From assembly GCA_001782235.1 (NCBI GenBank), contig MFOC01000003.1:1-45850 (forward strand): DNA of 45,850 nucleotides, given 5' to 3'. Below are positions 1 through 45,850 of the stretch, piece by piece. The DNA is from Candidatus Levybacteria bacterium RIFCSPHIGHO2_02_FULL_40_18. GTDB lineage: Bacteria > Patescibacteriota > Microgenomatia > Levybacterales > GWA1-39-11. The position numbers were made by a program, and so were the translations under genes. The notes below the pieces were generated by a model. That model did not search any database and was not told where the DNA came from. It saw only the letters and a program-made list of their open reading frames with translations. Positions within the stretch are counted from its first letter, which is position 1. Every line of letters starts with the position of its first letter.

Positions 1-2641
1 CGCCTGATAGAGAAAGTGTTGTGATGCCTGAAAGAGCGCCTGCGGTTGAGACATCAAATGCTGTAGAATCAAGTGAGAAACTGTCTCCATTATCACCTAG
101 GTCTATCTGTCCATTGGCATCAAGAGCGCCATTGGCTGTCAAAGTTCCTGAAACAGTAAGGGAGCTTGAAGCTGTTGTTGCATCGGAAAGTGTAATTGAG
201 GAAGAACCCGAATCTATGACTATGTTTCCTGTGTCTGAGGTACCAAGAGTTAGGGTCTGCATTGCAGTTGTAGATAATGTTCCTGTTGCATTAAGATATG
301 ATCCTCCTGCCGCTCCTGCAGATAGTGTTGCCGTGGGGGTACCCGAGTTTACATTTAGAATTGCAAATTTGGCAGAAGATGAGGCTTGTCCTCCTATTGC
401 AAAGTCCACAGTCGAATTATTCGCAAATAATACGCCTGAGCCTTGATTCCAGAAGGCATCGATACTTCCGCTATCACAGGAGCCCCATGAGGGCGCAGAT
501 GCTCCTGAAACAAGACATAAGTTCTGGGTGTCAGTTGATGCTCCTGCAAGCTGTCCTGTTGATACAGTTGCATATATAACGTTATTGTTTGCATTAAATG
601 TTGAGAAGGTAATAATACCATCTGCTGTAATATTTCCTAATCCTGTTGCATTTCCTGTAGTTCCTATATCCCAGTCTGAGGAATCAATTGCAACAGTGTC
701 CCCATTGTCCCCCAGCGTTACTACTCCATTGGCGTCAAGGATTTCGTTTGCGGTAAATGTACCTGCTACTGTTAGAGTTGATGAGGCGGTTGTTGCATCG
801 GATAGAGTAATCGAAGAACTTCCCGAGTCTATCACTATATTTCCCGTAGCTGAGCCTCCCAGAGTTAAGGTTTGCTGGGCAGTTGTTGAGAGAGTACCTG
901 TTGCCGAAAGGTAAGCCCCTCCTGCCGCTCCTGCAGATAGCGTTGCTGTTGGAGTACCGGAATTTACATTAAGAACGGCAAACTTGGCTGAGGTTGTGGC
1001 TGTTCCGCCTATTCCAAAATCAACTGTTAGGTTGTTTGGAAATAGTAAGCCTGCAGAGCTTTGCTGCCAGAATGCGTCTGTTCCCGTTCCTTCACAAGAA
1101 CCAAAGAAAGGTATTGCACCTCCCAATAAACATTGCGTGGAGCTTCCGGCAGTGACTTGTTGAAGCACTCCTGAGCCATTTGTATATAGAACGCCACCGT
1201 TTGATGTAAAAGTGGACATGACTATAGATGTTGCACCAAGAGTGATTTGATCTGAGGCAAAGGCAAGTGTTGGATCGGTTGCGCCTGCATTAAATGTCCA
1301 AGTGAAGCCCGAGCCTGATCCAAAAGTCGCGTCCGAGATTTCCGTTGTGTCAAGGTTGACAGTAACTGTGTCTGTTGAGCCTGCAACCGTATCTATACCG
1401 TTTGTTCCGCCAGCTATGGTAATAGTGTCTGAATCGGTTATTGTTTGAGTGGTACCTGAGTCTCCGGCAAGCGAAAAGGTCGTGATTCCTCCGCTCCCCC
1501 CACTGTCAAGCTGCTCCCAAGTGTTGGCGCTCGTACAAGCTTTGACCGTATTGTCAGTGTCATTGAAGTAGATGTCGCCTGCTGTACAGGTCGAAGGATC
1601 TCCTGTTGACCCTTTGTCTGATAATCTAACAGTCCCATAGGATCCCGAATCAACAATCGTAAATAGCGTATTTGTTCCGTCTTTAAAGGCCAAAGTTCCG
1701 CCGCCTGCAAGATTAAGCACGCCTGACGTATCTGAAAGCGTTAAGTTCCCTCCAACGGTTAGTCCGCCGGAAAATGTGGTGGCTGTTGAAGTGGTTGCTC
1801 CCCGGCCGGTAACTGTTGCCAAAGTGTCTGCTTCTGAAGTCAAAGCACTTGATGAGATTGTAACTGTTTTGTCGGATTCGGATGTTGAAACGGATACGCT
1901 ACCGTTTCCCTTCAAACTTATGTCTCCGATTGTATTATTTAGAGTTAGTACGCCGTTGTTTGATATAGTTGGCGTCTGTCCAGTACTAATCAGGACGCCA
2001 CTACCAGAAGCCACTCCATAAAGCAAATTTGATGCAAAAACCGAACCATCTCCTGCATCTATATCGGCTCCACCCGTAACTATTCCCCCAACAGCCTGAA
2101 TTTGTCCTAAAAATGCGGCATCTTCCTCAAACTCGCTTGGTATATTGACCAAAAATGTAGGATTGAGTCCCTCTGTTGCGGCCGCTAAAATCTCTCTCCC
2201 CTGCGATAAAGTTTCTTCTTGACCCTTGGGGGCAAGATTTTTAATGCCTCCAAAATAATCTCCCGCACGGCCTAAAACCAGAAGGCCTCCGAGAGAGCTC
2301 AGGGTAACAAATGAAGCGATAGTGAGAACTAACCCTGCTTTGCGGGCCAAATTCTTAGCGTCTTTTGATCTTTTCTCCCAGTCAATTATTGATGGACTTG
2401 ATTGTTGCGCTGGGGACTCGGGGAAGATAAGTTCTTGAGAGGACCTTGGGTTAAACTCAACTTCTACTCCAAGTTCCCGGTTCGTTTTAAAATTTTCAAT
2501 TTGGGATTTAAGATAGCGCCTTTGGTTTCCAGCGGTTCTTTGGGGAACAAAAATCCCTCGAGCCTCCCAACGTCTCAAAGTTTTGGGCGAGACTCCTAAA
2601 AGTTTTCCTGCCTCCTGAATTGACAGGAGTTTATCTTGCAT
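1..2641 (-). CDS. Giant surface repeat protein (C-terminus beyond the window edge): N-terminal MerR/excisionase-type HTH, one TM helix, then Gly/Ser/Thr-rich extracellular repeats
   Basis: My translation of the minus strand from the ATG (complement of 2639-2641) stays open to base 1. It is missing from the ORF track only because no stop lies in the window. The N-terminus MQDKLLSIQEAGKLLGVSPKTLRRWEARGIFVPQRTAGNQRRY is HTH_17/MerR-like. AGLVLTIASFVTLSSLGGLLVL is a TM helix. There are two ~207-aa tandem units (FWQQSSAGLLFPNN...NSGTPTATLSAGAAGG and FWNQGSGVLFANN...NSGTPTATLSAGAAGG). Plus-strand ORFs 21-446, 528-914 and 1776-2021 are its antisense shadows. Confidence 0.85.
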   Translation of the reverse strand, partial: MQDKLLSIQEAGKLLGVSPKTLRRWEARGIFVPQRTAGNQRRYLKSQIENFKTNRELGVEVEFNPRSSQELIFPESPAQQSSPSIIDWEKRSKDAKNLARKAGLVLTIASFVTLSSLGGLLVLGRAGDYFGGIKNLAPKGQEETLSQGREILAAATEGLNPTFLVNIPSEFEEDAAFLGQIQAVGGIVTGGADIDAGDGSVFASNLLYGVASGSGVLISTGQTPTISNNGVLTLNNTIGDISLKGNGSVSVSTSESDKTVTISSSALTSEADTLATVTGRGATTSTATTFSGGLTVGGNLTLSDTSGVLNLAGGGTLAFKDGTNTLFTIVDSGSYGTVRLSDKGSTGDPSTCTAGDIYFNDTDNTVKACTSANTWEQLDSGGSGGITTFSLAGDSGTTQTITDSDTITIAGGTNGIDTVAGSTDTVTVNLDTTEISDATFGSGSGFTWTFNAGATDPTLAFASDQITLGATSIVMSTFTSNGGVLYTNGSGVLQQVTAGSSTQCLLGGAIPFFGSCEGTGTDAFWQQSSAGLLFPNNLTVDFGIGGTATTSAKFAVLNVNSGTPTATLSAGAAGGAYLSATGTLSTTAQQTLTLGGSATGNIVIDSGSSSITLSDATTASSTLTVAGTFTANEILDANGVVTLGDNGDTVAIDSSDWDIGTTGNATGLGNITADGIITFSTFNANNNVIYATVSTGQLAGASTDTQNLCLVSGASAPSWGSCDSGSIDAFWNQGSGVLFANNSTVDFAIGGQASSSAKFAILNVNSGTPTATLSAGAAGGSYLNATGTLSTTAMQTLTLGTSDTGNIVIDSGSSSITLSDATTASSSLTVSGTLTANGALDANGQIDLGDNGDSFSLDSTAFDVSTAGALSGITTLSLSG

Positions 2642-2716
2642 CGGGCAGTTTTTGTACTCGGTCTATATATAGTAATACACGTTCCGTGAAAAATGTCAAG
2701 ACCCAAATGTCCAATA

Positions 2717-2756
2717 TTGGGTAAGTTTATCCATCATTTTGGGTAAGTTTGTCCAT
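2717..2756. promoter_or_regulatory. Two 18-bp direct repeats TTGGGTAAGTTT(A/G)TCCAT with 22-bp phasing (operator-like) in a divergent promoter region
   Basis: Copies at 2717-2734 and 2739-2756 differ at one base. A related copy, TGGTAAGTTTGGACAT, lies at 2824-2839. Confidence 0.4.
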
Positions 2757-2767
2757 ATTTTGGCCTC

Positions 2768-2797
2768 TTGACATGTCCAAGCCTGCCCAAGTATGAT
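2768..2797 (+). promoter_or_regulatory. Sigma70-like promoter for the atp operon
   Basis: TTGACA at 2768-2773, an 18-bp spacer, then TATGAT at 2792-2797. Confidence 0.4.
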
Positions 2798-2822
2798 TTT
2801 ATGTAGGCAGGAAAAATCGCCT

Positions 2823-3626
2823 ATGGTAAGTTTGGACATGAGATTTTTTTCTGCGATTTCTTTCGCCCTAATACTTCTTTTGGCTTTTTACAGCCCGGCT
2901 CTGGCTCAAGAAACAGAAGTCTTGACTGGTACGGGTGTTGCAATTTCGCTTCCGATTGTTGATGAGAATATAAAAGATGGAAGTATAATTGCCTCAACTG
3001 ACTCAGGCTATAAAAAATCATCTTACGCTTATCAACCTTCGCTTTATGGAGTAATGACAAACACTCCCGCGCTGTTTCTTGAGAATGGAGATCCTCCCCC
3101 CAAAGACACATATCATCCGGTTATAACAACAGGCAAGGCGTACGTTTTAGTCTCGACAATAAATGGGTCGATTAAAAAAAATGATTTCATAACCTCATCG
3201 GAAACTCCGGGAGTCGGCCAAAAATCAAGCGCAAGCGGTTATGTTTTGGGGACTGCTCTTGAAGACTACACATCCTCCGATACTCGATCTGAGGGAAGGA
3301 TCTTGGCTTACATAAATCCCCATTTCAACGCTACGTTTATTGCCACGAGAGCCAATCTTCTTGAAAGCTTAAGAAATATTGCGGCCTCCCCCACCCTTGC
3401 GCCACTGACTACCTTTCGCTATATCATTGCGGCACTCATTGCGACAGCCTCATTCATACTTGGTTTTATACATTTTGGAAGAATAATAAGAACAGGCATT
3501 GAAGCATTGGGAAGAAACCCCCTTGCCTCGGTCTTTATTCAGGCCAGCATGCTTTTAAATGTTGCTTTAACTATTGGGGTAGTACTTGGAGGTATTGCCA
3601 TATCGTACTTGGTACTAGTCCTATGA
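2823..3626 (+). CDS. Secreted-domain protein with a C-terminal ATP synthase c-subunit-like TM hairpin that lacks the conserved carboxylate
   Basis: ORF track gives 2793-3626, but the 2793 ATG sits in the predicted -10 box, so ATG 2823 (or 2838) is preferred. Signal/TM segment FFSAISFALILLLAFYSPALA-QE is followed by a ~170-aa soluble domain. Then RTGIEALGRNPLASVFIQASMLLNVALTIGVVLGGIAISYLVL aligns by eye with F-type c subunits (Bacillus PS3 [36 protein letters not shown]). The R-N/Q-P loop, Q, M and VAL are all in register, but Thr-Ile replaces Val-Glu. Confidence 0.75.
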   Translation: MVSLDMRFFSAISFALILLLAFYSPALAQETEVLTGTGVAISLPIVDENIKDGSIIASTDSGYKKSSYAYQPSLYGVMTNTPALFLENGDPPPKDTYHPVITTGKAYVLVSTINGSIKKNDFITSSETPGVGQKSSASGYVLGTALEDYTSSDTRSEGRILAYINPHFNATFIATRANLLESLRNIAASPTLAPLTTFRYIIAALIATASFILGFIHFGRIIRTGIEALGRNPLASVFIQASMLLNVALTIGVVLGGIAISYLVLVL

Positions 3627-4060
3627 GAACTCAAAGCTCAAATCGCAAAACTCAAAATGAATCAAGAAGCATGAATCAAGAAGCAAGGAAAATAAGAAAT
3701 TTTACAGATTTGAACGCATGGAAAGAGGCTCATAGGCTGGTTTTATTTATCTATCGAATAACAAAGGACTTCCCTCGTGAAGAACTATTCGGACTAGTAA
3801 ATCAATTAAGACGTGCGGTTATTTCGATAACATCTAATATCGCTGAAGGATTTAGTAGGAGTTCTTATAAGGAGAAGTCTCAATTTTATTCGATGGCATT
3901 AGGCTCGCTAACTGAAGTTCAGAATCAGCTTATTGTATCAAGAGACTTAGGATACATAACAAAAAAGGATTTTGAAGAATTGGAAGATATAACTATTACA
4001 GTAAGCAAATTGCTTAATGGTCTTATTAAAAAATCTAAAACCATGATTCATAATTCATGA
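3623..4060 (+). CDS. Four-helix-bundle protein (23S rRNA intervening-sequence protein family)
   Basis: NFTDLNAWKEAHRLVL...ITSNIAEGFSRSSYKEKSQFYSMALGSLTEVQNQL is the family signature (PF05635/TIGR02436 type). In-frame ATG 3671 is an equally plausible start. Start and stop both lie inside the flanking inverted-repeat arms. Confidence 0.85.
   Translation: MRTQSSNRKTQNESRSMNQEARKIRNFTDLNAWKEAHRLVLFIYRITKDFPREELFGLVNQLRRAVISITSNIAEGFSRSSYKEKSQFYSMALGSLTEVQNQLIVSRDLGYITKKDFEELEDITITVSKLLNGLIKKSKTMIHNS
3637..3688. repeat. Left composite arm of the inverted repeat enclosing the four-helix-bundle gene
   Basis: CTCAAATCGCAAAACTC (3637-3653) is the reverse complement of 4075-4091 with 1 mismatch in 17. 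GAATCAAGAAGCATGAATCAAGAAGCAAGG (3659-3688) pairs with 4041-4070 at 24 of 30 positions (hand alignment). Confidence 0.7.
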
Positions 4061-4091
4061 TTCATGATTCTAACGAGTTTTGAGATTTGAG
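4041..4091. repeat. Right composite arm of the inverted repeat enclosing the four-helix-bundle gene
   Basis: CCATGATTCATAATTCATGATTCATGATTC (4041-4070), then TAAC, then GAGTTTTGAGATTTGAG (4075-4091). These are complementary to 3659-3688 and 3637-3653. Confidence 0.7.
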
Positions 4092-4131
4092 ATGTAGATT
4101 TGACATTTGATTTTTGACATTTGAGATAAAT

Positions 4132-4797
4132 ATGTCCGAAATATTTTTATATTATGCTCTTCTAACATCTGTTTTCCTCCTGTCAGGAGTTTTAATAGTT
4201 GTGATTCAATATCTTTTTAATGTTTTAAAAAAGAATAAGCTGTATCAAAAAGATGCGGTTCGTCACAGTCAAGAAATCATTTCACACGCAAATGAAAAAG
4301 CTAAACAGATAATATCTGAGGCGCAAGTTTTTTCAGACGAGGTCCGGCAAGGGAGTGATAAACTCATAGCAAGCCTTAAAGAATCTCAAAGAGAGGAACT
4401 TAAGAAGGCCGCAGACAGGCTTTTTGAAGAATATAAAGCTGCGCTGGAAGAAGTTTATAAAGAGAATATCAATATATTTAGAAATATATCAAAAGATATC
4501 GAAGAAAAGGCAGGTTTTGAAATTCGTGACTTTAAAGAGATTTTGGAAAAAGAAACAATCGAGTCCCAAAAGATTGTTGGTGAAAAAATAGAAACTGAAT
4601 ATCATGATGTACAAAAGGAGATTCAGGAGTACAAAAACCGCGAGCTTTTGAAGGTTCAGGAAAGCATTTATGGGATTGTACATAATGCCATTGAACTTGC
4701 AATCGGTAAATCGCTGGATCGACAAACCCAGGAGGAACTGGTAATGGAAGCTTTGAAAGAAGCCATCGAAAAACAAGAAACGTCAGAATCTAAATGA
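4132..4797 (+). CDS. atpF: F0F1 ATP synthase subunit b
   Basis: One N-terminal TM helix (IFLYYALLTSVFLLSGVLIVVI) followed by a long charged coiled coil. It sits immediately upstream of atpH-atpA. The ORF-track start at 4114 is a TTG inside the repeat arm, so ATG 4132 is preferred. Confidence 0.75.
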   Translation: MSEIFLYYALLTSVFLLSGVLIVVIQYLFNVLKKNKLYQKDAVRHSQEIISHANEKAKQIISEAQVFSDEVRQGSDKLIASLKESQREELKKAADRLFEEYKAALEEVYKENINIFRNISKDIEEKAGFEIRDFKEILEKETIESQKIVGEKIETEYHDVQKEIQEYKNRELLKVQESIYGIVHNAIELAIGKSLDRQTQEELVMEALKEAIEKQETSESK

Positions 4798-4926
4798 GAA
4801 TGGTTATTTGAAAATGGAAATTAGTAATGGAAGGAAGGAAATAGAAAATAGCTAAATAACACGAATTTCCAATATCTAATTTCTATTACCATTTTCTAAT
4901 TTCTTATAACCAATTTCTAAATATTA
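4798..4926. repeat. Low-complexity hairpin element (GGAAATT/AAAATGG word family) filling the atpF-atpH spacer
   Basis: Left half TTATTTGAAAATGGAAATTAGTAATGGAAGGAAGGAAATAGAAAATAG closely matches the reverse complement of 33745-33797. Right half CTAATTTCTATTACCATTTTCTAATTTCTTATAACCAATTTC is an imperfect complement. Related copies lie at 24056-24135, 32570-32697 and 33657-33800. Confidence 0.65.
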
Positions 4927-5382
4927 ATGGACATTCCTAAATTTTTATCAAAAGTGTATACAACTGAAGACAGAGTTAGATTATATTCTGAAATCGAGTT
5001 GGTTTCGGAGGCCATATATAAAGAGGGTGAGCTTAACAAGGTACTTGCATCCCGCGTTTCTAAGGCACTAGTGGAATATATTGGCAGCGAGAGTTCTTAC
5101 GAAATACTTTCAGAAAAACTTTCGGAGCTTAAGAAGGCTCTAGACCAATTAGTAATTATGAAGCTGACGCTTGCTTTTGAGCCTTCGGAACAAACAATTA
5201 AGAAAATAGTGACTTTCATTCGTGAAAACTTGGATGAAAAGACGATATTTGAGATTTGCCAACAACCAAATATCCTAGGTGGCGCAATCCTTGAGTTCAA
5301 AGGATTGTACAGAGATTACAGTCTCAAAACCAGGCTCGAAGAGATTTTTAAGAGTAAGCGAGATGAGCTATATAAAATATGA
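4927..5382 (+). CDS. atpH: F0F1 ATP synthase subunit delta (OSCP)
   Basis: C-terminal ...QQPNILGGAILEFKGLYRDYSLKTRLEEI resembles the delta/OSCP signature. Operon position fits, and the stop overlaps the atpA start (ATGA). Confidence 0.75.
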   Translation: MDIPKFLSKVYTTEDRVRLYSEIELVSEAIYKEGELNKVLASRVSKALVEYIGSESSYEILSEKLSELKKALDQLVIMKLTLAFEPSEQTIKKIVTFIRENLDEKTIFEICQQPNILGGAILEFKGLYRDYSLKTRLEEIFKSKRDELYKI

Positions 5383-6863
5383 ATAATTTTGAAGACTATT
5401 TAAAAGAAATAGGAGAAATAGGATATGTTGAAGAGGTGGTTGGACCGATTGCTCAAGTGAGCGGTTTGCCGGGCGCAAAATGTGAAGAACTCGTGATGTT
5501 TGAAAGCGGGGAAATAGGTCAGGTCCTTTCTTTGTCCGAAGACTTTGTCGAAGTTCTAATATTTTCAAGAAACCCTATAAAGGTAGGCGTTAGGGCCGTC
5601 CGACTCAACAAGCCTTTTGAGATGCCGGTAGGACATGAATTGCTTGGGCAGATTATAGATCCTTTTGCACGGCCCTTTGACGAGACAAGGCCGGTAAAAA
5701 CCCCAAAAGACAGAAGAAATATTCTCGTTAAGGCCGCAGGAATCGACAAGCGAAGAACAATTAAAAGGCATTTAGTGACAGGTGTGACACTCGTTGACTT
5801 ATTAATACCAATCGGCTTTGGACAAAGAGAGCTTTTGATTGGAGACAGAAAAACCGGTAAGACAAATTTCCTCTTGGCCACAATTTTATCGCAGGCAAAA
5901 AGAGGAACTATCTGTATTTATGCTGTTATTGGCAAAAGAAAGATTGATATTAAAAAAATTGAAGACCTTTTTGTAAAGAATAAGGTCATGGATAACATTA
6001 TTATGATTGCAACAACATCTTTTGATCCGCAAGGATTAATCTATTTAACACCCTACTCCGCTATAACAATTGCGGAATATTTTCGAGACGCGGGAATAGA
6101 TACAATTTTAGTCATTGATGATCTATCAAATCATGCGAGGTTTTACAGAGAAATTTCACTTCTCGGCCGCCGTTTTCCGGGAAGAAATTCTTACCCTGCA
6201 GATATCTTTCACACACACGCACGGTTTATGGAAAGAGCCGGAAATTTTATAGTCGGCGACAAGGAGGTATCAATTACTGTGCTCCCGATAGTTGAAACAA
6301 ACCAGGGAGATCTCTCAGGCTACATTCAAACCAATCTCATGTCAATGACCGACGGCCACCTTTATTTTGATCAAGGCCTCTTTTCCCAAGGGATTCGCCC
6401 CGCGATTAATCCCTTCATATCGGTGACTCGTGTTGGTCAGCAAACCCAATCGTCTCTCCAGCGAAGCATTGCACGAGAGCTAAGATCTTTCCTTGTCTTG
6501 TATCAAAAAACAAAGCGATTTGTCCACTTTGGTGAAGAGATTAGCCAATCAATAAAGACAATTCTCGCAACGGGGGATAATCTTACCCGCTTCTTTCACC
6601 AACCTCCTTCAAGCATTACCTCAGAAAACATACAGATTTTTCTCTTTGCTTTGCTTTGGTCAAATTTCTTTGGAGATGAACCGTTTGAAAAAATAAAGCA
6701 GGATATGGATAAATGGAGAGTAATGTATGAGGAAAATAAAGCTTTTCACGATAACATAGATAATATGATTGCAACATCATCCCATTTAAATGAGCTGCTC
6801 TTGAAAATCAAGGGAATCCAAACCAAAAACAATCCAGACCAGAAGATCGTCTTAACAAGCTGA
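5379..6863 (+). CDS. atpA: F0F1 ATP synthase subunit alpha
   Basis: Walker A GDRKTGKT, then ICIYAVIGKR, LPIVETNQGDLSGYIQTNLMSMTDGHLYF and RPAINPFISVTRVG. Confidence 0.95.
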   Translation: MNNFEDYLKEIGEIGYVEEVVGPIAQVSGLPGAKCEELVMFESGEIGQVLSLSEDFVEVLIFSRNPIKVGVRAVRLNKPFEMPVGHELLGQIIDPFARPFDETRPVKTPKDRRNILVKAAGIDKRRTIKRHLVTGVTLVDLLIPIGFGQRELLIGDRKTGKTNFLLATILSQAKRGTICIYAVIGKRKIDIKKIEDLFVKNKVMDNIIMIATTSFDPQGLIYLTPYSAITIAEYFRDAGIDTILVIDDLSNHARFYREISLLGRRFPGRNSYPADIFHTHARFMERAGNFIVGDKEVSITVLPIVETNQGDLSGYIQTNLMSMTDGHLYFDQGLFSQGIRPAINPFISVTRVGQQTQSSLQRSIARELRSFLVLYQKTKRFVHFGEEISQSIKTILATGDNLTRFFHQPPSSITSENIQIFLFALLWSNFFGDEPFEKIKQDMDKWRVMYEENKAFHDNIDNMIATSSHLNELLLKIKGIQTKNNPDQKIVLTS

Positions 6864-6926
6864 ATCAAGAAGCAAGAATCAAGAAGCAGGGGGGAACCAT
6901 GATTCATGATTCAAGATTCATGATTC
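6862..6926. repeat. Cargo-less hairpin with the same arms as the four-helix-bundle cassette
   Basis: GAATCAAGAAGCAAGAATCAAGAAGCAGG (6862-6890), loop GGGGAA, then CCATGATTCATGATTCAAGATTCATGATTC (6897-6926). About 23 of 30 positions are complementary. The left arm is almost identical to 3659-3688 and to the reverse complement of 36639-36668. Confidence 0.75.
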
Positions 6927-6933
6927 AAAACAT

Positions 6934-7788
6934 ATGGTTACTAAAAAATCTATAGAATCCGAGATCGAATCATTGACTAACATGAAGGGCATTGCCGAAT
7001 CTTTTGAGGAGATTGCCGCACTACGAATCAGAAGAAACCGGGACCAAGTTTTAAAAAACAGGCAGTTTACGACAGAAGTAAATGAAATCTTTCAACAGGT
7101 AAAAATTGCATCCGTCAATATAATTGATCCAAAACAGAAATCTTTTCTCAAAAAAAACGGGAGAACTCTATTTGTATATCTTTCGGCCAACACAGGACTC
7201 TATGGAGATATTGTCAGGAGAACTTTTAATCTATTCGCAAAATATGTAGGACAATGGGCGGATAATGTTCTCATAATCGGAAAGGTTGGGCTTAAACTTG
7301 CCTCTGAACGCAAAATAATAAAGCCAGTTGCTTATTTTGATCTTCCGGACGATACAATTGATACACAAAGTATAAAAAAGATATCTTCTTATCTATTAGA
7401 CTTTGAGAGGGTTATTGTATTTTATGCCAAATTTGAGGGAATTTTACATCAAGAAGAAACAATGATTGATTTATCAGGCAATCCTTCCCTCCCTTCCTTT
7501 ACTCCGCCTCAAGCACCTCAATTTAAAATTAAATACTTTTTTGAACCGGAGGTAACTAAGATTTTGGCATTCTTTGAAACAGAGATTTTCGAAAGCTTAC
7601 TTGAACAGACAGTCAGGGAATTTCAACTTGCCAAGCTTTCATCACGAGTAGTTGGATTAAATAGTGCTATTGATCATATAGAAAATGAGCTTAAAAAAAC
7701 CACCAGTAAAAGGAATGAGTTCTTACATCAAGAATCAAACAGAAAGCAGTTACAAACCTTTTCATCAATGTCCCTATGGGACATATGA
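6934..7788 (+). CDS. atpG: F0F1 ATP synthase subunit gamma
   Basis: Size, operon position between alpha and beta, and N- and C-terminal helical segments (IAALRIRRNRDQV..., ...EFQLAKLSSRVVGLNSAIDHIENEL). The sequence is divergent. Confidence 0.8.
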   Translation: MVTKKSIESEIESLTNMKGIAESFEEIAALRIRRNRDQVLKNRQFTTEVNEIFQQVKIASVNIIDPKQKSFLKKNGRTLFVYLSANTGLYGDIVRRTFNLFAKYVGQWADNVLIIGKVGLKLASERKIIKPVAYFDLPDDTIDTQSIKKISSYLLDFERVIVFYAKFEGILHQEETMIDLSGNPSLPSFTPPQAPQFKIKYFFEPEVTKILAFFETEIFESLLEQTVREFQLAKLSSRVVGLNSAIDHIENELKKTTSKRNEFLHQESNRKQLQTFSSMSLWDI

Positions 7789-7800
7789 TTTACGCAGATT

Positions 7801-9764
<1,964 letters not shown>

Positions 9765-9774
9765 AAGATGAGGT

Positions 9775-10044
9775 ATGAAACCTAAATTAAATAGCCGAAC
9801 AATATCGGTCGTTATAAAAAATAAGGACGGGGTAGTTTTTGAAGGAGACGCAAAAGCGCTTACCTCTATCAATGAAAAGGGGATTTTTGACGTTCTACCG
9901 CTCCATGAGAATTTTGTTTCTGTGGTCCGCGATTTTATAAGAATACATAAAGCAAATGGTACAAGCCAAGACATTAAAATAGGTGAAGGGGTCATTAAGG
10001 TTATCCAAAACAAAGTCAACGTCTACGTAGGTTTTCGAGCATAG
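9775..10044 (+). CDS. atpC: F0F1 ATP synthase subunit epsilon, beta-sandwich domain only
   Basis: VVIKNKDGVVFEGDAKALTSINEKGIFDVLPLHENFVSVV matches the epsilon N-terminal domain. At 89 aa it lacks the C-terminal helical hairpin. Confidence 0.8.
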   Translation: MKPKLNSRTISVVIKNKDGVVFEGDAKALTSINEKGIFDVLPLHENFVSVVRDFIRIHKANGTSQDIKIGEGVIKVIQNKVNVYVGFRA

Positions 10045-10769
10045 AGGTCAAGGTGTCTTATCGCCGCCTCATAATTCTCGTCGGAGAGAATTCTCTGTCC
10101 CATCTGCGTCACGGCACCTCTTGCATACTCAAACATTTCTCGTGCGCCAAAAACAGCCAGAAGTCTTATTCCGTCCTTCTCAAGTGCCTCTTGTGCGCCC
10201 TCTTCTCTGTCAATAACAACAATTGCTGTGTCTACTATCGCTCCTTCCGCACGAAGCCCTCCTGCGGCAAGCCTTATAGAGCCTCCGGTCGTTGCCGCAT
10301 CATCAAATATAACCGCTCGCCTACCGGAAAATTCCTCTCTGAATCCATCAACTGGTAGCTTTCCTTCCTGATCTATGTCTCTTATTCGGACATATACTGT
10401 TGGGATAGACAACCTTTCTGCAATTAATTCCCCAATATAATTGCTTGCGGTGGGAACCGGCGAGATAATGTCAGGATTAGCTCGATTCATAAGATTCGCA
10501 CATTCTTGCGCGAGTATTAAGTATACTCCGTCAGATTCGTCCCGGGGAATATTAAAAATGTATGGGGATTCTCTACCGGAAGTTAATTGAAAATTCCCAA
10601 ACTGAATGCATGATCTAAAAAGATGGCGAATTAAGATTTGCTGCTTTTCAGTGAATTTTTCAGGCGAAGATCTTGAATCAAAATCATCCATTGTTCGACC
10701 ATCATTTGGAATCGTTCTGTCAAATTGTATATCTCGTGGATTTCCGCCGCTTCTCTCCCAGATCGACAT
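10023..10769 (-). CDS. pyrE: Orotate phosphoribosyltransferase-like type I PRTase
   Basis: FGNFQLTSGRESPYIFN is the OPRTase N-terminal motif, and AVIFDDAATTGGS is the PRPP-binding loop. There is a ~45-aa N-terminal extension. The 3' end overlaps atpC by 22 nt in convergent orientation. Confidence 0.65.
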   Translation of the reverse strand: MSIWERSGGNPRDIQFDRTIPNDGRTMDDFDSRSSPEKFTEKQQILIRHLFRSCIQFGNFQLTSGRESPYIFNIPRDESDGVYLILAQECANLMNRANPDIISPVPTASNYIGELIAERLSIPTVYVRIRDIDQEGKLPVDGFREEFSGRRAVIFDDAATTGGSIRLAAGGLRAEGAIVDTAIVVIDREEGAQEALEKDGIRLLAVFGAREMFEYARGAVTQMGQRILSDENYEAAIRHLDLYARKPT

Positions 10770-10908
10770 AAATTAATTAACTATAATAGAGTTTTTTCAG
10801 GGAGTGGTCAACTAGTACAAATACCTCAAAGTATAAACTAATATAGCATCCCTTGGCTTTATATGTTCTCTTCTCAAAAGACTCGGAATTTGTTAAAATT
10901 CTAATATT

Positions 10909-10979
10909 GCCTCCGTAGCTTAGTGGCAAAGCGGCGGTTTTGTAAACCGTTGACAACAGTTCGATTCTGTTCGGGGGCT
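10909..10979 (+). tRNA. tRNA-Thr (anticodon TGT)
   Basis: Hand-folded cloverleaf: acceptor GCCTCCG/CGGGGGC, D stem GCTT/AAGC, anticodon stem GCGGT/ACCGT with loop TTTGTAA, T stem AACAG/CTGTT with loop TTCGATT. No encoded CCA. Confidence 0.85.
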
Positions 10980-11575
10980 CATTCTTGTTTCCATTTTATT
11001 GAGCAGCCTATGCTGGGTTTTTGATTGAGGTCAACAGGACGATCACTCAGGACTGCTTCGATTGCCGAACGAAGCGAATGGCCATCAGTCGGCTCATTGT
11101 TTCCGGGCCGTGAATCGTCAAGTTGTCCGCGGTAGACTAATTTTCGGTCAGAATCGAACAAAAAGAAATCGGGAGTACAAGCAGCGTGGTATGCGCGAGC
11201 AACATCTTGTGTTTCGTCAAAACAATAGGGAAATTCGAATCCTAATTCCTTTGTCTGTTCTGCAAGAGATTCGGGCGCATCTTCAGGATATGCTTCCGGA
11301 TCATTTGCCGAAATTGCAACAATTCCAAGATCGCTGTTTTTGTAGTCTTGACCAATTTTTGCAATTTCTTTTTGAACATGTTTCACGTAGGGACAATGAC
11401 GGCACATAAAAATAACCAAAAGCGCCTTTTTGTTAACCCCGCCTTTGGCGGGGTGAACAAAATTTTGAAGCGAAATTAAAGCTCCGGTTGTAACATCTTT
11501 CAGGTTTGGCTCAGGCGCCTTTGTCCCAAGTGGTAACATCGTAGAAACTGCTGCCATATAGATAAATTTTAGCAT
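10979..11575 (-). CDS. Thioredoxin-fold thiol-disulfide oxidoreductase (TlpA/AhpC-TSA-like)
   Basis: LVIFMCRHCPYVKH is a CxxC-type motif. Then VAISANDPEAYPEDAPE and EFPYCFDETQDVARAY. It carries an in-frame palindrome at 11437-11453. Confidence 0.7.
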   Translation of the reverse strand: MLKFIYMAAVSTMLPLGTKAPEPNLKDVTTGALISLQNFVHPAKGGVNKKALLVIFMCRHCPYVKHVQKEIAKIGQDYKNSDLGIVAISANDPEAYPEDAPESLAEQTKELGFEFPYCFDETQDVARAYHAACTPDFFLFDSDRKLVYRGQLDDSRPGNNEPTDGHSLRSAIEAVLSDRPVDLNQKPSIGCSIKWKQE

Positions 11576-11644
11576 GCCCCAAATTATTTTGGAGGTGCAA
11601 AAAAGGGGATTGACAAAATGTTGAAACTAATATACGCTATCTGC

Positions 11645-11779
11645 ATGCCAAGAAAAACTGCCCGAAAGTCTCGCCATCCTCTCTATAAAACCGTTCATCC
11701 CACAACTTCATTAACTATTATCTTTTGGATACTTATCGGCTTCCTTTTCCTCCTACTCTACCTTAATGGTATGATCTAA
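11645..11779 (+). CDS. Possible 44-aa membrane peptide
   Basis: My translation: MPRKTARKSRHPLYKTVHPTTSLTIIFWILIGFLFLLLYLNGMI. TTGACA lies ~30 nt upstream. It falls below the ORF-track size cutoff, and I have no homology support. Confidence 0.3.
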   Translation: MPRKTARKSRHPLYKTVHPTTSLTIIFWILIGFLFLLLYLNGMI

Positions 11780-11793
11780 TCCGCACAAACTTT

Positions 11794-11868
11794 TGGAGCC
11801 GCCCCACGGACTTGAACCGTGAACCTATGCTTTACGAAAGCATTGCTCTGCCATTGAGCTAGGGCGGC
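11794..11868 (-). tRNA. tRNA-Thr (anticodon CGT), CCA encoded
   Basis: The reverse complement folds as acceptor GCCGCCC/GGGCGGC, D stem GCTC/GAGC, anticodon stem ATGCT/AGCAT with loop TTCGTAA, T stem CACGG/CCGTG with loop TTCAAGT, discriminator T, then CCA. Confidence 0.9.
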
Positions 11869-12231
11869 AACAATGAAATTTTACCACAATCATGAAACTG
11901 ATTGTGGTTTACAAAACATGTGAGGGGAAAGAAGGACAAACTAGATGCTCTGCCTGCGAAGCAGGCAGGTAATAGCAAGTCACTATTTATTGATAACTTC
12001 ATGGCTCTTAAGCTGATGTAGGAAACGCTTCCCCGAATTTCAAACGGGAAGATGCCTATTGCAATCCTCAGATTACAATCAAGAACATCTCATTCCCCGA
12101 TTAACGGAGTACCCAATCGGAAAAGTTGTAGAGGAAAACAAGTCACCTACAACTCTCTGAGACCCGCAGCCCTCTTGGCCTGTGGCCCCTTTTGCTTAAG
12201 AGCAAATATAGTATAGAACCAAGAAAAAAAT

Positions 12232-14610
12232 ATGTCAATGGCAGCGTTGCGCCAAGAAAACACCGCAATTGCCAAATTCTTCCTATTGTTTTACTATAAA
12301 TGTATGGCAATTATTAAAAAGGCCTTGACCTTCTATCGGCAAACTGCAGCGCTTTTAATGGTCTTCGCTTTTTTGACAACCGCTCTTTTTTATATTGTTT
12401 TTGGTCCGCGTGATGTTGGAGAAACGCCCAAGCAAATCGCCCAAATTGCTCAAAGCGAGATTGAATTATCGCAAGATAATCCGGGCCCCGTTGTTATTGA
12501 GCAAGATTTGCTTGCAGGAGTTGAAGCTGGGGGATGCGACTCAACTAGCGCTGGATTAACAACTGAAGAGAAGAGTTTGATTGAGATGATTAATAATTAT
12601 AGACAACGAAACGGACTGTCAGCGCTTGAGATCTCGGGGCTTCTAAACAACATGGCTGCAAACCTTGCAGAAGACATGAACACCCACAATTATTTAGGGC
12701 ACGTAGATTATCAGGGAAGGGATCTTGCGACCAGATTTAGCGATTGTGTCCCTAACCTAGGCGGTCCCGGATATGAGAATGCAGCCATGGCTCCAACAGC
12801 CCAACAAGTATTTAATGGCTGGAAGGCTTCACCAGACCATAATGATAATATGTTAAGCTCTGATTCACGCGCAATGGGTATTGCTAACTCCGGAAATTAC
12901 TGGGCGAATGATTTTACTTCTAATAATCCGGGGGGTGACGTAATTGATGACAACACCGCCCCCGCAGCAACTCAACGCCCACCCATTGCCACCCCAACCA
13001 CAATACCCACAATACCTAACAATCAAACCAGTTTTCCAAAGCCGAAAGTGCTTATAATCGGATACTATCCTAAAGATCCTAATAACCCAAATAATCTAGA
13101 CCCAAATGAAACAGGTGAAAATATAACAGCCCAAGAAAAAGAGAATTACGTAAATGGACTAGTTAATACGATGTTAGCCGAAGCTACAGAAAGCACTAGA
13201 TATCACGGATATAAAGATAGTAGCGCTCCATCTTACATATCTTACTCTATCGCCGATACGAAAAATTTCTACACAAAAATTCCAAGAGGAAATATCCTTT
13301 GGGCGGAACGCGGCATATACAGGCCCGATTACAGGCAAATTTTAGATGGTGTAAATATTTGCGACTATATAAATAATAAGGGGGTAAAAGAGGTATGGAT
13401 GTTTGGTTATCACCACGGAGAAATAGAGCCGGATGAATCTCGAATGTCCGGTAAATATGGAGACATTAGTAATTCGATTCCAAGAGAAACTGATCCTAAT
13501 TATCTCCCACAATACAGAATGCCAAAGTGCAATCATTCTTATGTGCTTTATAACTTTAATTATCAAAGATCTGTTGCGGAAATGTTGCATAACCGTCTCC
13601 ATCAGTTGGAAAATATATTTGAATACATAGCTTCTAGTATTTTCTGGAATGACTTTTCCGAATATATTCAAGCTGAGGGGGCATGCCCTATTATTAACTC
13701 ACAAAGAATATGTCATGAAATCCACGATTACAGAAGTTCTTGTGGCAATGCCCATTACACGCCCAACTGGCGGCGTTCGGGAAATAATACAAGCCTTAAT
13801 CCATTATTGTCTGACAATTATAATTATCAAATTCAGGATTACCGTGAAAACAATTGCGAAACATGGCATCCCGATGATTCACAAACCACATATGCAAACG
13901 CAAATTGTAGTCAATGGGGGTGTACAGAAATTGGATTTTATAAATGGTTTTTGCAGAATATCCCCGGATATAACAATTGCATCGTTTACAATGGCCAAAA
14001 AATGAGAAATTGGTGGGATGCAATGTACGATTTCGATTTTTTTGTTGATAAGGGGAGAACTCTCTATTCTGATGAACAAAATTGCCAATTGCAAATACCT
14101 ATCTCTTTTGATTCTAAAATTGCTCTTAACTTAGCTTTGCCGGGCTTTGGATTAAATCAAGCTCTGGGTCAAAATTCAAACCCTATTGTAAGGGTTTTAA
14201 ATGCTGATATTGACATTTTTGATCTACAAAATCAGAAAGTTAAAAATATCCCTGGAAGCGTAACGTTCGATTCTATATCACAAAGCTTTAGGGGGGAAAT
14301 CTCTGTCGGTAGTTTAACAGGGTCGTATGTTATTAAAGCAAAACTTGATAACACTCTCTGGAGACGAACTCCAGGAATAATTACTCTAGTTTCAAGTCAA
14401 AAGTCTGAAACACAACAAACTCAACTGGTCTCAGGAGACTTAAATCAGGACAATGAGCTTTCGCTTGCCGATTACAACATATTACTTTCTTGCTATGGGA
14501 GAAAAAGCTGTGAACAAAAATCATCGACTGATTTAAACATTGACGGCCTAATTGATGAAAAAGACATTAATATCTTCTATTCCGGTCTTGCAAAGCGAAT
14601 TGGAAACTAG
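12232..14610 (+). CDS. Secreted/anchored multidomain protein: TM anchor, CAP/SCP domain, Pro-rich linker, Cys-rich domain of unknown function, Ig-like module, dockerin-like C-terminus
   Basis: CAP/SCP signature: MINNYRQRNGLSALEIS...GHVDYQGRDL...GYENAA...WKASPDHNDNML. The C-terminus GDLNQDNELSLADYNILLSCYG...DLNIDGLIDEKDINIFY is a duplicated Ca-loop dockerin-type motif. By homology with the next gene's N-terminus ([18 protein letters not shown]), in-frame ATG 12304 (MAIIKKALTFYRQTAALL) may be the true start. Confidence 0.8.
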   Translation: MSMAALRQENTAIAKFFLLFYYKCMAIIKKALTFYRQTAALLMVFAFLTTALFYIVFGPRDVGETPKQIAQIAQSEIELSQDNPGPVVIEQDLLAGVEAGGCDSTSAGLTTEEKSLIEMINNYRQRNGLSALEISGLLNNMAANLAEDMNTHNYLGHVDYQGRDLATRFSDCVPNLGGPGYENAAMAPTAQQVFNGWKASPDHNDNMLSSDSRAMGIANSGNYWANDFTSNNPGGDVIDDNTAPAATQRPPIATPTTIPTIPNNQTSFPKPKVLIIGYYPKDPNNPNNLDPNETGENITAQEKENYVNGLVNTMLAEATESTRYHGYKDSSAPSYISYSIADTKNFYTKIPRGNILWAERGIYRPDYRQILDGVNICDYINNKGVKEVWMFGYHHGEIEPDESRMSGKYGDISNSIPRETDPNYLPQYRMPKCNHSYVLYNFNYQRSVAEMLHNRLHQLENIFEYIASSIFWNDFSEYIQAEGACPIINSQRICHEIHDYRSSCGNAHYTPNWRRSGNNTSLNPLLSDNYNYQIQDYRENNCETWHPDDSQTTYANANCSQWGCTEIGFYKWFLQNIPGYNNCIVYNGQKMRNWWDAMYDFDFFVDKGRTLYSDEQNCQLQIPISFDSKIALNLALPGFGLNQALGQNSNPIVRVLNADIDIFDLQNQKVKNIPGSVTFDSISQSFRGEISVGSLTGSYVIKAKLDNTLWRRTPGIITLVSSQKSETQQTQLVSGDLNQDNELSLADYNILLSCYGRKSCEQKSSTDLNIDGLIDEKDINIFYSGLAKRIGN

Positions 14611-14624
14611 ATAGTATAGAAGTA

Positions 14625-16508
14625 ATGGCATTCCATAAAAAAATATTTTCTCTGTATCATCAAACCGGAGCCTTACTCATAGTCTTGATAGTTTTAACAG
14701 GCTCAATATTCTATGTAATTTTGGGCGGTCAAGGTGAACAAAAATCACAACCCCAACCAATATCAGAAATTACAAACAAAGAACAATTTGTTGAAATTGC
14801 GGAAACTTCCGTGCCGGGCACCTTTGAATCAGGCGCGTCATGTGCGGGAGGAGCTGATGGAAACTACAATGTGGTAAAGAATGGCATTACTCTCCACGTT
14901 TGCGAAGCATCTCAAGGAGAAGTTTGCAGAATTTATAGCACAGGTGCCGAATGCGTTCAAACAATTAGCAGTGGCGGAAGTGATGGATGCACACAGCATT
15001 CTCAATGTGTCGTTGGATTTTGTCTTGACAGCTTCCAGGAAAACTTGCCCAACTATTGTTTCAGCGGAGGAGGCGGTCCAGGATCGGAATGCAGAGGTTA
15101 CGACGGTTTAGATATAGATATTATCTGTAGATCGGGTAATTGCGATAGTGGGTATTGTGTCGGCGACGCACCTCAACCGACTCAACCAGGTGGCGGCGGT
15201 GATGCTTGTGCAGGGACTCCCGGTTATAACACTACAAATATGGCATGTATTAACTATTTGGGAAATGACTATTTCCCTGAAGGAGACGCATCAAGTCCTG
15301 CAGCCTGCCAAACTTCCTGCCAGAATGATTCAAATTGCGCCGCTTGGACTTGGGTAAGGCCAGGTGTTCAGGGATCGAGCGCTCATTGCTATAAAAAGAA
15401 TCCAAAACCTGCCTCTGTTGCAAATAGTCCTGCAGACTGCTGCATTTCTGGAGCAAAGACGGGCGGAGCTCCTATACCAACACAGCCAGGTGGATACCAA
15501 CCTGTTCCCACAAACATCCCTGTACCCACCCAGCAGCCGGGTGACGGGAACATCCAATATAGTCTTTCACTAAATGTATCGCCTACACAAGTTAAGCCAG
15601 GTGAAAGCGTAACCCTTTGTTATGCATTAACTCCTCAAAATATTCCTTTTCATGTCCGGCTTCTTTCATCATCAGGGGGAACATTTACATTAGTGTCGGA
15701 GTGGGACGATAATGGTATTGGAGGAGGAGACTGCATCGGCGTTAAAATCAATGCTGGCGCAACTCCCGGCTCAAGACAACTAAAAGTAGAAGCAATAGTT
15801 AATAATTCAAAAGTAGCCGAAGAAACAGTTTCTATAACGATTACAGGCGGCACAGGAGGCAGTTCCCCGACTGCGACCCCCACTCCAACGCCGACAAAAA
15901 CTCCAACGCCCACTTTAACACCCACTCTAACTAACACTCCTACTCCGACAGCAAGCCCTACGCCTACTTCCCAGCAGCCTAGTCCAACTCCAACCCTTTC
16001 TCCGAACCAAAGCTCAATCGCGCTCACTATAAAACTAGCCGGAATCGGTTCAAATACATCTCTTGGACAAAATAATAATCCCGTGAAAACCAGCCTCCCT
16101 GTTGAAATTCAGGTTTTTAATTTAAATAGTCAGAAAATTAAAGATGTGGGGGGCAATCTGATTTTTGATTCTGCCACGGCAAGCTTCAAAGGTACTGTCT
16201 TCCTTGGATCGGATCTCACAGAATCAGCATATGTGTTTAAAGTAAGGCTAAATAACGCTCTATGGAAAGCGATAACTTCACAAATTACACCCGGACAAAC
16301 AACTAACCTACCTGAGAAAGAGCTTATTTCAGGAGATCTTGATCAAAATAATGAGCTTAACTTGCTTGATTACAACGCGCTTATCTCCTGCTACGGCTCC
16401 AAATCATGTTCAAATAAGGAAAAGGCGGATCTCAATCTTGACGGGAAAGTCGACGAGCTCGACTTAAATATCTTCTACGCCGCCCTTGCGAAGCGAACAG
16501 GCGACTAA
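14625..16508 (+). CDS. Secreted/anchored protein: TM anchor, Cys-rich region, PAN/Apple-like domain, Ig-like domain, PT linker, Ig-like module plus dockerin-like C-terminus
   Basis: PAN-like [31 protein letters not shown]. Linker [35 protein letters not shown]-terminal [22 protein letters not shown]...[17 protein letters not shown]. Confidence 0.8.
16332..16497 (+). repeat. 166-bp perfect direct repeat, copy 1 (dockerin-like coding segment)
   Basis: Identical base for base to 18066-18231 in my hand alignment. Flanks diverge immediately on both sides. Confidence 0.9.
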
Positions 16509-16556
16509 ACATTTTATAAACTTGCTAGATATTGGTAGTTTATATATATTAAGAAT

Positions 16557-18242
16557 GTGGGTCTTATAACCTTTAACATTCCGAGTCGCAAGAATATTAT
16601 TGCCGCAATTGTTGTTTTTTTAAGTCTAATTGGACTGCCTGTGATAATTTGGCAAATTGGAAGGACGCAGGATATCAGACAGAAGGCGGCGGAAACTAGC
16701 GCTCTTGACTCATCGCCCCAAATTATCGTCATTGACGGCAAGTGCTCTCAAGATAATGGTTTGGTTGTTGTCCAGGAAGGAGCCATCATTGAAAACTATC
16801 TAATTAAGAACGTGCGTGAGGCGGGGATCAGGGTGGAGGCTCCGAACGTTACCATTCGCAATGTCGAGATAGTAAATCCAGACTGCGATGGTTCTGGCGA
16901 TCAATTTGCCGCAGGAGTTGCCTGCTGGCAACCGTGTACGGGCCTGAAAGTTTTAGACTCTAAAATCACTGGCAACTCTGCCAGACGTGGTAATGGCATA
17001 TGGATGAAAAATACTAATTCCTCCCATGGCATAGGTAATCATTATATTGCCCGTAACGTAATCTCCTCTGTTTGGGATGGAATTGGATCTGAGGCGGAAG
17101 GTGATGCATGGGGAGGCTTCGTTGCCAACTCACTTGTGGAAGCCAATCGAATCACCAACTGTGCCGACGACGGTATACAGATGGAAGGCCGCAATGAGAA
17201 CATTACAGTGCGCCGCAATGAGATTTCCGGGTGTGGCATAGGAATTGCCTACGCGCCCAGCTTAGTTGGGCCGCTTTATATAGAAAACAACTATATCCAT
17301 AATCTAATAACGGGCGACTACGGACAACAGGCCTGTTACAAAGTTGGTAGCAACTCTGCAGGGGACATATTTATTTCCGGCGAGCGTTGTTTTGGGCCCG
17401 GTGACGGCATCAAGCAAACCAATTCAGGATCGCTGGGACGCGTTGTGAGTCATAATAACTGCTATATTGTAACACGGTACGTTGTTGAATATACGTCAGT
17501 GCCACAAGCTCCTTCTGGCACTAGCCTTAATTTTGAAGGTGATACAATGTTCTCCTCCGACCCTTCCAGATTTGTGAAGTGGAATGGTAGTGCGATTAGC
17601 TTTGAGCAATTTAACACACTGCCTCAAGTTGGGACAGAAGTACTGAGTCAAAATTGCCCAAATGATAATCCCATAATAACTCCTTCACCAACGCTTACCC
17701 CAATATTCATACCTAGCCCAACTCCTACGGTCGCTGCCAATCAAGCTTCAATTTTGTTCGACATCAAACTTGTTGGTATTGGATCAAATACTGTCATTGG
17801 ACAAAATCCGAATCCTATAAGATCATCTATTCCTCTTGAGGTCCAGATACTATCTACTCAAAATCAGCCAGTATTGGATACATCGGGGTTGCTTACATAC
17901 AACAGTAGCACATCAAGCTTTCAAGGCAATGTAAATCTTGGATCAAGTCTTTCTCAAGGAGCATACATTATCAAGATTAGGTTAAATAATACTCTTCGTC
18001 GTTCTTTAATCACTCAGGTAAACCTGGGGCAAACAACTGGTTTGGCTCCGCAGGAACTTATTCTGGGAGATCTTGATCAAAATAATGAGCTTAACTTGCT
18101 TGATTACAACGCGCTTATCTCCTGCTACGGCTCCAAATCATGTTCAAATAAGGAAAAGGCGGATCTCAATCTTGACGGGAAAGTCGACGAGCTCGACTTA
18201 AATATCTTCTACGCCGCCCTTGCGAAGCGAATCGGTGACTAG
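16557..18242 (+). CDS. Secreted/anchored right-handed parallel beta-helix (pectate-lyase-fold) protein with Ig-like module plus dockerin-like C-terminus
   Basis: Repetitive beta-helix coils: NVTIRNVEIVN, ITNCADDGIQMEGRNENITVRRNEISGCGIGI, IENNYIHN. GTG start (the ATG two bases upstream is out of frame). The C-terminal ~55 aa are identical to the previous protein. Confidence 0.75.
   Translation: MGLITFNIPSRKNIIAAIVVFLSLIGLPVIIWQIGRTQDIRQKAAETSALDSSPQIIVIDGKCSQDNGLVVVQEGAIIENYLIKNVREAGIRVEAPNVTIRNVEIVNPDCDGSGDQFAAGVACWQPCTGLKVLDSKITGNSARRGNGIWMKNTNSSHGIGNHYIARNVISSVWDGIGSEAEGDAWGGFVANSLVEANRITNCADDGIQMEGRNENITVRRNEISGCGIGIAYAPSLVGPLYIENNYIHNLITGDYGQQACYKVGSNSAGDIFISGERCFGPGDGIKQTNSGSLGRVVSHNNCYIVTRYVVEYTSVPQAPSGTSLNFEGDTMFSSDPSRFVKWNGSAISFEQFNTLPQVGTEVLSQNCPNDNPIITPSPTLTPIFIPSPTPTVAANQASILFDIKLVGIGSNTVIGQNPNPIRSSIPLEVQILSTQNQPVLDTSGLLTYNSSTSSFQGNVNLGSSLSQGAYIIKIRLNNTLRRSLITQVNLGQTTGLAPQELILGDLDQNNELNLLDYNALISCYGSKSCSNKEKADLNLDGKVDELDLNIFYAALAKRIGD
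18066..18231 (+). repeat. 166-bp perfect direct repeat, copy 2
   Basis: Identical to 16332-16497. Confidence 0.9.
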
Positions 18243-18247
18243 TCAAA

Positions 18248-20143
18248 CTATGGAGCTCCGGGTACCGGCCCGCCGTTTCCGTGGGGACCGATGGGACAGG
18301 TGTTATTTACATCTGCGGGCTTTGCGCCCGATACGCCCCCCGTGTAGTAATAACAAAGCTCATGAGTCCCATTTTTCAGCCAGCATTTTCCACTTGGCCC
18401 CTGATATCCAGGCTTAACCCACGTCCAAGCAAGACACTCCTGGTTAAGTTGGCAGTCTGATTGGCACATTTGAGGGCTTGGAGAATCATAGCCTGAGATG
18501 TCGCCGCCCGGATAATTAAGGTTGTCTGCCATACCTGAGGTTATTGAGTAGCCTCCACCTGCGCCGCCTCCCTCCGATGTACCCCCGCAACTACCACCAA
18601 GAGGCTGCCAATTGTTCTGGGTTTGACAGCGCCAATACTGATGATCGGATCCGCAAACTGCCTCACCGCAAACTCCTGTGTAGTTTTGATTAACTGTTCC
18701 ATCTGAGCCAATAACCCATCCGTTAGGACAGGTGCACGAAGCGTCCTTACCGCCGCCTGTGTCCCCTCCGCCTCCGCCTGTACCGTTATTATTTTCTCTC
18801 TCATCCCCTGGGTTGTTTGTAGCCGGCGGGTTTTGGCAAGTCAGAACCGGAAGAATACTCTGCGCTATCCAAGCTCGCTCAACACTGTCAAAACCTTGTC
18901 CGCCGCATAAAGCCATAACAGTTCCCGAACTTCCGCTTGGACCGCAATTGGGCTGGAAAGGAGCGTAGAATGAAGTACTCGTGGCACATCCGGGGTATGC
19001 TCCGGTTGATCCGGCATCACGCCAAAATGCCTCTCCCGCGGGATTATCCGAACAATTGCTCCTAAGCCCCGGATTAAGACTTGTCTGACTTACATATCCT
19101 GCCCCTTGATTATAGTAGCGGTCGTAGAGTTGCCCAATCATATGGCCCAAAAACTCGTGCTTGCCTCGCCAGATAAGATTTCCCGAATCAATTGTGTTGA
19201 TGACCGCGGGACCTGATCCGATCACCGAAGCGCTTGTGTTCCCACCCTGGACAAGAACTATTGCGCCAGCAGCGCCAGTTTCTGCTCTTGCCGATTGGAT
19301 TACGCCGTTAAGCGCTGGCGTGTTAAAACATGCAACAATATTACTTGTGCAGCCTGTGGGGGTTGTATTTTCATAGATTTTAAAATCAAAGTAATTTGAT
19401 GCGGCTCCGTATGGGTCAACGGAAAGGCTCAAGATAATATTATTTGCGTCGTTTCTGAAAGCAGCCATGTTCGAATACCCATCGCTAATTATCGCGATCG
19501 GAATCCGGCTGCAAGTTTGCGCAATTTGCGAAGTATTTCTTACTTTTCCTTCCTGCACAGGGTAGGAAGGAACCGGAATCTCAAAAACTATCTGCCCGTT
19601 TTTAAGAAGACTCACATTTTTTACTTTTGCATCAAACGGCACATAGATATAAGAAGCTATTTTGTTGGGGAAATCGGTGTTTTTAGCTGCCTCTCCGGGT
19701 CCAGGATGAGAAAAAATATGTTCGTTTACCGAAACCGGGAGTGAAGAGATCACCGATCCCTTATCGCCATTGAAAACAATCTTGTAAGAAGAACCTGAGG
19801 CAAGCCTTGCGTCGTACTCTATGCGCTCTGATAATACGCTGAATTCTTTTAGCTCGAGTCGCCCGCTCTGACCGTCATATTCCACAAGCATTTTAAAGGT
19901 GCTAGGAACAAAGGGCTTAAAACTTTTTATCTTCAGGCCATCTCCACCCTGATCTCCCTCCTCCTGGGAGCTTTTGCCGCTGCCGCCCGGAGTTACAACT
20001 TTTGACATTATTCCGAACAAAATGCCTCCAAGGATCAAAATAACAAATAAAAACGCTGCTATTTGAAGGGGCGAATGACGATCTGATATAAAATCTTTCA
20101 CAATAAAAGCGTAGTTAAATATTTCCTTAATGTCAATGTACAT
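18248..20143 (-). CDS. Membrane-anchored exoprotein: M64 (IgA-peptidase)-like domain with atypical HEFLGH motif, Gly/Cys-rich region, C-terminal PAN/Apple-like domain
   Basis: TM helix IAAFLFVILILGGILFGIM. IPIAIISDGYSN...AIVLVQGGNTSASVIG...KHEFLGHMIGQLYDRYYN resembles peptidase M64. PAN-like CQSDCQLNQECLAWTWVKPGYQGPSGKCWLKNG. Confidence 0.65.
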   Translation of the reverse strand: MYIDIKEIFNYAFIVKDFISDRHSPLQIAAFLFVILILGGILFGIMSKVVTPGGSGKSSQEEGDQGGDGLKIKSFKPFVPSTFKMLVEYDGQSGRLELKEFSVLSERIEYDARLASGSSYKIVFNGDKGSVISSLPVSVNEHIFSHPGPGEAAKNTDFPNKIASYIYVPFDAKVKNVSLLKNGQIVFEIPVPSYPVQEGKVRNTSQIAQTCSRIPIAIISDGYSNMAAFRNDANNIILSLSVDPYGAASNYFDFKIYENTTPTGCTSNIVACFNTPALNGVIQSARAETGAAGAIVLVQGGNTSASVIGSGPAVINTIDSGNLIWRGKHEFLGHMIGQLYDRYYNQGAGYVSQTSLNPGLRSNCSDNPAGEAFWRDAGSTGAYPGCATSTSFYAPFQPNCGPSGSSGTVMALCGGQGFDSVERAWIAQSILPVLTCQNPPATNNPGDERENNNGTGGGGGDTGGGKDASCTCPNGWVIGSDGTVNQNYTGVCGEAVCGSDHQYWRCQTQNNWQPLGGSCGGTSEGGGAGGGYSITSGMADNLNYPGGDISGYDSPSPQMCQSDCQLNQECLAWTWVKPGYQGPSGKCWLKNGTHELCYYYTGGVSGAKPADVNNTCPIGPHGNGGPVPGAP

Positions 20144-20960
20144 TCCCCTTTCGCACGCCCTTAAAATACTTTATACTTACCTTGTGGAGTTGCCTTATGC
20201 ATTAATATTGGGAGTCGTAGAGGGTATCACCGAGTTTCTTCCTATCTCATCTACGGGACATTTGATTTTTGTTTCAAATCTTTTAAGAATCGAGCAGACC
20301 GAGTTTGTGAAAACTTTTGAGATAGCTATCCAATCTGGCGCTATTTTGGCAGTGGTTTTTCTTTACTTTCGAACCGTTTTTGGCAATTTTGAATTAATCA
20401 AGCGGATTCTTGTTGCTTTTGTTCCAACCGCAATAATAGGATTTACACTATACAAATTCATCAAACAATATCTAATCGGCAGTTCCGAAGTAGTTCTACT
20501 CTCTTTATTCCTGGGAGGAATAGTTTTGATCGCCGTCGAGTTCATCTTCAAAGCCAAAAGCCAAAAGCTAACAGCTAAAAGCCAACTTTCCTATGAAAAG
20601 GCCTTCGTAATTGGGCTTTTCCAATCCGTCTCGATGATTCCAGGCATCAGCCGTGCCGCGGCAACAATTATTGGTGGGCTTCTTGTTGGTTTGACAAGAA
20701 AAGAGGCAGTCGAATTTTCATTTTTGTTGGCAGTTCCGACCATGCTCGCCGCAACCGCCCTTGATCTCAATCAATCGAATTTCTTACAACTTACATCTTA
20801 CCAACTTACAGCCCTTACGGCCGGCTTTATCACTTCCTTTGCCGTTGCGCTAATTTCAATCAAATGGCTCCTCAAATACATTCAGGCCAATACCTTCATC
20901 CCTTTTGGAATCTACCGAATTATAATCTCTATTCTTTATTTCTTTTTGATATTAAAATGA
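20130..20960 (+). CDS. uppP: Undecaprenyl-diphosphate phosphatase
   Basis: VEGITEFLPISSTGHLI and SMIPGISRAAATIIGGL are BacA/UppP signatures. The 20130 ATG overlaps the divergent gene's start, so in-frame GTG 20184 (VELPYALILGVVEG...) is a likely true start. Confidence 0.9.
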   Translation: MSMYIPLSHALKILYTYLVELPYALILGVVEGITEFLPISSTGHLIFVSNLLRIEQTEFVKTFEIAIQSGAILAVVFLYFRTVFGNFELIKRILVAFVPTAIIGFTLYKFIKQYLIGSSEVVLLSLFLGGIVLIAVEFIFKAKSQKLTAKSQLSYEKAFVIGLFQSVSMIPGISRAAATIIGGLLVGLTRKEAVEFSFLLAVPTMLAATALDLNQSNFLQLTSYQLTALTAGFITSFAVALISIKWLLKYIQANTFIPFGIYRIIISILYFFLILK

Positions 20961-21163
20961 CATGAAGAAAATGTAGGTAATCTTACTGAAATAGGTTAGA
21001 ACTGATGCAAAAATATAATAAATAATAAGCAAAGCTCCATTACTGGAGAAATCATGCTTAGAGGTCCTTAGTTACAATTCGCTTTCTTTATAGTTTTAAC
21101 TTTCTGCTCGTATAAAATCCGAGAGGTATTTTTTTTAATTCAAAAGTCAATGGAGATCAGATA

Positions 21164-21376
21164 TTAGACTTCGATTTTGGCTTGTATTCCTAATAAATAT
21201 AGGACGGCTTCTTTTTTGTAACGGCGGTCGCCGCGAGAGTTAATACGAATCGCCGGAAGCTTACCTCTTTTACCCCATCTTTTGATTGTTAATGGTGAAA
21301 CCCGCAAAATTTGCGCCACTTCTCGAACTGTTAGTAGATCTGGTAGGTTGTCAATTGATATAGTTTGCTGTGGCAT
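21164..21376 (-). CDS. Small excisionase/MerR-family HTH DNA-binding protein
   Basis: LLTVREVAQILRVSPLTIKRWGKRGKLPAIRINSRGDRRY is an HTH_17-type motif. Confidence 0.8.
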   Translation of the reverse strand: MPQQTISIDNLPDLLTVREVAQILRVSPLTIKRWGKRGKLPAIRINSRGDRRYKKEAVLYLLGIQAKIEV

Positions 21377-21723
21377 ACTAGTTAAAATTACTTATTATCT
21401 ATATCGTATATGAAATAAGACTAGCAAAACCTATCATAGTTGTCAAGCGCCAAAAAGACTATAAGATTTATTTTGGCGCGCAGACCCCGTATGAGCGCCC
21501 TTGCGACGCGTGGACGTAGACCACGGGAGCAAGTAAGCTTCATAGCGGGGTCAAGATAGCAAAATTACTATTGGACACTTTATTTAAGTTTCCAGTTAAT
21601 TTTCAAATTGATTAATTGATCAATTAATTGGAGGTTGATAACTTGAGATTGGAAATTGAAGCTGCTATATTTTTCTCGCCGGGTTTTTTGAGGCTAACTG
21701 AAGCTAATTATAAGTTTTAAGTC

Positions 21724-22464
21724 TTACGTCTTAAGTCTTTTCAGACGGTTAGTAAGTGCTTCCCGAAAAATTAGACCGCTAAAATGCCAAATTTGGAGCT
21801 GCCGCCAAAACCGCCACGGCTGTAAAATTAGTCGAAAGAGCCACTCGAACCCTATCCTTCTAACAAAACCGGGAGCGCGCATGATTCGACCAGAGAAAAA
21901 ATCGAATGCTCCTCCTACGGCCATTATTACTGTTGCAGGAATTTCATCTTTATGCTCAAAAATCCATTTCTCCTGTTTTGGAAAACCAAGCGCAACGAAC
22001 AGAATATCTATATCAGACTGTATCATTTTTTCTTTGTCGTAGAAGTCAGAAGCATACCCGACACGCAAATTTGGCCATTTTTTTTGTAAGCAGAGCGCGC
22101 AGGCTTCTGCCACACCCTTCTGACCCCCAAAATAGCCCGTAATGACGGGCTGATTTGAAATGCTTTTCACAAGACTTTTCATGAAATCAACGCCCGTAAT
22201 TCGTGCGTAAATTGGTTTTCCAAAAAGCTTTGCCGCCCACAATATCCCGACACCATCTGGCAGGCTAATTTGAGCCTGATTCAAAAGATTTCGAAGATCC
22301 TCGTTTCTTACTGCCGCAGCAACTTGCTCGGGATTAGGGGTAAAAATTACTATTTTGTCTCGCCTCTTTTTATCTTTTCGAAGCTCGCTAAATATATACT
22401 CTAGGATTTTACTTTCTTTTTCTTCAGTAAAGCCTACCCCTAAAATGTTGGTCTTGTTAAGCAT
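21724..22464 (-). CDS. tagA: WecB/TagA/CpsF-family glycosyltransferase
   Basis: IFTPNPEQV, LPDGVGILWAAKLFG, ILFVALGFPKQEKWI, VIMAVGGAFDFFSGRIMRAP, GFEWLFRLILQPWR. Confidence 0.85.
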   Translation of the reverse strand: MLNKTNILGVGFTEEKESKILEYIFSELRKDKKRRDKIVIFTPNPEQVAAAVRNEDLRNLLNQAQISLPDGVGILWAAKLFGKPIYARITGVDFMKSLVKSISNQPVITGYFGGQKGVAEACALCLQKKWPNLRVGYASDFYDKEKMIQSDIDILFVALGFPKQEKWIFEHKDEIPATVIMAVGGAFDFFSGRIMRAPGFVRRIGFEWLFRLILQPWRFWRQLQIWHFSGLIFREALTNRLKRLKT

Positions 22465-22795
22465 GTTTTCTATTATACTACAAGATTATTTTCTAAAGAA
22501 GATATCACATTCTGATTGGGGGGTTTAGAATACTTTTTGTAATCGCGGATTTTCATATCAAATCAAGAAATTTGTATTAAATATCACCGTGTTTTTATAT
22601 CTCTATTACGATAGTTTTATAGGATAAATCTATTATGAATCTGCATGAAAAATTTGTGAAAACCAAACATATTGATTGTATAATTTAACTCAACTATAAG
22701 ACGTATTTATTAAATTGACCTAATTAACCTAATTGATCTAATTTCTAAACAAACACCAATGTTTAAAATCCCAACTTGGGACATTTCCCTAGTTA

Positions 22796-23800
22796 CTAGT
22801 CCCGATTTATAGATCTCTTGTATAGCTCAAGATTTTCAAGCGCAACCCCAACTCCTCTTACAACACAAAACAAGGGGTCCTCCGCAACGTATGCAGGAAC
22901 GCCGGTTTCGCGGGCAATATAATTGTCAAGATTTCGGAGTAATGATGTTCCCCCGGACAAAACAATCCCTTTTTCTATAATATCTGATGCAAGTTCCGGC
23001 GGAGTTGCCTCAAAAACTTCTCGAATTGCTGAGATCATGGCTTTAAGAACGGGCTGGATAGCTTCATTTACCTCTTTCTCCGATATCTCTATTGCCCGCG
23101 GCAAACCGGTTACGCTATCACGTCCCTTAATCTCCATTGTTTTATTTTCATCGCCAACTATCGCGTTGGCAAGAGTCATTTTTATTTCCTCAGCGGTCCG
23201 TTCACCCACCAAAAGATTAAATCTCTTCCTAATGTGGTTGGCTATAGCCTCCTCAATCTTGTTCCCGGCAACTCTAATTGATCTATGAACCACTACTCCA
23301 CCTAAAGAAATAACGGCAATATCGGTTGTCCCTCCTCCTGAATCTAAAATCATATGGCCCGTTGCCTGGGCAATGGGAATTTTGGCTCCAATTGCCGCGG
23401 CAAGCGGCTCCTCGATTAAATACACATTTCCGGCGCCTGCTGCCATTGTTGCATCCAAAACCGCCCTTTTTTCAACCTGAGTCACGCCAGATGGAATACA
23501 TACCATAATTTCAGGCTTAATAAAGCGGGAGCGGCCGCAAACTTTATCAATAAAATATGAAAGCATCGATTCCGTAATAACATAGTCTGCGATTACTCCG
23601 TCTTTGAGAGGACGTGTTGCAACAATATTGCCGGGAGTTCTTCCAAGCATTTCTTTGGCCTCAGATCCAACAGCCACAACCTTATTGTCGTCCGCTCTCA
23701 CGGCAACAACCGTAGGTTCATTCAAAACCACACCCTTACCTGCTAAATAAACTAGAACATTAGCCGTACCTAAATCAATACCCACTCTTTTGGATAACAT
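22796..23800 (-). CDS. mreB: Rod shape-determining protein MreB
   Basis: GIDLGTANVLVY, NEPTVVAV, RPLKDGVIADY, ILDSGGGTTDIAVISLGG, GIVLSGGTSLLRNLD. Confidence 0.95.
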   Translation of the reverse strand: MLSKRVGIDLGTANVLVYLAGKGVVLNEPTVVAVRADDNKVVAVGSEAKEMLGRTPGNIVATRPLKDGVIADYVITESMLSYFIDKVCGRSRFIKPEIMVCIPSGVTQVEKRAVLDATMAAGAGNVYLIEEPLAAAIGAKIPIAQATGHMILDSGGGTTDIAVISLGGVVVHRSIRVAGNKIEEAIANHIRKRFNLLVGERTAEEIKMTLANAIVGDENKTMEIKGRDSVTGLPRAIEISEKEVNEAIQPVLKAMISAIREVFEATPPELASDIIEKGIVLSGGTSLLRNLDNYIARETGVPAYVAEDPLFCVVRGVGVALENLELYKRSINRD

Positions 23801-24055
23801 AGTTTAATTTGGTTTAGTTTTAGGGTTTGGGTGTAGCTGCTCGTATTGTCATAGTTTGGGTCTTAGGTAAATCACCAAAAACCAAACCCCTTTACCATAC
23901 TGGCAGCTCCAACCAAAACCTTGACCATTTTGGTTTGACCCTGTCAAACCATATCTCTTCCCTATCAATTTATCGGAAATCGAAGAGAACATGTTTTTTA
24001 TAGCATTACGCAAGACAAGTTACAAGAGATCAAACTATTGTAAAAGTATCAGAAG

Positions 24056-24135
24056 CTATTGGAAATTGGTTATTAGATATTAGATAATGGTTTTACTAAT
24101 TTCCATTTTCCAATAACCATTTTCTTGCAATAACC
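24056..24135. repeat. Hairpin element of the GGAAATTGG word family, upstream of the PEGA gene
   Basis: CTATTGGAAATTGGTTATTAGATATTAGATAATGG, then TTTTA, then CTAATTTCCATTTTCCAATAACCATTTTCTTGCAATAACC. The arms are imperfectly complementary and use the same words as 4798-4926, 32570-32697 and 33657-33800. Confidence 0.6.
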
Positions 24136-24170
24136 CTGAAAACCACTATAATATACCTTACGAATCAGCC

Positions 24171-25370
24171 ATGAAAAGAATTTTGATCTCTGGTATTCTC
24201 ATTGGGCTTTTTATCACCTTAGGCTCGATTGCTGCCATTCTCTATGCCACAGGCTATAGAATTTCATTAAACGGCGGTTCTGACGGGAAAATCATAGCAG
24301 GCACAGGTCTTCTTGTTGCAACATCTAGGCCGGATGGAGCTCGTCTTCTCATAAACAACAACCTTACAACCGCAACCAATAATACAATCAATCTAAAACC
24401 GGGCGAATATGATGCCAGAATTGAAAAAGACGGATATCTGCCATGGAGTAAGAAGATAATAATTAAAAACGGCCTTGTTTCTGAGGCAAATGCCTTTCTT
24501 TTCCCGGTTGCCCCAAAGCTTGAGGCCGTAACAACAATTGGCGTCTTAAACGTTACTATGGATCGTTCGGGTTCGATTCTTGCGTATGCTGTTGCCTCAG
24601 CGTCTGCCTCAAGAAACGGGATATATGTTCTTGACATGAACGCAAGGAATCTGATATTCCTTGCCGCAACGGGCACGCAGATTGTTGGGGATATTCAAGA
24701 TAAGTTCTCGCAAGCACAAGAACTCTCATTCTCACCTGATGGCCGCGAACTTCTTGTAAAACTTACGAATAGTGTATATTATCTTTTGGCCACAGACTCA
24801 AGAAACCAAAACCCATCCGATGTGACTAATACTCTTCTTGCGGTACAAAGAGATTGGGAGCAACAAAGAACCGAGCTTGATAAGAAGATAATGGATTCTA
24901 TGTCACGTGATCTTAGAAACGTTGCGCTAACGCACTTTAAGAACATAATACCGTCTCCTGAGGGTGATAAATTGCTTTATGAAGCATCAGTTAGCGCAAA
25001 ACTTCCAATTGTGCTCAGGAAACCCGTTCCTTCTGTTAATTCTACACCTGACGAGAGAAATCTTGTAGCGGGAAGAACTTATATTTATGATGTCCGCGAA
25101 GATAAGAACTACTTTATTTTAGACCCCGATCAAATTGGGGCTGATAATCGGAATAAATATCTGTGGCATCCTGACGGGCGACATTTGATTTTTGCCAGGA
25201 GTGGGAAAATAAATATTGTTGAGTATGACGGCGGAAATCTAACAACGGTTTACAATGGCCCGTTTCTTGACAATTTGGTCTTCCCATGGCCGGACGGCTC
25301 AAGTATAACTATAGTAACAAGGCTGTCCGAAAGCGCCCCCCACAACATCTACCGAATTAGCCTCCAATAA
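24171..25370 (+). CDS. PEGA domain protein with TolB-like beta-propeller region
   Basis: N-terminal TM helix. PEGA-like PDGARLLINNNLTTATNNTINLKPGEYDARIEKDGYLPW. Later FSPDGRELLV and WHPDGRHLIF repeats are typical of WD40-like/TolB blades. Confidence 0.7.
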   Translation: MKRILISGILIGLFITLGSIAAILYATGYRISLNGGSDGKIIAGTGLLVATSRPDGARLLINNNLTTATNNTINLKPGEYDARIEKDGYLPWSKKIIIKNGLVSEANAFLFPVAPKLEAVTTIGVLNVTMDRSGSILAYAVASASASRNGIYVLDMNARNLIFLAATGTQIVGDIQDKFSQAQELSFSPDGRELLVKLTNSVYYLLATDSRNQNPSDVTNTLLAVQRDWEQQRTELDKKIMDSMSRDLRNVALTHFKNIIPSPEGDKLLYEASVSAKLPIVLRKPVPSVNSTPDERNLVAGRTYIYDVREDKNYFILDPDQIGADNRNKYLWHPDGRHLIFARSGKINIVEYDGGNLTTVYNGPFLDNLVFPWPDGSSITIVTRLSESAPHNIYRISLQ

Positions 25371-25454
25371 TCAAGGGGTATCAAAAGTATCAAGGGCACA
25401 GGGGAGCTTGAGTTTGAATTCGAGTAAGATAAATAGTATACTTCTTGACTACGT

Positions 25455-26402
25455 ATGAATGAAAAGTTGCACTTTACGCCCCTTCAGGAAACATTTGAGA
25501 GGTGGCATGCGCGTGCCTTAAAAAAAGCTCCGCTTTCAGGCCTGCTTGATCCCATAACAGATACAGCGTGGTCAGCGTCCAAAGCTAAACGTTTTTTGAT
25601 GGAGGACTTCCATAGGATTTTTATCGAAACTCAAAAAGCTAATGCTTCGTGGATAGAATCAAGATTCAAAGTTGTAAGAGAAGAATTTGGGGAGTGGTCA
25701 ATAGATGGAATGATGGTTGATCCGAATGGAAGACTTGTAGCCGGCCCATGGTCTACTTACAATGTATATTCGTCAGGTAAGGAATTTGCGTTGTCAATGG
25801 AAGATATAGTGGAAGCTGCTCAAAAAAACAATACCATGCTTTATCCATTAACTCCCTTTCGCGACAGCACGTTATTCTGGTTCTATCATCAAGGTGAGGA
25901 AGCGATCCGTTGGGTAGTTAACGAGGCGATTGGCGAGCGATTGGAAGTAGATAATTATCCTATAGATCCGGGAATTGCAAGTGAAATGCCGGATATGATT
26001 AGGATGGCTCGAATACCACGCGGGAAGATTGGTAAAGGTAAATTAGCGAAAGCAGGCATGGCTTCTGGTAGGTTGGGGTTCTGGGAGAATATAAGCGCGA
26101 ATATTTACTGGGCCGGTAAGTACATCCCAAGAGTTTATGCTGATAAATCCGGAGTCCTAGATAGACAAATTACTATTTCCCCATTAAGAGAAGGCAAGGT
26201 AATAGCATCGGGAGGATTGCCTATGGATGAAAAACATCCCAATTTAGAAGTGATAAGGACGGATCCTGATCTAGCAGGTAATGATTTTATAGCGGCAGCA
26301 CTTGTTGCTTTCGCCCAAGCGCAACCAAATCTTCCATTCGTCTTAAGCTATAACACCTATAGACCTTGGTTCGGAGAAGTTCCCCGCCACGGCGAAAAAT
26401 AA
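25455..26402 (+). CDS. Hypothetical cytoplasmic protein
   Basis: Clean 315-aa ORF with no signal peptide and no motif I recognise. Confidence 0.6.
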   Translation: MNEKLHFTPLQETFERWHARALKKAPLSGLLDPITDTAWSASKAKRFLMEDFHRIFIETQKANASWIESRFKVVREEFGEWSIDGMMVDPNGRLVAGPWSTYNVYSSGKEFALSMEDIVEAAQKNNTMLYPLTPFRDSTLFWFYHQGEEAIRWVVNEAIGERLEVDNYPIDPGIASEMPDMIRMARIPRGKIGKGKLAKAGMASGRLGFWENISANIYWAGKYIPRVYADKSGVLDRQITISPLREGKVIASGGLPMDEKHPNLEVIRTDPDLAGNDFIAAALVAFAQAQPNLPFVLSYNTYRPWFGEVPRHGEK

Positions 26403-26426
26403 TCATTCACACTATTCTATAGCTAA

Positions 26427-26435
26427 TGGTATAAT
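26427..26435 (+). promoter_or_regulatory. Extended -10 promoter TGGTATAAT (cassette A)
   Basis: Exact TGnTATAAT, 14 nt upstream of the conserved leader. The same nonamer occurs at 38353-38361 in the paralogous locus. Confidence 0.6.
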
Positions 26436-26448
26436 CCACTTAGGTTCT

Positions 26449-26571
26449 AAGGAACTTTCCCAAACTCGCATAAAAGCTGTGTGAGAACTGGCTATTGGCT
26501 TTTGGCGCTTTGCTTCTGGCTTATGCTAACAGCTAAAGGCTAAATGCTAACAGCTATTTGGGATCGCACCT
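26449..26571 (+). promoter_or_regulatory. Conserved 123-nt 5' leader, copy A (candidate structured cis-regulatory RNA)
   Basis: Matches 38376-38498 at 122 of 123 positions by hand alignment (G/A difference in CTTTTG[G/A]CGC). Possible CCCAAA...TTTGGG closing helix, CTCGCA/TGTGAG hairpin, and a long GU-containing pairing of GGCTATTGGCTTTTGGC with GCTAAATGCTAACAGCT. Confidence 0.6.
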
Positions 26572-26627
26572 TATCAACTGACACGGACATCTACTCGGAA
26601 AGCCTATATTCAAAAAAGGAGGTTGTT

Positions 26628-26807
26628 TTGAGCCTGTCAAGAATAATTGACTTGACTCTTTTAATCTCGGTCATAATAGCAGTTTTCCTTGGTCCAAATC
26701 CCTTGGGACTTGGATTTGGAATACTGGCAGGGCTGGCTTTGGTGGTTAAGATTCTTCGTGATCGATTCCGAAGAACACAAAGCCTTCCTCGGAAAAAGGG
26801 AAAATAA
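26628..26807 (+). CDS. 59-aa two-TM small membrane protein
   Basis: AAGGAGG at 26616-26622, then a TTG start 5 nt later. Sequence: LSLSRIIDLTLLISVIIAVFLGPNPLGLGFGILAGLALVVKILRDRFRRTQSLPRKKGK. The ORF-track start at 26544 lies in the leader, which is non-coding in copy B. Confidence 0.6.
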   Translation: MSLSRIIDLTLLISVIIAVFLGPNPLGLGFGILAGLALVVKILRDRFRRTQSLPRKKGK

Positions 26808-26808
26808 G

Positions 26809-26988
26809 ATGAGGGATACATTTCTAGTCAATCTGGCCCTTTGCGCTCTGATCGGCGTTCTAATATTCACCATCGGCCTCCTAACTTCACAAGAGGTAAT
26901 TTATGGGATAGCCATTTCAGTATCCCTTGTTTTGACAGGTATAGTCTTTTGCCGTAAAGGGCTTAAAGGAACAACTCGACACAACTAG
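26809..26988 (+). CDS. 59-aa two-TM small membrane protein
   Basis: The ATG is 1 nt after the previous stop. Sequence: MRDTFLVNLALCALIGVLIFTIGLLTSQEVIYGIAISVSLVLTGIVFCRKGLKGTTRHN. This is the internal start of track ORF 26689-26988. Confidence 0.6.
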   Translation: MRDTFLVNLALCALIGVLIFTIGLLTSQEVIYGIAISVSLVLTGIVFCRKGLKGTTRHN

Positions 26989-27029
26989 CCGCTCGCGAAG
27001 ATTCGCGAAGCGAGAAACGGAGGAAAACG

Positions 27030-27224
27030 ATGAGAAATCTTAAGTGGCTGCTTCTGGCAGTTACGCTCACCGCATTTGGAATCGGAGTACAGTACGCCAT
27101 CCAGTGGTCCCTCGATTGGGAACACGAAACCATGGTTGCGACCATGATTGGCATAACTATGCTATCTTTTGCGGTAGCCGCTGTTCTCATGTTCGTAGCC
27201 GAAAAACTCAACCTCAATATCTAG
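27030..27224 (+). CDS. 64-aa two-TM small membrane protein
   Basis: GGAGG lies 7 nt upstream of the ATG. Sequence: MRNLKWLLLAVTLTAFGIGVQYAIQWSLDWEHETMVATMIGITMLSFAVAAVLMFVAEKLNLNI. Confidence 0.6.
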   Translation: MRNLKWLLLAVTLTAFGIGVQYAIQWSLDWEHETMVATMIGITMLSFAVAAVLMFVAEKLNLNI

Positions 27225-27259
27225 CCGCTCGCAGACACGAGTAAGAAAGGAAAGGGAAG

Positions 27260-27565
27260 ATGAACATAGTATTGGTTCTCGCAGAGATTGCGATCGCAGT
27301 CATTGGATATTTTGCTCTCCGAGCAAAGTACGTCTGGCTGGTCAAAGACCAAGGCATACACCCAATGTACGTAATTGTCGGGCTTGTTCTCATGCTGAGT
27401 TTCACTCTAATGTCGATGATGATTTCGATTGGGGTTGAAACATTCACGTGGACCAGCGCGATAATCCTTATGCCAGCACCGCTGATGCTTGCTTTGCCGC
27501 TCTTGTTGGGCAAGCTCGAGCGCCGCATCAACACTGGCCGCGCCCACCGATCTAAAACCGAATAG
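27260..27565 (+). CDS. 101-aa three-TM small membrane protein
   Basis: A purine-rich RBS (GGAAAGGGAAG) precedes the ATG. Hydrophobic segments IVLVLAEIAIAVIGYFAL, YVIVGLVLMLSFTLMSMMISIGV and AIILMPAPLMLALPLLLG, with a basic tail. Confidence 0.6.
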   Translation: MNIVLVLAEIAIAVIGYFALRAKYVWLVKDQGIHPMYVIVGLVLMLSFTLMSMMISIGVETFTWTSAIILMPAPLMLALPLLLGKLERRINTGRAHRSKTE

Positions 27566-27626
27566 TCCGTGCCGACAACTTAATGCGCTCTCCCCGCCTA
27601 TAGCGAGGGGGTTCCGATTCTATCGG

Positions 27627-27653
27627 AAACAAATCAATACCGATTAAATCGGT
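27627..27653 (-). terminator. Possible intrinsic terminator for the histidine kinase operon
   Basis: ACCGAT-TAA-ATCGGT hairpin (27639-27653), followed on the minus strand by ATTGATTTGTTT. Confidence 0.35.
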
Positions 27654-27681
27654 ATAAACAAACAGCGCATTTCTACTTTTT

Positions 27682-28539
27682 TCATCCAGGCGAAACCATA
27701 GTGCTCGCTTCAACGCTCCCTGCGGTTTGCATTTTCTCCTGATCAAAAGGCAAAGTGAAGAATACTTTTGTCCCCTGACCCTCTTTTGATTCTATCCAAA
27801 TTTTTCCTCCATGAGCTTCTACAATTTGTTTAGTGATGAACAAACCAAGACCGCTTGATTCATCCCCGCCGGGCCGGAGGCCCTCTGGGCCGGAGGCGCC
27901 ATCATTGTCAATTTGGCCGAATTTTGTGAAGAGAAAGACTTTTTTATTCTCAGGTATACCTACACCATTATCCTCTACGCAAACCTCTATTTCCGCCTCT
28001 TTTGCTTGAATTTTAACTTCTATTTTTCCGCCTTGTTTTGTGAATTTTAAACTGTTTGAGATTAAGTTGTTTATGACTTGCCCAATTCTTCCTGGGTCAA
28101 AAAAAAATTGAGGAATTGTTGTAGGCTGAAAAACTAAGTATACCCCTTTTCCAGCAGCAGCATATGAAAATACATCAATATGTTCTTTAATAATCACAGA
28201 TAGATCAGACTTTACCTTTCTAATTATAAATTTCCCCTCTTCTACCTTTGCCGAATCAAGAATCTCAGAAATTCGTGAAAGCATCTCGCGGGAAGAATCA
28301 AAGATAACATGAAGCATTTTGTTCCGCTCCTCTTCTCCTATGCTTTTTGATAACAATAGCGACGCCGCACCTTTTATGGCCGTTATCGGGGCGCGAAGTT
28401 CGTGAACAATTACATGCATTCTTTCAGAAGCCACATCGTCACGAGTTTTTTCTTTGTTTGCTCTTCTTTCTCCCCTAAAGGACAGGTAGGCGGCAAGACC
28501 CGCAAACACGACCGTGGTCAGGGCAAAAAACCACACCAT
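27682..28539 (-). CDS. Sensor histidine kinase (one TM helix, HisKA, HATPase_c)
   Basis: H box HELRAPITAIKGAASLL, N box NLISNSLKFT, G1 VEDNGVGIP, G2 SSGLGLFI. A GC-rich in-frame element lies between G1 and G2. Confidence 0.9.
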   Translation of the reverse strand: MVWFFALTTVVFAGLAAYLSFRGERRANKEKTRDDVASERMHVIVHELRAPITAIKGAASLLLSKSIGEEERNKMLHVIFDSSREMLSRISEILDSAKVEEGKFIIRKVKSDLSVIIKEHIDVFSYAAAGKGVYLVFQPTTIPQFFFDPGRIGQVINNLISNSLKFTKQGGKIEVKIQAKEAEIEVCVEDNGVGIPENKKVFLFTKFGQIDNDGASGPEGLRPGGDESSGLGLFITKQIVEAHGGKIWIESKEGQGTKVFFTLPFDQEKMQTAGSVEASTMVSPG

Positions 28540-28602
28540 GGTTTTAGTATCATGTATTTTGTATTATGTATCAAGTATTAAATTATACATGCTACATGAT
28601 AC

Positions 28603-28941
28603 TTATTTGGTGAGGGATTCTAGCTGATCAGCGGTCTTTTTTGAACCAACCACAATTATGTATGTACCTGCAACAAAACAAAACCCTTTTATAAGAAAAG
28701 CCAATGTCGAGTAGACATTATTTGTCGAAATTAAAAAGTATGAATTGAGTGCGTCTATAATTATTCCAAGGGCAATAAAGAGAATGCCGCCTGCAATAGT
28801 CTTAAATCCTGATGCAATAACTCCGGTCCCAAATTTATGAGTCAACTGGTACATTATCGCCGCACCGGTCACTGCCGCAAATGCTGCTATAAATGCCGTT
28901 CCTTCAACTAAAATTATAAAAAGACGCTCTGTGTCTATCAT
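28603..28941 (-). CDS. Hypothetical polytopic membrane protein (112 aa)
   Basis: Three to four hydrophobic helices. Start overlaps the upstream gene's stop (ATGA). Lies between the CheY-like gene and the kinase. Confidence 0.6.
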   Translation of the reverse strand: MIDTERLFIILVEGTAFIAAFAAVTGAAIMYQLTHKFGTGVIASGFKTIAGGILFIALGIIIDALNSYFLISTNNVYSTLAFLIKGFCFVAGTYIIVVGSKKTADQLESLTK

Positions 28942-29315
28942 TGGCTAACATTCAATGCCTTATTAAGATTTTCAGGAGGCGAAGGTTGCGCTGCGGGAAT
29001 CTGAACCTGTTCTACAGGCAGATCGCTCTCTCTTGCCGCCAAAATTGATTCCATTGTCTTTTTTACTATTAATCCTGATAATTCTACGAATTGATTGATT
29101 AAGTCTGTAAGGATGATCTGAGGATCTCCCTGAAGTGAGACAATTTCTCCGTTTGAATCAACTTGTATTCCCGGCACGTTTTTTACTTTTGACATAGTAA
29201 TATCCCGTCCTAAAATTGTCACCTGCCGCTTTATTAATTCCGAAATAACGTTTCTGTCCACTCCCATATTCCTACTATTCTCCGACAAGACTTTTGACTT
29301 TGGCTGCGAGGTCAT
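28938..29315 (-). CDS. Hypothetical soluble protein in the two-component operon
   Basis: ORF track gives 125 aa. In-frame ATG at complement 29265-29267 (MGVDRNVISELIKRQ...) would remove the 41-nt overlap with the response regulator and is the likelier start. Confidence 0.55.
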   Translation of the reverse strand: MTSQPKSKVLSENSRNMGVDRNVISELIKRQVTILGRDITMSKVKNVPGIQVDSNGEIVSLQGDPQIILTDLINQFVELSGLIVKKTMESILAARESDLPVEQVQIPAAQPSPPENLNKALNVSQ

Positions 29316-29661
29316 TTGGAGCTACTTGATACTTTAAGATATAGTCATTGGCGCCTAAGTTAAGCGCCTCTTTTATCATTTCGTCGTGACCAAAGTTTGT
29401 AAGCATCGCAACCGGAATATTTTTTGTTTCTTCATTCGATTTTAAGGTTTTGAGTACATCTACCCCTGACATATCGGGCATCATTTGATCAATAAGAATT
29501 GCGTCAAATTTATTACTCTTTACGGCATCAAGACCGCTTTTTCCATCAGAAGCAATAGTTACAGAGTATCCTGCCGCGGTAAGCCCGGTCTGAAAAACCT
29601 GCGCCATCTCATTCTCATCATCAATGAGTAGGATATTCTTCATAATATCGAGAATAGTCAA
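29275..29661 (-). CDS. Single-domain response regulator (CheY-like receiver)
   Basis: ILLIDDENEM, DAILIDQMMPDMSGVDVL, IPVAMLTNFG, GANDYILKY. No output domain. Confidence 0.9.
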   Translation of the reverse strand: MTILDIMKNILLIDDENEMAQVFQTGLTAAGYSVTIASDGKSGLDAVKSNKFDAILIDQMMPDMSGVDVLKTLKSNEETKNIPVAMLTNFGHDEMIKEALNLGANDYILKYQVAPNDLAAKVKSLVGE

Positions 29662-29895
29662 AATAGCTAAAATGGCTACATAGCTTTTTTTAAACTATTC
29701 TAACCATTCAACTATTCTAGCTATTCAATTATATTTTAAGGCTACCATACGCCGTGAAAGGAATGCAAGGGGTAAATTGCATAGCAATTTACCTCGAAGT
29801 CCGCCATAAATCGCTCTTCGAGCCGTATTCGAATAGAATTGAAAAGGCGAGAAGTAAGATTAGGCGGGCAAGAGGCAATTCATTAAACTACGAAG

Positions 29896-30453
29896 CTACA
29901 ACAAGGACTTCCGAGGTGGCGTCCACAAGGGGCTTACACTTCTATAGTAGGCATCTATATACCTCTGGTCATCCCATGGATCGGGAGGCTCGACAAACGG
30001 CTTTGATTCATCGGGAACCATAGAAGCAAACCGGGAATCATACTCAGCAAGCCTAATCGAATCTGGTATATTTTTAAAATCAGGAAGAGACGAAACTGCC
30101 TCTAACTCTATAAGAAAACATTGCCTAACACCTCTATAATTTCCTTCTTTTGCTTCGGCCAGCGCTGGGACAAGTAAATCAATATTATCGTCTGTTCCAC
30201 TAGTCGAGCTCGCACCGAGGAACACTTCAAGCTCTTTTTCTACCTGAAGTCTTTTTAACGAGTAGAAAATCCGTAAAACAGCAATCTCCGCCACGCTATC
30301 TCCCGAAAGACTTTCGTCTACGGCCTTGAGAAGTAATCTCATAGAGTTTTGAGTAGCAAACACGGCAATCGAATGCTTTCTTCGTAATTCCTGAAAAGTT
30401 TTGTCTCGGGATTCAGCCTCCATCTCATTCTCCTTATGCTCTGATTGTATCAT
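29896..30453 (-). CDS. Hypothetical protein (185 aa)
   Basis: Clean ORF, acidic and helical, with no motif I recognise. Confidence 0.5.
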   Translation of the reverse strand: MIQSEHKENEMEAESRDKTFQELRRKHSIAVFATQNSMRLLLKAVDESLSGDSVAEIAVLRIFYSLKRLQVEKELEVFLGASSTSGTDDNIDLLVPALAEAKEGNYRGVRQCFLIELEAVSSLPDFKNIPDSIRLAEYDSRFASMVPDESKPFVEPPDPWDDQRYIDAYYRSVSPLWTPPRKSLL

Positions 30454-30502
30454 AAAAACTTAGAGCCCAAGAAGAATTTCTAAAAAGCGTTATAATAATT
30501 AC

Positions 30503-31321
30503 ATGAGCCAAACTATTGCTCATGCATTTCTTTTTGATGTTGATGGAGTGATTACTGATCCTGCCGAGAAAAAAGTAACTCAAAAAGGTTTGATTGAGGC
30601 TATCGCGGAAAGACTTGATTCAGATGAAGTCGTTACATTGAATACTGGACGCTCTATTTCTTGGCTTTCGGAAAAAGGGATATTCAGGGAACTCGAAACA
30701 TCAGTCAAAGACAAGAGCAAGCTTTCAAACTTCATAGCAATTGGTGAAAAAGGGGGAACCTGGCAAGCATATGAGGCTGGGACATGGAAAAATCATATTG
30801 ATGAATCAATTGAGGTACCTTTGGAACTGCAAGATAGAATCAGAAGGTTAATCGAAGAACGATTTTCTGACCTTATGTTTTTCGATGAAAGCAAACTGAC
30901 AATGATTTCAACAGAAATGATTGATGGAAAATCGATAACCGAATTTTCTGAGAAGCAAAAAGATCTTGTTGAAGAGATGAATAGAATATTGCTTGATCCT
31001 GACTACAAAAACCTGAATTTGAGAATTGATCCTACAACCATTGCAACTGATATCCAAAACGCTCATGTTGGAAAGCACTTGGGAGCAAGAAAAATCGCTG
31101 ATTGGATACAATCAAAAGGCATCAAACCAGAACATTTTATAACCGTTGGAGATAGTCAGTCTGATACTGATATGGCTGAGGAACTCCAGGATGATTACCC
31201 AGTTGAGTTTGTCTTTGTCGGTGATCCGGAAAAACTTGATAGTAGCCGTCTCCACTGCCCTATTATATTTACAAAGGCAAGATATAGTGCCGGCGCCCTT
31301 GAATATCTCAAAAGTCTATGA
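30503..31321 (+). CDS. HAD-superfamily hydrolase (IIB/Cof-like)
   Basis: Motif I FLFDVDGVITDP, motif II LNTGRS, motif IV VGDSQSDTDMA. Confidence 0.75.
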   Translation: MSQTIAHAFLFDVDGVITDPAEKKVTQKGLIEAIAERLDSDEVVTLNTGRSISWLSEKGIFRELETSVKDKSKLSNFIAIGEKGGTWQAYEAGTWKNHIDESIEVPLELQDRIRRLIEERFSDLMFFDESKLTMISTEMIDGKSITEFSEKQKDLVEEMNRILLDPDYKNLNLRIDPTTIATDIQNAHVGKHLGARKIADWIQSKGIKPEHFITVGDSQSDTDMAEELQDDYPVEFVFVGDPEKLDSSRLHCPIIFTKARYSAGALEYLKSL

Positions 31322-31441
31322 TTATCTTCTCCGAGGTTTCTTATTCGTAGATACTTTATAGGCAATAAACGCCAGAAAGGCAAGAATTAAAACAAGCGCA
31401 TACATAACCGCAGCATTATTTGCAATCTCAGTAAACGTCAT
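31322..31441 (-). CDS. Possible 39-aa single-TM peptide
   Basis: My translation: MTFTEIANNAAVMYALVLILAFLAFIAYKVSTNKKPRRR. The start overlaps the upstream ORF's stop as ATGA. Confidence 0.35.
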   Translation of the reverse strand: MTFTEIANNAAVMYALVLILAFLAFIAYKVSTNKKPRRR

Positions 31442-31632
31442 GGTTTAGTTATCTCCTCTCGAAGCTTCTTGGCTAAGATTAAAGATAATATAGCAAGACT
31501 GATCTTCAATGTCAATGACGGCAATGAACTAAACGATTCTTCGAATAATTGAGTGTCAACAAATACAGAAGCGAACCAAACCACAGATAAATCAACCAAT
31601 GCTTCTGAGAAAATTTGGAACCATATTTTCAT
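31438..31632 (-). CDS. 64-aa small membrane protein
   Basis: MKIWFQIFSEALVDLSVVWFASVFVD...LAILSLILAKKL. Same strand as the competence genes and downstream of them. Confidence 0.5.
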   Translation of the reverse strand: MKIWFQIFSEALVDLSVVWFASVFVDTQLFEESFSSLPSLTLKISLAILSLILAKKLREEITKP

Positions 31633-31678
31633 TATAAAAGTTTAAGTACTAAAACTATTTTATGTCAACAGTCAATTG

Positions 31679-32551
31679 TCAGTTGTCAATGACTTTGGTG
31701 GTTTTGCCGTCAGTCACTATCTTAATGGAACCATGCACATCTGTTCTTTTATAGCCGATGCCGAATTTTTTGAGCAAGGCAAGGACGCTTGGATGAGGGT
31801 GATGGTAGGAGTTGTTTTTCCCGGCCGAGATTATGGCAAGGGATACTTTGATCTTCTCGAATGTCGAATCGTCTACTCCGGTTTTTGAACCGTGATGGGG
31901 AAGTTTAAAAACCTCTATCGATTCAGGCTCGAAATCCAAGGCGTCTAGAATTTGATAAGTAATATCTCCTGTCAAAAGCAAATCGAAGTCCCCGAACCTA
32001 AGGATCTGAACTAAGGAATATTCGTTGGTATCTTGAGACGAAAAGCCCTCCCTTGGCCCTCCGGGCCAGAGCGCCCTCTGGGCCGGCGGCCATTTTGTTT
32101 CTATAACTACTCCATCGGACAGAGAAAAACTATCGCCTTGCGAGATCTCTCGATGCGGAATTTTTTTATCTGAAATTGTGCTTTTGAGAGTTTCAAAAAT
32201 CTTGGTATCTTTTTTTGCGGAAACAGTATTAAAAGATTTCACACTATAACTTTCTAGAACATCTACAAGCCCTGCAATATGGTCTGCATCCGGATGCGTT
32301 GCAAACATCAATTCGATATCTCTATCCCAAACTGGCATGTTATCCGAAAGGCAATCTAAAACCTTTTTATCCCGACCACCATCTACTAAAATATCAACTT
32401 GGCCCGGTGTTCTAATATATATTGCATCTCCCTGTCCCACATCACAGAAAACAACTGTTAAAACTTCATCAGAAAGTTGTCCAGTCTGATAAGAAAAGAT
32501 AAAAATTAAAGAAACTAGCGAGATGACAATCGGGAAAAAAATTTTCTTCAT
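31679..32551 (-). CDS. comEC: ComEC C-terminal metallo-beta-lactamase domain, encoded as a separate ORF
   Basis: VVFCDVGQGDAIYIRTPG, ILVDGG, THPDADHIAGL, LPHHGSKTG, with its own N-terminal TM helix. Carries a GC-rich in-frame element at 32046-32091. Confidence 0.85.
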   Translation of the reverse strand: MKKIFFPIVISLVSLIFIFSYQTGQLSDEVLTVVFCDVGQGDAIYIRTPGQVDILVDGGRDKKVLDCLSDNMPVWDRDIELMFATHPDADHIAGLVDVLESYSVKSFNTVSAKKDTKIFETLKSTISDKKIPHREISQGDSFSLSDGVVIETKWPPAQRALWPGGPREGFSSQDTNEYSLVQILRFGDFDLLLTGDITYQILDALDFEPESIEVFKLPHHGSKTGVDDSTFEKIKVSLAIISAGKNNSYHHPHPSVLALLKKFGIGYKRTDVHGSIKIVTDGKTTKVIDN

Positions 32552-32569
32552 AGTCTAACTTGTGTTCTA

Positions 32570-32697
32570 GAAAATAGTTGTAGGAAATTGGACAATGGTT
32601 ATAGAAATAGGATATTGAAAATAAGTATTTAAAAGCTATTTTCTATTTTCAATTTTCCATTACTAATTTCTATTTTCTAATAACCAATTTCTTGTTT
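32570..32697. repeat. Hairpin element (GGAAATTGG word family) separating the two comEC ORFs
   Basis: Left arm GGAAATTGGACAATGGTTATAGAAATAGGATATTGAAAATAAG. Right arm CTATTTTCTATTTTCAATTTTCCATTACTAATTTCTATTTTCTAATAACCAATTTC. The upstream ORF's last codons and stop (..KKLVIRK*) lie inside the right arm. Confidence 0.65.
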
Positions 32698-33656
32698 AAC
32701 CATAATATTCCTGCTAACAGTATCAAATAATATCCTGCGATAATGGCCCAAGGGACATTGTTTACCTCGATCGATGTAACTTTCGAAGCAAAAAAATCAA
32801 CCACTACCTGAAAATACGAAAGAAGTGGAAAAGAAAGATAAATAAAGGGAGACGCCAAAGATTTTGAGATAAAACTTGCAGCTGCGCTTATTCCTCCTAG
32901 AACCATTAAGGGCGGGACTGTCCAAAGAACCAAAAAATTGACAATTATCGAAATTGGAGAATAAGTTCCAAAAAAGAATAACAGAATTGGAGTTGTTGCG
33001 ATTTGGGCCGAGATTGTTGTTCGAAAATCCTCGAAAAAATAATGCTTGAACAATCCTCTTTTTAAAATGGGGTCCAATAAAATAATCCCAAGAGTTGCCG
33101 AAAAGGATAAAATAAAGCTGATTGAGCTTAAAACCCGAGGTTCCCAGAAAATCATGGCAAAAGCGGCGAAAGAAAGAGCAAGAAGCGATGTATTTTGACG
33201 GCCTATCAACCCTGCACTAAGTGCAAATAATGCCATAATCGCGGCTCGAATAATTGAGGGCTGGAAATCTGCCAAGGCGACATAGAATAGAACTATAACT
33301 GAAGTTACAATGAGCGCGTACTGGCGTCTTAAGAAGACTACCAAAGTTCCTAGCAGAAAAGAAGTCAGCATGCTAACGTTCATGCCAGACGCCGCCACGA
33401 CATGAAGGACTCCGGTCTGAATGAACTTCTCTTTTGAGGTCTTCGTGAGATTCTCACCAAAAACTACCCCTATTAATAAATCTGCATCTTTCGGGTTCAA
33501 TACTGAGCGATAAATTTCTTTAATATGACTTTTTATATCTTGAACAACAGCTATGTTAGTTGTATTGGTCGTTTTTATCGTTTTATTCTCGAATGAATAG
33601 AAAAGCACTACGCGGACAAGAAAAACGAGTGAAAGAATGATGATAAACCTAAGCAT
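32670..33656 (-). CDS. comEC: ComEC/Rec2 membrane channel (Competence domain) portion
   Basis: LIGVVFGENLTKTSKEKFIQTGVLHVVAASGMNVSMLTSFLL plus many TM helices. Confidence 0.85.
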   Translation of the reverse strand: MLRFIIILSLVFLVRVVLFYSFENKTIKTTNTTNIAVVQDIKSHIKEIYRSVLNPKDADLLIGVVFGENLTKTSKEKFIQTGVLHVVAASGMNVSMLTSFLLGTLVVFLRRQYALIVTSVIVLFYVALADFQPSIIRAAIMALFALSAGLIGRQNTSLLALSFAAFAMIFWEPRVLSSISFILSFSATLGIILLDPILKRGLFKHYFFEDFRTTISAQIATTPILLFFFGTYSPISIIVNFLVLWTVPPLMVLGGISAAASFISKSLASPFIYLSFPLLSYFQVVVDFFASKVTSIEVNNVPWAIIAGYYLILLAGILWLNKKLVIRK

Positions 33657-33800
33657 GGGAAATTGGTTGTTAGAAATTAGAAAATGGTTATAGAAATTAG
33701 ATACTAGAAATTGGGGTTATTTATTATTATTTAACTATTTTCTATTTTCCACACTCCATTACTAATTTCCATTTTCAAATAACTATTTTCAAATACTCTA
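33657..33800. repeat. Hairpin element (GGAAATTGG word family) between comEA and comEC
   Basis: Left arm GGAAATTGGTTGTTAGAAATTAGAAAATGGTTATAGAAATTAGATACTAGAAATTGG. Right arm CTATTTTCTATTTTCCACACTCCATTACTAATTTCCATTTTCAAATAACTATTTTC. Confidence 0.65.
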
Positions 33801-33803
33801 TCA

Positions 33804-34412
33804 TCATAGACTAATTAGGTCTCGAATCTTCTCATATGTTGCTTTTCCGACTATTTTTCTTTCTAATAACTCTTCTACCGAACCATATGGTCGATTGTCT
33901 ATAATTTTCCCTGCTGTCACAGGCCCAATCCCCGGCAACTCTTCAAGTTCAGATGTCGAAGCCGAATTTACCGAAATCAAACCCGTGATACTTGCTTGCC
34001 CTGAGCTTGTCGAACGGGTGGTACCCGTCACAATCTCCCCTTCTGCTGGAACATATATTTTTTGTCCGTCAACAATTTTGGCTGCAAGATTAATGGCTTT
34101 TCTATTTGCATCCGAAGTTAACCCACCGGCCGCAATTAGAGCATCCTGCACACGCGCATCTTGAGAAAGTTCATAAACGCCCGGTTTTATTACTTCTCCT
34201 TCAACGTCAACCTTAATTTTTGAAACCGACGAACCCTCAACGGCTTGTCCATCTTCAAATTTAATCGAAGCCTGCTGCTGCCCCGTCATCTGTATCAAAC
34301 CACTACTTAATAATATCAACCCTACTACAAACAGCCCCACAATAAGAAAATTTTGTTTTGCAAACAGCAAGGCCTTATCATGAAATGATTTTTCGGAAGT
34401 GTCCACTGACAA
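33804..34412 (-). CDS. comEA: Competence protein ComEA (TM, SLBB, helix-hairpin-helix)
   Basis: VDVEGEVIKPGVYELSQDARVQDALIAAGG is SLBB-like. ELEELPGIGPVTAGKIIDNRPYGSVEEL is the HhH motif. Confidence 0.9.
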   Translation of the reverse strand: MSVDTSEKSFHDKALLFAKQNFLIVGLFVVGLILLSSGLIQMTGQQQASIKFEDGQAVEGSSVSKIKVDVEGEVIKPGVYELSQDARVQDALIAAGGLTSDANRKAINLAAKIVDGQKIYVPAEGEIVTGTTRSTSSGQASITGLISVNSASTSELEELPGIGPVTAGKIIDNRPYGSVEELLERKIVGKATYEKIRDLISL

Positions 34413-34439
34413 AATTGTAGATCGGCCAATTGTCAGTTG

Positions 34440-35570
34440 TCAATTGTTAGTAAGTTTTTTTGCAAGATATGCACCTAAAGAGGCCGCATCCTCTTTGCGA
34501 ATAAATAGATCTCTACGAACACGTAAATAGTACACAGAAACCGGACAATTAGGGTCTAAGTATCCTCGTACTTCTTCTGGTTTAATAGGAATCTCCTTTT
34601 CTTTTAAAAAGCTTACCATGGATATATACTCGGGATCTTTAGTAATACTTGTCGTTGGGATTTCCAAAGTAGCTCTGCCTAACACCTCGACAGGATTTGT
34701 TCGAAACGTATCAAATGAGGGGTGGGCAAATGCCTCTTTTGTCCTTTCATGGTTATTGAGTACAAAGCGGTAGGTATGTATCCGCTTCCTCCCACTTTCG
34801 TCTATAACTTGCTGTTCTACCTGTAGCACAGGGATCTCTAACTCTTTCAATAGTCGGTATGCGGCTGACAATCTCTTAGGGGGAAATACCCCTTCATTTC
34901 TGGCAGCTTTTCTAAGGGAAACTAGAATACCGGCTTTTCTTAAGTGTCTGCACACCTCAAGTCTGTTATGCCTCTCTATATCTTCAAATATCGCAAGAAT
35001 TTGCCTATCATCAAGTATTCCTCCTGCCAGAAAGCCCAGGTTTTCTTGGTATTTTCTCGTTTGCGCTTCTATTTTATAGGGAACAGCGCTTTTCCCTGCT
35101 ATCACCGCCTCTATTGCTGCACGCATCTTCCCGCCACGCGCTTGCGAAATTCGCATGCCTTTGTGAAGAGAGTATGGTTTTTTTGTAGAAAGACTTTCTC
35201 GTGGGAAAGCTTCTCTTAAAGCGGCGGGCGCAACATCCCATGATTGGCTTACTAACCGTTTTACAACTTGACGGACTCCTTCTCCTGTAACTCCACCTTG
35301 ATCCCCGATCTCTACTAAAACTGCATCTGTCCCTAAATGTCTTCCCAGGATTTCCCAATTTCGTACCCACTGCTGAAAGGTTTGGGTCATTGATTTTTTA
35401 TACCCAAACGGCTTTGGCGGATTTTTTTGATCCAAAAGAAAGGTCATTGCGGAAAAGAAACTTATCGTATTTTCAAATGAGGAAGCCGGTGAAACAGACA
35501 TTGGAACACCTTCAGCCAGAATTATTTCACCCTCAGGCACTTGTGCTGGCTGTAATTGTTCATGGGACAT
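34440..35570 (-). CDS. Hypothetical cytoplasmic protein (376 aa)
   Basis: Clean ORF packed tightly between leuS and comEA. No motif I recognise. Confidence 0.6.
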   Translation of the reverse strand: MSHEQLQPAQVPEGEIILAEGVPMSVSPASSFENTISFFSAMTFLLDQKNPPKPFGYKKSMTQTFQQWVRNWEILGRHLGTDAVLVEIGDQGGVTGEGVRQVVKRLVSQSWDVAPAALREAFPRESLSTKKPYSLHKGMRISQARGGKMRAAIEAVIAGKSAVPYKIEAQTRKYQENLGFLAGGILDDRQILAIFEDIERHNRLEVCRHLRKAGILVSLRKAARNEGVFPPKRLSAAYRLLKELEIPVLQVEQQVIDESGRKRIHTYRFVLNNHERTKEAFAHPSFDTFRTNPVEVLGRATLEIPTTSITKDPEYISMVSFLKEKEIPIKPEEVRGYLDPNCPVSVYYLRVRRDLFIRKEDAASLGAYLAKKLTNN

Positions 35571-35584
35571 TGTGCGATATTATA

Positions 35585-38317
35585 TCAAATAACAAAATTT
35601 ATAATGCGGCCGGGGATGTAAATGACGTTTTTCACGGATTTTCCTGCAACGTATTTTTCGACTTCTTTTCGCGCGAGAGATTCGACCTCATTCTTTTTTC
35701 CAATGTTCGAACTATCAATCGTGACTTCTCCTCGTCTTTTTCCATTCACCTGAACCACAACGGTAACTTTTTCTTGGACTAAATATTTTTCATCATATTT
35801 TGGCCACTCACTAAAGTGAATGGAATCACGAATCATGAATTTTGAATCATGGTTAATTTCCCCTTGATTCTTGCTTCTTGCTTCATGCTTCATTTCTTGC
35901 CATACCTCCTCCGCCAAATGTGGCGCGAACGGTGCGAAAAGCCTGAGATATGATCTCGCGGTTTGCTGCGACCATGATTTATTGTTGTCCGAAATGAAGT
36001 TGTAAAATTCCATTAGCCTTGCTATTGCCGTATTATAAGAGAATTCTTCAATGTCAAGCGTTACTTTTTTAATGGTCTTATTTATCATTTGAAGTGTATC
36101 TTGATTGTCCTCCCCGAACTCTTTTGTGGTAAACAAGTTCCAAACCCTGCGCACGAAACGGTGCATTCCTTCGATTCCGGTATCGCGAAAATCTCCACCT
36201 TGAGAAAATGGGCCAAGAAACATAAGATAAAGCCTTAAAGTATCGGCTCCGAATTTTTCAATGTAAATGTCAGGAACAACTATGTTGCCACGCGACTTGC
36301 TCATTTTGGCACCCTCTGAGATAATAAGTCCGTGCGCAAAAAAGCGTGGGAAAGGCTCGGCGAAAGGCAAAGCTAGATCATGGATCTTAGATCTTAGATT
36401 TTGGATATTGATTTTCGATCTATTATCTATGATCGATAATCTATCATCTAAATTTAGATCATGCAATACCATCGCTATAAAACGAACATATAAAAGATGT
36501 AGCACCGAATGCTCTGCTCCGCCAATGTAAATTGCTATGGGACACCACCGCCTTACGATCTTCAGATCGTAAGGAATGTCCAATTTCAAATTTCCAATTT
36601 CCAATGGTTGATCCGATTTGATGTCTTTAGAACTAGTTCCTTGCTTCTTGATTCTTGCTTCTTGATTCTGAATGCTCAAATAGCGCAGGTAGTACCAGGA
36701 TGAGTCTAAGAAGGTATCGGAAACATCCGTTTCACGTTTTGCAGAACTATTACAGGATGGGCACTTTGTTTGGTAGAACTCCGGATGGTTTGCTAAAGGA
36801 GACGTTCCTGTTCCTTCCGGCCGCCAATCTTTTACGTCAGGGAGCTCGACCGGCAACTGTTCTTCCGGTACTGCTCGAATCATATGTTCCCTCCCGTCAA
36901 TTATTGCGTAATCCCTGCCTTCGATCAGTTTTGAATTTTGAGTTTTGAGTTTTGAGTTTCCCCAGCATTTACGACAGTAAATGATGGGAATCGGCGGGCC
37001 CCAATATCTTTGGCGTGAAATCAACCAATCCCGCAGATGATAAGTTGTTTCTGGTCCTCCGGCTCTGTACCTCTCAAGCCACTGGGCTATTTTCTTCTTT
37101 GCTTCGGCCGAACTCAAACCTGAAAACTCACCTGAATCAAATAAAACCCCGTCCCCGGTGAAACACTCCTCAAGACTATCGATTCGCTTATCTTTTTTTT
37201 TGTCTCCTGTATGCAACGTAGGCTTAAGTCGAATACCATACTTTTTGGCAAATTCAGTATCGCGCTCGTCATGCGCATCTCCAAACAAAGCACCTGTACC
37301 GTAGCCCATTACCGCGTAATCTGCGATCCAAATAGGAATTTTCTCTTTGTTAACCGGGTTTATACCATATAGACCGGAAAATACGCCAGTTTTTTCTTTG
37401 TTCTCGATCCTCTCCTTATCCGATTTCTTTTTCGCCTTTTCAATATATTGCTGGACAAACTTATCTCTGATTGACGTTGAAATCGGGTGCTCAGGAGCAA
37501 GCACTAAAAAGGTGGCGCCGAACAAAGTATCTGCTCGTGTAGTAAACACCTCTATCTCCTTAATTTTTAACTTTGAATTTTGAACTTTGAACTTGATTCG
37601 GGAACCCTCTGATTTTCCTATCCACTGGCGCTGGGCAATCTTTATCTTTTCCGGCCAATCAATCTGGTTCAAACCATTAAGAAGTGCATCAGCATATGCG
37701 GTAATTTTAAAGAACCATTGTTCGAGGTCGCGCTTCTCGACAACTGACGAACAACGCTCGCAGCGCCCGTCGATTACTTGTTCATCCGCTAAAACGGTTT
37801 TATCCGAAGGGCACCAATTGACCCGGGCTTTTTTGCGGTAAGCCAACCCTTTTTTAAACATTTGTACAAATATCCACTGTGTCCATCTATAATAATCCGG
37901 ATCATAAGTCTCTAAAGTCCTTGTCCAGTCATAAGCGTTTCCGGTTGCCCGAAGCTGTCTATAAAAATTCTTTTCTGAAATTTTGGCCTGCTCTCTCGGG
38001 TGGCGGCCAACCGCAAGCGCATAGTTCTCAGAATGTATGCCAAACCCGTCAAGTCCGATCGGCTCAAAAACATCCTTACCCTTCATTCTCATGTAGCGAC
38101 CGTGAATATCTGCTCCTGTAAAAGCATACATATTCCCTACATGTAGGCCCTCTGCCGAAGGATATGGAAACATCATTAGTGTGTAGTAGGGATTTTTAGC
38201 ATTTTTAAGATCAGGCGAAAAAGTTTTATTTTCCTCCCAATATTTCTGCCATTTGACCTCAATCTCTTGCGGTTTATACTGCGCCTTCCTATTCATAGCA
38301 CAATTATACCTAATCAT
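35585..38317 (-). CDS. leuS: Leucyl-tRNA synthetase with several low-complexity in-frame insertions
   Basis: PYPSAEGLHVGN (HIGH region), KMSKS, WCPSDKTVLADEQV, VFTTRADTLFGATF, RDWLISRQRYWGPPIP. The likely true start is MNRKAQYKPQEIEVKWQKYW, with its ATG at complement 38294-38296. Confidence 0.95.
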   Translation of the reverse strand: MIRYNCAMNRKAQYKPQEIEVKWQKYWEENKTFSPDLKNAKNPYYTLMMFPYPSAEGLHVGNMYAFTGADIHGRYMRMKGKDVFEPIGLDGFGIHSENYALAVGRHPREQAKISEKNFYRQLRATGNAYDWTRTLETYDPDYYRWTQWIFVQMFKKGLAYRKKARVNWCPSDKTVLADEQVIDGRCERCSSVVEKRDLEQWFFKITAYADALLNGLNQIDWPEKIKIAQRQWIGKSEGSRIKFKVQNSKLKIKEIEVFTTRADTLFGATFLVLAPEHPISTSIRDKFVQQYIEKAKKKSDKERIENKEKTGVFSGLYGINPVNKEKIPIWIADYAVMGYGTGALFGDAHDERDTEFAKKYGIRLKPTLHTGDKKKDKRIDSLEECFTGDGVLFDSGEFSGLSSAEAKKKIAQWLERYRAGGPETTYHLRDWLISRQRYWGPPIPIIYCRKCWGNSKLKTQNSKLIEGRDYAIIDGREHMIRAVPEEQLPVELPDVKDWRPEGTGTSPLANHPEFYQTKCPSCNSSAKRETDVSDTFLDSSWYYLRYLSIQNQEARIKKQGTSSKDIKSDQPLEIGNLKLDIPYDLKIVRRWCPIAIYIGGAEHSVLHLLYVRFIAMVLHDLNLDDRLSIIDNRSKINIQNLRSKIHDLALPFAEPFPRFFAHGLIISEGAKMSKSRGNIVVPDIYIEKFGADTLRLYLMFLGPFSQGGDFRDTGIEGMHRFVRRVWNLFTTKEFGEDNQDTLQMINKTIKKVTLDIEEFSYNTAIARLMEFYNFISDNNKSWSQQTARSYLRLFAPFAPHLAEEVWQEMKHEARSKNQGEINHDSKFMIRDSIHFSEWPKYDEKYLVQEKVTVVVQVNGKRRGEVTIDSSNIGKKNEVESLARKEVEKYVAGKSVKNVIYIPGRIINFVI

Positions 38318-38352
38318 ATCCCTAGTAGCTAGTCACTAGTTGCTAATTTAAG

Positions 38353-38361
38353 TGGTATAAT
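38353..38361 (+). promoter_or_regulatory. Extended -10 promoter TGGTATAAT (cassette B)
   Basis: Same nonamer and same spacing to the conserved leader as at 26427-26435. Confidence 0.6.
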
Positions 38362-38375
38362 CAGGTCAAGTTCAG

Positions 38376-38498
38376 AAGGAACTTTCCCAAACTCGCATAA
38401 AAGCTGTGTGAGAACTGGCTATTGGCTTTTGACGCTTTGCTTCTGGCTTATGCTAACAGCTAAAGGCTAAATGCTAACAGCTATTTGGGATCGCACCT
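38376..38498 (+). promoter_or_regulatory. Conserved 123-nt 5' leader, copy B
   Basis: 122 of 123 positions identical to 26449-26571. The internal ATG (ATGCTAACAGC...) hits a stop after 8 codons here, so the leader is non-coding. Confidence 0.6.
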
Positions 38499-38538
38499 GA
38501 AAAACTAACCACGGACAAAATCAAGGAGGTTTCGCCGG

Positions 38539-38703
38539 ATGAAAATAACTCTTGTGGGAATCATCATCGTTCTCCTTAGCAGCATGGTCGCCTATGGCAT
38601 CTTAATCCGGGTATTCGGAGAAAACACAGGAGGATCAATCTTTATCGGTGCCTTTGTAATTATGCTTAGCCTTTACCTTCTTAGCAAGCGGAGCAAGCCT
38701 TAA
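38539..38703 (+). CDS. 54-aa two-TM small membrane protein
   Basis: AAGGAGG lies 9 nt upstream of the ATG. Sequence: MKITLVGIIIVLLSSMVAYGILIRVFGENTGGSIFIGAFVIMLSLYLLSKRSKP. Below the ORF-track cutoff. Confidence 0.55.
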   Translation: MKITLVGIIIVLLSSMVAYGILIRVFGENTGGSIFIGAFVIMLSLYLLSKRSKP

Positions 38704-38743
38704 GGCACTCATAAGCCTCAATTTAAGAAAGGGGAGGGTAATT

Positions 38744-39169
38744 GTGAGGTCCCAGCCTCAATTGCGCGCGTTGAGACGCATCCAGTACCTAGTCTGCCTA
38801 TGGTCGGGAACGCTCATGATGCTTCTTGCAATCTTTGTGTTTGCGACCATCCCCGGGGAAAAAGGGAGTGATCTAACTCTAGGTGTCTCGAATGAGGTAC
38901 CAAGCGTTTTGTTCTGGAAGGCAGGACACCTGTTTGGCTTTGCGCTTTTTGCCGGGTTTTTAACCCTTGCGGCAAGCGCAACATTTAACCAGAACATCCC
39001 AGGCGCCAGGATCAAAGCAGTGGTTATTATCGTCGGGATTCTTATGGCGATAACAACCGAGCTCCTTCAGAGCTTTGTCCCGGGGCATATACCCGCAATC
39101 TACGATATCGGCATTGACGTTGCTGGTACTGCTCTCGGAATAAAGTTCGCTATTCTATGGCGAAAGTAG
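38744..39169 (+). CDS. VanZ-like family membrane protein
   Basis: KAGHLFGFALFAGFL, ITTELLQSFVPGHIPAIYDIGIDVAGTALGI. GTG start preceded by GGGGAGG. Confidence 0.6.
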   Translation: MRSQPQLRALRRIQYLVCLWSGTLMMLLAIFVFATIPGEKGSDLTLGVSNEVPSVLFWKAGHLFGFALFAGFLTLAASATFNQNIPGARIKAVVIIVGILMAITTELLQSFVPGHIPAIYDIGIDVAGTALGIKFAILWRK

Positions 39170-39184
39170 TAAAAGGAGGCGCCG

Positions 39185-39277
39185 ATGCAGCCACCGATTG
39201 AAGCGCTCGTCTTTGTTCTCGTCATTCTGACGATCATTAGCGCGATCGTCAAGTCACGCGATCGAAGGCAGCCATGA
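39185..39277 (+). CDS. Possible 30-aa single-TM peptide
   Basis: AAGGAGG lies 5 nt upstream of the ATG. Sequence: MQPPIEALVFVLVILTIISAIVKSRDRRQP. Confidence 0.35.
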   Translation: MQPPIEALVFVLVILTIISAIVKSRDRRQP

Positions 39278-39419
39278 ATAACGTCCGTGGGAAAGGAAGC
39301 GCTCTTTCGCCTTATTGGCGAATTCCGATTCATCGGAAACAAATACACAAATTGAGCGCTTCCTCCACACTTCCTCGAACATACTCGATACTGAATATTC
39401 AATACTGTATACTATAAAC

Positions 39420-40055
39420 ATGAGGTTTTTCGCTCAGTCAGCTACTTTGCTTTTAGCATCGAGTCTTGTTTTGATTATAATCTCCACCCCTCTTTCAGGC
39501 TATATGGTTCCAATACTTGGTTTCATAATAGCTTTTTCAGTCATACTTATTGTTATTCGACAAAGAACCCGATCGCGCCTGCCTGCCGACAGGCAGGGCG
39601 AGGAGCTATTCGTTGGCTCAAACAAAGAGGTGTTTACGATCACACTTGCCCTTCTTCTTGCCATATTTTTAACAGGCGGAATTAATTCAAATCTTTTCTT
39701 TTTGCTATACTTTATTCTTTTTGGAATTGTATTTCTCTTTGAGCCCGCGACCGTTTTTGTGCTAGTTGTGGGCTTCGGGCTTGTGTTCTTCCAGTCTCTG
39801 GGGGAAGGGGATTTGATTGGAAATCTTGTTAAGCTTGGATCTTTAGCATTTCTATCTCCTATCTGCTACTTTTTCGGTCGAGAATTCCAAAAAACAAGAA
39901 AGCTATCCGAGGAAGTTGAAGATAAAACCGGCCAGATCATTGAGGATGCCGAGACGCTCAAATCTCATATGCGAAACCAAGATGAAATTGAAGAAATTGA
40001 AGATATAGAAGATCAAGCGGAAGAACTCCGCAAGGAATCGGAAGAAAACGAATGA
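39420..40055 (+). CDS. Polytopic membrane protein with a highly acidic C-terminal tail
   Basis: Internal ATG of track ORF 39315-40055 (MRFFAQSATLLLASSLVLII...). Tail EIEEIEDIEDQAEELRKESEENE. A perfect 8-bp palindrome is inserted in frame (RSRLPADRQGEE). The stop overlaps the next start (ATGA). Confidence 0.65.
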   Translation: MRFFAQSATLLLASSLVLIIISTPLSGYMVPILGFIIAFSVILIVIRQRTRSRLPADRQGEELFVGSNKEVFTITLALLLAIFLTGGINSNLFFLLYFILFGIVFLFEPATVFVLVVGFGLVFFQSLGEGDLIGNLVKLGSLAFLSPICYFFGREFQKTRKLSEEVEDKTGQIIEDAETLKSHMRNQDEIEEIEDIEDQAEELRKESEENE

Positions 40056-40744
40056 AAGCCGCAGGCGCAATGATATCTTTAGTTATATTTATAGTCATTT
40101 TTATATCCCCTGCTTCTGCTGTAACAATGCATGGAAGTCAGTATGTAATTGAATCTGATATTAATTCTTCTGGAAGAAAATCAACCGAAACCTCGGGGAA
40201 AATTGGCACAAACTATAAAGTTCGAGCCGGTTTCCAATATGTAAACTCCATAATGCCCTTCACTTTTTCCATATCAACTACTAACATTAACTTTGGCACG
40301 CTGGTTCCGGGCGAACCTGTTACTCGAGATAATACTTTAACTGTCTCGCACGGCTCGGCCCCGGGATACCAGGTGAATCTTGAGAAAAACCATCCATTAA
40401 GAATATCTTCAACGAACATTGATATTCCAGACACAACCTGTGAGGCCGGAAATTGTTCGCATACGCAACCGGGGGCTTGGACTTCTCTCTTAACCTATGG
40501 ATTTGGATATAGATGCGACAATCTGTCAGGAACAGATTGCGACCCGGGTTTTACAACTTCAAGAGACTACTTTAAACAGTTTCCGACTGCCGAAACAAAT
40601 GAATCCTCTCAAGTTGTTATGAGTAGTACCAATGCAAGTATAAAACCAACGGCAAAGATCAGCTATAAAGTGAATATCTCCGCAAGTCAAGCTAGAGGTA
40701 TATATCAAAATATAATAAAGTATATCGCAACTCCTTCCATATAA
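40052..40744 (+). CDS. Secreted protein, possibly a distant WxL-domain-like surface protein
   Basis: Signal peptide ISLVIFIVIFISPASA. FTFSISTTNINFGTLVPGEPVTRDNTLTVSHGSAPGYQVNLE and the C-terminal ARGIYQNIIKYIATPSI resemble the two WxL motifs, with Y in place of W. By eye only. Confidence 0.45.
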   Translation: MKAAGAMISLVIFIVIFISPASAVTMHGSQYVIESDINSSGRKSTETSGKIGTNYKVRAGFQYVNSIMPFTFSISTTNINFGTLVPGEPVTRDNTLTVSHGSAPGYQVNLEKNHPLRISSTNIDIPDTTCEAGNCSHTQPGAWTSLLTYGFGYRCDNLSGTDCDPGFTTSRDYFKQFPTAETNESSQVVMSSTNASIKPTAKISYKVNISASQARGIYQNIIKYIATPSI

Positions 40745-41163
40745 CCTACCCTACAGCCAGTGTTTTCCACATTTTCACAAGTAAGATATCATGCTTCGTG
40801 AATTATTATTATTTAAACCTAATACCGGTTGGACTAATCAAAAAAATTACTCGCCGATTCCTATTTCAATTAATATTGTAAAATCAGGCTAAACTAATAT
40901 GTCAAGTTTTTAACACTAGGGAAAGCTGATTGCTATTTCTAAAAATATTTTTTTCGTTTTCGAAGTTTCTATTTTGATATAGTTACAAAATTTGTCCCCT
41001 TTATTTCCACATTTTATTTATGCCTTCACATTTTTCAGAAAAATTTCGAAAAATTCGGCTTTCGGTAATTGTGAAATCCGATTTTTTTAGGTTTTTATTA
41101 CCGCACCTTACCTAGGCCAAATTACTTATTGCTTCTTGGTAATTAATATCCTATTCTATATTC

Positions 41164-42159
41164 ATGAAAAAGGTTCTCTGGCTTTTGGCTTTTGGCTTTT
41201 GGCTTTTGGCCCTTATGTTTCCGATTGTCTATTCTATTCCCTTAAGCGTAAGCGCTCAAAAAAACAAAGGCCAGTTCTCGCTTGGTATTTATCCGCCGAT
41301 TTTTGAAATCAACGCGCAAGCTCCGGCAAATATAGACGCCAAAATTAATATCCAAAATTTAAGCGAGTTCAGCCAGAACCTATCAATCACCTTCAAGTCT
41401 TTCAGGCCGGACGAAAAGGGAGACGGAACCCTTAGGTATGAAGCTGCCCCCCCAACCCTTCAGAAAATTAAGGTTTACGATGGAGAAAATCCTTTGGAAC
41501 AAATCACGCTTGATCCCTTTGAGTCCCGTGATCTTGCTCTTAAGATGGATATCGAGTCTAATACGCCCGGGGGTGATTATTACTTTTCAGTAATCTTTTT
41601 GTCGCAAGAGAATCAAGACTCAAAGATTTCTCAATCTAAAATAACCGGAGGGATAGGCACTAATGTAATACTGTCAGTTGGCAGGAAAGGCCCTTTCAGG
41701 GGACAAATTAAGGAGTTCAGCATCCCCCGCCTTGTAACTCACGGCCCCGTACCTATTACTTTACTACTTGCGAATAATAGCAGTTACTATTTAAATCCGA
41801 CAGGCAGAATAATTATTCAAGATATGTTTCACAGAGAAGCGGGACAAATTAATATTTTACCTCAATATGTTCTTGCTAATTCTTCTCGCTTTATGAAAGA
41901 TTCTGATCAAGCCTCTCCAACCTTCGAGCGTGCGGCTCAAATCGAAAGGTTAGAGAGCGACCATCCTGTTTTAATCTGGCCCGAAACGTTTCTCTTTGGA
42001 CTATACACAGCCTATGCCCATATTAAACTATCCGAGAATGGACCGGTATTTGAAACTAAGGCTAGTTTTATCGCCATACCGGCTTATATGCTCTTTGCTA
42101 TTTCATTCTTGGCCTTTGTCCTTATCGGAATATACCTTCGCGTGAAAAAGAAAATCTAA
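41164..42159 (+). CDS. Surface protein with C-terminal TM anchor, DUF916/DUF3324-like (partner of WxL proteins in Firmicutes)
   Basis: Signal peptide. FSLGIYPPIFEINAQAPANIDAKINIQNLSEFSQNLSITF resembles the start of DUF916. C-terminal AIPAYMLFAISFLAFVLIGIYLRVKKKI is an anchor. A heptanucleotide repeat lies in the signal-peptide codons. Confidence 0.5.
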   Translation: MKKVLWLLAFGFWLLALMFPIVYSIPLSVSAQKNKGQFSLGIYPPIFEINAQAPANIDAKINIQNLSEFSQNLSITFKSFRPDEKGDGTLRYEAAPPTLQKIKVYDGENPLEQITLDPFESRDLALKMDIESNTPGGDYYFSVIFLSQENQDSKISQSKITGGIGTNVILSVGRKGPFRGQIKEFSIPRLVTHGPVPITLLLANNSSYYLNPTGRIIIQDMFHREAGQINILPQYVLANSSRFMKDSDQASPTFERAAQIERLESDHPVLIWPETFLFGLYTAYAHIKLSENGPVFETKASFIAIPAYMLFAISFLAFVLIGIYLRVKKKI

Positions 42160-42391
42160 TTTAAAATTTCACGATTCCCAGCAACCCGAACTGAATGTAT
42201 CAAAATATATCGACGGAAACATATGAATTACTCTAGGTTATTGACATTGCTCATCATAATAGTCTACTCTTTAAGTATGATCAATATAAACAGTATAATT
42301 TGTATAATCTTGTGCGTACCATGCTTAGGAATTCCCGCAAATTTTTCAGGCAGGGTTTGCGAGGTGTAATCGATATTTTCACAAGCATTTC

Positions 42392-45300
42392 ATGAAAGAC
42401 ATGAACAGGCTGCCTGATTTACTTAGAAATTATCTTCTGTCAAAGAAGGCTTTTTCGCCGTTAACTTCTAAAAACTACGTCTCAGACATTCGAAAGTTCA
42501 TACATTGGTTTGAGCAATCGTTCGGCAAAAACTTCCAGGCGCAAGACTTCACTCCCGATGTAATTACTTTGTTTGAAAAAACGCACGGCGCAATAATCAC
42601 CCCTGATGCCCCTGATACTCTTGATACTCGTGATACCCTTAGGATTTCTTCTCGCTCATTCAAGAGATACTTTTCTTCCCTTCGAAAATTTGCCTTATTT
42701 CTTGTTGAGGAGGGTTATCTTGAAGAGAATCCTTTTAACAAACTAATGGCCAAAAGCCAACAATCAAGAACTAAACAAGATCCGTGGTTTTTAAAAGACT
42801 TTAAGGACTACCTTTACATATTCGGAGCTTCTAATCTAACTATTAAAAACTACTTAGTTGATCTAAATGCTTTTACAAACTGGGCTGAGAATGCTTTTAA
42901 AACCGATCTAAATATATCAAAAGATTACATTTCAAGCATAACATCTGAGATAATAGATGCGTATAAACAACGGCTCATCTTACTCCTAAGACTATCCCCT
43001 AAAACAGTAAATAGGAAACTTTCATCAATCAGGAAATACCTTGAGTTTGCCTCTTCACGAGGATACATTGGCAGGCAATTTCCAATTTCCCCCTCGGCTT
43101 CGCTCGGGGCAGGCAATTTCCCCGACTTCCCCAAGGCTTCTCGGGGAGAGCAATTTCGAATTTCAGAAGAGGGAATGAAGCTTCAAGATATTGAAGAAGA
43201 AGAAACCGGTCAAACGTCCCAGTCAAAGGGCGGTCAGCCTTTGGCAGAAAAAATACCGCCTGTCAGATTGCTTCAAAGACTGCTAACTCCCTACGTTTTT
43301 TTTGAAGATATTATCGCTTCAAAAATTGCCGAATTAATTAAGCATAAAAAGTTGTCACGTAAAGCCGAGATCAGCTCGAATCGGCTCCCAATCAGCGTAG
43401 ATCAGAAAATAAAAAATATTCCCGCGCGTATTCCGTTGCACAAACAGCTGATTTATCACGCAAGATATACACGACCTAAATGGTACAAAACATATCACAG
43501 TTATTCATTTTCCCATTACTTTCACTTGGCTATCCTTATCATTTACGCCTCTATTGTAGGATTTCTTATATACAATAATCTTTTTCCAGAGCCTTCCCAA
43601 ACAGCTCTTGCGGTACCTGCTGGGGCTAAAAAAGTCCTGTCTTTCCAGGGAAGACTTACGGACTCAAGCGATAATCCAATTACGAATCCAACAGATATAA
43701 GGTTTGCATTATATGAAAACGCAACCGCAACGGGATCTGCTCTTCTTTGGCAAGAGGTACATCATGCTCTTACCCCCTCAAAGGATGGGGTTTTCTCAAT
43801 TCTACTCGGAACTAAAAATGACATTGACGGCAGTCTGTTCCGTGACCATGACCTTCTTTGGCTTGGGATTTCGGTTGGTACGACCCAGGAGCTTATCCCG
43901 CGTCAAAGAATTGCCGCTGTTTCCTACGCGGCAAATTCTGAAACTCTTTCCGGAATGCTGTCCATAACCGACCCAAGCGCGGGAGCGACCAACGTAGTTC
44001 TTGCACTCGACTCCTCCGGAAAATTAACCATGGGAGGAACGGCTTCTCCTACTTTTGCCGCAACCGGCGGGAGATTTAAGCTCTCAGGAACCACACTTTC
44101 ACTCTCGACAGAGGAAAGTTCTAGCGGTGATGTGGATATTTCACCGGACGGCATAGGCAAAATAGATTTGCAAAAACCTATCATTAATGATACGGCCAAT
44201 GGCAATCTTTCGGGAGGTGCAGTTGAGATAAATGACAAGGTCGCGATTTTGGCAACCGAATCCGCAGTTGCTGCTTTCGTTATAAATAATATGGACGTTG
44301 GTGATCTAATCACGGCTTCTGCCTCAGGTATACAAAGATTTACTTTGGCCAATGATGGCGATCTTACCCTCAACGGAGCAGATACAATTACTGCATCCTC
44401 TCTTTCAACATTTACTACCGCGGAAATTCTTTCATTTTCACAAGATTTAGCCATATTGGGTAATGATATAACCAACGCTACGCTCAATCTTGGTGGGGGA
44501 GGAGCCGCAACGCTAGGCACAGTATCAGATGACAATCTAACAATTACTCCTAATGGTAACGGAGAGCTGACATTAACATCTGACTTTGACACCGGTGTCA
44601 ACATAGGAGCATCAACAAACACCCAGGCGCTATTGTCGATCTCAGGAGGAATAGGATCCAATGCCGCGTTAATAGTCAATCAAACAAATTCAGGAGATAT
44701 ATTTTCCGCATCTTCTTCAGGGACTACAAAATTTGTATTGGGAAGTTCGGGCACAATCACTCTTACTTCTGGCATTGCCGAATCTTCCTCAGGACAATAT
44801 CTTTGCATAGATACGACAACCTATGAAGTTGGACGAAGCAACGCCGCCTGCTCGGCGTCTTCTGAGCGCTTCAAAGAAAATATTAAGAACCTTTCCTTGG
44901 GTCTTGATGAAGTTATGAATCTTCGTCCGGTAACCTTTACTTTTAAGCCTGGATTGAACCTTGGAAGTGACAGCGAAGTCGGATTTATAGCAGAAGAGGT
45001 TGAGAAAGTTATCCCTGAACTTGTTTCTTATGATAGGGAGGGCCGCCCGTCCGGCGTCAATTATCCCAATATGACCGCGCTTTTAACTCGTGCAATACAA
45101 GAACTCGCACAAAAACTTGAGACAACAACTCAATCTTTCACTACTATGGGTGGGCAAGACCTCCGTGACTATATCTCGCAACTCATTAACGAAGCTATAA
45201 GTCAAAAGTCACAAGTTATAAACCCCTTGGCAAGTATTGAACAGATCCATACAAATGTAATTTCGCCGCTCTCACAAGGTTCGGAAATTGCAGTTTCTCT

Positions 45301-45850
45301 GGATGGTTCTAAATTCAAAATTCATGAATCAACTGCAATAGGCTCAGCAGTTGTTGCGTCAATCGACAATCAGGGAAACGCCCGCTTTTCCGGAGACCTT
45401 GAAGCGAGGCGAGCCACTTTCAGCGGTCAGTTGTCAGCAGAGAGCCTTCAGTCTGAAAGAGCTTCCGTATCAGGCGAATTAACAGTCGATAATGTGACTG
45501 CTAATCAAGCGTCGGTTTCAGGAACTTTGTTTGCGGACAGAATCATTGCCAACGATATAGAGGGTCTTGATGATCGAATTGCAACCGTTGCAGGAAGCCT
45601 TCAGAGTGGTCAGTGGTCAGTTGTTACTGGTCAGTTGTTGGATATCGAATCGATATCCTCTGATTTTGCAACATTTCGAGCCGGTCTGATATCTTTAGGA
45701 CCTGCTACCTTTGCGCAAGCGACAGTCCTTGATAGCTTATCTATTGGAACCTCCCTTGTGCTTGGTCCCAACTCAATTGATACTCTGGGTCAGACTCTTG
45801 AAATCCAACCACTCAAACAAGGTGCAATATCATTTATGGCAGGTTTAGTA
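42392..45850 (+). CDS. Giant surface protein (C-terminus beyond the window edge): two integrase-type SAM-like core-binding domains, TM helix, fibre-like ectodomain with a peptidase S74 / intramolecular-chaperone (tail-fibre) domain
   Basis: My translation from ATG 42392 stays open to 45850 (1153 codons), so it is absent from the ORF track. SAM-like 1: LLRNYLLSKKAFSPLTSKNYVSDIRKFIHWFEQ...SFKRYFSSLRKFALFLVEEGYLEENPF. SAM-like 2: FKDYLYIFGASNLTIKNYLVDLNAFTNW...SPKTVNRKLSSIRKYLEFASSRGYI. TM helix FHLAILIIYASIVGFLIY. S74-like SSERFKENIKNLSLGLDEVMNLRPVTFTFKPG...VGFIAEEVEKVIPELVSYDREGRPSGVNYPNMTALL. Confidence 0.85.
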   Translation, partial: MKDMNRLPDLLRNYLLSKKAFSPLTSKNYVSDIRKFIHWFEQSFGKNFQAQDFTPDVITLFEKTHGAIITPDAPDTLDTRDTLRISSRSFKRYFSSLRKFALFLVEEGYLEENPFNKLMAKSQQSRTKQDPWFLKDFKDYLYIFGASNLTIKNYLVDLNAFTNWAENAFKTDLNISKDYISSITSEIIDAYKQRLILLLRLSPKTVNRKLSSIRKYLEFASSRGYIGRQFPISPSASLGAGNFPDFPKASRGEQFRISEEGMKLQDIEEEETGQTSQSKGGQPLAEKIPPVRLLQRLLTPYVFFEDIIASKIAELIKHKKLSRKAEISSNRLPISVDQKIKNIPARIPLHKQLIYHARYTRPKWYKTYHSYSFSHYFHLAILIIYASIVGFLIYNNLFPEPSQTALAVPAGAKKVLSFQGRLTDSSDNPITNPTDIRFALYENATATGSALLWQEVHHALTPSKDGVFSILLGTKNDIDGSLFRDHDLLWLGISVGTTQELIPRQRIAAVSYAANSETLSGMLSITDPSAGATNVVLALDSSGKLTMGGTASPTFAATGGRFKLSGTTLSLSTEESSSGDVDISPDGIGKIDLQKPIINDTANGNLSGGAVEINDKVAILATESAVAAFVINNMDVGDLITASASGIQRFTLANDGDLTLNGADTITASSLSTFTTAEILSFSQDLAILGNDITNATLNLGGGGAATLGTVSDDNLTITPNGNGELTLTSDFDTGVNIGASTNTQALLSISGGIGSNAALIVNQTNSGDIFSASSSGTTKFVLGSSGTITLTSGIAESSSGQYLCIDTTTYEVGRSNAACSASSERFKENIKNLSLGLDEVMNLRPVTFTFKPGLNLGSDSEVGFIAEEVEKVIPELVSYDREGRPSGVNYPNMTALLTRAIQELAQKLETTTQSFTTMGGQDLRDYISQLINEAISQKSQVINPLASIEQIHTNVISPLSQGSEIAVSLDGSKFKIHESTAIGSAVVASIDNQGNARFSGDLEARRATFSGQLSAESLQSERASVSGELTVDNVTANQASVSGTLFADRIIANDIEGLDDRIATVAGSLQSGQWSVVTGQLLDIESISSDFATFRAGLISLGPATFAQATVLDSLSIGTSLVLGPNSIDTLGQTLEIQPLKQGAISFMAGLV

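What the first reader, a model, noticed from the sequence alone, without database searches (positions are those of the whole stretch)
2823..3626. c-subunit-like hairpin without the ion-binding carboxylate, fused to a secreted domain, in place of atpB/atpE
The operon here runs c-like gene, atpF, atpH, atpA, atpG, atpD, atpC. There is no a subunit and no canonical c subunit upstream; the upstream neighbour is a divergent surface-protein gene. The last ~70 residues of this protein align with F-type c subunits: RTGIEALGRNP matches [10 protein letters not shown], and Q, M and VAL are in register. Two features are missing. Helix 1 lacks the GxGxGxG packing motif. The helix-2 Glu/Asp position, 18 residues after the loop Pro, is Ile (VALTI versus VALVE). 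A ~170-aa exported domain precedes the hairpin. Either proton/sodium translocation by this ATPase is non-canonical, or this is a c-derived stator, anchor or regulatory protein.
Basis: partly seen in the sequence, partly recalled or inferred. Interest (0 to 1): 0.65.

Follow-up and report, generated by a model that had tools for sequence, protein, structure and literature searches.

The report
Proton-blind c-subunit fused to surface domain
In a large group of ultra-small bacteria (Microgenomates and WWE3), the "ATP synthase" operon has no a subunit, and its c subunit has lost the ion-carrying acidic residue and gained an exported phage-like domain, so the enzyme probably cannot use or make an ion gradient in the textbook way.

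Summary
Window 2823-3626 (+) encodes a 267-aa protein with a signal peptide, an exported ~140-aa beta domain and a C-terminal two-helix hairpin.

- **Hairpin identity:** it is a remote but real homologue of F-type subunit c (PDB profile search, Pfam scan of relatives, hhalign 95%, Foldseek rmsd 1.1-1.9 Å).
- **Missing carboxylate:** the Glu/Asp position is Ile here. It is never acidic in 151 representatives, and no acidic residue occurs anywhere in either membrane helix.
- **Conserved loop:** the cytoplasmic GRNP loop is invariant.
- **Operon:** the gene heads a conserved c'-b-delta-alpha-gamma-beta-epsilon operon in 86 loci from Microgenomates and WWE3. No a-subunit gene lies within 10 kb. 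F1 catalytic motifs and the b/delta stalk are retained.
- **Exported domain:** it resembles phage cement proteins and the phi29 pre-neck-appendage chaperone domain.

Best reading: an ATP-hydrolysing F-type motor sits on an ion-uncoupled c-derived base that displays a surface domain. This resembles Mycoplasma F1-like X0 ATPases in design. The mechanism is inferred, not shown.

Absence of canonical atpB/atpE from the whole genomes could not be tested here. Kantor et al. 2013 briefly noted an odd "putative c subunit" in WWE3/OP11 operons. I rate this a new variant of a known kind.

The parts
2768..2797 (+). sigma-70-like promoter of the operon (TTGACA-18-TATGAT, 11/12)
   Evidence: It overlaps the upstream ATG at 2793, which favours ATG 2823 as the start.
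2823..3626 (+). c-derived subunit gene (c'), 267 aa: signal peptide, exported beta domain, linker, c-like hairpin
2823..2906 (+). signal peptide (residues 1-28, ...SPALA|QE). Long variants in other genomes have a true TM helix here, preceded by a cytoplasmic HTH_17 domain.
   Evidence: sequence; AF2 helix 7-26; long variants
2907..3332 (+). exported beta-rich domain (residues ~29-170), fold of phage cement/decoration proteins and the phi29 pre-neck-appendage chaperone (Peptidase_G2/IMC-like)
   Evidence: Foldseek PDB E 3.5e-5 to 1e-3; BFVD E 5e-12 to 1e-9, rmsd 2.2-3.9 Å; weak PF23982 in 22/120 members; paralogous domain overlaps Peptidase_G2 hits in large surface proteins
3333..3401 (+). conserved linker (NPHFNASF...) with a short helix; low model confidence
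3402..3515 (+). hairpin helix 1 (residues 194-231; membrane part ~R199-G219). No GxGxGxG motif. Invariant R199, G214, F215, F218, G219; Y200 nearly invariant.
3510..3521 (+). invariant cytoplasmic loop G-R-N-P (residues 230-233), equivalent to the R-Q/N-P loop of subunit c that contacts gamma/epsilon
   Evidence: 151/151 for R, N and P; aligned to ARQP/GRNP of PDB c subunits
3519..3623 (+). hairpin helix 2 (residues 233-267)
3573..3575 (+). Ile251 codon, the position of the ion-binding Glu/Asp of subunit c (Pro+18)
   Evidence: aligned to Glu. The column is L44 I43 V27 F17 A9 T4 S2 in 151 representatives, never D/E. It lies on the variable helix face.
3558..3560 (+). Asn246 codon (Pro+13), the only conserved polar residue deep in helix 2 (N128/H17/S6), on the conserved packing face
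4114..4797 (+). subunit b (227 aa, elongated; one N-terminal TM helix without a conserved charged residue)
   Evidence: family profile hits PDB subunit b at E 2e-8; TM conservation
4927..5382 (+). subunit delta (OSCP)
   Evidence: PF00213 E 1.6e-8
5379..6863 (+). subunit alpha (Walker A GDRKTGKT, Arg finger SVTRVG)
6934..7788 (+). subunit gamma
   Evidence: PF00231 E 5e-22
8247..9764 (+). subunit beta ([17 protein letters not shown]); passes the atpD equivalog cut-off
9775..10044 (+). subunit epsilon, beta-sandwich only (89 aa, no C-terminal inhibitory helices)
   Evidence: PF02823; family median ~93 aa

Best explanation
The gene encodes a diverged subunit c of an F-type ATPase, here called c'. 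It keeps the two-helix membrane hairpin and an invariant cytoplasmic GRNP loop. It has lost the membrane carboxylate that carries H+/Na+. It has gained an N-terminal exported domain with the fold of phage cement proteins and tailspike-chaperone domains.

c' is the first gene of a c'-b-delta-alpha-gamma-beta-epsilon operon that lacks subunit a. This arrangement is conserved across Microgenomates and WWE3.

Most likely mechanism:
1. c' oligomerises in the membrane.
2. The gamma/epsilon stalk of a catalytically competent F1 docks on the GRNP loops.
3. The b2-delta stalk holds alpha3beta3.
4. ATP hydrolysis applies torque to the c' oligomer. No ions cross, because there is neither a carboxylate nor an a subunit.
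5. The energy is passed mechanically to the exported domains at the cell surface.

This is the same design logic as the Mycoplasma F1-like X0 ATPases.

Shown computationally: the domain architecture, c homology, loss of the carboxylate, operon conservation, intact F1 motifs, and retained b and delta.

Inferred: oligomerisation, docking of gamma/epsilon, hydrolysis-only operation, and mechanical output.
For: Homology to subunit c:
- PDB profile search: 8/9 hits are c subunits, best E 0.0068, over the full hairpin.
- 26/71 hairpins hit PF00137, best E 3.6e-5.
- hhalign probability 95.2%, E 2.6e-8.
- Foldseek matches to c subunits: TM 0.8-0.9, rmsd 1.1-1.9 Å.

Loss of ion coupling:
- The Glu column is never acidic, and there are zero D/E from Pro-35 to Pro-11 and from Pro+10 to Pro+34 in 151 representatives.
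- The Glu-equivalent column is variable and lies 121 degrees off the conserved face.
- The b TM helix has no conserved Arg.
- No a-subunit motif occurs in 1.2 Mb around 86 loci. No conserved polytopic protein lies upstream.

Part of the machine:
- c'-b-d-A-g-B-e synteny appears in 54 complete loci and in truncated form in the rest. It also holds for the long variants.
- The GRNP loop is 151/151 conserved.

Active motor with stator:
- Beta Walker A in 66/69, GxGERxRE present, alpha Arg finger in 74/77 (70 SVTRVG, 4 SVSRVG).
- Subunit b confirmed at E 2e-8 and delta by PF00213.
- Epsilon lacks the inhibitory C-terminal domain.

Exported domain.

Precedent: Mycoplasma Type 2/3 F1-like X0 ATPases contain a protein with a signal peptide, a large exported part and two C-terminal TM helices, and they power extracellular functions (PMC3369863, PMC12994834).

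Literature: Kantor 2013 found no recognisable a, b or c in the ATPase operon of a complete WWE3 genome.
Against: - No experiment, oligomer model or co-fold was possible, so the ring and the gamma/epsilon contact are assumed.
- Whole genomes could not be scanned, so a canonical atpB/atpE pair elsewhere is not excluded.
- Long variants carry an extra TM helix and 150-300 cytoplasmic residues with an HTH_17 domain per protomer. That would crowd a freely rotating ring.
- The phage-type domain is typically a trimerisation module. The oligomer may therefore not be a classical 8-15-mer ring.
- A conserved Asn/His/Ser at Pro+13 and Thr at Pro+17 leave some room for an unusual ion site.
- No RNA or protein expression data were found.
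- No extracellular partner or task is identified.
Confidence: 0.55

Rival explanations
1. Canonical atpB and atpE are encoded elsewhere in these genomes. c' would then be an accessory or minor ring member, comparable to the carboxylate-poor c1 of Acetobacterium woodii, or an assembly or regulatory factor of an otherwise normal ion-coupled F1Fo.
For: Only the window and +/-10 kb of 86 loci were inspected, about 2% of each genome. Split atp operons exist in other bacteria (general knowledge). Reviews state that nearly all Patescibacteria have an F-type ATP synthase.
Against: c' occupies exactly the atpE slot in front of atpF in every locus. No second c-like ORF occurs in any locus. Kantor 2013 reported no recognisable a/b/c for a complete WWE3 genome. 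The c' hairpin is more conserved than most of the operon, with an invariant loop, as expected for the main gamma/epsilon partner.
Confidence: 0.12
2. The c' oligomer still translocates ions through a non-canonical site. Candidate residues are Asn/His/Ser at Pro+13, Thr at Pro+17 and Gln/Glu at Pro+7. The stator partner would be unrecognised or encoded elsewhere.
For: These polar positions are conserved: N128/H17/S6, T116, Q87/E27 of 151. Neutral Na+ sites exist in some transporters (general knowledge). The b/delta stalk and all F1 parts are retained.
Against: No natural c-ring is known to work without a carboxylate (general knowledge). The Asn and Thr lie on the conserved helix-packing face, not on the outward face. 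The Na+ signature positions are not polar: Pro-15 is an invariant Phe, Pro+19 is mostly Gly/Val/Ala and Pro+23 is variable. No a-like protein or conserved Arg-bearing TM helix lies in the operon.
Confidence: 0.12
3. c' is a static membrane anchor. The complex does not rotate against the membrane. F1 is simply tethered under a surface-exposed oligomer, and ATP hydrolysis drives conformational signalling or has some other cytoplasmic role.
For: Long variants add a TM helix and a bulky cytoplasmic HTH region per protomer, which fits poorly with free rotation. The exported domain resembles trimerising phage modules that could fix the oligomer to the envelope.
Against: A peripheral stalk (b, delta) is needed only to resist torque, and it is conserved. 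Gamma, epsilon and the loop they would bind are conserved too.
Confidence: 0.15
4. The similarity to subunit c is a chance resemblance of hydrophobic hairpins, or the operon is a decaying relic.
For: The single sequence gives no Pfam hit, and NCBIfam gives only E 0.8. Hydrophobic hairpins give spurious matches.
Against: The hits are specific: 26/71 to PF00137 against at most 3 for any other family, and 8/9 PDB hits are c subunits. The register is the same in three methods. The gene sits in the atpE position. There are 611 clusters at 50% identity with a strongly conserved hairpin and intact F1 motifs, and 301 species genomes carry it. That is purifying selection, not decay.
Confidence: 0.03

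Closest known systems
F-type ATP synthase subunit c (AtpE, PF00137)
   Same: Two-helix hairpin with both termini outside. Cytoplasmic R-N-P loop preceded by a conserved Glu at Pro-6. Conserved Gly in helix 2 (Pro+24). Gene directly upstream of atpF. Structural match with rmsd 1.1-1.9 Å.
   Different: No Glu/Asp at Pro+18 or anywhere else in the membrane helices. No GxGxGxG in helix 1. About 190 extra N-terminal residues (signal peptide, exported domain, linker). No partner subunit a nearby. Falls below the Pfam/NCBIfam thresholds as a single sequence.
Mycoplasma F1-like X0 ATPases, Type 2 (gliding motor) and Type 3 (MIB-MIP); 'Protein 5' (MSC_0620 / MMCAP2_0577 / MMOB1650)
   Same: F1-type alpha/beta/gamma/epsilon coupled to a membrane part that is not a proton turbine. 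One membrane subunit has a signal peptide, a large exported region and two C-terminal TM helices joined by a short loop. The function is ATP hydrolysis that powers something outside the cell (PMC3369863, PMC12994834).
   Different: The Mycoplasma clusters lack b and delta and contain a 12-TM protein and a small cytoplasmic protein. Here b and delta are kept and no 12-TM protein is present. Alpha and beta score far below the MSC_0618/0619 and MMOB1660/1670 cut-offs, and beta still passes the genuine atpD model. Homology of the two hairpins was not tested.
Carboxylate-less hairpins inside duplicated proteolipids (V-type c/K subunits, Acetobacterium woodii c1)
   Same: Natural c-type hairpins that have lost the ion-binding carboxylate yet still sit in a rotor ring (general knowledge; A. 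woodii ring 4bem is among the hits).
   Different: Those rings always keep carboxylates on other hairpins and work with an a subunit. Here every copy lacks it and no a subunit is seen.
Phage cement/decoration proteins and the phi29 gp12 pre-neck-appendage intramolecular chaperone (PF23982, PF22758, PF11962 Peptidase_G2)
   Same: Fold of the exported domain. PDB matches: 8hdt_G, 8pkh, 6qyy, 3suc, 7kmx, 5wk1. BFVD 'preneck appendage protein barrel' at E ~1e-10. Weak Pfam hits. A paralogous domain in large surface proteins overlaps Peptidase_G2 hits.
   Different: Here the domain is anchored to the cell membrane by a c-type hairpin and is encoded in an ATPase operon, not in a virion protein. It falls below the Pfam thresholds. 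Autoproteolysis and trimerisation are untested.
'Putative c subunit' of WWE3/OP11 ATPase operons noted by Kantor et al. 2013 (mBio, PMC3812714)
   Same: Probably the same gene family: a transmembrane protein shared by the ATPase operons of WWE3 and OP11 genomes, without significant homology to known subunits.
   Different: That paper gave one sentence. It did not show c homology, the missing carboxylate, the exported phage-like domain, the absence of subunit a as a clade-wide trait, or the long HTH variants.

Membership tests
F/V-type ATPase subunit c (PF00137) | Two-TM helical hairpin with a polar cytoplasmic loop R-(Q/N)-P | tested here: met
   AF2 helices 194-231 and 233-266, pLDDT >90. GRNP invariant in 151 representatives. 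Foldseek TM 0.8-0.9 to c subunits.
F/V-type ATPase subunit c (PF00137) | Sequence match to the family model above its curated threshold | tested here: not met
   The window protein has no PF00137 hit at E<=1. NCBIfam PRK06876 gives 9.6 bits against a cut-off of 71. Remote homology is nevertheless supported at family level.
F/V-type ATPase subunit c (PF00137) | Membrane-embedded ion-binding Glu/Asp in helix 2 (Pro+18), or relocated to helix 1 | tested here: not met
   Ile251 here. 0/151 acidic at that column and 0 acidic anywhere in either TM core.
F/V-type ATPase subunit c (PF00137) | Gly-rich packing motif (GxGxGxG) in helix 1 | tested here: not met
   Helix 1 is LRYxLAAxIAxxSFxLGFxYFGR. Only two conserved Gly residues.
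F/V-type ATPase subunit c (PF00137) | Encoded in an atp operon next to atpF | tested here: met
   Window and 86 loci.
F/V-type ATPase subunit c (PF00137) | Works with a subunit a (conserved Arg, RLxGN motif) | tested here: inconclusive
   None in the window and none within +/-10 kb of 86 loci. Whole genomes could not be scanned. Kantor 2013 found none recognisable in a complete WWE3 genome.
F/V-type ATPase subunit c (PF00137) | Forms a homo-oligomeric ring bound to gamma/epsilon | not testable with these tools
   No multimer prediction was available. The feature is only inferred from the invariant loop and a conserved helix face.
Na+-binding c subunit (Ilyobacter type) | Gln at Pro-15, Glu at Pro+18, Ser/Thr at Pro+19, Tyr at Pro+23 (positions recalled from the I. 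tartaricus sequence, not verified with a tool) | tested here: not met
   Pro-15 is Phe in 148/151, Pro+18 is hydrophobic, Pro+19 is mostly G/V/A, Pro+23 is variable.
Mycoplasma F1-like X0 ATPase (Type 2/3) | [quoted passage not shown] | tested here: not met
   256.9 against 520; 380.9 against 570; 337.1 against 600; 335.8 against 850 bits. Beta passes the genuine atpD model (479.4 against 462.85).
Mycoplasma F1-like X0 ATPase (Type 2/3) | No b/delta peripheral stalk; a 12-TM protein in the cluster | tested here: not met
   b and delta are present. No conserved polytopic protein lies nearby.
Mycoplasma F1-like X0 ATPase (Type 2/3) | Membrane subunit with a signal peptide, a large exported region and two C-terminal TM helices ('Protein 5') | tested here: met
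   The architecture of c' matches, compared with the descriptions in PMC3369863 and PMC12994834. Sequence homology between the two was not tested.
N-ATPase (alternate F1Fo) | atpDCQRBEFAG gene order and matches to the alt_F1F0 models | tested here: not met
   The order here is c'-b-d-A-g-B-e. The alt_F1F0 alpha, beta and epsilon scores are far below their cut-offs.
Phage cement/decoration and Peptidase_G2 (IMC) domains | Fold similarity of the exported domain | tested here: met
   PDB E down to 3.5e-5. BFVD E down to 5e-12, rmsd 2.2-3.9 Å over ~140 columns.
Phage cement/decoration and Peptidase_G2 (IMC) domains | Sequence match above the Pfam threshold; autoproteolytic residues | tested here: not met
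   PF23982 gives 18.5 bits against a cut-off of 27. 22/120 members give weak hits. No PHROG hit. Catalytic residues were not examined.

The most novel reading that the evidence does not exclude
Microgenomates and WWE3 bacteria have turned their F-type ATP synthase into an ATP-driven transmembrane mechanical device. F1 turns, or torques, a c-derived oligomer that no longer carries ions. Instead it carries tailspike-chaperone-like domains on the cell surface, and these do extracellular work such as attachment, surface remodelling or interaction with a host cell. After the two Mycoplasma F1-like X0 types, this would be a further independent re-purposing of a rotary ATPase. It would be the first in which the c-ring itself is the output shaft. 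It would also mean that these organisms have no ion-coupled ATP synthase at all.
Probability: 0.3. Interest if true: 0.85.

Novelty: new variant of a known kind. Interest (0 to 1): 0.7.

Why it matters
Reviews and metabolic reconstructions count 'F-type ATP synthase present' for almost all Patescibacteria. They then debate whether the enzyme makes ATP from a scavenged proton gradient or pumps protons in reverse.

For at least 301 species genomes and 611 protein clusters of Microgenomates and WWE3, the membrane sector lacks both elements that every known rotary ATPase needs to move ions: the c carboxylate and subunit a. If no canonical pair exists elsewhere, neither proposal can hold for this clade, and its energy budget must be rethought.

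For the rotary-ATPase field this is a natural, strongly conserved experiment. It combines a complete F1, a central stalk and a peripheral stalk with a c-type base that is blind to ions and carries an extracellular domain. It offers a tractable system for asking what a rotary motor does when it is uncoupled from ions. It also gives a possible evolutionary bridge to the Mycoplasma F1-like X0 machines, whose membrane subunit has the same signal-peptide, exported-domain, two-helix layout.

Tried and rejected
- **Single-sequence Pfam/NCBIfam on the window protein.** No usable c-subunit hit. Family-level scans were needed.
- **Hairpin profile against 1.84 billion representatives.** It returned only this family in the top 150. 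No bridge to canonical c subunits was visible.
- **Search for subunit a.** An RLxGN-type motif scan and TM counts over the window and 86 loci found nothing. The few upstream polytopic ORFs have no Pfam identity and are not conserved. The 76-aa ORF upstream of the long variant in L087 is not c-like.
- **Subunit b as a substitute stator.** Its TM helix has no conserved Arg or polar residue.
- **Whole-genome check for atpB/atpE.** Not possible. I judged the remaining protein searches untargetable, because only the best 120 hits are shown, and did not run them.
- **Expression.** 20 DNA metagenome runs (groundwater and soil) hold the operon, 12 of them at 90% or more of the sampled words, but no RNA run could be listed.
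- **PHROGs on the exported domain.** No hit.
- **Literature.** Searches for Microgenomates or CPR with c subunit, atpB/atpE or F1-like ATPase gave nothing specific. Only Kantor 2013 mentions the odd subunit, and its supplements are not held.
- **The 11-nt inverted repeat at 2603-2613 / 2805-2815.** Rejected as meaningful, because one arm is coding sequence of the upstream HTH gene.
- **Apparent duplicate c' genes in a few loci.** These are a frameshift-split ORF (L040) or hits of the exported domain alone in large surface proteins.
Full report
**What is at the coordinates.**
The ORF list shows 2793..3626 (+), 277 aa. The database gene call P0001 (267 aa, 100% identical) starts at ATG 2823. An 11/12 sigma-70-like promoter (TTGACA at 2768, TATGAT ending at 2797) overlaps the upstream ATG.

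The operon continues as follows:
- a 23S-rRNA-IVS four-helix-bundle protein gene, 3623-4060, whose ATG overlaps the c' stop codon (ATGA);
- b, 4114-4797;
- delta, 4927-5382;
- alpha, 5379-6863;
- gamma, 6934-7788;
- a GxxExxY/PDDEXK_3 gene, 7801-8241;
- beta, 8247-9764;
- epsilon, 9775-10044.

Pfam did not recognise b. A profile of 18 orthologues hits solved subunit b chains at E 2e-8, covering both the membrane end and the delta-binding end.

Upstream and divergent lies a gene (2..2662, minus strand) for a MerR/HTH_17 + TM + repeat surface protein. The 45.8-kb window holds no a-like or second c-like ORF. Its polytopic proteins are BacA, ComEC, VanZ and unassigned ones without the a-subunit motif.

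**The protein.**
The AF2 model has mean pLDDT 87.2. It shows:
- an N-terminal hydrophobic helix (7-26) ending in SPALA|QE, a typical signal-peptidase site (read from the sequence);
- a beta-rich domain (39-168);
- a poorly defined but sequence-conserved linker;
- two long helices (194-231 and 233-266) joined at G230-R231-N232-P233.

With an exported N-domain, the hairpin has both ends outside and the loop in the cytoplasm. That is the topology of subunit c.

**Is the hairpin a subunit c?**
As a single sequence it is not recognisable. There is no PF00137 hit, and NCBIfam subunit C gives only E 0.8. At family level the answer is yes:
- A 23-sequence hairpin profile searched against all PDB chains returns nine hits at E<=10. 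Eight are F-type c subunits, best E 0.0068, aligned over the full hairpin.
- Of 71 diverse hairpins scanned one by one against Pfam, 26 hit PF00137 (best E 3.6e-5). No other family is hit by more than 3.
- hhalign against four solved c subunits gives 95.2% probability, E 2.6e-8.
- Foldseek places the hairpin on c subunits of Chloroflexus, chloroplast, Bacillus PS3, B. pseudofirmus, yeast, bovine and mycobacteria. TM scores are 0.8-0.9 and rmsd 1.1-1.9 Å.
- One JGI record already calls a homologue a c subunit.

All alignments use the same register. GRNP aligns to ARQP/GRNP, and the c-subunit Glu aligns to Ile251 (codon 3573-3575).

**What has been lost.**
I examined 151 representatives of clusters at 50% identity.
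- The Glu column is L44, I43, V27, F17, A9, T4, S2.
- No Asp or Glu occurs anywhere from Pro-35 to Pro-11 or from Pro+10 to Pro+34. The carboxylate has therefore not moved to another position or to helix 1.
- Helix 2 has one conserved face: I239, N246, T250, I253, G257, A261, I264 (P0001 numbering). The Glu-equivalent column lies 121 degrees away on the variable hydrophobic face, as expected for a lipid-exposed position.
- The conserved Asn (N128/H17/S6) and Thr sit on the packing face. A structural role is more likely for them than an ion site.
- Helix 1 has no GxGxGxG motif.
- The Na+-site positions, recalled from the Ilyobacter tartaricus sequence, are not polar.

**What has been kept.**
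- The loop R-N-P is invariant (151/151), and its surroundings (G-V/I-E-A-L/I-G-RNP-L-A) are nearly so. In F1Fo this loop is the docking site for gamma and epsilon (established knowledge).
- Across the related loci, beta keeps GGAGVGKT (66/69) and GxGERxRE. Alpha keeps GDRKTGKT and the Arg finger, 74/77 (70 SVTRVG, 4 SVSRVG).
- Beta even passes the atpD equivalog cut-off.
- Epsilon is only the beta-sandwich (~90 aa). It lacks the C-terminal helices that inhibit hydrolysis in many bacteria.
- b and delta, whose only known job is to resist torque, are conserved.

**Distribution and context.**
- The full protein has 820 homologues at E<=1e-3 in the 90%-clustered database.
- The hairpin profile finds 611 clusters at 50% identity, and the hairpin is always C-terminal.
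- A scan of GTDB species genomes finds 301 genomes. The record titles name Levy-, Ames-, Shapiro-, Gottesman-, Woese- and Roizmanbacteria and WWE3. These belong to the Microgenomates group.
- In 86 loci (1.2 Mb) the order c'-b-delta-alpha-gamma-beta-epsilon is complete in 54. In the rest it is truncated by contig ends or blurred by divergence.
- None of the loci has an a-subunit motif or a second c-like ORF. No polytopic protein is conserved upstream.
- The b membrane helix has no conserved Arg.

**A second architecture.**
A class of 390-590-aa proteins replaces the signal peptide with one or two cytoplasmic HTH_17 domains, a long linker and a true TM helix. The same exported domain and hairpin follow. 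This long form also heads a b-delta-alpha-gamma operon.

**The exported domain.**
- Foldseek against the PDB gives phage capsid cement and decoration proteins (Pam3, Borrelia BB1, phi29 gp8.5 base, XM1, TW1, SHP) and pre-mature phi29 gp12.
- Against predicted viral structures the matches are much stronger: E 5e-12 to 1e-9, rmsd 2.2-3.9 Å over ~140 columns. They include 'preneck appendage protein barrel' and tail proteins.
- Sequence signals are weak but agree. PF23982 is hit in 22/120 members and Phage_cement in one.
- The same domain occurs inside 1340-1415-aa surface proteins of two related genomes, where it overlaps Peptidase_G2 (IMC) hits.
- In phages these modules oligomerise, mostly as trimers (general knowledge). 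Whether that holds here is unknown.

**Mechanism.**
Shown: a complete, selectively maintained F1 with central and peripheral stalk genes, plus a c-derived membrane subunit that cannot bind ions in the known way, and no subunit a in the operon.

Inferred: c' oligomerises, gamma/epsilon dock on the invariant loops, and ATP hydrolysis torques the c' oligomer against b2-delta. Because nothing couples this to ions, the output is mechanical and reaches the exported domains.

The closest working analogy is the Mycoplasma F1-like X0 ATPases. They power gliding or the MIB-MIP antibody-cleavage system. Their 'Protein 5' has the same layout of signal peptide, exported region and two C-terminal TM helices (PMC3369863, PMC12994834). 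This system is not a member of that family:
- b and delta are present;
- there is no 12-TM protein;
- the alpha and beta scores fall far below those models' cut-offs.

Points against free rotation are the bulky cytoplasmic N-terminal regions of the long variants and the possibility of a trimer rather than a ring.

**Rivals.**
- A canonical atpB/atpE pair elsewhere, with c' as an accessory. This is not excluded, because whole genomes could not be scanned.
- A non-canonical ion site.
- A static anchor.
- Chance resemblance or decay. The specificity of the hits and the strong conservation argue against this.

**Prior knowledge.**
Kantor et al. 2013 wrote that the a, b and c subunits of the ATPase operon in a complete WWE3 genome lack significant homology. 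They added that its 'putative c subunit' resembles a transmembrane protein in OP11/WWE3 operons, and they left function open. Later reviews simply state that nearly all Patescibacteria have an F-type ATP synthase.

I found no description of the c homology, the missing carboxylate, the phage-like exported domain, the clade-wide lack of subunit a or the HTH variants. I therefore rate it a new variant of a known kind. Interest is 0.7.

Noticed in passing
window 3623-4060 (+); L003-L005 ~5194-5556: A 23S-rRNA-intervening-sequence / four-helix-bundle protein gene (PF05635, TIGR02436) sits inside the atp operon. In the window it lies between c' and b, with its ATG overlapping the c' stop (ATGA). In Levybacteria loci the same kind of gene lies between b and delta. 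In L001 it is absent. It behaves like a small mobile insert.
   Followed up: partly
window 7801-8241 (+): A GxxExxY / PD-(D/E)XK_3 protein gene (TIGR04256, PF13366) is inserted between atpG and atpD. This is a second small non-ATPase gene inside the operon.
   Followed up: no
window 2720-2734, 2742-2756, 2825-2839 (+); inverted partner 2772-2787: Three copies of a 15-nt motif, GGTAAGTTT(A/G)(T/G)(C/A)CAT. Two are in tandem (22-nt spacing) just upstream of the -35 box and one overlaps the c' start codon. An inverted copy overlaps the -35 hexamer and the start of the spacer. Five matches occur in the window against 1.4 expected. This is a candidate operator for the operon or for the divergent gene.
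   Followed up: partly
window 2-2662 (-): The divergent neighbour has a cytoplasmic MerR/HTH_17 domain, a TM helix and a long Thr/Gly/Ser-rich repeat region that runs off the window. The long variants of c' (P0187, P0198, P0228) show the same 'HTH + TM + exported domain' layout. This suggests a recurrent CPR design of unknown meaning.
   Followed up: partly
L064 10340-14359 (-), L054 16475-20719 (-): Surface proteins of 1340-1415 aa lie convergent to the atp operon. They have N-terminal Phage_int_SAM domains and an internal Peptidase_G2/IMC-like region homologous to the exported domain of c' (E 3e-10 and 9e-8).
   Followed up: partly
window 9775-10044 (+) and 4114-4797 (+): Epsilon is reduced to its beta-sandwich (89 aa; family median about 93). 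Subunit b is about 60 residues longer than usual (227-240 aa), with the extra length in the middle of the stalk.
   Followed up: partly
L006, L007, L009, L012 and many others: Many MAG records that carry this Microgenomates-type operon are titled 'uncultured Gammaproteobacteria bacterium'. A few are titled Saccharimonadales, Parcubacteria or Alphaproteobacteria. These are almost certainly placeholder or wrong labels.
   Followed up: no
L040 3043-3817 (+): In this genome the c' gene is split into two ORFs (104 and 176 aa). This is either a frameshift or an assembly error. It is the only interrupted copy seen among 86 loci.
   Followed up: no
window 32670-34412 (-): ComEC-like (PF03772) and ComEA-like (SLBB + HhH) competence genes lie next to each other, as is usual for DNA-scavenging CPR bacteria.
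   Followed up: no

Follow-up and report, generated by a model that had tools for sequence, protein, structure and literature searches.

A gene-bearing heptamer-repeat hairpin resembling rRNA intervening sequences as a probable insertion cassette in a Patescibacteria ATP synthase operon

The interval from ∼3630 to 4127 of the window (the whole 45,850-nucleotide stretch of Candidatus Levybacteria contig MFOC01000003.1 analyzed here) is read, with a probability of roughly 0.7, as a selfish insertion cassette that belongs in type with the open reading frame (ORF)-bearing intervening sequences (IVS) of 23S rRNA but is lodged in a protein-coding operon. Comparison of related loci shows that, as judged from their sequences, the gene and its flanking arms move jointly among operon junctions that are unrelated to one another, across many genomes of Patescibacteria. 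The proposal of an earlier note on this DNA, that the cassette is an insertion element with optional cargo and not an ordinary gene, is supported by polymorphism among atp operons, occurrence in more than 60 contexts, covariation of the arms, and the heptamers of the Coxiella IVS (PMC4990558).

Architecture of the cassette

The cassette takes up exactly the stretch from the stop codon of the c-like gene upstream (3626) to the ATG of atpF (4132), the outer right arm ending 4 nt before the latter. Its parts are the following.

3623–3626, + strand: ATGA stop/start overlap retained from the uninterrupted operon, in which the c-like gene ends with TGA and ATG opens a 145-aa extension of the cargo ORF
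3628–3657, + strand: outer left arm, an (AACTCAA/CTCAAAN)n heptamer array (TRF period 7) pairing with 4075–4125
3657–3688, + strand: inner left arm, (GAATCAA GAAGCAT)2, holding the probable start ATG 3671 (TRF and arm pairing)
3671–4060, + strand: cargo gene for a 129-aa four-helix-bundle protein, 23S_rRNA_IVP/TIGR02436
4041–4070, + strand: inner right arm, a (CATGATT/CATAATT)n array, holding the stop codon 4058–4060 (TRF and arm pairing)
4075–4127, + strand: outer right arm, a (GAGTTTT/GACATTT)n array (TRF period 7, 7.7 copies; pairing and fold)

The earlier note described the arms as composite inverted repeats of ∼52 nt. The pairing on which that description rested is confirmed, both for 3659–3688 with 4041–4070 (30 nt, 24 of 30 or 80%) and for 3637–3653 with 4075–4091 (17 nt, 16 of 17 or 94%), but the arms are tandem heptamer arrays and the element extends further than had been proposed, its left edge lying at 3628/3630 and its right edge at 4125/4127. 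The inner arms are inverted 7-nt arrays, (GAATNAN)n on the left and (NTNATTC)n on the right, and around them lies an outer hairpin of (CTCAAAN)n and (NTTTGAG)n. Their stems are AU-rich, with mismatches frequent at two of the seven heptamer positions. When the region 3620–4135 is folded, as the earlier note had suggested in substance, the long-range stem between the arms closes in both the minimum free energy and the centroid structure (z = -3.3; 0 of 100 shuffles as stable). The window as a whole contains 23 period-7 tracts against ∼0 in shuffled sequence, and the arm motif GAATCAAGAAGCA occurs, with at most two mismatches, at 19 sites where 2.1 are expected (0 of 100 shuffles), among them 6862–6927 and two sites in leuS (35823–35891 and 36642–36668). 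The 30-mer quoted in the earlier note as a search probe is the leuS version (36640–36669, reverse strand), from which the cassette left arm differs by one base.

The product of the cargo ORF matches PF05635 (Pfam, 3.6e-38) and TIGR02436 (NCBIfam, 1.1e-35), both above curated cut-offs, in agreement with the earlier assignment to the IVS four-helix-bundle family. It also matches PDB entry 2gsc (2e-21), a four-helix-bundle structure (Lin et al., 2006) described as a homopentamer (PMC4990558). Because the closest of its 7289 homologues are mostly 129 aa long, ATG 3671 is preferred as the probable start over the alternative in-frame start at 3623, which would give the extended form entered in the ORF list (3623..4060) and run through the left arm. 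The probable start and the stop both fall within the inner arms, as had been noticed from the sequence. The family consensus reads GAAT.A.GAATTATGAAT.A. in the left arm, with ATG in register with the heptamers, and ATaATTCATaATTC.TaATTC in the right arm; the whole is GAAT.A.GAATTATG ... ATaATTC, in which both ATG and stop keep the heptamer register. On the evidence of substitution patterns the cargo protein is under purifying selection (pN 0.20 against pS 0.80, the latter saturated). Promoter-like and terminator-like sites in the cassette show no excess over background, and the best promoter-like site, 2768–2797, lies upstream of the operon. No homologue is present in the phage collection searched.

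Cargo-less hairpins and a second cassette

Further hairpins and inserts, with and without cargo, occur elsewhere in the window.

4800–4925, + strand: cargo-less hairpin of a second repeat family (GAAAATGGAAATTAG.../...CTAATTTCCATTTTC) between atpF and atpH (TRF; intergenic fold z = -3.4)
6862–6927, + strand: cargo-less hairpin with the inner arms of the cassette, 29/31 and 32/35 identical to the cassette ends (fold z = -3.65)
7775–8256, + strand: second cassette, a GxxExxY/PDDEXK_3 gene (7801–8241) in a long-range stem (Pfam 4.3e-35; TIGR04256 2.8e-36; fold z = -4.0)
35823–35893, - strand: cargo-less cassette hairpin in frame in leuS, encoding KHEARSKNQGEINHDSKFM, arms 29/34 and 30/32 identical to the cassette ends
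36376–36450, - strand: in-frame leuS heptamer hairpin of another sequence type, (GATCTTA)n, encoding the 26-aa insert DDRLSIIDNRSKINIQNLRSKIHDLA (period-7 tract)
36575–36669, - strand: in-frame leuS insert consisting of the cassette left arm (31/32 identical) and then a (GGAAATT)n array, an insertion relative to 1h3n, between its residues 516 and 519

The empty hairpin near 6862 and the arm sequences inside leuS, both reported in the earlier note, are thus found again. The former overlaps the atpA stop codon and ends 6 nt before the atpG ATG (6934). Arms of solo hairpins agree with the cassette ends at ∼93% of positions, and the agreement takes in loop-border bases that are not part of the repeats. 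The second repeat family recurs at 24058–24130, 32560–32700 and 33657–33800, as well as at the atpA|atpG junction of the related locus L105. In the second cassette the atpG stop (7786–7788) and the atpD ATG (8247) lie on opposite strands of the stem. Beyond these two cassette genes, no PF05635 or GxxExxY paralogue is present in the window, and neither cargo protein matches a PADLOC defence model.

The peptide KHEARSKNQGEINHDSKFM falls at a gap position relative to T. thermophilus LeuS, in a region variable among homologues, and the 26-aa insert DDRLSIIDNRSKINIQNLRSKIHDLA is missing from nine of nine aligned homologues. By these alignments the leuS hairpin copies are lineage-specific in-frame inserts.

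Orthologous atp operons

Orthologous operons were reached through homologues of the upstream c-like protein; a contig scan with AtpA gave a single relative. They show the with/without and positional polymorphism that the earlier note had proposed to look for. In L104 the atp genes overlap without any insert; its empty orthologous site reads ...TTATGACTGAA, the c-like stop overlapping the atpF start as ATGA, and its genes also overlap at the junction that holds the second cassette in the window. The operon of L106 likewise consists mostly of overlapping genes without hairpins, and the junction is empty. L001 carries a different PF05635 gene with its own arms at the same junction as the cassette, the protein showing no BLASTP similarity to that of the window, and an empty heptamer hairpin at the junction where the window carries GxxExxY. 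In L105 a PF05635 cassette with composite arms lies at atpH|atpA, and three solo hairpins are near-identical (89% mean column identity). Presence is thus sporadic among relatives, as it is for IVS; hairpins and cargo occupy differing junctions with differing sequences from one relative to another, and the heptamer sequence at one site differs between relatives. Apparent target duplications, ATG(A) at the four-helix-bundle cassette and CTATGGnACA at the GxxExxY cassette, could both be explained by selection for both host frames instead of by a mechanism of transposition.

Survey of related loci and covariation of the arms

The search found 551 relatives, of which 80 loci from Patescibacteria metagenomes were read. 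Cargo gene and arms occur together in more than 60 unrelated operon contexts, including pilin, cas and many other operons, although the metagenome loci were retrieved by peptide patterns that include the arm-encoded termini and may enrich for arm-bearing loci. The cargo gene is co-oriented with both neighbours at 57 of 62 loci (92%), compared with a window baseline of ∼40% of genes having both neighbours on their own strand. Median distances are 4 nt from the upstream stop to the outermost paired base and 7 nt from the outermost paired base to the downstream ATG, with stem boundaries taken from strict local alignment, RNAduplex on wide windows having over-extended the stems into flanking genes. 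Rfam detects only tRNAs and no rRNA in the window, where the cassette lies between the c-like gene and atpF and not in a helix loop of 23S or 16S rRNA, and the same holds, tRNAs only, for 20 related loci.

Alignment of the arms shows that they covary, keeping complementarity. Arms of the same locus form duplexes of -33.0 kcal/mol compared with -27.6 kcal/mol for arms paired across loci (p = 3e-6). Among 39 loci, 70.8% of cells are paired in register, against 30–43% when the partner is slid by one to three columns, and double-sided arm changes number 68 where 44 are expected (0 of 500 shuffles). Among arm mismatches G:U shows no excess over A:C (61 vs 82), a test that is uninformative rather than negative; selection for complementarity can therefore not be assigned to the sense RNA as opposed to the DNA.

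Proposed mechanism

The cassette would be transcribed within the atp mRNA, in which the arms would pair into an interrupted stem of ∼50 bp, looping out the ORF and bringing the host stop and start codons within ∼10 nt of each other. Through this juxtaposition, operon expression would survive the insertion, whether by stability of the segments, by translational coupling or by both. If the rRNA IVSs of Coxiella, Leptospira and Salmonella are a guide, RNase III probably accepts the stem as a substrate. The leuS-internal copies cannot be obligatory cleavage sites, and a role in segmenting mRNA through RNase III as the reason for the element's existence, an option raised in the earlier note, is weakened because the L104 operon overlaps its genes without hairpins and leuS tolerates in-frame copies. 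No mobility enzyme was found in cis, nor any transposase homologue in the window. Spread probably makes use of hairpin loops or heptamer arrays that are already in place: the element would insert into a loop, in the way that IVSs take the place of rRNA tetraloops, or similar arrays would recombine with one another.

Alternative explanations

The strongest alternative, possible although clearly less probable than the insertion cassette described above, is that the element acts at the DNA level, its arms forming a cruciform or single-stranded hairpin for a trans-acting enzyme, with the RNA stem incidental. Candidate enzymes are an IS200/IS605-type Y1 transposase (RAYT, REP-associated tyrosine transposase) or the PD-(D/E)XK GxxExxY protein as a homing nuclease. 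The lack of a sense-strand wobble bias in the arms would fit, as would the resemblance of the in-frame leuS copies to Rickettsia palindromic elements, the near-identical solo copies within a single operon, and the nuclease-fold cargo (GxxExxY) in the same kind of site. The Y1_Tnp genes that adjoin the atp operon in L001 and L105 also speak for it, but they are flanked by another palindrome, GGGGTTCAACCCC, without heptamer arms, and no Y1_Tnp homologue is present within the window; a Y1 (IS200-like) transposase as mobilizer is a weak rival. To our knowledge no catalytic activity has been described for the four-helix-bundle cargo, and the 92% sense co-orientation together with exact placement between stop and start points to constraints at the level of the transcript. 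The orientation of solo hairpins relative to genes was dropped as evidence, such a hairpin reading alike on both strands.

It is unlikely that the hairpins are instead host-beneficial intercistronic regulators, that is, mRNA hairpins similar to the cyanobacterial short tandemly repeated repetitive (STRR) sequences that set stability, processing or coupling for ATP synthase stoichiometry, the enclosed gene being a regulated host gene. Most non-overlapping junctions of the window's atp operon do bear a hairpin or cassette, the stems do juxtapose stop and start codons, and a role in stability or coupling has been proposed for cyanobacterial STRR (PMC2670836). However, the overlapping genes of L104, and mostly of L106, dispense with hairpins altogether, relatives differ in both the junction and the sequence of hairpins and cargo, the same cassette appears in pilin, cas and many other operons, and copies lie within coding sequence as well.

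Growth in place, in which slippage from seeds makes the heptamer arrays and their inverted layout follows incidentally from conserved coding at the N and C termini without any movement, is improbable. Among the long simple-sequence repeats of many prokaryotes those with a 7-nt unit are the most frequent, with slippage as the proposed cause (PMC4679880), repeat copy number differs among Coxiella strains (PMC4990558), and heptamer sequence varies between relatives at one site; yet the arms reach past the ORF on both sides and covary, gene and arms recur together in over 60 contexts unrelated to one another, a single junction is home to PF05635 genes that are not homologous, and the ∼93% match of solo hairpins to the cassette ends extends to loop-border bases outside the repeats. 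Identity of the cargo as the accessory gene (Avd) of a diversity-generating retroelement is rejected as highly improbable, its weak Avd/bAvd similarity scoring below curated cut-offs (PF22296, 25.7 vs 40 bits; NF033474, 23 vs 80 bits) and neither a reverse transcriptase nor a template/variable repeat (TR/VR) pair being apparent in the window or among the genes listed for those related loci that were inspected.

Relation to known systems

The insertion cassette most resembles the ORF-bearing 23S IVSs of Coxiella burnetii and Leptospira (S23p/23S_rRNA_IVP). Besides the shared protein family, the ORF is enclosed in a loop whose stem consists of terminal inverted repeats, is in sense orientation within the host transcript, and belongs to an insertion that enlarges a hairpin loop or takes its place. 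In Coxiella the terminal stem of the IVS measures 28 bp and is cut by RNase III, and at the 5′ end of the element tandem GACAGAT heptamers precede the S23p start codon (PMC4990558); tandem heptamers are likewise found here just 5′ of the start codon. rRNA insertions in the Candidate Phyla Radiation (CPR) contain 23S_rRNA_IVP ORFs (PMC11270868). The differences are that the host is a polycistronic atp mRNA and not rRNA, with the site between a stop and a start codon; that on either side of the ORF the arm is an extended heptamer array, with a second hairpin around the whole; that the cassette ORF appears to be under purifying selection, whereas that of Coxiella is decaying and probably untranslated; and that RNase III excision, with no re-ligation, is known for IVS, whereas the cassette is likened to them from its sequence and predicted fold.

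Cyanobacterial STRR hairpins are made of 7-bp repeats; an example lies between hupS and hupL, for which a role in transcript stability or translational coupling was proposed (PMC2670836). They share with the window hairpins tandem 7-nt units, an intercistronic position between co-transcribed genes, and some of the units themselves, AAAGCCA/AAAGCTA arrays occurring in the window and flanking PF05635 genes in Pseudanabaena and Calothrix. Unlike the window hairpins, which are found in Patescibacteria, have optional cargo and also lie inside coding sequence, STRR were described from cyanobacteria as lacking cargo genes, with no connection drawn to PF05635 or GxxExxY. Heptamer arms also surround PF05635 genes in Nostoc punctiforme and Riemerella, and GxxExxY in Bacteroides finegoldii. 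In the literature searched, no paper was found that ties heptamer repeats to PF05635/GxxExxY cassettes outside rRNA.

The palindromic elements of Rickettsia (RPE) and the miniature transposable elements with inverted repeats (MITEs) are similar in being short palindromes in many copies, in being non-autonomous derivatives of a larger unit, and in being tolerated as in-frame inserts in essential protein genes (here leuS); dispersed non-coding inverted-repeat copies related to the larger element are found at 6862–6927 and 35823–35893 and as the three solo hairpins of L105. The likeness to RPE is one of architecture, the arms being tandem heptamers of variable sequence without a fixed consensus, and the cassette lacks a known cognate transposase. 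Integron gene cassettes likewise consist of one ORF with no promoter of its own, are inserted co-directionally, rely on transcription by the host and are bordered by inverted repeats, imperfect but able to fold; in contrast, there is here no integrase and no attI/attC layout, inverted arrays flank the ORF on both sides, and insertions are dispersed at operon junctions instead of being gathered in one array. A REP/RAYT system was also considered and rejected on the Y1_Tnp and palindrome findings given above.

Significance

The origin, mobility and conserved-ORF function of rRNA IVSs have been in question since the early 1990s, and the meaning of cyanobacterial STRR is an equally old question. 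A tentative and rather doubtful extension is that heptamer hairpins with or without cargo, ORF-bearing rRNA IVSs and STRR hairpins form one pan-bacterial class of mobile elements that target hairpin loops. The four-helix-bundle pentamer, paralleled by the nuclease-fold protein GxxExxY, might then be the element-encoded recognizer of the heptamer stem, driving copying into empty hairpins or controlling stem cleavage, and the heptamer period might be a functional requirement, allowing pairing in any register and starts and stops in all three frames, and not a by-product of slippage.

Three subjects meet at this locus: rRNA intervening sequences, hairpins of heptamer repeats, and two families of orphan genes. 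If the insertion reading is correct, the IVS architecture is not tied to rRNA: a unit consisting of a gene in a heptamer stem colonizes the stop/start junctions of ordinary Patescibacteria operons, has cargo-less derivatives and can lie within other hairpins, and in Cyanobacteria and Bacteroidota, too, genes of the family are bordered by similar heptamer arms. Hundreds of natural pairs of insertions and empty sites are available from which target rules can be derived, as is a conserved, apparently functional version of the protein for stem-binding studies. Such elements may account for spurious "CRISPR-associated" or operon-associated calls of the PF05635 family, and would account for the low-complexity K/N/Q/S-rich inserts in CPR housekeeping proteins.

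The cassette gene and its heptamer arms

The F-type ATPase operon of the window runs in the order 267-aa c-like protein (2823-3626), cassette, atpF, atpH, atpA, atpG, GxxExxY gene and atpD. The features discussed here are as follows.

3623..4060, + strand, cassette ORF: PF05635 (23S_rRNA_IVP), 3.6e-38; TIGR02436 ("four helix bundle protein"), 1.1e-35
4132, ATG of atpF, first gene after the cassette
6862-6927, cargo-less hairpin overlapping the atpA stop and ending 6 nt before the atpG ATG
7801-8241, second small gene, GxxExxY / PDDEXK_3 (4e-35), between atpG and atpD
35585-38317, - strand, leuS, with five in-frame heptamer tracts

The cassette is of the intervening-sequence (IVS) type, a PF05635 gene within a heptamer-repeat stem, and interrupts the operon at a stop/start junction. 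Avd models scored under their cut-offs in the profile search of the ORF, and the protein matches in sequence the solved four-helix-bundle structure 2gsc (2e-21). ATG 3623 opens an in-frame extension; the probable start is ATG 3671, because the closest among 7289 homologues are mostly 129 aa long with an MNQE... N terminus. Purifying selection acts on the coding sequence (pN 0.20, pS 0.80, saturated).

The inverted repeats lie where the earlier note had placed them, 3659-3688 pairing with 4041-4070 at 24 of 30 positions and 3637-3653 with 4075-4091 at 16 of 17. In the fold of 3620-4135 the long-range stem is closed in the MFE and centroid structures alike (z = -3.3); pairing begins 3 nt past the upstream stop and runs to 6 nt before the atpF ATG. 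One arm pair consists of tandem heptamers GAATCAA/GAAGCAT versus CATGATT/CATAATT, and the other of CTCAAAN versus GAGTTTT/GACATTT. The window as a whole holds 23 period-7 tracts (676 nt) versus approximately none in shuffles, the only other comparably enriched period being its multiple 14 (17 tracts). A long-range stem also closes the GxxExxY gene (z = -4.0); one strand of this stem contains the atpG stop and the other the atpD ATG.

Ahead of the operon, at 2768-2797, lies the top promoter-like site (11/12); promoter-like matches over the scanned region show no excess above shuffles, and no terminator-like site was listed for the cassette. Immediately 5' of the top promoter-like site, at 2708-2763, are 22-nt direct repeats (TGTCCA-N8-GGGTAAGTT, 2.7 copies) that look like operators and are conserved at 252-299 in the related operon L001. 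The 267-aa protein, the first gene of the operon here and in the relatives L001 and L104-L107, has no Pfam match; its c-subunit resemblance is confined to the C terminus (EALGRNPLA hairpin), no acidic residue was seen in the second helix, and in none of the relatives does the operon show an a-subunit gene.

Conservation and covariation of the arms

Searching metagenomes with the 129-aa protein yielded 551 relatives, 80 loci of which were read (58-85% identity); the window's genome, with the same arrangement, recurs in many aquifer-type metagenomes. Nearly every locus read carries (GAATNAN)n over the ATG and (NTNATTC)n over the stop, a frequency possibly enriched by two of the six retrieval patterns, which were arm-encoded peptides. 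The arm consensus is GAAT.A.GAATTATGAAT.A. ... ATaATTCATaATTC.TaATTC, and start and stop codons keep the register of the repeats. In 57 of 62 loci the PF05635 gene shares its orientation with both flanking ORFs, whereas only ∼40% of window genes lie on the same strand as both neighbours. When the arms are delimited by strict local alignment (median length 28 nt), a median of 4 nt separates the upstream stop from the outermost paired base, and the downstream ATG follows a median of 7 nt beyond the pairing. No rRNA was found in the 20 loci searched.

The arms covary. Pairing energy is -33.0 kcal/mol for a locus's own arms versus -27.6 across loci (p = 3e-6) and -16.9 when shuffled, and a fixed-register alignment of 39 loci has 70.8% of cells paired, versus 30-43% with the partner slid by 1-3 columns. 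Double-sided changes number 68 versus 44 expected (0/500 shuffles). There are also whole-core switches such as GAATTAT/ATAATTC to GTATTAT/ATAATAC.

Presence and absence in orthologous operons

Both the presence and the position of the cassette vary among related atp operons, which were reached through homologues of the upstream c-like protein (identities below).

L104, 68%: without inserts; genes overlap or abut
L106, 59%: essentially empty
L001, 62% (AtpA 73%): a different PF05635 gene at c-like|atpF, the same junction as in the window
L105, 65%: PF05635 cassette at atpH|atpA, with composite arms

The c-like|atpF junction of L104 is ATGA, and its atpD starts within the end of atpG. In the window the ancestral ATGA is retained at 3623-3626 and atpF has a second ATG, while the ancestral overlap CTATGGnACA stands on both sides of the GxxExxY cassette, which is consistent with target duplication and fits selection for both host frames equally well. 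The L001 gene (Pfam 7e-26) has its own (TTCAAAA)n/(TTTTGAC)n arms and a product with no BLASTP similarity to that of the window; at its atpG|atpD junction, the GxxExxY site of the window, is an empty hairpin with those same arms. The L105 cassette has outer (GTCAAAA)n and inner (TCGAAAT)n arms, and three solo hairpins of ∼105 nt (89% mean column identity) occupy three other junctions of that operon. The recurrence of the outer (NTCAAAA)n hairpin around cassettes with their own inner arms suggests that cassettes insert into loops of pre-existing hairpins, much as IVSs replace rRNA tetraloops (PMC4990558).

An IS200-like Y1 transposase gene bordered by GGGGTTCAACCCC palindromes (REP/RAYT-like) lies directly 3' of atpC in L001 (7835-8547) and L105 (12450-13192) and is absent from the window. 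The record of L001 (CAYIRD010000006.1) is titled 'uncultured Gammaproteobacteria' and is probably mislabelled, its gene order and protein similarities fitting a Patescibacteria/Microgenomates-type operon.

Cargo-less hairpins

Cargo-less derivatives also exist. The arms of 6862-6927 are identical to the cassette ends at 29/31 and 32/35 positions, non-repeat bases at the loop border included, and another repeat hairpin occupies the atpF|atpH gap. When leuS is aligned with T. thermophilus LeuS, three of its five tracts coincide with gaps or lie between the segments that align, and a 26-aa segment encoded at 36376-36450 is unique to this genome among nine clade homologues. Peptides of the IKNQESRI type, which are translated (GAATCAA)n, occur at different positions in other LeuS homologues, and clade LeuS proteins range from 626 to 1344 aa, with K/N/Q/S/E/R/I-rich inserts at differing positions (homologues P0241-P0390). 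The in-frame leuS tracts therefore indicate that hairpins insert into, and are tolerated by, essential coding sequence, which speaks against cleavage of the RNA being obligatory at each copy.

A separate 125-nt element, a candidate small RNA or leader, occurs at 26448-26572 and 38363-38487 (119/120 identical), each copy preceded by an extended -10-like motif, TGGTATAAT. Its fold (-48.5 kcal/mol, z = -6.2) has a stem of (TGGCTTT)n/(GCTAAAG)n heptamers, and it has no match in Rfam.

Other phyla and precedents

PF05635 genes on Nostoc punctiforme and Riemerella plasmids are flanked by inverted heptamer arrays, (AGGAGTC)n/(GACTCCT)n and (GGTTCAA)n/(CCTTGAA)n, and a Bacteroides finegoldii GxxExxY gene by (CAGAGGA)n/(CCTCTGT)n arms. 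On a Pseudanabaena galeata plasmid (NZ_CP112875.1, 46268-46627) cas6 and cas4 enclose the PF05635 gene, which is bordered by direct (AAAGCTA)14 and (AAAGCCA)10 arrays; the units of these arrays are also present in the window. Such hitch-hiking may explain why a large clustering study (PMC10910872) has '23S rRNA IVP' among its CRISPR-linked proteins. GxxExxY cargo can also be bounded differently: on a plasmid of Fusobacteria bacterium ZRK30, a 22-nt direct repeat (CAGATTTAATCCGTGTACCTAT) rather than inverted heptamer arms flanks the gene.

In the 23S IVS of Coxiella, RNase III cleaves within a terminal stem of 28 bp, and tandem GACAGAT heptamers of strain-variable copy number lie just 5' of the S23p start (PMC4990558). 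Insertions in CPR (Candidate Phyla Radiation) 16S and 23S genes are known to hold 23S_rRNA_IVP ORFs (PMC11270868). Among long simple-sequence repeats, those with heptanucleotide units are the most common in many prokaryotes (summarised in PMC4679880), and for the cyanobacterial 7-bp short tandemly repeated repetitive (STRR) hairpins between hupS and hupL, transcript stabilisation or translational coupling has been suggested (PMC2670836). Literature searches found no paper tying these heptamer-repeat and IVS observations to PF05635/GxxExxY cassettes in mRNA operons.

Interpretation

The earlier note's finding is real, and its main interpretation, an insertion element with optional cargo, holds. 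Because it is not located in rRNA, the cassette stands outside the rRNA-IVS class in the strict sense, but all other testable features are common to both. The lack of a wobble bias in the arms and the in-frame copies within leuS are also compatible with a mechanism at the DNA level. The empty orthologous operons make it unlikely that the role is purely regulatory and of benefit to the host.

As an insertion element, the cassette would ride in the host transcript, its stem looping it out and thereby preserving operon expression; by analogy with rRNA, RNase III might cleave the stem. Hairpin loops or heptamer arrays may serve as targets for spread, and heptamer hairpins seem to act generally as a source of the low-complexity inserts found in CPR housekeeping proteins.

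Follow-up and report, generated by a model that had tools for sequence, protein, structure and literature searches.

Two 123-nt segments on a contig of a Candidatus Levybacteria bacterium are almost letter-for-letter copies of each other, and each lies between a promoter and a run of very small membrane-protein genes. The question they raise is whether this identity marks an RNA element held constant by selection or has some other origin, and what the leader that contains the segment might do. Throughout, the window is the whole stretch of DNA that was analysed, 45,850 nt in length. The two blocks, copy A and copy B, align without gaps and differ, as the earlier note on this DNA had reported, at a single base (G26505 in A, A38432 in B). 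A gapped pattern of the block has two exact matches in the window, against 0.00 expected from 100 shuffles. Copy B of a strain contig (L089) has G at this position; the two copies are 123/123 identical there, and the one-base difference is a population polymorphism. The copy count of two refers to the window plus a 6.3-kb extension, about 52 kb of genome. Exact and gapped block patterns gave no match in GTDB genomes, JGI metagenome contigs or IMG/VR, a weak negative because the organism's own contigs were likewise not returned, and blastn of the block against phage and plasmid collections gave no match either.

The view that the block is non-coding holds up, since each of the six frames is either closed or not consistent from one copy to the other, and none has a Shine–Dalgarno (SD) sequence. 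Its internal ATG (26544) is indeed open in copy A, where it runs in frame into the first downstream gene, A1, but the copy B frame stops after nine codons rather than the eight previously counted. Gene callers give an 87-aa product from this ATG in copy A; used as a protein query, that product matched only itself, and no homologue with the block-encoded N-terminus was found. A short peptide encoded by the block, for instance in the 20-codon GTG frame VRTGYWLLALCFWLMLTAKG, is scarcely credible. One frame is open through most of the block in both copies, but the GTG of this frame has no SD where neighbouring genes have strong ones, the G/A polymorphism is non-synonymous in it, and the remaining ATG frames differ between A and B. 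At the gathering threshold of Rfam 15 the block belongs to no family, and the whole window yields just two matches above it, both tRNAs; permissive Rfam scans of both loci returned only sub-threshold eukaryotic snoRNA and miRNA noise (E >= 0.7).

Each block follows the proposed promoter element TGGTATAAT by 13–14 nt. A consensus scan of promoter A shows a near-consensus -35/-10 pair, 11/12 with TG, and transcription would start 6–7 nt past the -10, at about 26442 for copy A and about 38368 for copy B. The extended -10 TGNTATAAT occurs at three sites in the window, one of them besides the two leaders. Downstream, both loci have AAGGAGG followed by a tiny ORF, as described before, although the distance from the block is 45 nt in A and 25 nt in B, not 45–55 nt in both. 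The flanks had been said to differ between the copies. We found instead that they are homologous, at ~63–66% identity, from the -35 region to ~20 nt beyond the block. The left flanks match at 31/47 positions and the right flanks at 17/27, compared with 122–123/123 in the core (Fisher p ~3e-13), and the matching islands are the -35 TCAC, TGGTATAATC and AACTNAC(C)ACGGACA. The features of both loci are collected in Table 1.

Table 1. Features of the two leaders, their cassettes, the orthologous slots and a second repeat family (window coordinates unless a contig is named).
Feature	Position	Strand	Description
Promoter A	26406..26435	+	-35-like TTCACA 26406-26411, 18-nt spacer, extended -10 TGGTATAAT 26427-26435
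Block A	26449..26571	+	123 nt; predicted three-way junction
P0 (block A)	26450-26452 with 26569-26571	+	AGG/CCU; fold
P1 (block A)	26458-26464 with 26557-26563	+	UCCCAAA/UUUGGGA, 7-bp closing helix; fold
P2 (block A)	26465-26485	+	hairpin, 8 bp, CUCGCAUA/UGUGUGAG; fold
P3 (block A)	26489-26556	+	long interrupted helix, 27 bp, with G·U pairs; includes G26505; TRF, fold, strain comparison
Box A	26576..26590	+	AACTGACACGGACAT; core CACGGACA common to copy B and related species
SD and cassette A	26616..27565	+	SD AAGGAGG 26616-26622; genes A1-A4
A1	26628-26807	+	59 aa, 2 TM, TTG start
A2	26809-26988	+	59 aa, 2 TM
A3	27030-27224	+	64 aa, 2 TM
A4	27260-27565	+	101 aa, 3 TM
Promoter B	38332..38361	+	GTCACT at the -35 position, extended -10 TGGTATAAT 38353-38361; AAGTGGTATAATC identical in L005
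Block B	38376..38498	+	123 nt, helices as in block A; A38432 gives an A·C mismatch in P3
Box B	38507..38521	+	AACCACGGACAAAAT; 15/15 identical to the orthologous L005 leader
SD and cassette B	38523..39277	+	SD AAGGAGG 38523-38529; B1, B2 and a 30-aa ORF
B1	38539-38703	+	54 aa, 2 TM, ATG start
B2	38744-39169	+	VanZ-like, 141 aa
Uncalled 30-codon single-TM ORF	~39185-39277	+	MQPPIEALVFVLVILTIISAIVKSRDRRQP; behind AAAGGAGG, directly after the VanZ-like gene
Box, L005	~1114-1100	-	
Box, L092	~4785	-	
leuS/B3 slot, window	38318-39419		
leuS/B3 slot, L005	1-1270		
leuS/B3 slot, L092	3100-5000		
leuS/B3 slot, L085	9744-10001		
leuS/B3 slot, L087	8425-8504		
leuS/B3 slot, L091	1661-1929		
Second palindromic family	4796-4919	-	
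Second palindromic family	32568-32691	+	
Second palindromic family	33659-33791	+	
Second palindromic family, partial	24059-24124		

The minimum-free-energy fold of both copies contains all three of the helices that had been proposed (P1, P2 and P3), in a predicted three-way junction in which 6 of 50 pairs are G·U. The plus strand is also the folding strand, as the G·U pairs had been taken to imply: against shuffled sequences the plus-strand z-score is -4.35 for copy A and -3.16 for copy B, compared with -0.79 for the minus strand, and copy A is the third most stable 130-nt plus-strand window of the whole sequence. With the start site placed as above, leader nucleotides 2–5 are paired. The first four to five bases of the SD (AAGG/AAGGA) are largely unpaired in both copies (probability 0.6–1.0), and its last two to three bases pair locally, not with the block. 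No terminator-like site was found downstream of the block in either copy. Because the SD is free and a terminator is missing, the block would act as an autonomous 5′ domain and not as a switch that sequesters the SD or terminates transcription. The sole variant between A and B breaks a predicted G-C pair in P3, and the number of compensatory pairs among the copies is zero.

P3 is made of two inverted period-7 tandem arrays, (TGGCTTT)x4.9 at 26489-26522 and (GCTAAAA)x4.6 at 26525-26556 as delimited by TRF, which reports the second array again in copy B (38452-38483). The G·U pairs of P3 arise because the GGCU core of the repeat unit pairs with itself through wobble. P3 is an inverted pair of heptamer arrays, so a hairpin built of repeats, of a type found genome-wide, makes up 55% of the block; a 7-nt tandem unit is present in P3 alone, and the 5′ 40 nt and 3′ 15 nt of the block lie outside it. 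There are 30 period-7 arrays in the window, 14 of them mainly within the 11% that is intergenic by an approximate gene map (binomial p ~1e-6). Many window spacers hold two inverted heptamer arrays that fold as long hairpins, and the same is seen in relatives. When P3 is removed, the window leader still folds well (z = -4.2).

Repeats of this and other kinds are widespread in the window. Arrays of period 7, and also 14 and 21, lie for example at 3628-3685, 4042-4127, 4864-4920, 6862-6927, 28543-28580, 32636-32692 and 33659-33749, and period-7 arrays are also abundant in L085, L087 and L091, three contigs of related species. Seven heptamer arrays lie inside leuS on the minus strand (including 35863-35891, 36374-36450, 36575-36669, 36927-36959 and 37562-37594), where they coincide with low-complexity insertions (QNSKLKIKE, KLKTQNSKL) that are missing or different in relatives, and a further array (41179-41210) encodes the signal-peptide region of a 331-aa protein. 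A gene for a 23S rRNA intervening-sequence protein (3671-4060; PF05635, E = 3e-38) stands outside any rRNA gene and is bracketed by the inverted heptamer arrays 3628-3685 and 4042-4127, resembling the stem of an intervening sequence. A second palindromic repeat family, ~125–130 nt long and 62–89% identical, occupies intercistronic spacers (Table 1); relative to the genes on either side, its three full copies are all oriented alike. A 215-nt repeat with a perfectly identical 166-nt tract (16332-16497 and 18066-18231) is found at the 3′ ends of two neighbouring paralogous genes for PAN/dockerin-type surface proteins. This tract looks like the product of gene conversion; a template/variable-region pair of a diversity-generating retroelement (DGR) was considered for the repeat and rejected, as the mismatches at its edges are not adenine-specific. 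Two further spacers are unusually structured. The GC-rich segment 21431-21560, between a MerR-type gene and a WecG gene, reaches -54 kcal/mol per 130 nt on either strand and matches nothing in Rfam at E up to 1. The intergenic segment 29751-29880 folds with a strong plus-strand bias (-49 vs -33 kcal/mol) next to genes on the minus strand, and holds a perfect 12-bp hairpin with 9- and 17-nt repeats. The region 42.2-43.9 kb, at one point taken for a non-coding gap, belongs to a 1331-aa ORF that runs off the window.

The two leaders head unrelated clusters of very small membrane-protein genes. As noted previously, the first ORFs, A1 and B1, have two hydrophobic segments each, but a comparison of the two proteins found no similarity, and we found no repeats shared by cassettes A and B beyond the leader. 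Locus A lies between a PEGA-domain gene and a histidine kinase gene, and locus B is divergent from leuS; identification of the block as a T-box or other leuS leader was dismissed because it is on the wrong strand. The G+C content is 0.51 for B2 and 0.47 for A1–A4, compared with a window mean of 0.416.

We turn to the same loci in other genomes. Proteins of the window match exactly on contigs of up to 141–193 kb from groundwater and aquifer metagenomes, and relatives of its LeuRS are mostly labelled Candidatus Levybacteria (Microgenomates/Patescibacteria). The syntenic locus was compared in five species whose LeuRS is ~60–71% identical to that of the window by BLASTP and 63–74% in a MAFFT alignment. 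In L085/L086 (71%), L087 (67%) and L091 (65%), leuS is directly divergent from a homologue of the 246-aa protein B3, and the block, B1 and B2 are absent at this locus; the copy A slot between the PEGA and histidine kinase genes holds an unrelated gene and no cassette in L085/L086 and L087. Divergent from leuS, L005 (61%) carries a two-TM ORF of 44 aa and a VanZ-like gene, which matches Pfam VanZ and is 33% identical to B2. Upstream of them lie AAGTGGTATAATC and AACCACGGACAAAAT, which match copy B at 13/13 and 15/15 positions, respectively, and then AAAGGAGG. In L092 (60% by BLASTP, 63% by MAFFT), TGATATAAT is followed after 93 nt by ACACGGATA, then by GGAAAGG and a two-TM ORF of 50 aa. Small ORFs and VanZ are also present in a fourth species, in which the contig of P0012 has them (ORFs of 53, 54 and 66 aa) beside leuS. 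A variable cassette site separates leuS from the B3 homologue: small TM ORFs, with or without a VanZ gene, fill it in the window, L005, L092 and the P0012 contig, and it is empty in L085/L086, L087 and L091. Other routes to related loci gave little: B2 led to none in metagenomes, where the organism itself was likewise not returned, and the 315-aa upstream protein led to none in viral contigs; a homology search with the latter gave few matches, and the 51% relative is not syntenic.

The fixed relation of the leader to its downstream ORFs, on which the earlier note had staked its proposal, is borne out by these loci: promoter, leader, SD and two-TM mini-ORF recur at orthologous positions. The composite of extended -10 and box occurs only in these four leaders in the 2.19 Mb scanned on both strands, which indicates that the module is conserved and tied to the two-TM mini-ORF, with proteins that evolve fast. 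The box core CACGGA[CT]A stands between the leader structure and the SD in all four leaders. The box matches at 15/15 positions between copy B and L005, two loci whose VanZ-like orthologues are only 33% identical. It has some likeness to CsrA-type sites of the form A(N)GGA, and its L005 and L092 versions overlap a perfect TTGACA. GGA counts in the four leaders are 5, 5, 5 and 3 vs ~2 expected (p = 0.007, 0.04, 0.02 and 0.5), and no CsrA-like ORF was found in the DNA scanned, which is a small part of each genome.

What recurs between species is not the block itself. The distance from the -10 to the box core is 74 nt in L005 and 93 nt in L092, vs 145–147 nt in the window (147 nt in copy B), and similarity of the leader middles is not significant (z = 0.4 for window/L005, ~2.2–2.5 for window/L092 and -1.1 for L005/L092). 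Judged by these alignments, the block is the variable part of a module conserved across species, and the conserved parts are its flanks. Near-identity had been read as the mark of a selected functional element; that reading is not supported here, as the flanks persist across species and the sequence between them differs. Structural covariation, too, could not be demonstrated. Covariance models of the full block (R1) and of the block minus P3 (R2) recovered only the window copies and missed L005 and L092, and MAFFT with RNAalifold on the four leaders kept only 4 pairs, giving no usable consensus. The L005 minimum-free-energy fold has a 7-bp helix (CAAUCCU/GGGAUUG) that encloses a 7-bp hairpin (CACGAUA/UAUCGUG) at the P1–P2 position, with no P3; L092 forms a hairpin (GGCAAA/UUUGCC) with AAAAGCU in its loop region, as in the window P2, and a short hairpin at the P3 site. 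These folds are no better than those of shuffled sequences (z = -1.3 and -0.25), and the helix correspondences were picked by eye and are not reproduced by MAFFT with RNAalifold. The likeness would fit an old P1–P2 core with a P3 expanded by heptamers in the window species; it is suggestive only, a lead and not covariation. It would, if real, make P1–P2 an older, selected portion of the block and come nearer to the view of the earlier note.

Why, then, are the two copies identical? We infer a recent gene conversion or copying event between paralogous leaders, not base-by-base selection. The core is identical at 122–123 of 123 positions, loops and bulges included, beside flanks that have diverged by ~35–40%, and recent conversion or copying explains this better than selection on every base would. 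As A1 and B1 are unrelated, it was the leader that was copied and not the operon. The 166-nt identical tract in the paralogous surface-protein genes indicates that sequence homogenisation occurs in this genome, which makes conversion plausible. Against conversion, it would need longer flanking homology than the 10–15-nt islands now visible, and a copy-and-paste mobile element would yield the same pattern of identity. Such an element, a small non-autonomous mobile palindrome of the MITE, ERIC or Correia-like kind inserted independently in two similar 5′ regions, would account for the sharp edges of the identical core and for the absence of the block from the orthologous L005 site, and it would have company in the dispersed palindromic family of ~125–130 nt in intercistronic spacers of the same genome and in the heptamer arrays found inside ORFs too. 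By inspection the ends of the block are imperfect inverted repeats (11/15), which correspond to the P0/P1 closing helix. Target-site duplications are lacking, the flanks GGTTCT and TATCAA of one copy and GTTCAG and GAAAAA of the other being without direct repeat. Just two copies occur in ~52 kb and pattern scans elsewhere are empty, though the host genome may be missing or masked there. Finally, A and B run in one direction and are framed at equivalent positions by one shared pair of motifs, which makes an exchange between paralogues an easier explanation than insertion. We consider a mobile element decidedly unlikely; it is the second rival of the reading that we prefer.

With moderate confidence, we favour the block as a species-specific structured insert in an older module of promoter, leader and mini-membrane-protein gene, serving as a 5′ stability or processing domain and made identical by conversion or copying. 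The older module comprises the extended -10 TGNTATAAT, a leader of 75–150 nt, a CACGGAYAA box, an SD and a two-TM ORF of 44–59 aa. It lies divergent from leuS in at least three Levybacteria-type species, with a second, paralogous copy at the PEGA/histidine kinase locus of the window organism. The block would be the species-specific structured middle of the 5′ untranslated leader of this module, with the inverted heptanucleotide arrays placed between the P2 hairpin and the 3′ strand of P1. Its RNA is predicted to form an autonomous three-way junction that starts within a few nucleotides of the putative 5′ end and leaves the SD free. If it has a role, the likeliest, by analogy with known leaders, is that of a 5′-terminal protective domain or an RNase III-type processing domain governing how stable the cassette mRNAs are. 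The block is probably not a ligand sensor.

The main rival is a leader that senses a ligand or protein. The earlier proposal of a candidate cis-regulatory RNA or processing signal stands in part: the block is non-coding, folds in a strand-specific manner, matches no Rfam family and sits in an arrangement that is fixed in two more species, but covariation could not be demonstrated, the SD is accessible and covariance models bring up no homologue. In its strict form this alternative is a true cis-regulatory RNA, a three-way-junction sensor of a ligand, temperature or a protein, with a P1–P2 core and a P3 of variable length, that controls the two-TM cassettes. It would explain why the order of promoter, leader, box, SD and two-TM ORF is kept in 4/4 leaders from three species, and it is consistent with the enclosing helix and hairpin of L005 at the P1–P2 place, with the two L092 hairpins, with the stable fold of the P3-less window leader and with the modest enrichment of GGA motifs in three of the four leaders. 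The comparison between species argues the other way, since the leader middles are not significantly similar, L005 and L092 fold at shuffle level, the P3-less covariance model misses both, RNAalifold keeps only four pairs and the helix correspondences were chosen by eye. Nor does the leader have a terminator or a sequestered SD, and the only variant disrupts a pair. We regard such a sensor as unlikely. A bolder version, to which we give little credence, is that of a new cis-regulatory leader of candidate-phyla-radiation bacteria, in which the P1–P2 junction and the box would form a protein- or ligand-binding core and P3 would be a variable arm enlarged in this species by heptanucleotide expansion. 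A separate small RNA gene, or a locus like type I toxin–antitoxin systems in which a structured 5′ UTR controls a toxic hydrophobic peptide, could be imagined from the strong promoter, the long structured 5′ region, the small hydrophobic ORF and the presence of two copies. We judge it very improbable, as the block lacks a terminator behind it and each two-TM ORF is the first of a cassette of 3–4 genes; moreover, no antisense promoter was found at copy A, and B1 contains only a weak consensus match.

The preferred reading, a structured insert homogenised between two paralogous leaders, carries a caution for genome scans: near-perfect non-coding identity within one genome may reflect conversion or repeat dynamics and not selection, and here it is the less striking flanks that are conserved across species. 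Gene regulation in candidate-phyla-radiation bacteria is very poorly known. Should the module prove regulatory, it would be among the first lineage-specific leaders defined for these bacteria, linked to small membrane proteins that evolve rapidly and to a VanZ-like protein. If the reading with a P1–P2 core is true, simple-sequence repeats would have remodelled a regulatory RNA. The abundance of inverted heptamer arrays in the spacers and genes of this lineage is a separate question of genome biology.

Several known systems resemble parts of this arrangement. ERIC, REP/BIME and the Correia elements of Neisseria are short palindromes repeated in intergenic DNA and transcribed together with genes (PMC2649163, PMC2229807, PMC10969869). 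Like them, the block is ~100–150 nt long, an imperfect palindrome that would form a long RNA hairpin in a transcribed spacer beside start codons, and by analogy it is a potential RNase III substrate able to alter mRNA stability. Unlike them, it has no sequence relation to these families and no target-site duplication, it is seen in two copies, in one orientation and at the same place, and its promoter is not part of the identical core. Heptanucleotide units form long simple-sequence repeats in bacterial spacers, an example being TAACTGA in Beggiatoaceae, Cyanobacteria and Bacteroidetes (PMC4679880; see also the survey of Mrazek et al. 2007, as cited in PMC4679880). The arrays described here share the period of 7, the concentration in intergenic regions near start codons and the occasional presence within ORFs, but TAACTGA repeats are direct repeats of one unit, whereas here many degenerate heptamers typically form two inverted arrays and hence a hairpin. 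Type I toxin–antitoxin mRNAs such as zorO, tisB and aapA (PMC3874152 for the class) likewise have a long structured 5′ UTR ahead of a small hydrophobic ORF and occur in several copies in one genome. In the present loci, by contrast, each leader is followed by an operon whose first protein has two TM segments, and there is no evident gene for an antisense RNA.

Two classes of leader are closer in layout. Three-way-junction riboswitch aptamers consist of a closing helix and two hairpins in a 5′ UTR, and the block has this predicted topology and location. Unlike in riboswitches, an expression platform, a conserved junction and covariation were not found; the block matches no Rfam family, and the middle of the leader is not conserved between species. 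Stabilising stem-loops at the 5′ terminus of mRNAs are known from the E. coli ompA 5′ UTR and from the B. subtilis aprE and the cryIIIA STAB-SD leaders. The domain formed by the block would be much larger than these, a three-way junction of ~130 nt, but it resembles them in having structure within a few nucleotides of the putative 5′ end, an accessible SD, and a strong promoter and SD.

Follow-up and report, generated by a model that had tools for sequence, protein, structure and literature searches.

What kind of unit is represented when two loci of one genome share both of their ends but carry different genes between them? This question is raised by a 45,850 nt stretch of a Candidatus Levybacteria genome (hereafter the window), the + strand of which carries two loci of equal architecture, A and B, each with a leader, a set of small ORFs, and a structured trailer (Table 1). 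A preliminary description had proposed that the two loci have common ends and differing cargo, as would a mobile or recombining gene cassette or a dedicated expression module. The ends and the cargo are indeed of this kind: the leaders share 134 nt at 96% identity, the trailers are related, and the cargo proteins are unrelated. Of the two interpretations, the expression module is the better supported, by the extended -10 box TGGTATAAT in all three of the units compared here, by compensatory changes in leader helix P2, and by ends that are better conserved than the VanZ protein between them, whereas the support for a mobile cassette is indirect. Most likely, these are copies of an expression frame that can be reused, and not of a cassette with demonstrable mobility.

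Table 1. Positions of the features of loci A and B, of the related unit on contig L013, and of associated repeats. Positions are those of the window unless L013 or L014 is named.
Feature	Position	Strand	Sequence or remark
Locus A promoter	26406-26435	+	TTCACA, 18-nt gap, extended -10 box TGGTATAAT at 26427-35
Locus A leader body	26449-26571	+	122/123 positions match locus B
Leader A helix P0			AAGG with CCUU
Leader A helix P1	26458-64 with 26557-63		UCCCAAA with UUUGGGA
Leader A helix P2	26465-72 with 26478-85		CUCGCAUA, loop AAAGC, UGUGUGAG
Leader A P3	about 26489-26556		74-nt heptamer hairpin
Locus A leader tail	26572-26627	+	CACGGAC 26582-88; ribosome-binding site GGAGG
Locus A cargo	26628-27565	+	four small membrane-protein ORFs (ORF list, ribosome-binding sites)
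A1	26628-26807	+	TTG start
A2	26809-26988	+
A3	27030-27224	+
A4	27260-27565	+
Locus A trailer	27560-27670	+	fold; covariance model 44 bits, E = 2e-8
Trailer A GAATA	27560-64
Trailer A GTCCGTG	27565-71		overlaps stop codon TAG
Trailer A outer stem	27583-89 with 27664-70		AUGCGCU with AGCGCAU
Trailer A GCGCTCT	27585-91
Trailer A hairpin 1	27590-97 / 27603-11		CTCCCCGC / GCGAGGGGG
Trailer A hairpin 2	27612-18 / 27622-28		TTCCGAT / ATCGGAA
Trailer A ACAAAT	27629-34
Trailer A hairpin 3	27637-55
Locus B extended -10 box	38353-38361	+	TGGTATAAT; starts 36 nt from divergent LeuRS start codon
Locus B leader	38376-38538	+	body 38376-38498 with P0-P3; tail with CCACGGAC 38509-16 and ribosome-binding site
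Locus B cargo	38539-39277	+	three ORFs
B1	38539-38703	+	54 aa, two transmembrane helices
B2	38744-39169	+	VanZ family
B3	39185-39277	+	30 aa
Locus B trailer	39276-39360	+	fold; covariance model 84.5 bits
Trailer B GAATA	39276-80
Trailer B GTCCGTGG	39283-90
Trailer B outer stem	39298-304 with 39354-60		AGCGCUC with GAGCGCU
Trailer B GCGCTCT	39299-305
Trailer B hairpin 1	39306-11 / 39317-22		TTCGCC / GGCGAA
Trailer B hairpin 2	39323-38
Trailer B ACAAAT	39339-44
L013 TGGTATAAT	106-114
L013 leader	121-222
L013 VanZ	223-651		49% protein identity to B2
L013 internal copy of hairpins 1 and 2	655-705		degenerate
L013 membrane ORFs	996-1370, 1411-1707		two, unrelated
L013 trailer	1706-1790
Inverted repeat, locus A	26582-26588 with 27565-27571
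Inverted repeat, locus B	38509-38516 with 39283-39290
Inverted repeat, L013	190-197 with 1714-1720
TAGCC-hairpin junctions	26983-27029, 27219-27259; L013 1365-1410; L014 725-747
Heptamer-periodic repeats	3634-3690, 4796-4931, 6856-6929, 20550-20584, 24058-24124, 32568-32691, 33659-33817

The promoter of locus A has 11 of 12 consensus matches in a promoter scan, together with the TG of an extended -10 box. Within the window, TGGTATAAT is present at the two leaders only, and it also precedes the leader of the L013 unit. All of the cargo ORFs have a ribosome-binding site. B2 belongs to the VanZ family, based on the Pfam model PF04892 (E 1.5e-8, 35.7 bits, cut-off 30.1) and the NCBIfam model vanZ_1 NF037970 (42.8 bits, cut-off 20); none of the other cargo ORFs of A and B matched a Pfam or NCBIfam model, and no homologue of A4 was found among 5.8 billion proteins. 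Since an action on lipid-linked cell-wall precursors has been suggested for VanZ-family proteins (PMC12419801), the cargo can be related to the cell envelope. Junctions between ORFs have in common TAGCC, then a short hairpin that is GC-rich and varies in sequence, and a purine-rich ribosome-binding site; A2 and an unrelated 65-aa ORF on contig L014 have CACAACTAGCC in common at their ends.

Locus A adjoins a histidine kinase / response regulator operon, with 11 nt between the end of its trailer and the stop codon of the convergent kinase gene. Locus B is located between the LeuRS gene and a conserved, co-directional membrane-protein gene that starts at 39420, downstream of the trailer. The -10 boxes of these two neighbours (TATAAT, 38318-38328, for LeuRS and TATACT, 39407-39419, for the membrane-protein gene) are only 6 nt from the start codons, which suggests that both mRNAs are leaderless or nearly so. 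Just upstream of locus A there is a 315-aa ORF without a family match (25455-26402).

In the protein collection, relatives of the VanZ protein B2 formed two clusters only, the contigs of which are L013 (2053 nt) and L014 (747 nt). The preliminary description made its reading depend on leader and trailer being paired elsewhere, and L013 does carry such a pair outside this genome, its trailer being followed by an orthologue of the membrane protein encoded downstream of locus B. All of the blocks are present in this trailer (GAATA, TCCGTGG, GCGCTTT, and CCAAAT), as are hairpin 1 (TTCGCC / GGCGGA), hairpin 2 (TTCTGAT / ATCAGAA), and the outer stem (GCGCUUU / AAAGCGC). L014 begins inside the leader tail and continues with VanZ and the 65-aa ORF. 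Covariance models of leader and trailer recovered three units only in 162 kb, made up of the window and its relatives. Directly after VanZ in L013, the sequence at 655-705 (CGCTCT, a short hairpin, and TCCGA-ATGAA-TCGGA) is a degenerate copy of the trailer; the two further ORFs and the full trailer follow about 290 nt past this internal copy, as if two units had been joined.

The leader contains a nested hairpin that was missed in the preliminary description. Relative to L013, four of the eight pairs of helix P2 are compensatory, and the loop AAAGC is invariant. The fold of leader A has a z-score of -3.55 against shuffles, and leader B scores 52.9 bits with the covariance model. In the window, the leader folds 13 kcal/mol better on the + strand (-49 kcal/mol) than on the - strand (-36 kcal/mol), owing to G-U pairs; a preference for the sense strand was not seen for the L013 leader. 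The L013 leader retains P0 (AAGG / CCUU), P1, with different bases and a shifted register in the fold, and P2 with AAAGC. P3, the 74-nt heptamer hairpin, is absent there; in the leaders of the window it is an insertion. Of all leader parts, the single-stranded tail, UCGCACCU-AAAAAYUAA-CCACGGAC-AAAAU, is conserved best, with 91% identity between B and L013 and 72% between A and B.

The two P3 copies (26489-26556 and 38416-38483) are of low complexity and consist of inverted heptamer arrays rich in G-U pairs. Many of the intergenic regions in this genome and in relatives (L010, L012, and L019) are filled with low-complexity repeats that have a heptamer period and form hairpins, and no description of such repeats for CPR genomes was found in the literature. 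Lineage-specific in-frame insertions in LeuRS coincide with heptamer repeats (35837-35869, 36638-36649, and 36893-36943; - strand), and the length of LeuRS among relatives ranges from 810 to 1063 aa. Direct repeats are found at 39-338 with 654-953 (300 nt, 70% identity) and at 16293-16507 with 18027-18241 (215 nt, 92% identity, where two large neighbouring ORFs have their 3' ends); both of these longer repeats probably represent internal or paralogous repetition in genes for surface proteins. The similarity of the repeats 236-267 / 851-882 to VanZ had suggested that the window starts with additional VanZ genes, but the sequence there is not VanZ-like.

The blocks and hairpins reported for the trailer could all be located in the sequence of both copies. 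The similarity of the two trailers also withstood a statistical alignment test: the local alignment of A with B scores 39, the best of 2000 shuffles scoring 30. This score comes wholly from a core of 22/23 nt, TTCCGATTC(T)ATCGGAAACAAAT, which contains hairpin 2; as a pattern, the core is found in the window in the two trailers only, with a chance expectation of 0. With two copies alone, significance is not reached by the short blocks that precede the core; all of them recur in the independent unit of L013 (1706-1790). Over the trailer, identities are 72% for A-B, 74% for B-L013, and 69% for A-L013. An outer helix, not noticed previously, encloses hairpins 1 and 2 in both trailers of the window, and hairpin 3 as well in A. 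The trailer folds are better than those of shuffles (z = -3.3 and -3.7), with no preference for the sense strand. At the gathering threshold, Rfam identified two tRNAs only in the window, with no match to leader or trailer, and at a permissive E-value the two loci gave only noise far below gathering scores.

It had been claimed that the structure of hairpin 1 is kept while its sequence changes; the stems of A do differ from those of B and L013, which supports the structure, but with three sequences, the stems of which MAFFT did not place in common columns, the statistics are weak. Hairpin 2, reported as conserved, is also present in L013, where it shows one true compensatory pair, C-G to U-A, a change that is statistically weak with three sequences. 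For hairpin 2 and the outer stem, all cells (100%) in these three sequences are paired, which is not significant alone. Hairpin 2 might also be regarded as DNA, with the core TTCCGAT-N-ATCGGAA as a double-stranded operator for a dimeric regulator, such as that of the neighbouring two-component system. A perfect 7-bp inverted repeat, located in the best-conserved part of the trailer, folding without strand preference, and, in locus A, abutted by the histidine kinase / response regulator operon, would agree with this. However, the spacer is 3 nt in A, 2 nt in B, and 4 nt in L013, which would not be tolerable for a rigid dimer site, the single change in L013 is compensatory on both arms, and the position is at the 3' end of the unit, which in B and L013 is not beside two-component genes. 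An operator is therefore highly improbable as the explanation of the core.

Hairpin 1 is GC-rich, with 6-8 bp, and four of the eight nucleotides of its tail, UUCCGAUU, are U; it was not listed by the terminator scan of the + strand. Hairpin 3 of A scores as a terminator on the - strand, for the convergent histidine kinase gene. Were transcription to stop after hairpin 1, the core and the outer stem would be outside the RNA and therefore not explained by a role in RNA. Two other candidate features of the trailers were rejected. A tRNA-like cloverleaf, formed in trailer A from the outer stem and three hairpins, had no ARAGORN or Rfam call, and the trailers of B and L013 have two hairpins. Likewise, an anti-Shine-Dalgarno CCUCC after trailer B is not conserved in A or L013.

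It could be argued that the two loci are ordinary remnants of a segmental duplication, in which a duplicated promoter region and generic terminator hairpins have no special function and the cargo has diverged or been replaced. Prokaryotes commonly reuse promoter regions for unrelated genes, over 4000 such families having been reported (PMC3575422), there are just two copies, and a GC-rich hairpin after an operon would be expected anyway. Between B and L013, however, identity is 91% over the leader tail and 74% over the trailer, in comparison with 49% for the enclosed VanZ protein, so that the shared blocks are kept in another species better than the protein. Furthermore, selection on structure is evident from the compensatory pairs of P2 and hairpin 2, and the most conserved part of the trailer, the 22-nt core with hairpin 2, differs from the terminator-like hairpin. 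An origin as duplication remnants without function is thus considered unlikely.

In all three units, the cargo is bracketed by a 7-8-nt inverted repeat, CACGGAC / GTCCGTG, which was also missed in the preliminary description. Each 7-mer of the repeat has three occurrences only in the 45.8 kb window. Similarity between A and B ends right after CACGGACA and restarts at GAATA..GTCCGTG, so that the limits of the unique cargo coincide exactly with the inverted repeat. In L013 the repeat pair is CCACGGA / TCCGTGG (7 + 8 bp when extended), and there is an adjacent 8-bp complement, UUCAGCUC (202-209) with GAGCUGAA (1701-1708), which was matched by none of 2000 shuffles. Extended 5'-3' pairing in A (UAUUC / GAAUA) and in B (UCAAGG / CCAUGA) is no better than in shuffles. 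Only the core repeat, not the flanking complementarity, is general to the units. Leader and trailer contain complementary 6-mers, such as GGCGAA with the start region of B1; these were discounted, as 8-9 were seen and about 8 are expected by chance.

These boundaries also bear on a DNA-level interpretation, in which leader and trailer, or the inverted repeat, are recombination sites, and a recombinase encoded elsewhere inserts, swaps, or inverts the cargo behind a resident promoter. Such a recombining or mobile cassette would account for the exact limits of the cargo, for a repeat that is kept and lengthened in L013, for the stop codon of the last ORF, which is always within the conserved start of the trailer, and for unrelated small ORFs that across species end in CACAACTAGCC or a TAGCC junction followed by a hairpin. 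Every genome has different cargo, presence at one site is patchy among relatives, and the GC content of the cassettes is raised (0.47-0.49 versus about 0.40-0.42 in the surroundings). Against this, no integrase, transposase, or invertase gene adjoins either locus, and no integrase catalytic domain was found in the flanking genes (LeuRS, the 315-aa ORFan, the histidine kinase, and the membrane protein). The only nearby Phage_int_SAM match is about 3 kb away, at the N-terminus of a very large protein of at least 1331 aa that extends from about 42600 to the right end of the window and also has a Peptidase_S74 domain; this protein is conserved in relatives (L003, 9649 onwards), including those without the unit at the LeuRS site.

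The ends of the unit likewise do not support transposition. They have neither terminal inverted repeats nor a target duplication, and no shared words of 6 nt or more, direct or inverted, were found there, except for a chance GGTATAA in A. Of the features of MITEs and IS-like elements (terminal inverted repeats, a target duplication, and multiple dispersed copies), none was found, as there are two copies only. Nor do the loci resemble invertible segments; the 7-8-bp repeat is present, but there is no recombinase, and in contig-level data 23-24 contigs show one orientation. There are no integron core sites in the trailers, with one trailer for every three or four ORFs. With two copies per genome and no other contexts, with assembled contigs that contain no joints or strand changes, and with all occurrences of known context at the same chromosomal site, a cassette that moves or recombines as DNA is quite unlikely, the more so than duplication remnants.

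The distribution of the unit was compared among relatives. LeuRS relatives assign the uncultured organism to Candidatus Levybacteria, a lineage of the CPR/Microgenomates. At the LeuRS site the unit was seen in the window, in L013, of which only the right flank is visible, and in one contig of JGI 3300056388. The latter, which carries LeuRS P0006 and is known from its gene layout only, has LeuRS, ORFs of 53, 54, and 66 aa, a VanZ of 177 aa, ORFs of 66 and 105 aa, and the membrane-protein gene. The LeuRS-site unit, locus B, is therefore shared with related species, in which VanZ is kept and the small ORFs come and go. A search for empty sites and target duplications had been suggested previously; the former exist, since the unit is absent at the LeuRS site in six syntenic relatives (L010, L012, L018, L019, L020/L021, and L023), but no target duplication was found. 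In these six the intergenic gap is 57-268 nt, and the empty site of L018 can be aligned with the right flank of unit B from about 39381 onwards. The closest relative by LeuRS (71%) is without the unit and a relative at 65% has it, therefore pure vertical descent needs repeated loss; the single chromosomal site of the units of known context fits descent with loss. At the site of locus A, the PEGA-domain gene and the kinase gene of relatives are separated by unrelated genes, and the 315-aa ORF is missing from this gap.

The metagenome runs containing the window sequence are from groundwater and soil, and no RNA sequencing run with this region was found. Near-identical strains are represented by 23-24 independent contigs, all with the same context and orientation, and contigs from four runs belonged to the same strain only, with no variants, joints, or strand changes. 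In the assembly graph of one run, a single shared leader piece has a depth of 75x, versus 42x for the flanks, with two entries and two exits, and therefore there are two copies per genome. Pattern scans gave no further units: the trailer core was not found in GTDB species genomes, a degenerate leader P1-P2 pattern was found in neither JGI metagenomes nor GTDB genomes, and the leader tail had three matches in JGI metagenomes, all in unrelated sequence. This absence is weaker evidence than it looks, because none of these scans returned the contig of the window itself, even though the patterns match the window.

The units can be compared with several known systems. Like the integron platform (attI, Pc, and attC), they have a promoter-proximal element, variable promoterless ORFs, and a 3' element that varies in sequence but keeps its fold, and, as in integron cassettes, the stop codons of ORFs are within conserved junctions. 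Unlike integrons, there is no IntI, neither trailer contains RYYYAAC / GTTRRRY core sites, each multi-ORF unit has a single trailer, which is branched with multiple hairpins whereas attC is a single long imperfect hairpin, and neither an array nor variation in copy number was seen. The ompA 5' UTR is an example of a 5' stem-loop that stabilizes mRNA. A stable hairpin a few nucleotides from the predicted 5' end, together with a GC-rich hairpin 3' of the last gene, is as expected for a stabilizer of this type combined with a terminator; however, the leader here is a covarying multi-helix structure with an equally conserved single-stranded tail, and the 3' element extends well beyond a simple intrinsic terminator and lacks a clear U-tract. 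Fold-back pairing of the 5' and 3' ends is known from the hok mRNA, and the products here are likewise small membrane proteins.

In the icaR mRNA of Staphylococcus aureus, the 3' UTR pairs with the Shine-Dalgarno sequence itself (PMC3868564). By sequence, the conserved motif directly after the last stop codon of the units is similarly complementary to a conserved motif in the predicted 5' UTR, just upstream of the first ribosome-binding site. It differs from icaR in that the repeat is of 7-8 bp and is 10-40 nt upstream of the Shine-Dalgarno sequence, with a longer duplex of 15 bp only in L013, and in that several genes are involved. Putative mobile promoters are defined by at least 80% identity over at least 50 nt upstream of non-paralogous genes in one genome (Matus-Garcia, Nijveen and van Passel 2012; PMC3575422), a definition into which the leader falls, since its shared 134 nt at 96% identity are well beyond these limits and are followed by genes for unrelated proteins. 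As in these families, a similar upstream region precedes non-homologous genes, and, as for many of those reported, there is no Rfam family. The units differ from putative mobile promoters in that the 3' end is shared too, in that the shared part is mainly a structured leader, predicted to be transcribed, and not the -35 region, and in that the near-identity is a recent patch on an older duplication.

The history of the two loci can be read from the identities. With P3 set aside, leader body A does not differ from leader body B, and the identity of each to that of L013 is only 60%. A near-identical body, in comparison with about 72% for the tail and trailer, points to an old duplication followed by recent homogenization. 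Judged in this way, locus A is an older paralogous unit, about as old as the split from the species of L013, and the 123-nt leader body was homogenized between A and B recently, by recombination or gene conversion, after the insertion of P3.

On balance, leader and trailer are somewhat more probably than otherwise an RNA-level expression frame, belonging to a single type of transcription unit within a subclade of Candidatus Levybacteria. This is favoured because of the compensatory changes, the better conservation of the ends than of VanZ, and the G-U pairs of the sense strand. We infer that the region is transcribed, and that from the strong extended -10 promoter transcription would start a few bases before the leader, about 7 nt past TATAAT (near 26442 and 38368). 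The leader RNA would form the nested 5' hairpin P0-P1-P2 with the apical loop AAAGC, followed by a conserved single-stranded tail, rich in A, that ends in CCACGGAC. The genes, for small membrane proteins and/or an enzyme of the VanZ family, would come next, and the unit would be closed by a structured 3' region, with GUCCGUGG directly after the last stop codon, followed by the outer helix around hairpin 1, a possible terminator, and the conserved hairpin 2. At the RNA level, mRNA stability and translation would be determined by the 5' hairpin and the 3' structure, which would also insulate the unit from its neighbours, and the complementary CACGGAC / GUCCGUG may clamp the two UTRs together.

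A more elaborate version of this frame can be envisaged, as an undescribed plug-in system of the CPR in which covarying leader and branched trailer RNAs are clamped 5'-3', genes are swapped at the inverted repeat and the TAGCC-hairpin junctions, as in an integron platform without the integrase, and the frame controls mRNA stability and translation. The whole of this combination is doubtful, at about the low probability given to the mobile cassette. If the elements are merely a promoter and a terminator, the matter is ordinary.

Almost nothing is known of gene regulation in the CPR/Patescibacteria. The elements described here are apparently an undescribed, lineage-restricted pair of structured non-coding elements that frame a variable operon of small membrane proteins. 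The mosaic of identities is a clear case of concerted evolution in a non-coding regulatory element. The 5'-3' clamp, if true, would be a multi-gene addition to the few known bacterial interactions between 5' and 3' UTRs. For this group of organisms, the units provide a concrete and testable pair of candidate structured RNA elements, with compensatory changes, framing genes related to the envelope.

What the first reader, a model, noticed from the sequence alone, without database searches (positions are those of the whole stretch)
35585..38317. LeuRS carries at least five in-frame insertions built from the same words as the intergenic hairpins
All sequences below are given in the sense of the minus strand. 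(a) 35823-35891 is a complete family-A hairpin of 69 nt (23 codons), encoding MKHEARSKNQGEINHDSKFMIRD. It replaces a short loop in the conserved APHLAEEVW....WP.YDE region. (b) 36639-36668 is an exact GAATCAAGAAGCAAGAATCAAGAAGCAAGG 30-mer (QNQEARIKKQG), followed by GGAAATTGGAAATTTGAAATTGG (36575-36600, EIGNLKLD). (c) 36927-36960 is a CTCAAAACTCAAAA array (NSKLKTQNSKL). (d) 37577-37608 is a TCAAAGTTCAAAATTCAAAG array (KFKVQNSKLKIK). (e) 36370-36460 holds GATCTAAGATC words (NRSKINIQNLRSKIHD). An essential enzyme thus tolerates translated copies of elements that elsewhere flank IVS-type genes. The open question is whether they are translated or removed at the RNA level.
Basis: partly seen in the sequence, partly recalled or inferred. 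Interest (0 to 1): 0.65.

Follow-up and report, generated by a model that had tools for sequence, protein, structure and literature searches.

The report
Seven-base repeat arrays translated inside LeuRS
The leucyl-tRNA synthetase gene of this uncultured Levybacteria (CPR) bacterium carries several short arrays and hairpins of 7-base repeats, the same kind that fill its intergenic regions. They sit in frame in loops and one beta-hairpin, are almost certainly translated, and recur in about half of related LeuRS genes.

Summary
The 910-aa LeuRS ORF (35585-38317, minus strand) contains six period-7 tandem arrays at five sites. Period 7 is the only enriched tandem period in the window.

Site a is a complete copy of the intergenic family-A hairpin. 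Site b1 is a 30-mer that differs by 1 nt from two intergenic copies, one of which flanks a PF05635 (23S-rRNA-IVS-protein) gene. Site c matches the outer arm of that same element.

Site d is mis-located by about 15 nt and is a replacement (+3 aa), not a net insertion. The words of sites d and e have no clear intergenic twin in this window.

All segments are absent from T. thermophilus LeuRS.

Among 120 Levybacteria-type LeuRS proteins, 56 carry peptides that only heptanucleotide-periodic DNA would encode. There are 119 such segments at about 11 hot spots. Shuffled controls gave 0-1, and 77 other bacterial LeuRS gave 4, all from other CPR.

Indirect evidence favours translation:
- The ORF is unbroken and every indel is a multiple of 3.
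- Array units are stop-free in the sense frame.
- A stop codon present in both intergenic copies is replaced by a lysine codon in LeuRS.
- Sequence flanking the arrays evolves as ordinary coding DNA.
- No intron or RNA family matches the region.

No RNA data exist. I rate this a new variant of a known kind (Rickettsia RPE-like, cyanobacterial STRR-like).

The parts
35585..38317 (-). leuS ORF, 910 aa. HIGH-type (HVGN) and KMSKS motifs are intact.
   Evidence: core pN 0.18 against pS 0.73 versus the closest orthologue
35825..35893 (-). Site a: complete family-A hairpin of 69 nt (23 codons, aa 809-831) in the anticodon-binding domain loop. Its right arm has AAA where both intergenic copies have an in-frame TGA or TAA.
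   Evidence: mean pLDDT of the 10-residue blocks 811-830 is 54-75; absent from all relatives aligned
36638..36670 (-). Site b, arm 1: (GAATCAAGAAGCAA)x2 array, encoding QNQEARIKKQG
36602..36637 (-). Site b, core (TSSKDIKSDQPL). It is shared with P0003, P0004, P0005, P0008 and P0012 and evolves as coding sequence.
   Evidence: pS 0.53, pN 0.19
36578..36601 (-). Site b, arm 2: (GGAAATT)-type array, encoding EIGNLKLD, built from family-B words
   Evidence: (I25); pLDDT below 50 for aa 552-573
36926..36958 (-). Site c: (CTCAAAA)n array, encoding NSKLKTQNSKL, directly after the CxxC zinc knuckle
   Evidence: (I22)
36875..36925 (-). Tail of site c (aa 465-481, IEGRDYAIIDGREHMIR). This is a clade-specific beta-hairpin, not repeat-derived, and is under ordinary purifying selection.
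   Evidence: (pS 0.93, pN 0.21)
37559..37594 (-). Site d: (AGTTCAA)n array, encoding KFKVQNSKLKIK. It replaces the native beta-hairpin at the entry to the editing domain (+3 aa versus T. thermophilus).
   Evidence: strands E235-245 and E254-259; mean pLDDT of blocks 231-260 is 89-94
36377..36451 (-). Site e: (GATNNNN)n/(ATCNNNN)n arrays forming a weak hairpin, at the position of the leucine-specific domain. It is shared with P0004.
6861..6929 (+). Reference copy: gene-less family-A hairpin between atpA and atpG
3623..4127 (+). PF05635 (23S rRNA IVS protein) gene 3623-4060, nested between heptamer arms. Left arms are 3628-3690 and right arms are 4039-4127.
4796..4919 (+). Family-B intergenic hairpin. 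Further copies lie at 24059-24124, 32568-32691 and 33659-33791.

Best explanation
Levybacteria genomes are seeded with modules of about 30 nt, each 4-5 tandem copies of a heptanucleotide. The modules are often paired into hairpins and normally sit at gene boundaries.

Copies also arise or land inside leuS. There they survive only in about eleven permissive sites, mostly surface loops. They survive only if the net length change is a multiple of 3 and the sense frame has no stop codon.

They are then transcribed and translated as part of LeuRS. The products are short K/N/Q/S/E/I-rich segments. Most are flexible surface loops (sites a, b, e). One is a beta-hairpin replacement (site d) and one is a short helix beside the zinc knuckle (site c).

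Shown here: the repeat identity, the in-frame state, the hot spots, the recurrence across relatives, the stop-codon filter and the coding-type evolution of the flanks.

Inferred: translation itself, and the mechanism of origin. The origin could be replication slippage or template switching, recombination with other copies, or an unidentified mobilising enzyme.
For: 1. Repeat identity. The 30-mer of b1 is 29/30 identical to two intergenic copies, with 0 expected by chance. Site a aligns over both arms with the intergenic hairpin.

2. Unbroken frame. The ORF is uninterrupted, and all indels among four orthologues at the five sites are multiples of 3.

3. Stop-codon filter. In the four Levybacteria loci compared, 14 of 16 LeuRS arrays have consensus units that are stop-free in the sense frame. 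Only 19 of 62 strand-readings of non-LeuRS arrays are stop-free (Fisher P = 9e-5).

4. Repaired stop. Read in the LeuRS frame, the family-A right arm is AAC CAT GAT TCA TGA or TAA in both intergenic copies. In LeuRS it is AAC CAT GAT TCA AAA.

5. Flanking sequence is translated. The non-repeat parts of the same inserts evolve as coding DNA. The c tail has pS 0.93 and pN 0.21, and the b core has pS 0.53 and pN 0.19. The frame therefore runs through the arrays.

6. Recurrence. 56 of 120 Levybacteria-type LeuRS carry 119 heptamer-compatible peptides at about 11 hot spots. Shuffles gave 0-1, and 77 other LeuRS gave 4, all CPR. This was verified at the DNA level in L001, L002, L004, L007, L085 and L086.

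7. Structure model. The AlphaFold model has mean pLDDT 85 and pTM 0.82. Site b falls below 50, the 10-residue blocks covering sites e and a average 54-75, and site d sits in a confident beta-hairpin.

8. The gene is functional. Core pN/pS is about 0.07 and the catalytic motifs are intact.

9. No known RNA element. Rfam finds nothing in 35500-38520 even at E<=1.

10. Not an assembly artefact. At least 12 independent metagenome runs hold 93-98% of the gene's sampled words, and no indel variants appear.
Against: There is no direct evidence of translation. No RNA run holds the gene and no proteomics data were available.

Synonymous sites inside arrays are far more conserved than in the rest of the gene (pS 0.11-0.21 against 0.74-0.84). 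Simple 'neutral translated filler' does not predict this. It needs either within-array homogenisation, under which every unit position is read in all three codon phases, or a function at the nucleic-acid level.

The narrow size distribution (median 30-32 nt) is not what plain slippage gives.

No mobilising enzyme was found in the window.
Confidence: 0.8

Rival explanations
1. The arrays and hairpins are removed from the leuS transcript, by IVS-like or intron-like excision with religation, or are bypassed by the ribosome. The mature enzyme would then lack them.
For: Sites a and e can fold into hairpins (z = -2.95 and -2.4). The same hairpin family encloses a PF05635 gene of the type found in excised rRNA intervening sequences. 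Deleting site a would give a loop length seen in relatives.
Against: Excision would remove any need for 3n length or freedom from stops, yet both hold at every site and in every orthologue. An in-frame stop has been specifically replaced.

Sites b, c and d have no secondary structure (z = +0.3, -0.2 and +0.9). Site d encodes a structural beta-hairpin that the enzyme needs.

No intron or other RNA family was found. From established knowledge, RNase III excision of rRNA IVSs does not religate the RNA, which would destroy an mRNA.
Confidence: 0.04
2. The arrays are kept in leuS because they work as nucleic-acid signals, for example as binding sites for a protein that reads heptad repeats, or as mRNA stability, processing or translation-pausing sites. 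Their translation would be a tolerated by-product.
For: Conservation is at the nucleotide level. Codons that lie in arrays in both species have pS 0.11-0.21 and roughly equal pN of 0.07-0.14, while core pS is saturated. For WIN versus L001, the binomial P is 1.6e-8.

Module size is stereotyped at 30-34 nt, both inside and outside genes. LeuRS holds 6/8, 7/9 and 7/10 of all arrays lying deep inside ORFs in three loci.
Against: Orthologous intergenic hairpins keep their position but change their units between the same species, so unit sequence is not generally conserved.

The low pS can also be explained without any such function. If arrays are homogenised, every unit position is read in all three codon phases and no site is silent.

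Many relatives lack arrays at each site, so no single array is essential.
Confidence: 0.13
3. The segments are ordinary lineage-specific low-complexity loops, or an assembly artefact, and their likeness to intergenic repeats is coincidental.
For: The inserts are K/N/Q-rich, as loops in AT-rich genomes often are. Assembly unitigs do break at the arrays.
Against: A 30-mer matches at 29/30 with 0 expected by chance. Only period 7 is enriched. Shuffled proteins give 0-1 hits against 119.

The same gene sequence is held by at least 12 independent runs. Arrays occur at the same sites in orthologues from unrelated metagenomes.
Confidence: 0.02

Closest known systems
Rickettsia palindromic elements (RPE). 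I know the original descriptions (Ogata and colleagues) only from memory. The review PMC10969869 summarises them.
   Same: Both are dispersed repeat families with intergenic and intragenic copies. Both are inserted in frame into unrelated, including essential, protein genes without breaking the ORF. In both cases the insert is thought to be translated at sites compatible with the protein fold. Site a, and weakly site e, are palindromic like RPEs.
   Different: RPEs are about 100-150 bp, are not built of tandem units, and each family encodes a conserved peptide. Here the modules are about 30 nt of tandem heptanucleotides and most (b, c, d) are not palindromic. Units differ between species at the same site. 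One gene accumulates up to 7 modules. There is no sequence similarity, and the phylum differs (CPR versus Alphaproteobacteria).
Cyanobacterial STRR and other heptanucleotide repeats, including TAACTGA repeats of Beggiatoaceae, cyanobacteria and Bacteroidetes (PMC4679880) and GGGAATC/GGGGAYT repeats (PMC4692102)
   Same: Both are tandem heptanucleotide units in short arrays of 2-6 or more copies, highly dispersed and mostly close to gene ends. Units with stops in all frames are excluded from ORF interiors, and occasional copies inside ORFs are read through (PMC4679880, section 15).
   Different: In those organisms intragenic copies are few, lie mostly at protein termini and mostly fall in hypothetical proteins. 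Here they sit in internal loops of an essential housekeeping enzyme. They recur at orthologous hot spots in about half of the relatives and use many different units per genome. My literature searches found no report of this in CPR.
Borg tandem repeats that create disordered regions in proteins (PMC9879509; title and abstract seen only)
   Same: Both are rapidly turning-over tandem DNA repeats inside ORFs that add low-complexity, probably disordered, protein segments.
   Different: Here the unit length is 7, so only the whole array, not the unit, preserves the frame, and each unit is read in all three phases. My recollection that Borg intragenic units are divisible by 3 is memory only; I did not read the paper's text. 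Here the host is a bacterial chromosome and an essential gene.
23S rRNA intervening sequences carrying PF05635 genes
   Same: The same hairpin family (family A) encloses a PF05635 gene at 3623-4060, in the way the long stems of rRNA IVSs enclose such ORFs.
   Different: The leuS copies carry no ORF of their own, lie in an mRNA, and show every sign of selection for read-through. IVS excision does not religate the RNA.

Membership tests
RPE-type in-frame palindromic repeats | A dispersed repeat family with both intergenic and intragenic copies in the same genome | tested here: met
   Sites a, b1 and c match 6861-6929, 3659-3690 and 3634-3658. Not shown for d and e.
RPE-type in-frame palindromic repeats | The insertion keeps the host ORF open (3n length, no stop) | tested here: met
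RPE-type in-frame palindromic repeats | Palindromic element of about 100-150 bp encoding a family-specific conserved peptide | tested here: not met
   Modules are 24-69 nt. Only a and e fold as hairpins. Peptides vary with unit and phase.
RPE-type in-frame palindromic repeats | The element is retained in the mRNA and protein | not testable with these tools
   No RNA runs hold the gene. There is only indirect evidence.
STRR-like heptanucleotide tandem repeats | Tandem unit of 7 nt, in short arrays dispersed through the genome | tested here: met
   126 of about 243 TRF rows in nine loci are period 7, with median length 30-32 nt.
STRR-like heptanucleotide tandem repeats | Belongs to the named cyanobacterial STRR unit families, in a cyanobacterial host | tested here: not met
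   The host is Levybacteria/Patescibacteria, judged from the source names of the closest LeuRS relatives. The units are different and numerous.
MITE | Terminal inverted repeats plus target-site duplication | tested here: inconclusive
   Site a has inverted arms. Reading its flanks against the intergenic copy showed no direct duplication. No systematic search for empty sites was possible.
Self-splicing intron, intein, or IVS removal | A recognisable ribozyme or intron RNA family, an intein domain, or an rRNA context | tested here: not met
   Rfam finds nothing at E<=1. Pfam shows only LeuRS domains. The inserts are 8-29 aa, too short for an intein.
Bacterial-type LeuRS | Class Ia catalytic core with HIGH and KMSKS motifs, a CP1 editing domain and an anticodon-binding domain | tested here: met

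The most novel reading that the evidence does not exclude
The ~30-nt heptad arrays may be functional nucleic-acid modules rather than junk. One possibility is that a multimeric protein reads four to five heptads. A purely speculative candidate is the Avd-like PF05635 four-helix-bundle protein whose gene sits inside such a hairpin. Another possibility is that a dedicated, still unknown mechanism writes the arrays.

On either reading, the arrays would be kept under nucleotide-level selection even inside an essential coding sequence. leuS would then carry an overlapping second code, with possible roles in mRNA processing, pausing, or regulation of LeuRS.
Probability: 0.13. Interest if true: 0.85.

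Novelty: new variant of a known kind. Interest (0 to 1): 0.6.

Why it matters
If correct, CPR bacteria with very small genomes still let a repeat class colonise an essential translation enzyme, repeatedly and at defined loops. This gives a natural map of the insertion-tolerant sites of LeuRS.

It is also a clean example of non-triplet (7-nt) repeats evolving inside a reading frame, where every repeat position is read in all three codon phases.

It helps explain why these LeuRS proteins vary so much in length (810-1063 aa here). It also warns that such segments in MAG-derived proteins are repeat-derived and not assembly errors.

Finally, it links the poorly understood heptanucleotide repeats of cyanobacteria, Beggiatoaceae and Bacteroidetes to a further phylum. 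It provides testable material, in the stereotyped 30-nt modules and the association with PF05635 genes, for working out what heptad repeats do.

Tried and rejected
- RNA evidence: the look-up of sequencing runs with kind rna returned nothing, so excision could not be tested directly.
- Population variation: Logan contigs of four DNA runs showed no indels in the arrays. They showed only that the array words are up to about 150-fold over-covered, meaning they are common in many other loci or genomes of those communities. Contigs cannot exclude rare length variants.
- Genome survey: the genome-contig scan with the single protein returned mostly distant LeuRS and only 3 Levybacteria loci. I used it as a negative control instead of the intended Levybacteria survey.
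- Known RNA families and introns: none were found.
- Mobilising enzyme: no transposase, reverse transcriptase or RAYT was found among the window ORFs scanned. A PF01797 Y1 transposase lies near leuS only in L085.
- Literature: five searches found no description of heptanucleotide arrays in CPR genes.
- 'Site b is a hairpin': rejected, because the fold is no better than shuffles (z = +0.29).
- 'Arrays decay by point mutation': rejected. At orthologous sites they are either nearly identical or replaced wholesale by another periodic unit.
Full report
WHAT IS THERE

The window comes from a Candidatus Levybacteria (Patescibacteria/CPR) genome. The closest LeuRS relatives that carry a source name are named Levybacteria or Levyibacteriota, and a few are labelled Patescibacteria or Roizmanbacteria. 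Gene order is conserved with Levybacteria contigs: LeuRS, a 376-aa ORF, ComEA, a split ComEC, and a response regulator/kinase pair.

The ORF 35585..38317 on the minus strand encodes a 910-aa bacterial-type LeuRS. Its catalytic motifs are intact and its core is under strong purifying selection. Against the nearest orthologue, pN is 0.18 and pS is 0.73, which is saturated.

CHECK OF THE OBSERVATION

Tandem Repeats Finder reports period-7 arrays of 4.1-7 copies inside the ORF at 35863-35891, 36374-36450, 36575-36605, 36640-36669, 36927-36959 and 37562-37594. About 25 more lie at gene boundaries elsewhere in the window.

A stringent periodicity scan finds 9 segments for period 7, none for periods 5, 6, 8 and 10, and 2 for period 9. 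Shuffled sequence gives 0.05. With a looser threshold, 6 of 18 arrays lie in LeuRS, which is 6% of the window (P = 4e-4).

The coordinates are right for b, c and e, 2 nt off for a, and about 15 nt off for d.

- Site a (35825-35893) aligns over both arms with the 69-nt intergenic hairpin between atpA and atpG at 6861-6929. It folds in the same way, with z = -2.95 against -4.9.
- Site b1 (36639-36668) is a 30-mer with one-mismatch copies at 6862-6891 and 3659-3688. None is expected by chance.
- Site c resembles the outer left arm at 3634-3658 (pair I22).
- Site b2 resembles the family-B hairpins (pair I25).
- For d and e I found the same architecture, but no convincing intergenic twin in this window. 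The d words are nevertheless massively over-covered in the source metagenomes.

The 'IVS-type gene' is real. ORF 3623-4060 matches PF05635 at E = 3.6e-38. It sits between heptamer arms, which supply its first ~28 codons and its stop codon.

ARE THEY INSERTIONS?

Against T. thermophilus LeuRS (PDB 1h3n), the query has the following extra segments:
- 27 residues after the CxxC knuckle (aa 452-481, site c plus a tail).
- 27 residues between the SSWYYLRY motif and the IGG.EH motif (aa 552-580, site b).
- About 19 residues in the anticodon-binding domain (site a).
- A 42-residue stretch where the 70-residue leucine-specific domain would be. Site e lies within it.
- Only 3 residues at site d, where the array replaces the native beta-hairpin (ILFPVEGKEVRIPVF becomes IKFKVQNSKLKIKEIEVF).

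I aligned 20 and then 120 Levybacteria-type LeuRS, ranging from 810 to 1063 aa. Every site is a length-variable hot spot:
- Site a is unique to this genome.
- Site b has a conserved core (SSKDIKSxQ) shared by six relatives, flanked by arms whose heptamer units differ by species.
- Site c is shared with P0002 and P0003 only.
- Site d is shared with many relatives.
- Site e is shared with P0004.

Other lineages carry other repeat-derived strings at the same places, such as LNSFQDLGS, ILRYAQNDK and STRFARSG.

A WIDER PATTERN

I scanned the 120 proteins for 9-residue peptides that a perfectly heptanucleotide-periodic DNA could encode, allowing at most 1 mismatch.
- 56 proteins carry 119 such segments.
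- Composition-matched shuffles gave 0-1.
- 77 LeuRS from other bacteria gave 4, all from other CPR.
- Typical peptides are EFKIQNSKFKIE, KIKNQKSKIKNQ, LEIGNWKLEIGN, ISNFQFPISN and KVQSAKCKVQS.
- They cluster at about 11 positions. In this protein's numbering these are 182, 245-254, 285, 451-481, 554-586, 644, 730-742, 776-781, 810-829 and 869-871.

DNA of six further orthologues confirms the arrays. One Levybacteria leuS (L085) has seven near-perfect arrays of 29-40 nt.

In three loci, LeuRS holds 6/8, 7/9 and 7/10 of all arrays that lie deeper than 60 nt inside any long ORF.

Array length is stereotyped. The median is 32 nt inside LeuRS and 30 nt elsewhere, and most arrays are 30-34 nt.

TRANSLATED OR REMOVED?

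No RNA data exist, so the argument is indirect.

1. The ORF is unbroken, and every indel between four orthologues at the five sites is a multiple of 3.

2. Because 7 and 3 are coprime, an array is read in all three phases. Only units with no stop in any phase can persist in a coding region. In the four Levybacteria loci compared, 14 of 16 LeuRS arrays have such units in the sense strand. Only 19 of 62 strand-readings of non-LeuRS arrays do (P = 9e-5). In fact 15 of 31 non-LeuRS units have stops on both strands, against 13% expected.

3. The right arm of family A reads AAC CAT GAT TCA TGA (or TAA) in both intergenic copies. In LeuRS the same arm reads AAC CAT GAT TCA AAA.

4. Units that are stop-free on both strands occur in both orientations in LeuRS. 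An example is GGAAATT giving LEIGNW, and AATTTCC giving ISNFQFP.

5. The non-repeat parts of the inserts evolve as ordinary coding sequence. The c tail has pS 0.93 and pN 0.21, and the b core includes a TCG-to-AGT serine switch. The frame is therefore read through the arrays.

6. Site d encodes a beta-hairpin that the fold needs.

7. Sites b, c and d have no RNA structure, and no Rfam family matches the region even at E<=1.

8. From established knowledge, RNase III excision of rRNA IVSs leaves fragments unjoined. That would destroy an mRNA.

I therefore put translation at about 0.8 and RNA-level removal at about 0.04.

STRUCTURE

The AlphaFold2 model, built with the 120-sequence alignment, has mean pLDDT 85.3 and pTM 0.82.
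- Site b (aa 552-573): pLDDT below 50.
- Site e: the 10-residue blocks 621-650 average 54-67.
- Site a: the blocks 811-830 average 54-75.
- Site c: moderately confident, with short helices followed by a beta-hairpin formed by the tail.
- Site d: high confidence, with strands 235-245 and 254-259.

HOW THE ARRAYS EVOLVE

At orthologous sites the period is kept while the unit can change wholesale. At site c the units are (CTCAAAA)n here, (TTCAAAG)n in P0003 and (YYCAGAG)n in P0002.

Where two species share a unit, the arrays are far more alike than the surrounding gene. Codons lying in arrays in both species have pS 0.11-0.21 and pN 0.07-0.14. The core has pS 0.74-0.84. For WIN versus L001, P = 1.6e-8.

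Orthologous intergenic hairpins (ComEA|ComEC, ComEC|MBL, and upstream of leuS) keep their position and architecture but have different units in each species. Unit conservation is therefore specific to the coding copies.

My inference is as follows. If arrays are homogenised by slippage or conversion, each unit position is read as codon position 1, 2 and 3, so no change is silent. The arrays would then evolve at the protein (pN) rate. A nucleic-acid-level function is the alternative, and I cannot exclude it.

COMPARISON WITH KNOWN SYSTEMS

The closest functional analogue is the Rickettsia palindromic element. These are dispersed repeats inserted in frame into many genes, including essential ones (review PMC10969869). 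The present modules are much shorter, tandem-heptamer based, mostly non-palindromic, and unrelated in sequence.

The closest structural analogues are cyanobacterial STRRs and the TAACTGA and GGGAATC heptamer repeats (PMC4679880, PMC4692102). Those are mostly intergenic. The rare intragenic copies lie at protein termini or in hypothetical proteins.

Borg tandem repeats (PMC9879509) also create disordered protein regions. I recall that their intragenic units are divisible by 3, but I saw only the title and abstract of that paper.

I found no report of heptanucleotide arrays in CPR genes. This is absence from the searchable library only.

VERDICT

The feature is real and well beyond chance. It is best read as repeat DNA that has colonised, and is translated within, tolerant sites of an essential enzyme. 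It is a new variant of a known kind.

The open points are direct proof of translation, the origin of the stereotyped ~30-nt modules, why LeuRS is the preferred host, and whether the nucleotide-level conservation reflects function.

Noticed in passing
window 20548-20585: An (AAAGCCA)n heptamer array lies in frame in the middle of the BacA/UppP gene 20130..20960 (PF02673). It encodes FKAKSQKLTAKSQL. This is a second conserved gene with a translated array.
   Followed up: partly
window 41177-41211: A perfect (TGGCTTT)x4.6 array forms codons 5-16 of ORF 41164..42159. It encodes the hydrophobic stretch LWLLAFGFWLLAL, which looks like a signal peptide or membrane anchor built from a repeat.
   Followed up: no
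window 3623-4127 and 7801-8241: The ATP synthase operon holds two small intruder genes. One is a PF05635 (23S rRNA IVS protein) gene nested between heptamer arms, which supply its N-terminal ~28 codons and its stop codon. The other is a PF13366 PD-(D/E)XK nuclease gene between atpG and the next large ORF.
   Followed up: partly
window 26449-26582 and 38376-38509: A 134-nt segment is repeated at 96% identity. Each copy contains (TGGCTTT)n and (GCTAAAA)n arrays. One copy lies about 60 nt upstream of the leuS start codon.
   Followed up: no
window 16293-16507 and 18027-18241: The 3' ends of two adjacent large secreted-protein ORFs (14625..16508 and 16557..18242) share 215 nt at 92% identity. Both ORFs have a Dockerin_1 C-terminal domain.
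   Followed up: no
all Levybacteria loci (WIN, L001, L002, L004, L085): Arrays outside LeuRS are strongly enriched for units with stop codons on both strands: 15 of 31 against 13% expected (P = 2e-6). This suggests that they block read-through at gene ends.
   Followed up: partly
L085 5024-5701: A PF01797 (Y1/IS200-type) transposase gene lies 2.3 kb upstream of a leuS that carries seven arrays. It is a conceivable mobiliser of hairpin repeats. None was found in the window.
   Followed up: no
proteins P0009-P0110: Some Levybacteria LeuRS of 950-1063 aa carry whole extra Pfam domains (NUDIX PF00293, alpha/beta-hydrolase PF00561/PF06821). The enzyme therefore also tolerates domain-sized insertions or fusions in this lineage.
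   Followed up: no
window 42392-45850 (runs off the end); L001 490-5373; L003 1866-6377: A conserved giant ORF next to the leuS neighbourhood combines phage-integrase SAM-like N-terminal domains with a Peptidase_S74 domain. It too contains a heptamer array (45604-45626).
   Followed up: no
window 35816-35919, 36544-36647, 36856-36959, 37480-37687: In four metagenome runs the array words reach 5-150 times the depth of the rest of the gene. Contigs carrying them run on into many different flanks. The same heptad words are therefore common in many other loci or genomes of these communities.
   Followed up: partly

Follow-up and report, generated by a model that had tools for sequence, protein, structure and literature searches.

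Introduction

A life in attachment to other cells is assumed for CPR bacteria, and little has been established on how they recognise and hold their hosts. The window analysed here, a stretch of 45,850 nucleotides from a Candidatus Levybacteria (CPR) contig, breaks off inside an open reading frame (42392..45850, + strand) which an earlier sequence-only reading had described as a giant fibre protein with two integrase-type domains on the cytoplasmic side. The host of this gene is a tiny groundwater bacterium.

In this study, we recovered the full-length gene and computed its domains and their order, their conservation, the synteny of the gene, and the support for a trimeric fibre. The core observation of the sequence-only reading was confirmed, and its interpretation is supported.

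Full-length gene, features, and family

The open reading frame is still open at the end of the window and extends 537 nt further to a stop at contig position 46387. Following this extension, which had been proposed as a check, the protein comprises 1331 aa; it is a fibre protein as described, but large only and not giant. The features of the gene and of its two upstream neighbours are as follows (AF2, structure model; TM, transmembrane).

40052..40744, + strand: upstream gene for a 230-aa secreted PamT/Pam-pilin-like protein (CPR_Pam_pilin_C)
41164..42159, + strand: upstream gene for a 331-aa protein with signal peptide and C-terminal TM segment, candidate membrane-anchored pilus chaperone (DUF916/WxLIP-like)
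42392..42766, + strand: core-binding (SAM-like) domain 1, aa 1-125 (NCBIfam XerC model, AF2, conservation)
42605..42640, + strand: four tandem 9-nt units (NNTGATACN) in a variable loop, aa 65-86 (read from the sequence)
42791..43072, + strand: core-binding (SAM-like) domain 2, aa 134-227 (PF02899, PF13495, AF2)
43073..43252, + strand: acidic disordered linker, aa 228-287 (AF2, pI, conservation)
43256..43378, + strand: helix H1, long and amphipathic, aa 289-329, preceded by a conserved PPxRLxQ (AF2)
43424..43516, + strand: basic juxtamembrane segment with motif RYTRPKWYKTYHSY, aa 345-375 (conservation, charge)
43517..43576, + strand: single TM helix, aa 376-395 (Kyte-Doolittle, AF2)
43622..43813, + strand: beta-rich fibre base (LSFQGRLTD...NPIT...LLWQE), aa 411-474 (Bdello_MAT_N, AF2)
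43814..44836, + strand: Gly/Ser/Thr-rich shaft, aa 475-815 (conservation)
44858..45106, + strand: Peptidase_S74 intramolecular chaperone/autoprotease domain, aa 823-905, with Ser823 and Lys828 (PF13884)
45107..45850, on to 46387, + strand: conserved C-terminal trimeric module, aa 906-1331, in the window to aa 1153 (relatives, trimer model)

In a family search with the protein, 7997 sequences were scored and 308 of them matched at E<=1e-3. The relatives considered below are the best 120 of these 308, each with E<1e-160. The gene is single-copy in its own genome. Of the 151 genomes sampled from the order (Levybacteria, CPR), 123 contain a member of the family, which was found in 65 of 73 genera.

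The head consists of two core-binding domains without a catalytic domain

Two tandem SAM-like domains had been read at the N-terminus, and profile searches bear this out. Phage_int_SAM_1 (PF02899) matched in two stretches (E 3e-15, best aa 134-224), SAM_4 (PF13495) matched aa 133-214, and an NCBIfam tyrosine-recombinase model matched aa 134-227, while domain 1 was detected by the NCBIfam XerC model (aa 13-125, E 1e-17). The two domains share 30% identity over 91 aa (E 2e-9). Both were modelled by AF2 with high confidence (pLDDT ~95 for domain 1 outside its loop, 90-96 for domain 2). Invariant residues are Y29, D32, F36, and R92 in domain 1 (36/36 aligned sequences) and K152, Y154, D157, Y191, L195, and R208 in domain 2. 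The fold resembles the core-binding domains of XerA, XerD, and lambda Int: the best matches of the AF2 head found by Foldseek in the PDB are core-binding domains, namely XerA (5hxy, prob 1.0, rmsd 2.4 over 85), 3nrw (TMt 0.70), and the lambda Int core-binding domain (2oxo, TMt 0.66). A point against is that none of the Foldseek matches of the multi-domain head model reached E<=1e-3 (best 0.028).

The C-terminal catalytic domain of tyrosine recombinases (PF00589), which bears the residues R-K-H-R-H/W-Y, is absent, as the sequence-only reading had stated. Profile searches with PF00589 gave no match in the protein, a six-frame search of the whole genome found this domain at C4:144616 and C7:41440 only, and in all 36 aligned relatives the XerC/XerD models match the N-terminal part only. 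In databases, relatives are named 'site-specific integrase' or 'XerD', and the S74 and end domains described below are phage-like, so that the gene could be taken for an integrase/XerD of a mobile element or for the tail-fibre gene of a prophage. This is extremely improbable, with the catalytic domain missing from the protein and from any nearby frame, an XerC score of only 64 bits (cut-off 335), and a single-copy syntenic position between leuS and rho across the order, outside any prophage. The integrase-type labels are wrong. Hundreds of proteins of the family are publicly annotated with them, and mobile-element counts in CPR genomes are thereby inflated.

Domain 1 is interrupted by a short repeat, which had been noted as an in-frame insertion. 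The repeat is in frame, but it is more precisely an array of four 9-nt units (GAT GCC CCT / GAT ACT CTT / GAT ACT CGT / GAT ACC CTT, encoding DAP DTL DTR DTL) within a length-variable loop (aa 65-86) that is missing or different in orthologues (mean identity 0.12). Seven arrays of the same type, with exact 9-nt spacing, are present in the genome, and other metagenome contigs share 42599-42641 only. The words said to recur in the spacer at 25370-25399 are found there as the reverse complement, GTATCAAG.

Membrane anchor and topology

The head is followed by a linker which is disordered in the AF2 model (pLDDT <50 for aa 233-287), acidic (pI 4.6), and poorly conserved (identity 0.12 among relatives), and by H1, which was modelled as one helix (PYVFFEDIIASKIAELI; pLDDT 69-78). 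In the juxtamembrane segment (net charge +8, which is also the median of the family; range 4-12), W364 and Y365 are invariant, R361 and P362 are conserved at a level of at least 90%, and the motif RPxWY occurs in 116 of the 120 relatives (best 120 of 308). Only one TM helix had been assigned from the letters, and aa 376-395 do contain the sole 19-aa window above a Kyte-Doolittle (KD) value of 1.5 within the 1331 aa (FHLAILIIYASIVGFLIY, from aa 377; KD 2.05). This helix reaches a KD of at least 1.6 in 111/116 relatives and is modelled at aa 372-397 (pLDDT 81-95). The subsequent 90 aa are acidic (net -3), and an N-terminal hydrophobic segment or signal sequence was found in none of 116 relatives.

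According to the positive-inside rule, these data favour a topology with the head in and the fibre out, because the head has no hydrophobic stretch, the juxtamembrane segment is strongly basic, and the residues after the helix are acidic. From charge and hydrophobicity we thus infer the orientation on which the sequence-only reading had made its interpretation depend. A small doubt comes from the relatives, of which 30/116 have, ~100 aa before the TM helix, a second helix (H1) with a KD of at least 1.6, and five of these with a KD of at least 2.0. If H1 spanned the membrane, both helices would form a hairpin and the core-binding domains would be extracellular, on the same side as the fibre; the very basic loop between the helices, which is like an inside loop, would suit this arrangement. 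In the protein studied here, however, H1 is amphipathic (maximum KD 1.06; family median 1.13), and crossing of the membrane by a basic head of ~280 aa without signal sequence is unusual. We consider a head outside the cell very unlikely.

The first ~400 aa might also be a pre-sequence, with a signal-peptidase-type cut between ALA and V (aa ~403-406; 'ALAA-P' in the family) separating the fibre from a stub of head and TM helix. The small-x-small motif recurs 10-16 residues past the hydrophobic core and before the conserved RILSFQGRLTD; this distance between the ALA motif and the core exceeds the usual c-region, which counts against cleavage. Moreover, one Ala column alone reaches a majority in the alignment, a cleaved fibre would need another anchor, for which no candidate was identified, and head-only forms of the gene are indistinguishable from open reading frames truncated at contig ends. 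A cut at this place has a parallel in the MAT fibres of Bdellovibrio, in which, according to the available part of the source (PMC10769870), the homologous base directly follows a cleaved signal peptide. In the protein studied here, no signal peptide stands directly before the base, and the hydrophobic helix at aa 376-395 comes after a head of ~375 aa. We regard such a cleavage as unlikely and retain the uncut protein, with head in and fibre out, as the preferred reading.

The fibre is composed of a base, a shaft, an internal S74 domain, and a probably trimeric end module

The base of the fibre (aa 411-474) was matched by the NCBIfam model Bdello_MAT_N (NF053851; E 1e-5, 25 bits, below the cut-off of 60; 63 of 162 profile positions), and the same model was found at E<=1e-3 in 14/36 relatives (best 7e-8), all below the curated cut-off. 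AF2 predicts four strands for this region (pLDDT 84-95). For the shaft (aa 475-815), searches with Pfam and NCBIfam profiles gave no family match; its first part (aa 481-650) is conserved with an identity of 0.60 and its second part (aa 651-815) is variable (0.26).

The S74 domain, another point on which the sequence-only reading rested, was found by PF13884 at aa 823-878 (DNA 44858-45025; E 6e-13) with 49 bits, above the curated cut-off of 22. Ser823 and Lys828 are intact, and Ser and Lys are invariant in 20/20 sequences; the protein reads SSERFK, with a Ser after the catalytic Ser, and the family consensus is SDxxxK. The latter motif also appears at the S74 site in the available text on MAT fibres (PMC10769870). 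Structurally, the domain was aligned by VIA-align to the MyRF ICA (7dc3, Z 8.1, rmsd 2.0 over 96), to endoNF (3gw6, Z 6.8), and to T5 (4uw8, Z 6.0). Self-cleavage at Ser823 is probable; its efficiency may be affected by the deviation from SDxxxK.

At least 250 residues had been seen after this domain, an arrangement considered unusual; the actual number of residues following the Pfam match is 453. PHROG tail-fibre profiles matched aa 819-933 through their very C-terminal ends (positions 533-626/636, 395-483/489, and 361-482/484), so that an S74-type domain is terminal in phages and the view holds in comparison with these. It does not hold within the fibre family, in which S74 is carried by 29 of the 120 relatives (best 120 of 308) and is followed by 358-554 residues in 29/29. 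Since in every S74-bearing relative the domain precedes the conserved trimeric module, its internal position is a feature of the family and no oddity of a single gene.

The C-terminal module has a length of ~440 aa, and a search with aa 890-1331 found 116 proteins at E<=1e-3. It was modelled as an intertwined trimer: the three-copy model of aa 1000-1331 reached an ipSAE of 0.86 (best control 0.00), with at least 97% of contacts in agreement between runs and a partner pLDDT of at least 85. The mark used was reached by 20/30 proteins solved as one-chain pairs and by 1/23 solved as single chains, counts that apply only roughly here, since we supplied our own alignment and modelled three copies. 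The beta-sandwich at the end (aa 1249-1331) is similar to C-terminal domains of tailspikes (VIA-align; 9k4a, Z 9.1; 7w1c, Z 8.5), and the support for a trimer may be due to resemblance to solved phage fibres.

The locus and its possible relation to the Pam pilus

The sequence-only reading had not noticed the genomic context of the fibre gene, which resembles a Pam-pilus locus and contains a PamT-like pilin, a membrane-anchored chaperone-like protein, the fibre, and an O-antigen-ligase-like TPR membrane protein. The 230-aa protein encoded upstream matched CPR_Pam_pilin_C (E 1e-6, 28.8 bits, below the cut-off of 55), and Pam models (PamT or Pam_pilin_C) were found at E<=1e-3 in 13/16 of its orthologues, all below the cut-offs. 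The 331-aa chaperone-like gene is present in 28/36 loci. Its product, with a signal peptide and a C-terminal TM segment, has a layout that would suit the PapD-like membrane-anchored chaperone of a Pam locus, but had no NCBIfam or Pfam match (family matches 0/7); look-alikes in the ESM Atlas include a 'putative DUF916' protein (TM 0.73), which we take as a lead only. Pilin-like and chaperone-like genes are located upstream of the fibre gene in 18/20 loci with long flanks.

In the available part of a preprint on the CPR Pam pilus (Troman et al. 2026, PMC13278184), a 'tail fibre-like protein' is reported consistently beside pam operons. The locus described here is likewise CPR-specific, and immediately upstream of its fibre gene are genes for a PamT-like pilin and a chaperone-like protein. 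It differs in holding one Pam-like pilin gene only, with Pam matches under the cut-offs; the available preprint text names the co-location alone and contains neither 'integrase' nor 'S74'.

Other fibres with DNA-binding-type heads

The sequence-only reading had likened the protein to the one at the other edge of the window, and that open reading frame (2..2641, - strand) indeed begins with a head of the MerR/HTH_17 type (aa 7-57), from which a single TM helix (aa 104-123) leads to a Gly/Ser/Thr fibre. In a further relative (P0190), a tandem of HTH domains is combined with a TM helix, with S74, and with the C-terminal module of our protein. The occurrence of a MerR/HTH_17 fold in the place of the head in paralogous fibres, sometimes in tandem, argues for a shared property, namely nucleic-acid binding.

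The head could instead be a cytoplasmic module for protein interaction or positioning, which binds a cytoskeletal, export, or assembly partner and not DNA, the fibre being unchanged. The HTH domain of RodZ, which binds MreB, is a model for such a function. Searches for a DNA target, a conserved repeat upstream of the fibre gene, and a partner for the head found none of these, and the most conserved cytoplasmic element is RPxWY, which is also present in relatives from the phylum without a head (L018), so that the machinery close to the membrane can do without it. On the other hand, both domains are basic (pI 9.4 and 9.7; family medians 9.2 and 9.3) and retain the core-binding patterns TxKNYxxDIxxFxxW and RxxSSLRKF, and the paralogous fibres carry a different DNA-binding fold in the same place. 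We hold a purely protein-binding head to be possible but doubtful, and prefer nucleic-acid binding.

Discussion

Taken together, the protein is probably a bitopic, membrane-anchored, homotrimeric adhesion fibre with a cytoplasmic nucleic-acid-binding head, encoded in a conserved surface-filament locus. As an N-in, C-out membrane protein it would form a phage-tail-fibre-like surface fibre on the Candidatus Levybacteria cell, with the beta-rich base at the membrane and then the Gly/Ser/Thr shaft. The S74 chaperone would nucleate trimer folding and probably cleave itself, and the second intertwined trimeric segment would lead to a knob, formed by the tailspike-type beta-sandwich, as the likely tip for ligand binding. 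On the cytoplasmic side, each chain would contribute two basic tyrosine-recombinase-type core-binding domains without catalytic domain, joined to the membrane via the flexible acidic linker, the amphipathic helix, and the invariant basic RPxWY motif, so that six core-binding domains per trimer would face the cytoplasm beneath the envelope. The locus would most likely serve attachment to a host cell or substrate.

In bitopic regulators of the ToxR/CadC type, a DNA-binding domain at the cytoplasmic N-terminus is connected by a single TM helix to a domain outside the cell. The fibre protein agrees with this layout in its domain order and charge distribution, but its DNA-binding fold is another one and the outside part is a fibre of ~930 aa and no sensor domain. 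The head may bind nucleic acid on the model of FliZ of E. coli, an experimentally studied regulator (PMC3367168). FliZ is small and soluble, contains a single core-binding-like domain, and binds DNA with no catalytic domain present. Our protein has two such domains in one chain with a membrane anchor and a surface fibre, and the FliZ model was matched by 1/36 relatives. MYRF, a eukaryotic membrane-bound transcription factor, shares a DNA-binding-type domain (DBD), a TM helix, and an internal S74/ICA in one chain (PMC3742443, PMC3742440, and PMC8326128), and its ICA is the best structural match of our S74 domain. The order in MYRF is DBD, ICA, TM, and cleavage releases the DBD on the cytoplasmic side, whereas the order here is DBD, TM, fibre, ICA. 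As S74 and head would lie on opposite sides of the membrane, S74 cleavage could not free the head and the MYRF mechanism is inapplicable as such.

On the outside, close counterparts are the MAT fibres of Bdellovibrio bacteriovorus, which, in the available text (Caulton et al. 2024, PMC10769870), are long surface fibres with a conserved cell-proximal beta-rich domain and are likewise split into S74 and non-S74 members. In MATs, a signal peptide that is cleaved off forms the start and S74 the end. In our protein, the TM anchor is preceded by a head of ~375 aa, predicted to be cytoplasmic, and the chain continues for about 430-450 aa beyond S74. The phage fibres K1F endosialidase (3gw6), T5 pb1 (4uw8), and GA-1 (3gud) share the S74 fold with its Ser/Lys dyad and the intertwined trimer, and the depolymerase tailspikes K64-1 S2-4 (9k4a) and K1 lyase (7w1c) share the terminal beta-sandwich of C-terminal type. 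In phages, S74 is the last domain and is shed, in contrast to its internal position here, and our protein is cellular, membrane-anchored, and no part of a virion. Literature searches returned no description of the head and no counterpart of a tandem recombinase-type head among bacterial adhesins; the combination of the fibre with a recombinase-type N-terminal head is a conserved design.

A speculative and rather improbable extension is contact sensing, in which the state of the fibre outside (bound, pulled, or S74-cleaved) would be passed via the TM helix and RPxWY to the six core-binding domains, and these would in turn bind or let go of the chromosome or of particular promoters. If this were true, host attachment in an ultra-small episymbiont would act directly on gene expression or on the organisation of the nucleoid, with no signalling pathway in between, and the recruitment of MerR/HTH_17 domains, in part as tandems, by paralogous fibres would point to a design general to CPR bacteria.

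Within one large CPR order, the fibre family thus represents an envelope gene that is nearly universal and present in single copy, made from phage fibre parts and encoded in a locus that appears to be related to that of the Pam pilus, which was described only recently. Should the head bind DNA, the protein would be a physical link from the cell surface to the chromosome or to gene control.

Extent and integrity of the fibre gene

The source assembly comprises 995 kb in 7 contigs, with the window at C3:1-45850. The open reading frame starting at 42392 (+) is open at the window end, and the 1153 aa read there are a part of the protein only: the stop codon lies at contig position 46387, and the complete protein has 1331 aa. 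Nothing suggests a broken or chimeric gene. In contigs of three of four metagenome DNA runs, which may be the source of the assembly, the gene was present without a single difference, and no indels were found in its 9-nt array among these contigs; therefore, population variation was not seen. Inside the gene, ~33 nt at 45605-45639 are a short sequence common to the fibre gene and some abundant DNA. They are matched by short, very deep metagenome contigs with unrelated flanks, and their word depth is ~496 in run X3 and ~330 in run X13, compared to 12 and 3 elsewhere.

The N-terminal head consists of two core-binding domains

The two SAM-like domains claimed for the N-terminus were recovered by Pfam (Phage_int_SAM_1 in two stretches, E 3e-15; SAM_4 as well), and the Phage_integrase model was unmatched in the fibre protein, in line with the claim that no catalytic domain follows. 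Only the first ~100 positions of the NCBIfam Xer models match, at aa 13-125 and 134-227, with 64 bits against a cut-off of 335. In a six-frame search of the whole genome, the catalytic domain was found on contigs C4 and C7 only. The two head domains share 30% identity (E 2e-9) and therefore represent a tandem duplication.

An AF2 model of the head, calculated with an alignment of 36 orthologous N-termini, has a pLDDT of 90-96 in both domains. Its best PDB fold matches in Foldseek are core-binding domains (XerA, Brujita Int, XerD, 3nrw and lambda Int) with probabilities of ~1.0, yet E values of only 0.03-0.6 for the multi-domain query; nothing was found by Foldseek at E<=1e-3. When the N-terminal alignment was used as a profile against the PDB, the best sequence match was 9i5v chain 14 (E 5e-10), a 401-aa ribosome-bound P. 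gingivalis protein deposited as RaiA, with an Xer-like core-binding N-terminus. It was dropped as a clue to a ribosome role of the core-binding domain: according to the available text, only 34 residues of this protein were modelled (PMC12123416), and the entry therefore carries no information on the role of the domain on ribosomes.

An in-frame insertion had been proposed to interrupt the first domain. Four 9-nt units at 42605-42640 indeed encode D72-L83; these residues lie in an inter-helix loop of this domain (pLDDT ~70-78, no secondary structure), which varies among orthologues, being empty in many and otherwise filled in others. The genome has 7 arrays of at least three GTATCA words at exact 9-nt spacing, and GTATCAAG occurs 64 times in the genome compared to ~30 expected.

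Positions of GTATCA arrays
Window 42605-42640, in the fibre gene
Window 25370-25399
C2:164330
C3:73945
C4:125503 and C4:142007
C7:10993 and C7:19352

At least two further arrays translate as D-T-x repeats within long ORFs, and separate metagenome contigs match 42599-42641 only, with unrelated flanks. The 9-nt array is a small dispersed repeat, which a surface loop of the domain happens to tolerate.

Membrane segment and topology

Between the head and the fibre, the following elements were modelled by AF2:

aa 233-287, disordered acidic linker
aa 289-329, one long helix (H1), followed by a short disordered stretch and two small helices
aa 372-397, TM helix
aa 416-472, four-stranded beta domain just outside the membrane

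The Kyte-Doolittle (KD) mean exceeds 1.5 at aa 376-395 only. Both head domains are basic across the alignment of 36 relatives, at a median pI of 9.2 and 9.3. Median net charges are +8 (range 4-12) in the segment immediately N-terminal to the TM helix and -3 over the 90 residues past it. No hydrophobic stretch was found in the head in any of 116 relatives registered by the RPxWY motif. This pattern of charge and hydropathy points to an N-in, C-out signal anchor, which would place the head in the cytoplasm. A hairpin, with H1 and the TM helix both spanning the membrane, is a minor alternative: H1, ~100 aa upstream of the TM helix, reaches a KD value of at least 1.6 in 30 of the 116 relatives and of at least 2.0 in 5, but the value is 1.06 in the fibre protein and 1.13 in the family median. 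We take H1 to be amphipathic and to lie along the membrane.

The fibre outside the membrane

At the base of the fibre, aa 411-474 match the N-terminal domain model of the mosaic adhesive trimer (MAT) fibres of Bdellovibrio with an E value of 1e-5, below the cut-off; the model is matched by 14 of 36 relatives (best 7e-8). In MAT fibres, this base domain follows a signal peptide and is thought to be located at the cell surface (PMC10769870).

The proposed S74 intramolecular chaperone domain was found at aa 823-878 (Peptidase_S74, E 6e-13, above the cut-off). Ser823 and Lys828 are invariant in 20 of 20 full-length relatives, with SSERFK in the fibre protein compared to the consensus SDxRxK. The best fold match is the MyRF ICA (Z 8.1, rmsd 2.0 over 96), followed by endoNF (Z 6.8), T5 pb1 (Z 6.0) and GA-1 (Z 5.6). 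PHROG tail-fibre profiles align to this domain by their last residues, which confirms that S74 is terminal in phages. Residues do follow the domain here, as had been noted, although this is not unusual within the family: a purpose-built HMM run over the best 120 of 308 relatives detected S74 in 29, and 358-554 residues came after it in all of them.

The tail, aa 890-1331, is a separate module, which matched no NCBIfam and no Pfam family and which is matched by 116 proteins at E<=1e-3 among 8000 scored. These include relatives with Peptidase_G2 in place of S74 or without a detected chaperone, some headless proteins, and P0190, a relative with two HTH_17/MerR domains, a TM helix, collagen repeats and S74. 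Unrelated C-terminal halves among family members were ruled out, as the last ~440 residues are common to the S74 and Peptidase_G2 types.

The AF2 monomer of aa 781-1331 was poor (pLDDT 53.8), with S74 and the last 90 aa as the only usable parts. Three copies of aa 1000-1331 were modelled as a trimer with ipSAE values of 0.86, 0.85 and 0.86, compared to 0.00 in the highest-scoring of three controls; the runs agreed in at least 97% of ~1440-1490 contacts, with pLDDT 85-86. Of proteins solved as one-chain pairs, 20 of 30 reached the mark applied, as did 1 of 23 that had been solved as single chains. These counts apply here only approximately, as the calibration used two copies and the tool's own alignments, and resemblance to solved fibres can yield a pass through memorised structures. 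With a trimeric tail modelled beyond it, S74 would therefore lie mid-way in one continuous trimeric fibre. The last 83 residues form a beta-sandwich knob resembling C-terminal tailspike domains of phage depolymerases (9k4a, Z 9.1, rmsd 1.8 over 70, 21% identity; 7w1c, Z 8.5; 7eea, Z 7.3).

The fibre protein ends (aa 1300-1331, C3:46289-46384) with the motif '...SFTVG...(I/F)(K/Q/P/D/T/N)FN(W/F)(I/L/W)(I/V/L)(I/V)N' plus stop, shared with the CPR relatives P0128, P0141, P0145, P0153, P0162, P0164, P0167 and P0190. The CPR fibres with this end motif differ widely in their N-terminal halves, which carry kelch repeats, collagen or HTH heads.

Distribution and conservation of the family

The whole-protein search yielded 308 proteins at E<=1e-3 among 7997 scored; the close relatives are recorded under Candidatus Levybacteria. 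The best 120 of these 308 all have E<1e-160 and 1212-2300 aa; in a hand tally, all 120 carry PF02899, 28 carry PF13884, 40 carry PF11962 and 52 neither chaperone family. With the head only, 777 clusters (50% identity) were found at E<=1e-3, 263 at 1e-10 and 76 at 1e-30. In the best 150 of the 777 clusters, protein length ranges from 151 to 5432 aa and the head starts no later than residue 36; the short proteins are indistinguishable from truncated gene calls.

The first 450 aa find one gene in the source genome. Within the order, 123 of the 151 genomes sampled have a match (108 of 130 high-quality genomes, 65 of 73 genera), and open frames reach 7115 aa. Phylum-wide, only 15 of 301 genomes have one. 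In this phylum sample, the complete head plus anchor occurs in a few genomes of the same class, and anchor plus base block occurs alone in other genomes, for example at locus L018, whose protein starts ~25 residues before the RPxWY motif. Because of this distribution, the head looks like a lineage-specific addition to an older signal-anchored fibre.

Regional identity of the fibre protein, computed against 19 full-length relatives
TM helix: 0.63
First half of the shaft: 0.60
Knob: 0.56
Base: 0.54
Core-binding domain 2: 0.53
aa 651-815: 0.26
Acidic linker: 0.12
Insertion loop: 0.12

Genomic context

The gene order is leuS(-), 246-aa polytopic protein, 230-aa secreted protein, 331-aa protein, fibre, 702-aa polytopic TPR protein, LysM-M23 peptidase and rho. 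Three neighbours are relevant here:

Window 40052-40744, 230-aa secreted protein, in the region directly upstream of the fibre gene across the order
Window 41164-42159, 331-aa protein with signal peptide and C-terminal TM helix, upstream of the fibre gene across the order
L002:6427-8535 (locus beyond the window; contig C3:46427-48535), 702-aa polytopic protein with C-terminal TPR repeats, 3' of the fibre gene

The 331-aa gene was present at 28 of 36 loci examined and, like the 230-aa gene, at 18 of 20 loci with long flanks. The 702-aa gene was found at 10 long-flank loci; at the other long loci, its place is filled by the fibre gene or a contig end.

The models PamT and Pam_pilin_C of the CPR Pam pilus (NCBIfam) are matched by the 230-aa protein and by 13 of its 16 orthologues (best 4e-12, all below the cut-offs). 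The terminal 117 aa of the fibre protein are without similarity to this pilin-like neighbour (E 5.4), and the knob was dropped as a pilin domain. In its layout of signal peptide and C-terminal TM helix, the 331-aa protein is like the PapD-like chaperones PamC and PamD (PMC13278184); no family was matched in any of 7 orthologues, and its ESM Atlas look-alikes include DUF916/WxLIP-type proteins, a lead only. Likewise a lead only, the ESM Atlas gives O-antigen-ligase (Wzy_C) and PglL-type proteins as look-alikes for the N-terminal 470 aa of the 702-aa protein, which may glycosylate the Ser/Thr-rich fibre or the pilin. With its single pilin gene, the locus appears to be a minimal Pam-like one. A 'tail fibre-like protein' is described as consistently co-located with pam operons, with nothing further on it in the available text, and the terms 'integrase' and 'S74' are absent from the main text of this preprint (PMC13278184).

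Promoter-like sites at the locus number 28 compared to 20.7 +/- 3.9 expected. The promoter/terminator scan found no clear terminator between the locus genes, and repeats in the 232-nt spacer upstream were only chance-size matches of 9-11 nt.

A second fibre and the possible role of the head

A second fibre gene at window 2-2641 (-) runs off the start of contig C3 and encodes a MerR/HTH_17 head (aa 7-57), a TM helix (aa 104-123) and a Gly/Ser/Thr shaft. Contig C6 opens inside a similar shaft ORF (C6:3-3445) that spans a gap of 27 N; at its end are a Peptidase_G2-like stretch, 'ADYAEWYE', and the C-terminal module of the first fibre (E 4e-24). Probably, C3 and C6 join here, and the missing C-terminal half of the second fibre lies at the start of C6.

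We infer that the head of the first fibre binds nucleic acid. The strongest argument is that the second fibre of the same genome has an unrelated DNA-binding fold at the equivalent position; in addition, P0190 carries such a fold in tandem, and the E. coli regulator FliZ binds DNA with a core-binding-like domain that works without a catalytic domain (PMC3367168). DNA binding might serve as a tether, for a membrane-bound regulator or for another purpose. The closest parallel, in that its single chain has S74 together with a DNA-binding domain and a TM helix, is the eukaryotic membrane-bound transcription factor MYRF, but its domain order differs from that of the fibre protein, so its release mechanism is inapplicable.

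Outside the cell, the fibre would be a trimer matured by S74. Cleavage may occur at Ser823; aa 1-823 would then stay anchored, and the 508-aa trimeric tip would be freed or held non-covalently. The knob would bind a ligand on a host or substrate.

Significance

Domain order, conservation, synteny and the intact catalytic dyad were established by computation, which also supports a trimer. The phage-type fibre, S74, the core-binding domain and the Pam-like locus are known parts; their arrangement, in which a putatively cytoplasmic tandem core-binding head is joined through an invariant juxtamembrane motif and a signal anchor to a fibre with internal S74, is not described in the literature searched. 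No description of a core-binding-headed fibre was found in the literature on Levybacteria surface integrases, on the Pam pilus and PamT, or on CPR S74, tail fibres and intramolecular chaperones; the supplementary material of the Pam preprint might identify its tail-fibre-like protein. The fibre gene belongs to the conserved envelope core of a large CPR order, its family is systematically misannotated as integrase, and the question raised by its head is clear and can be tested.
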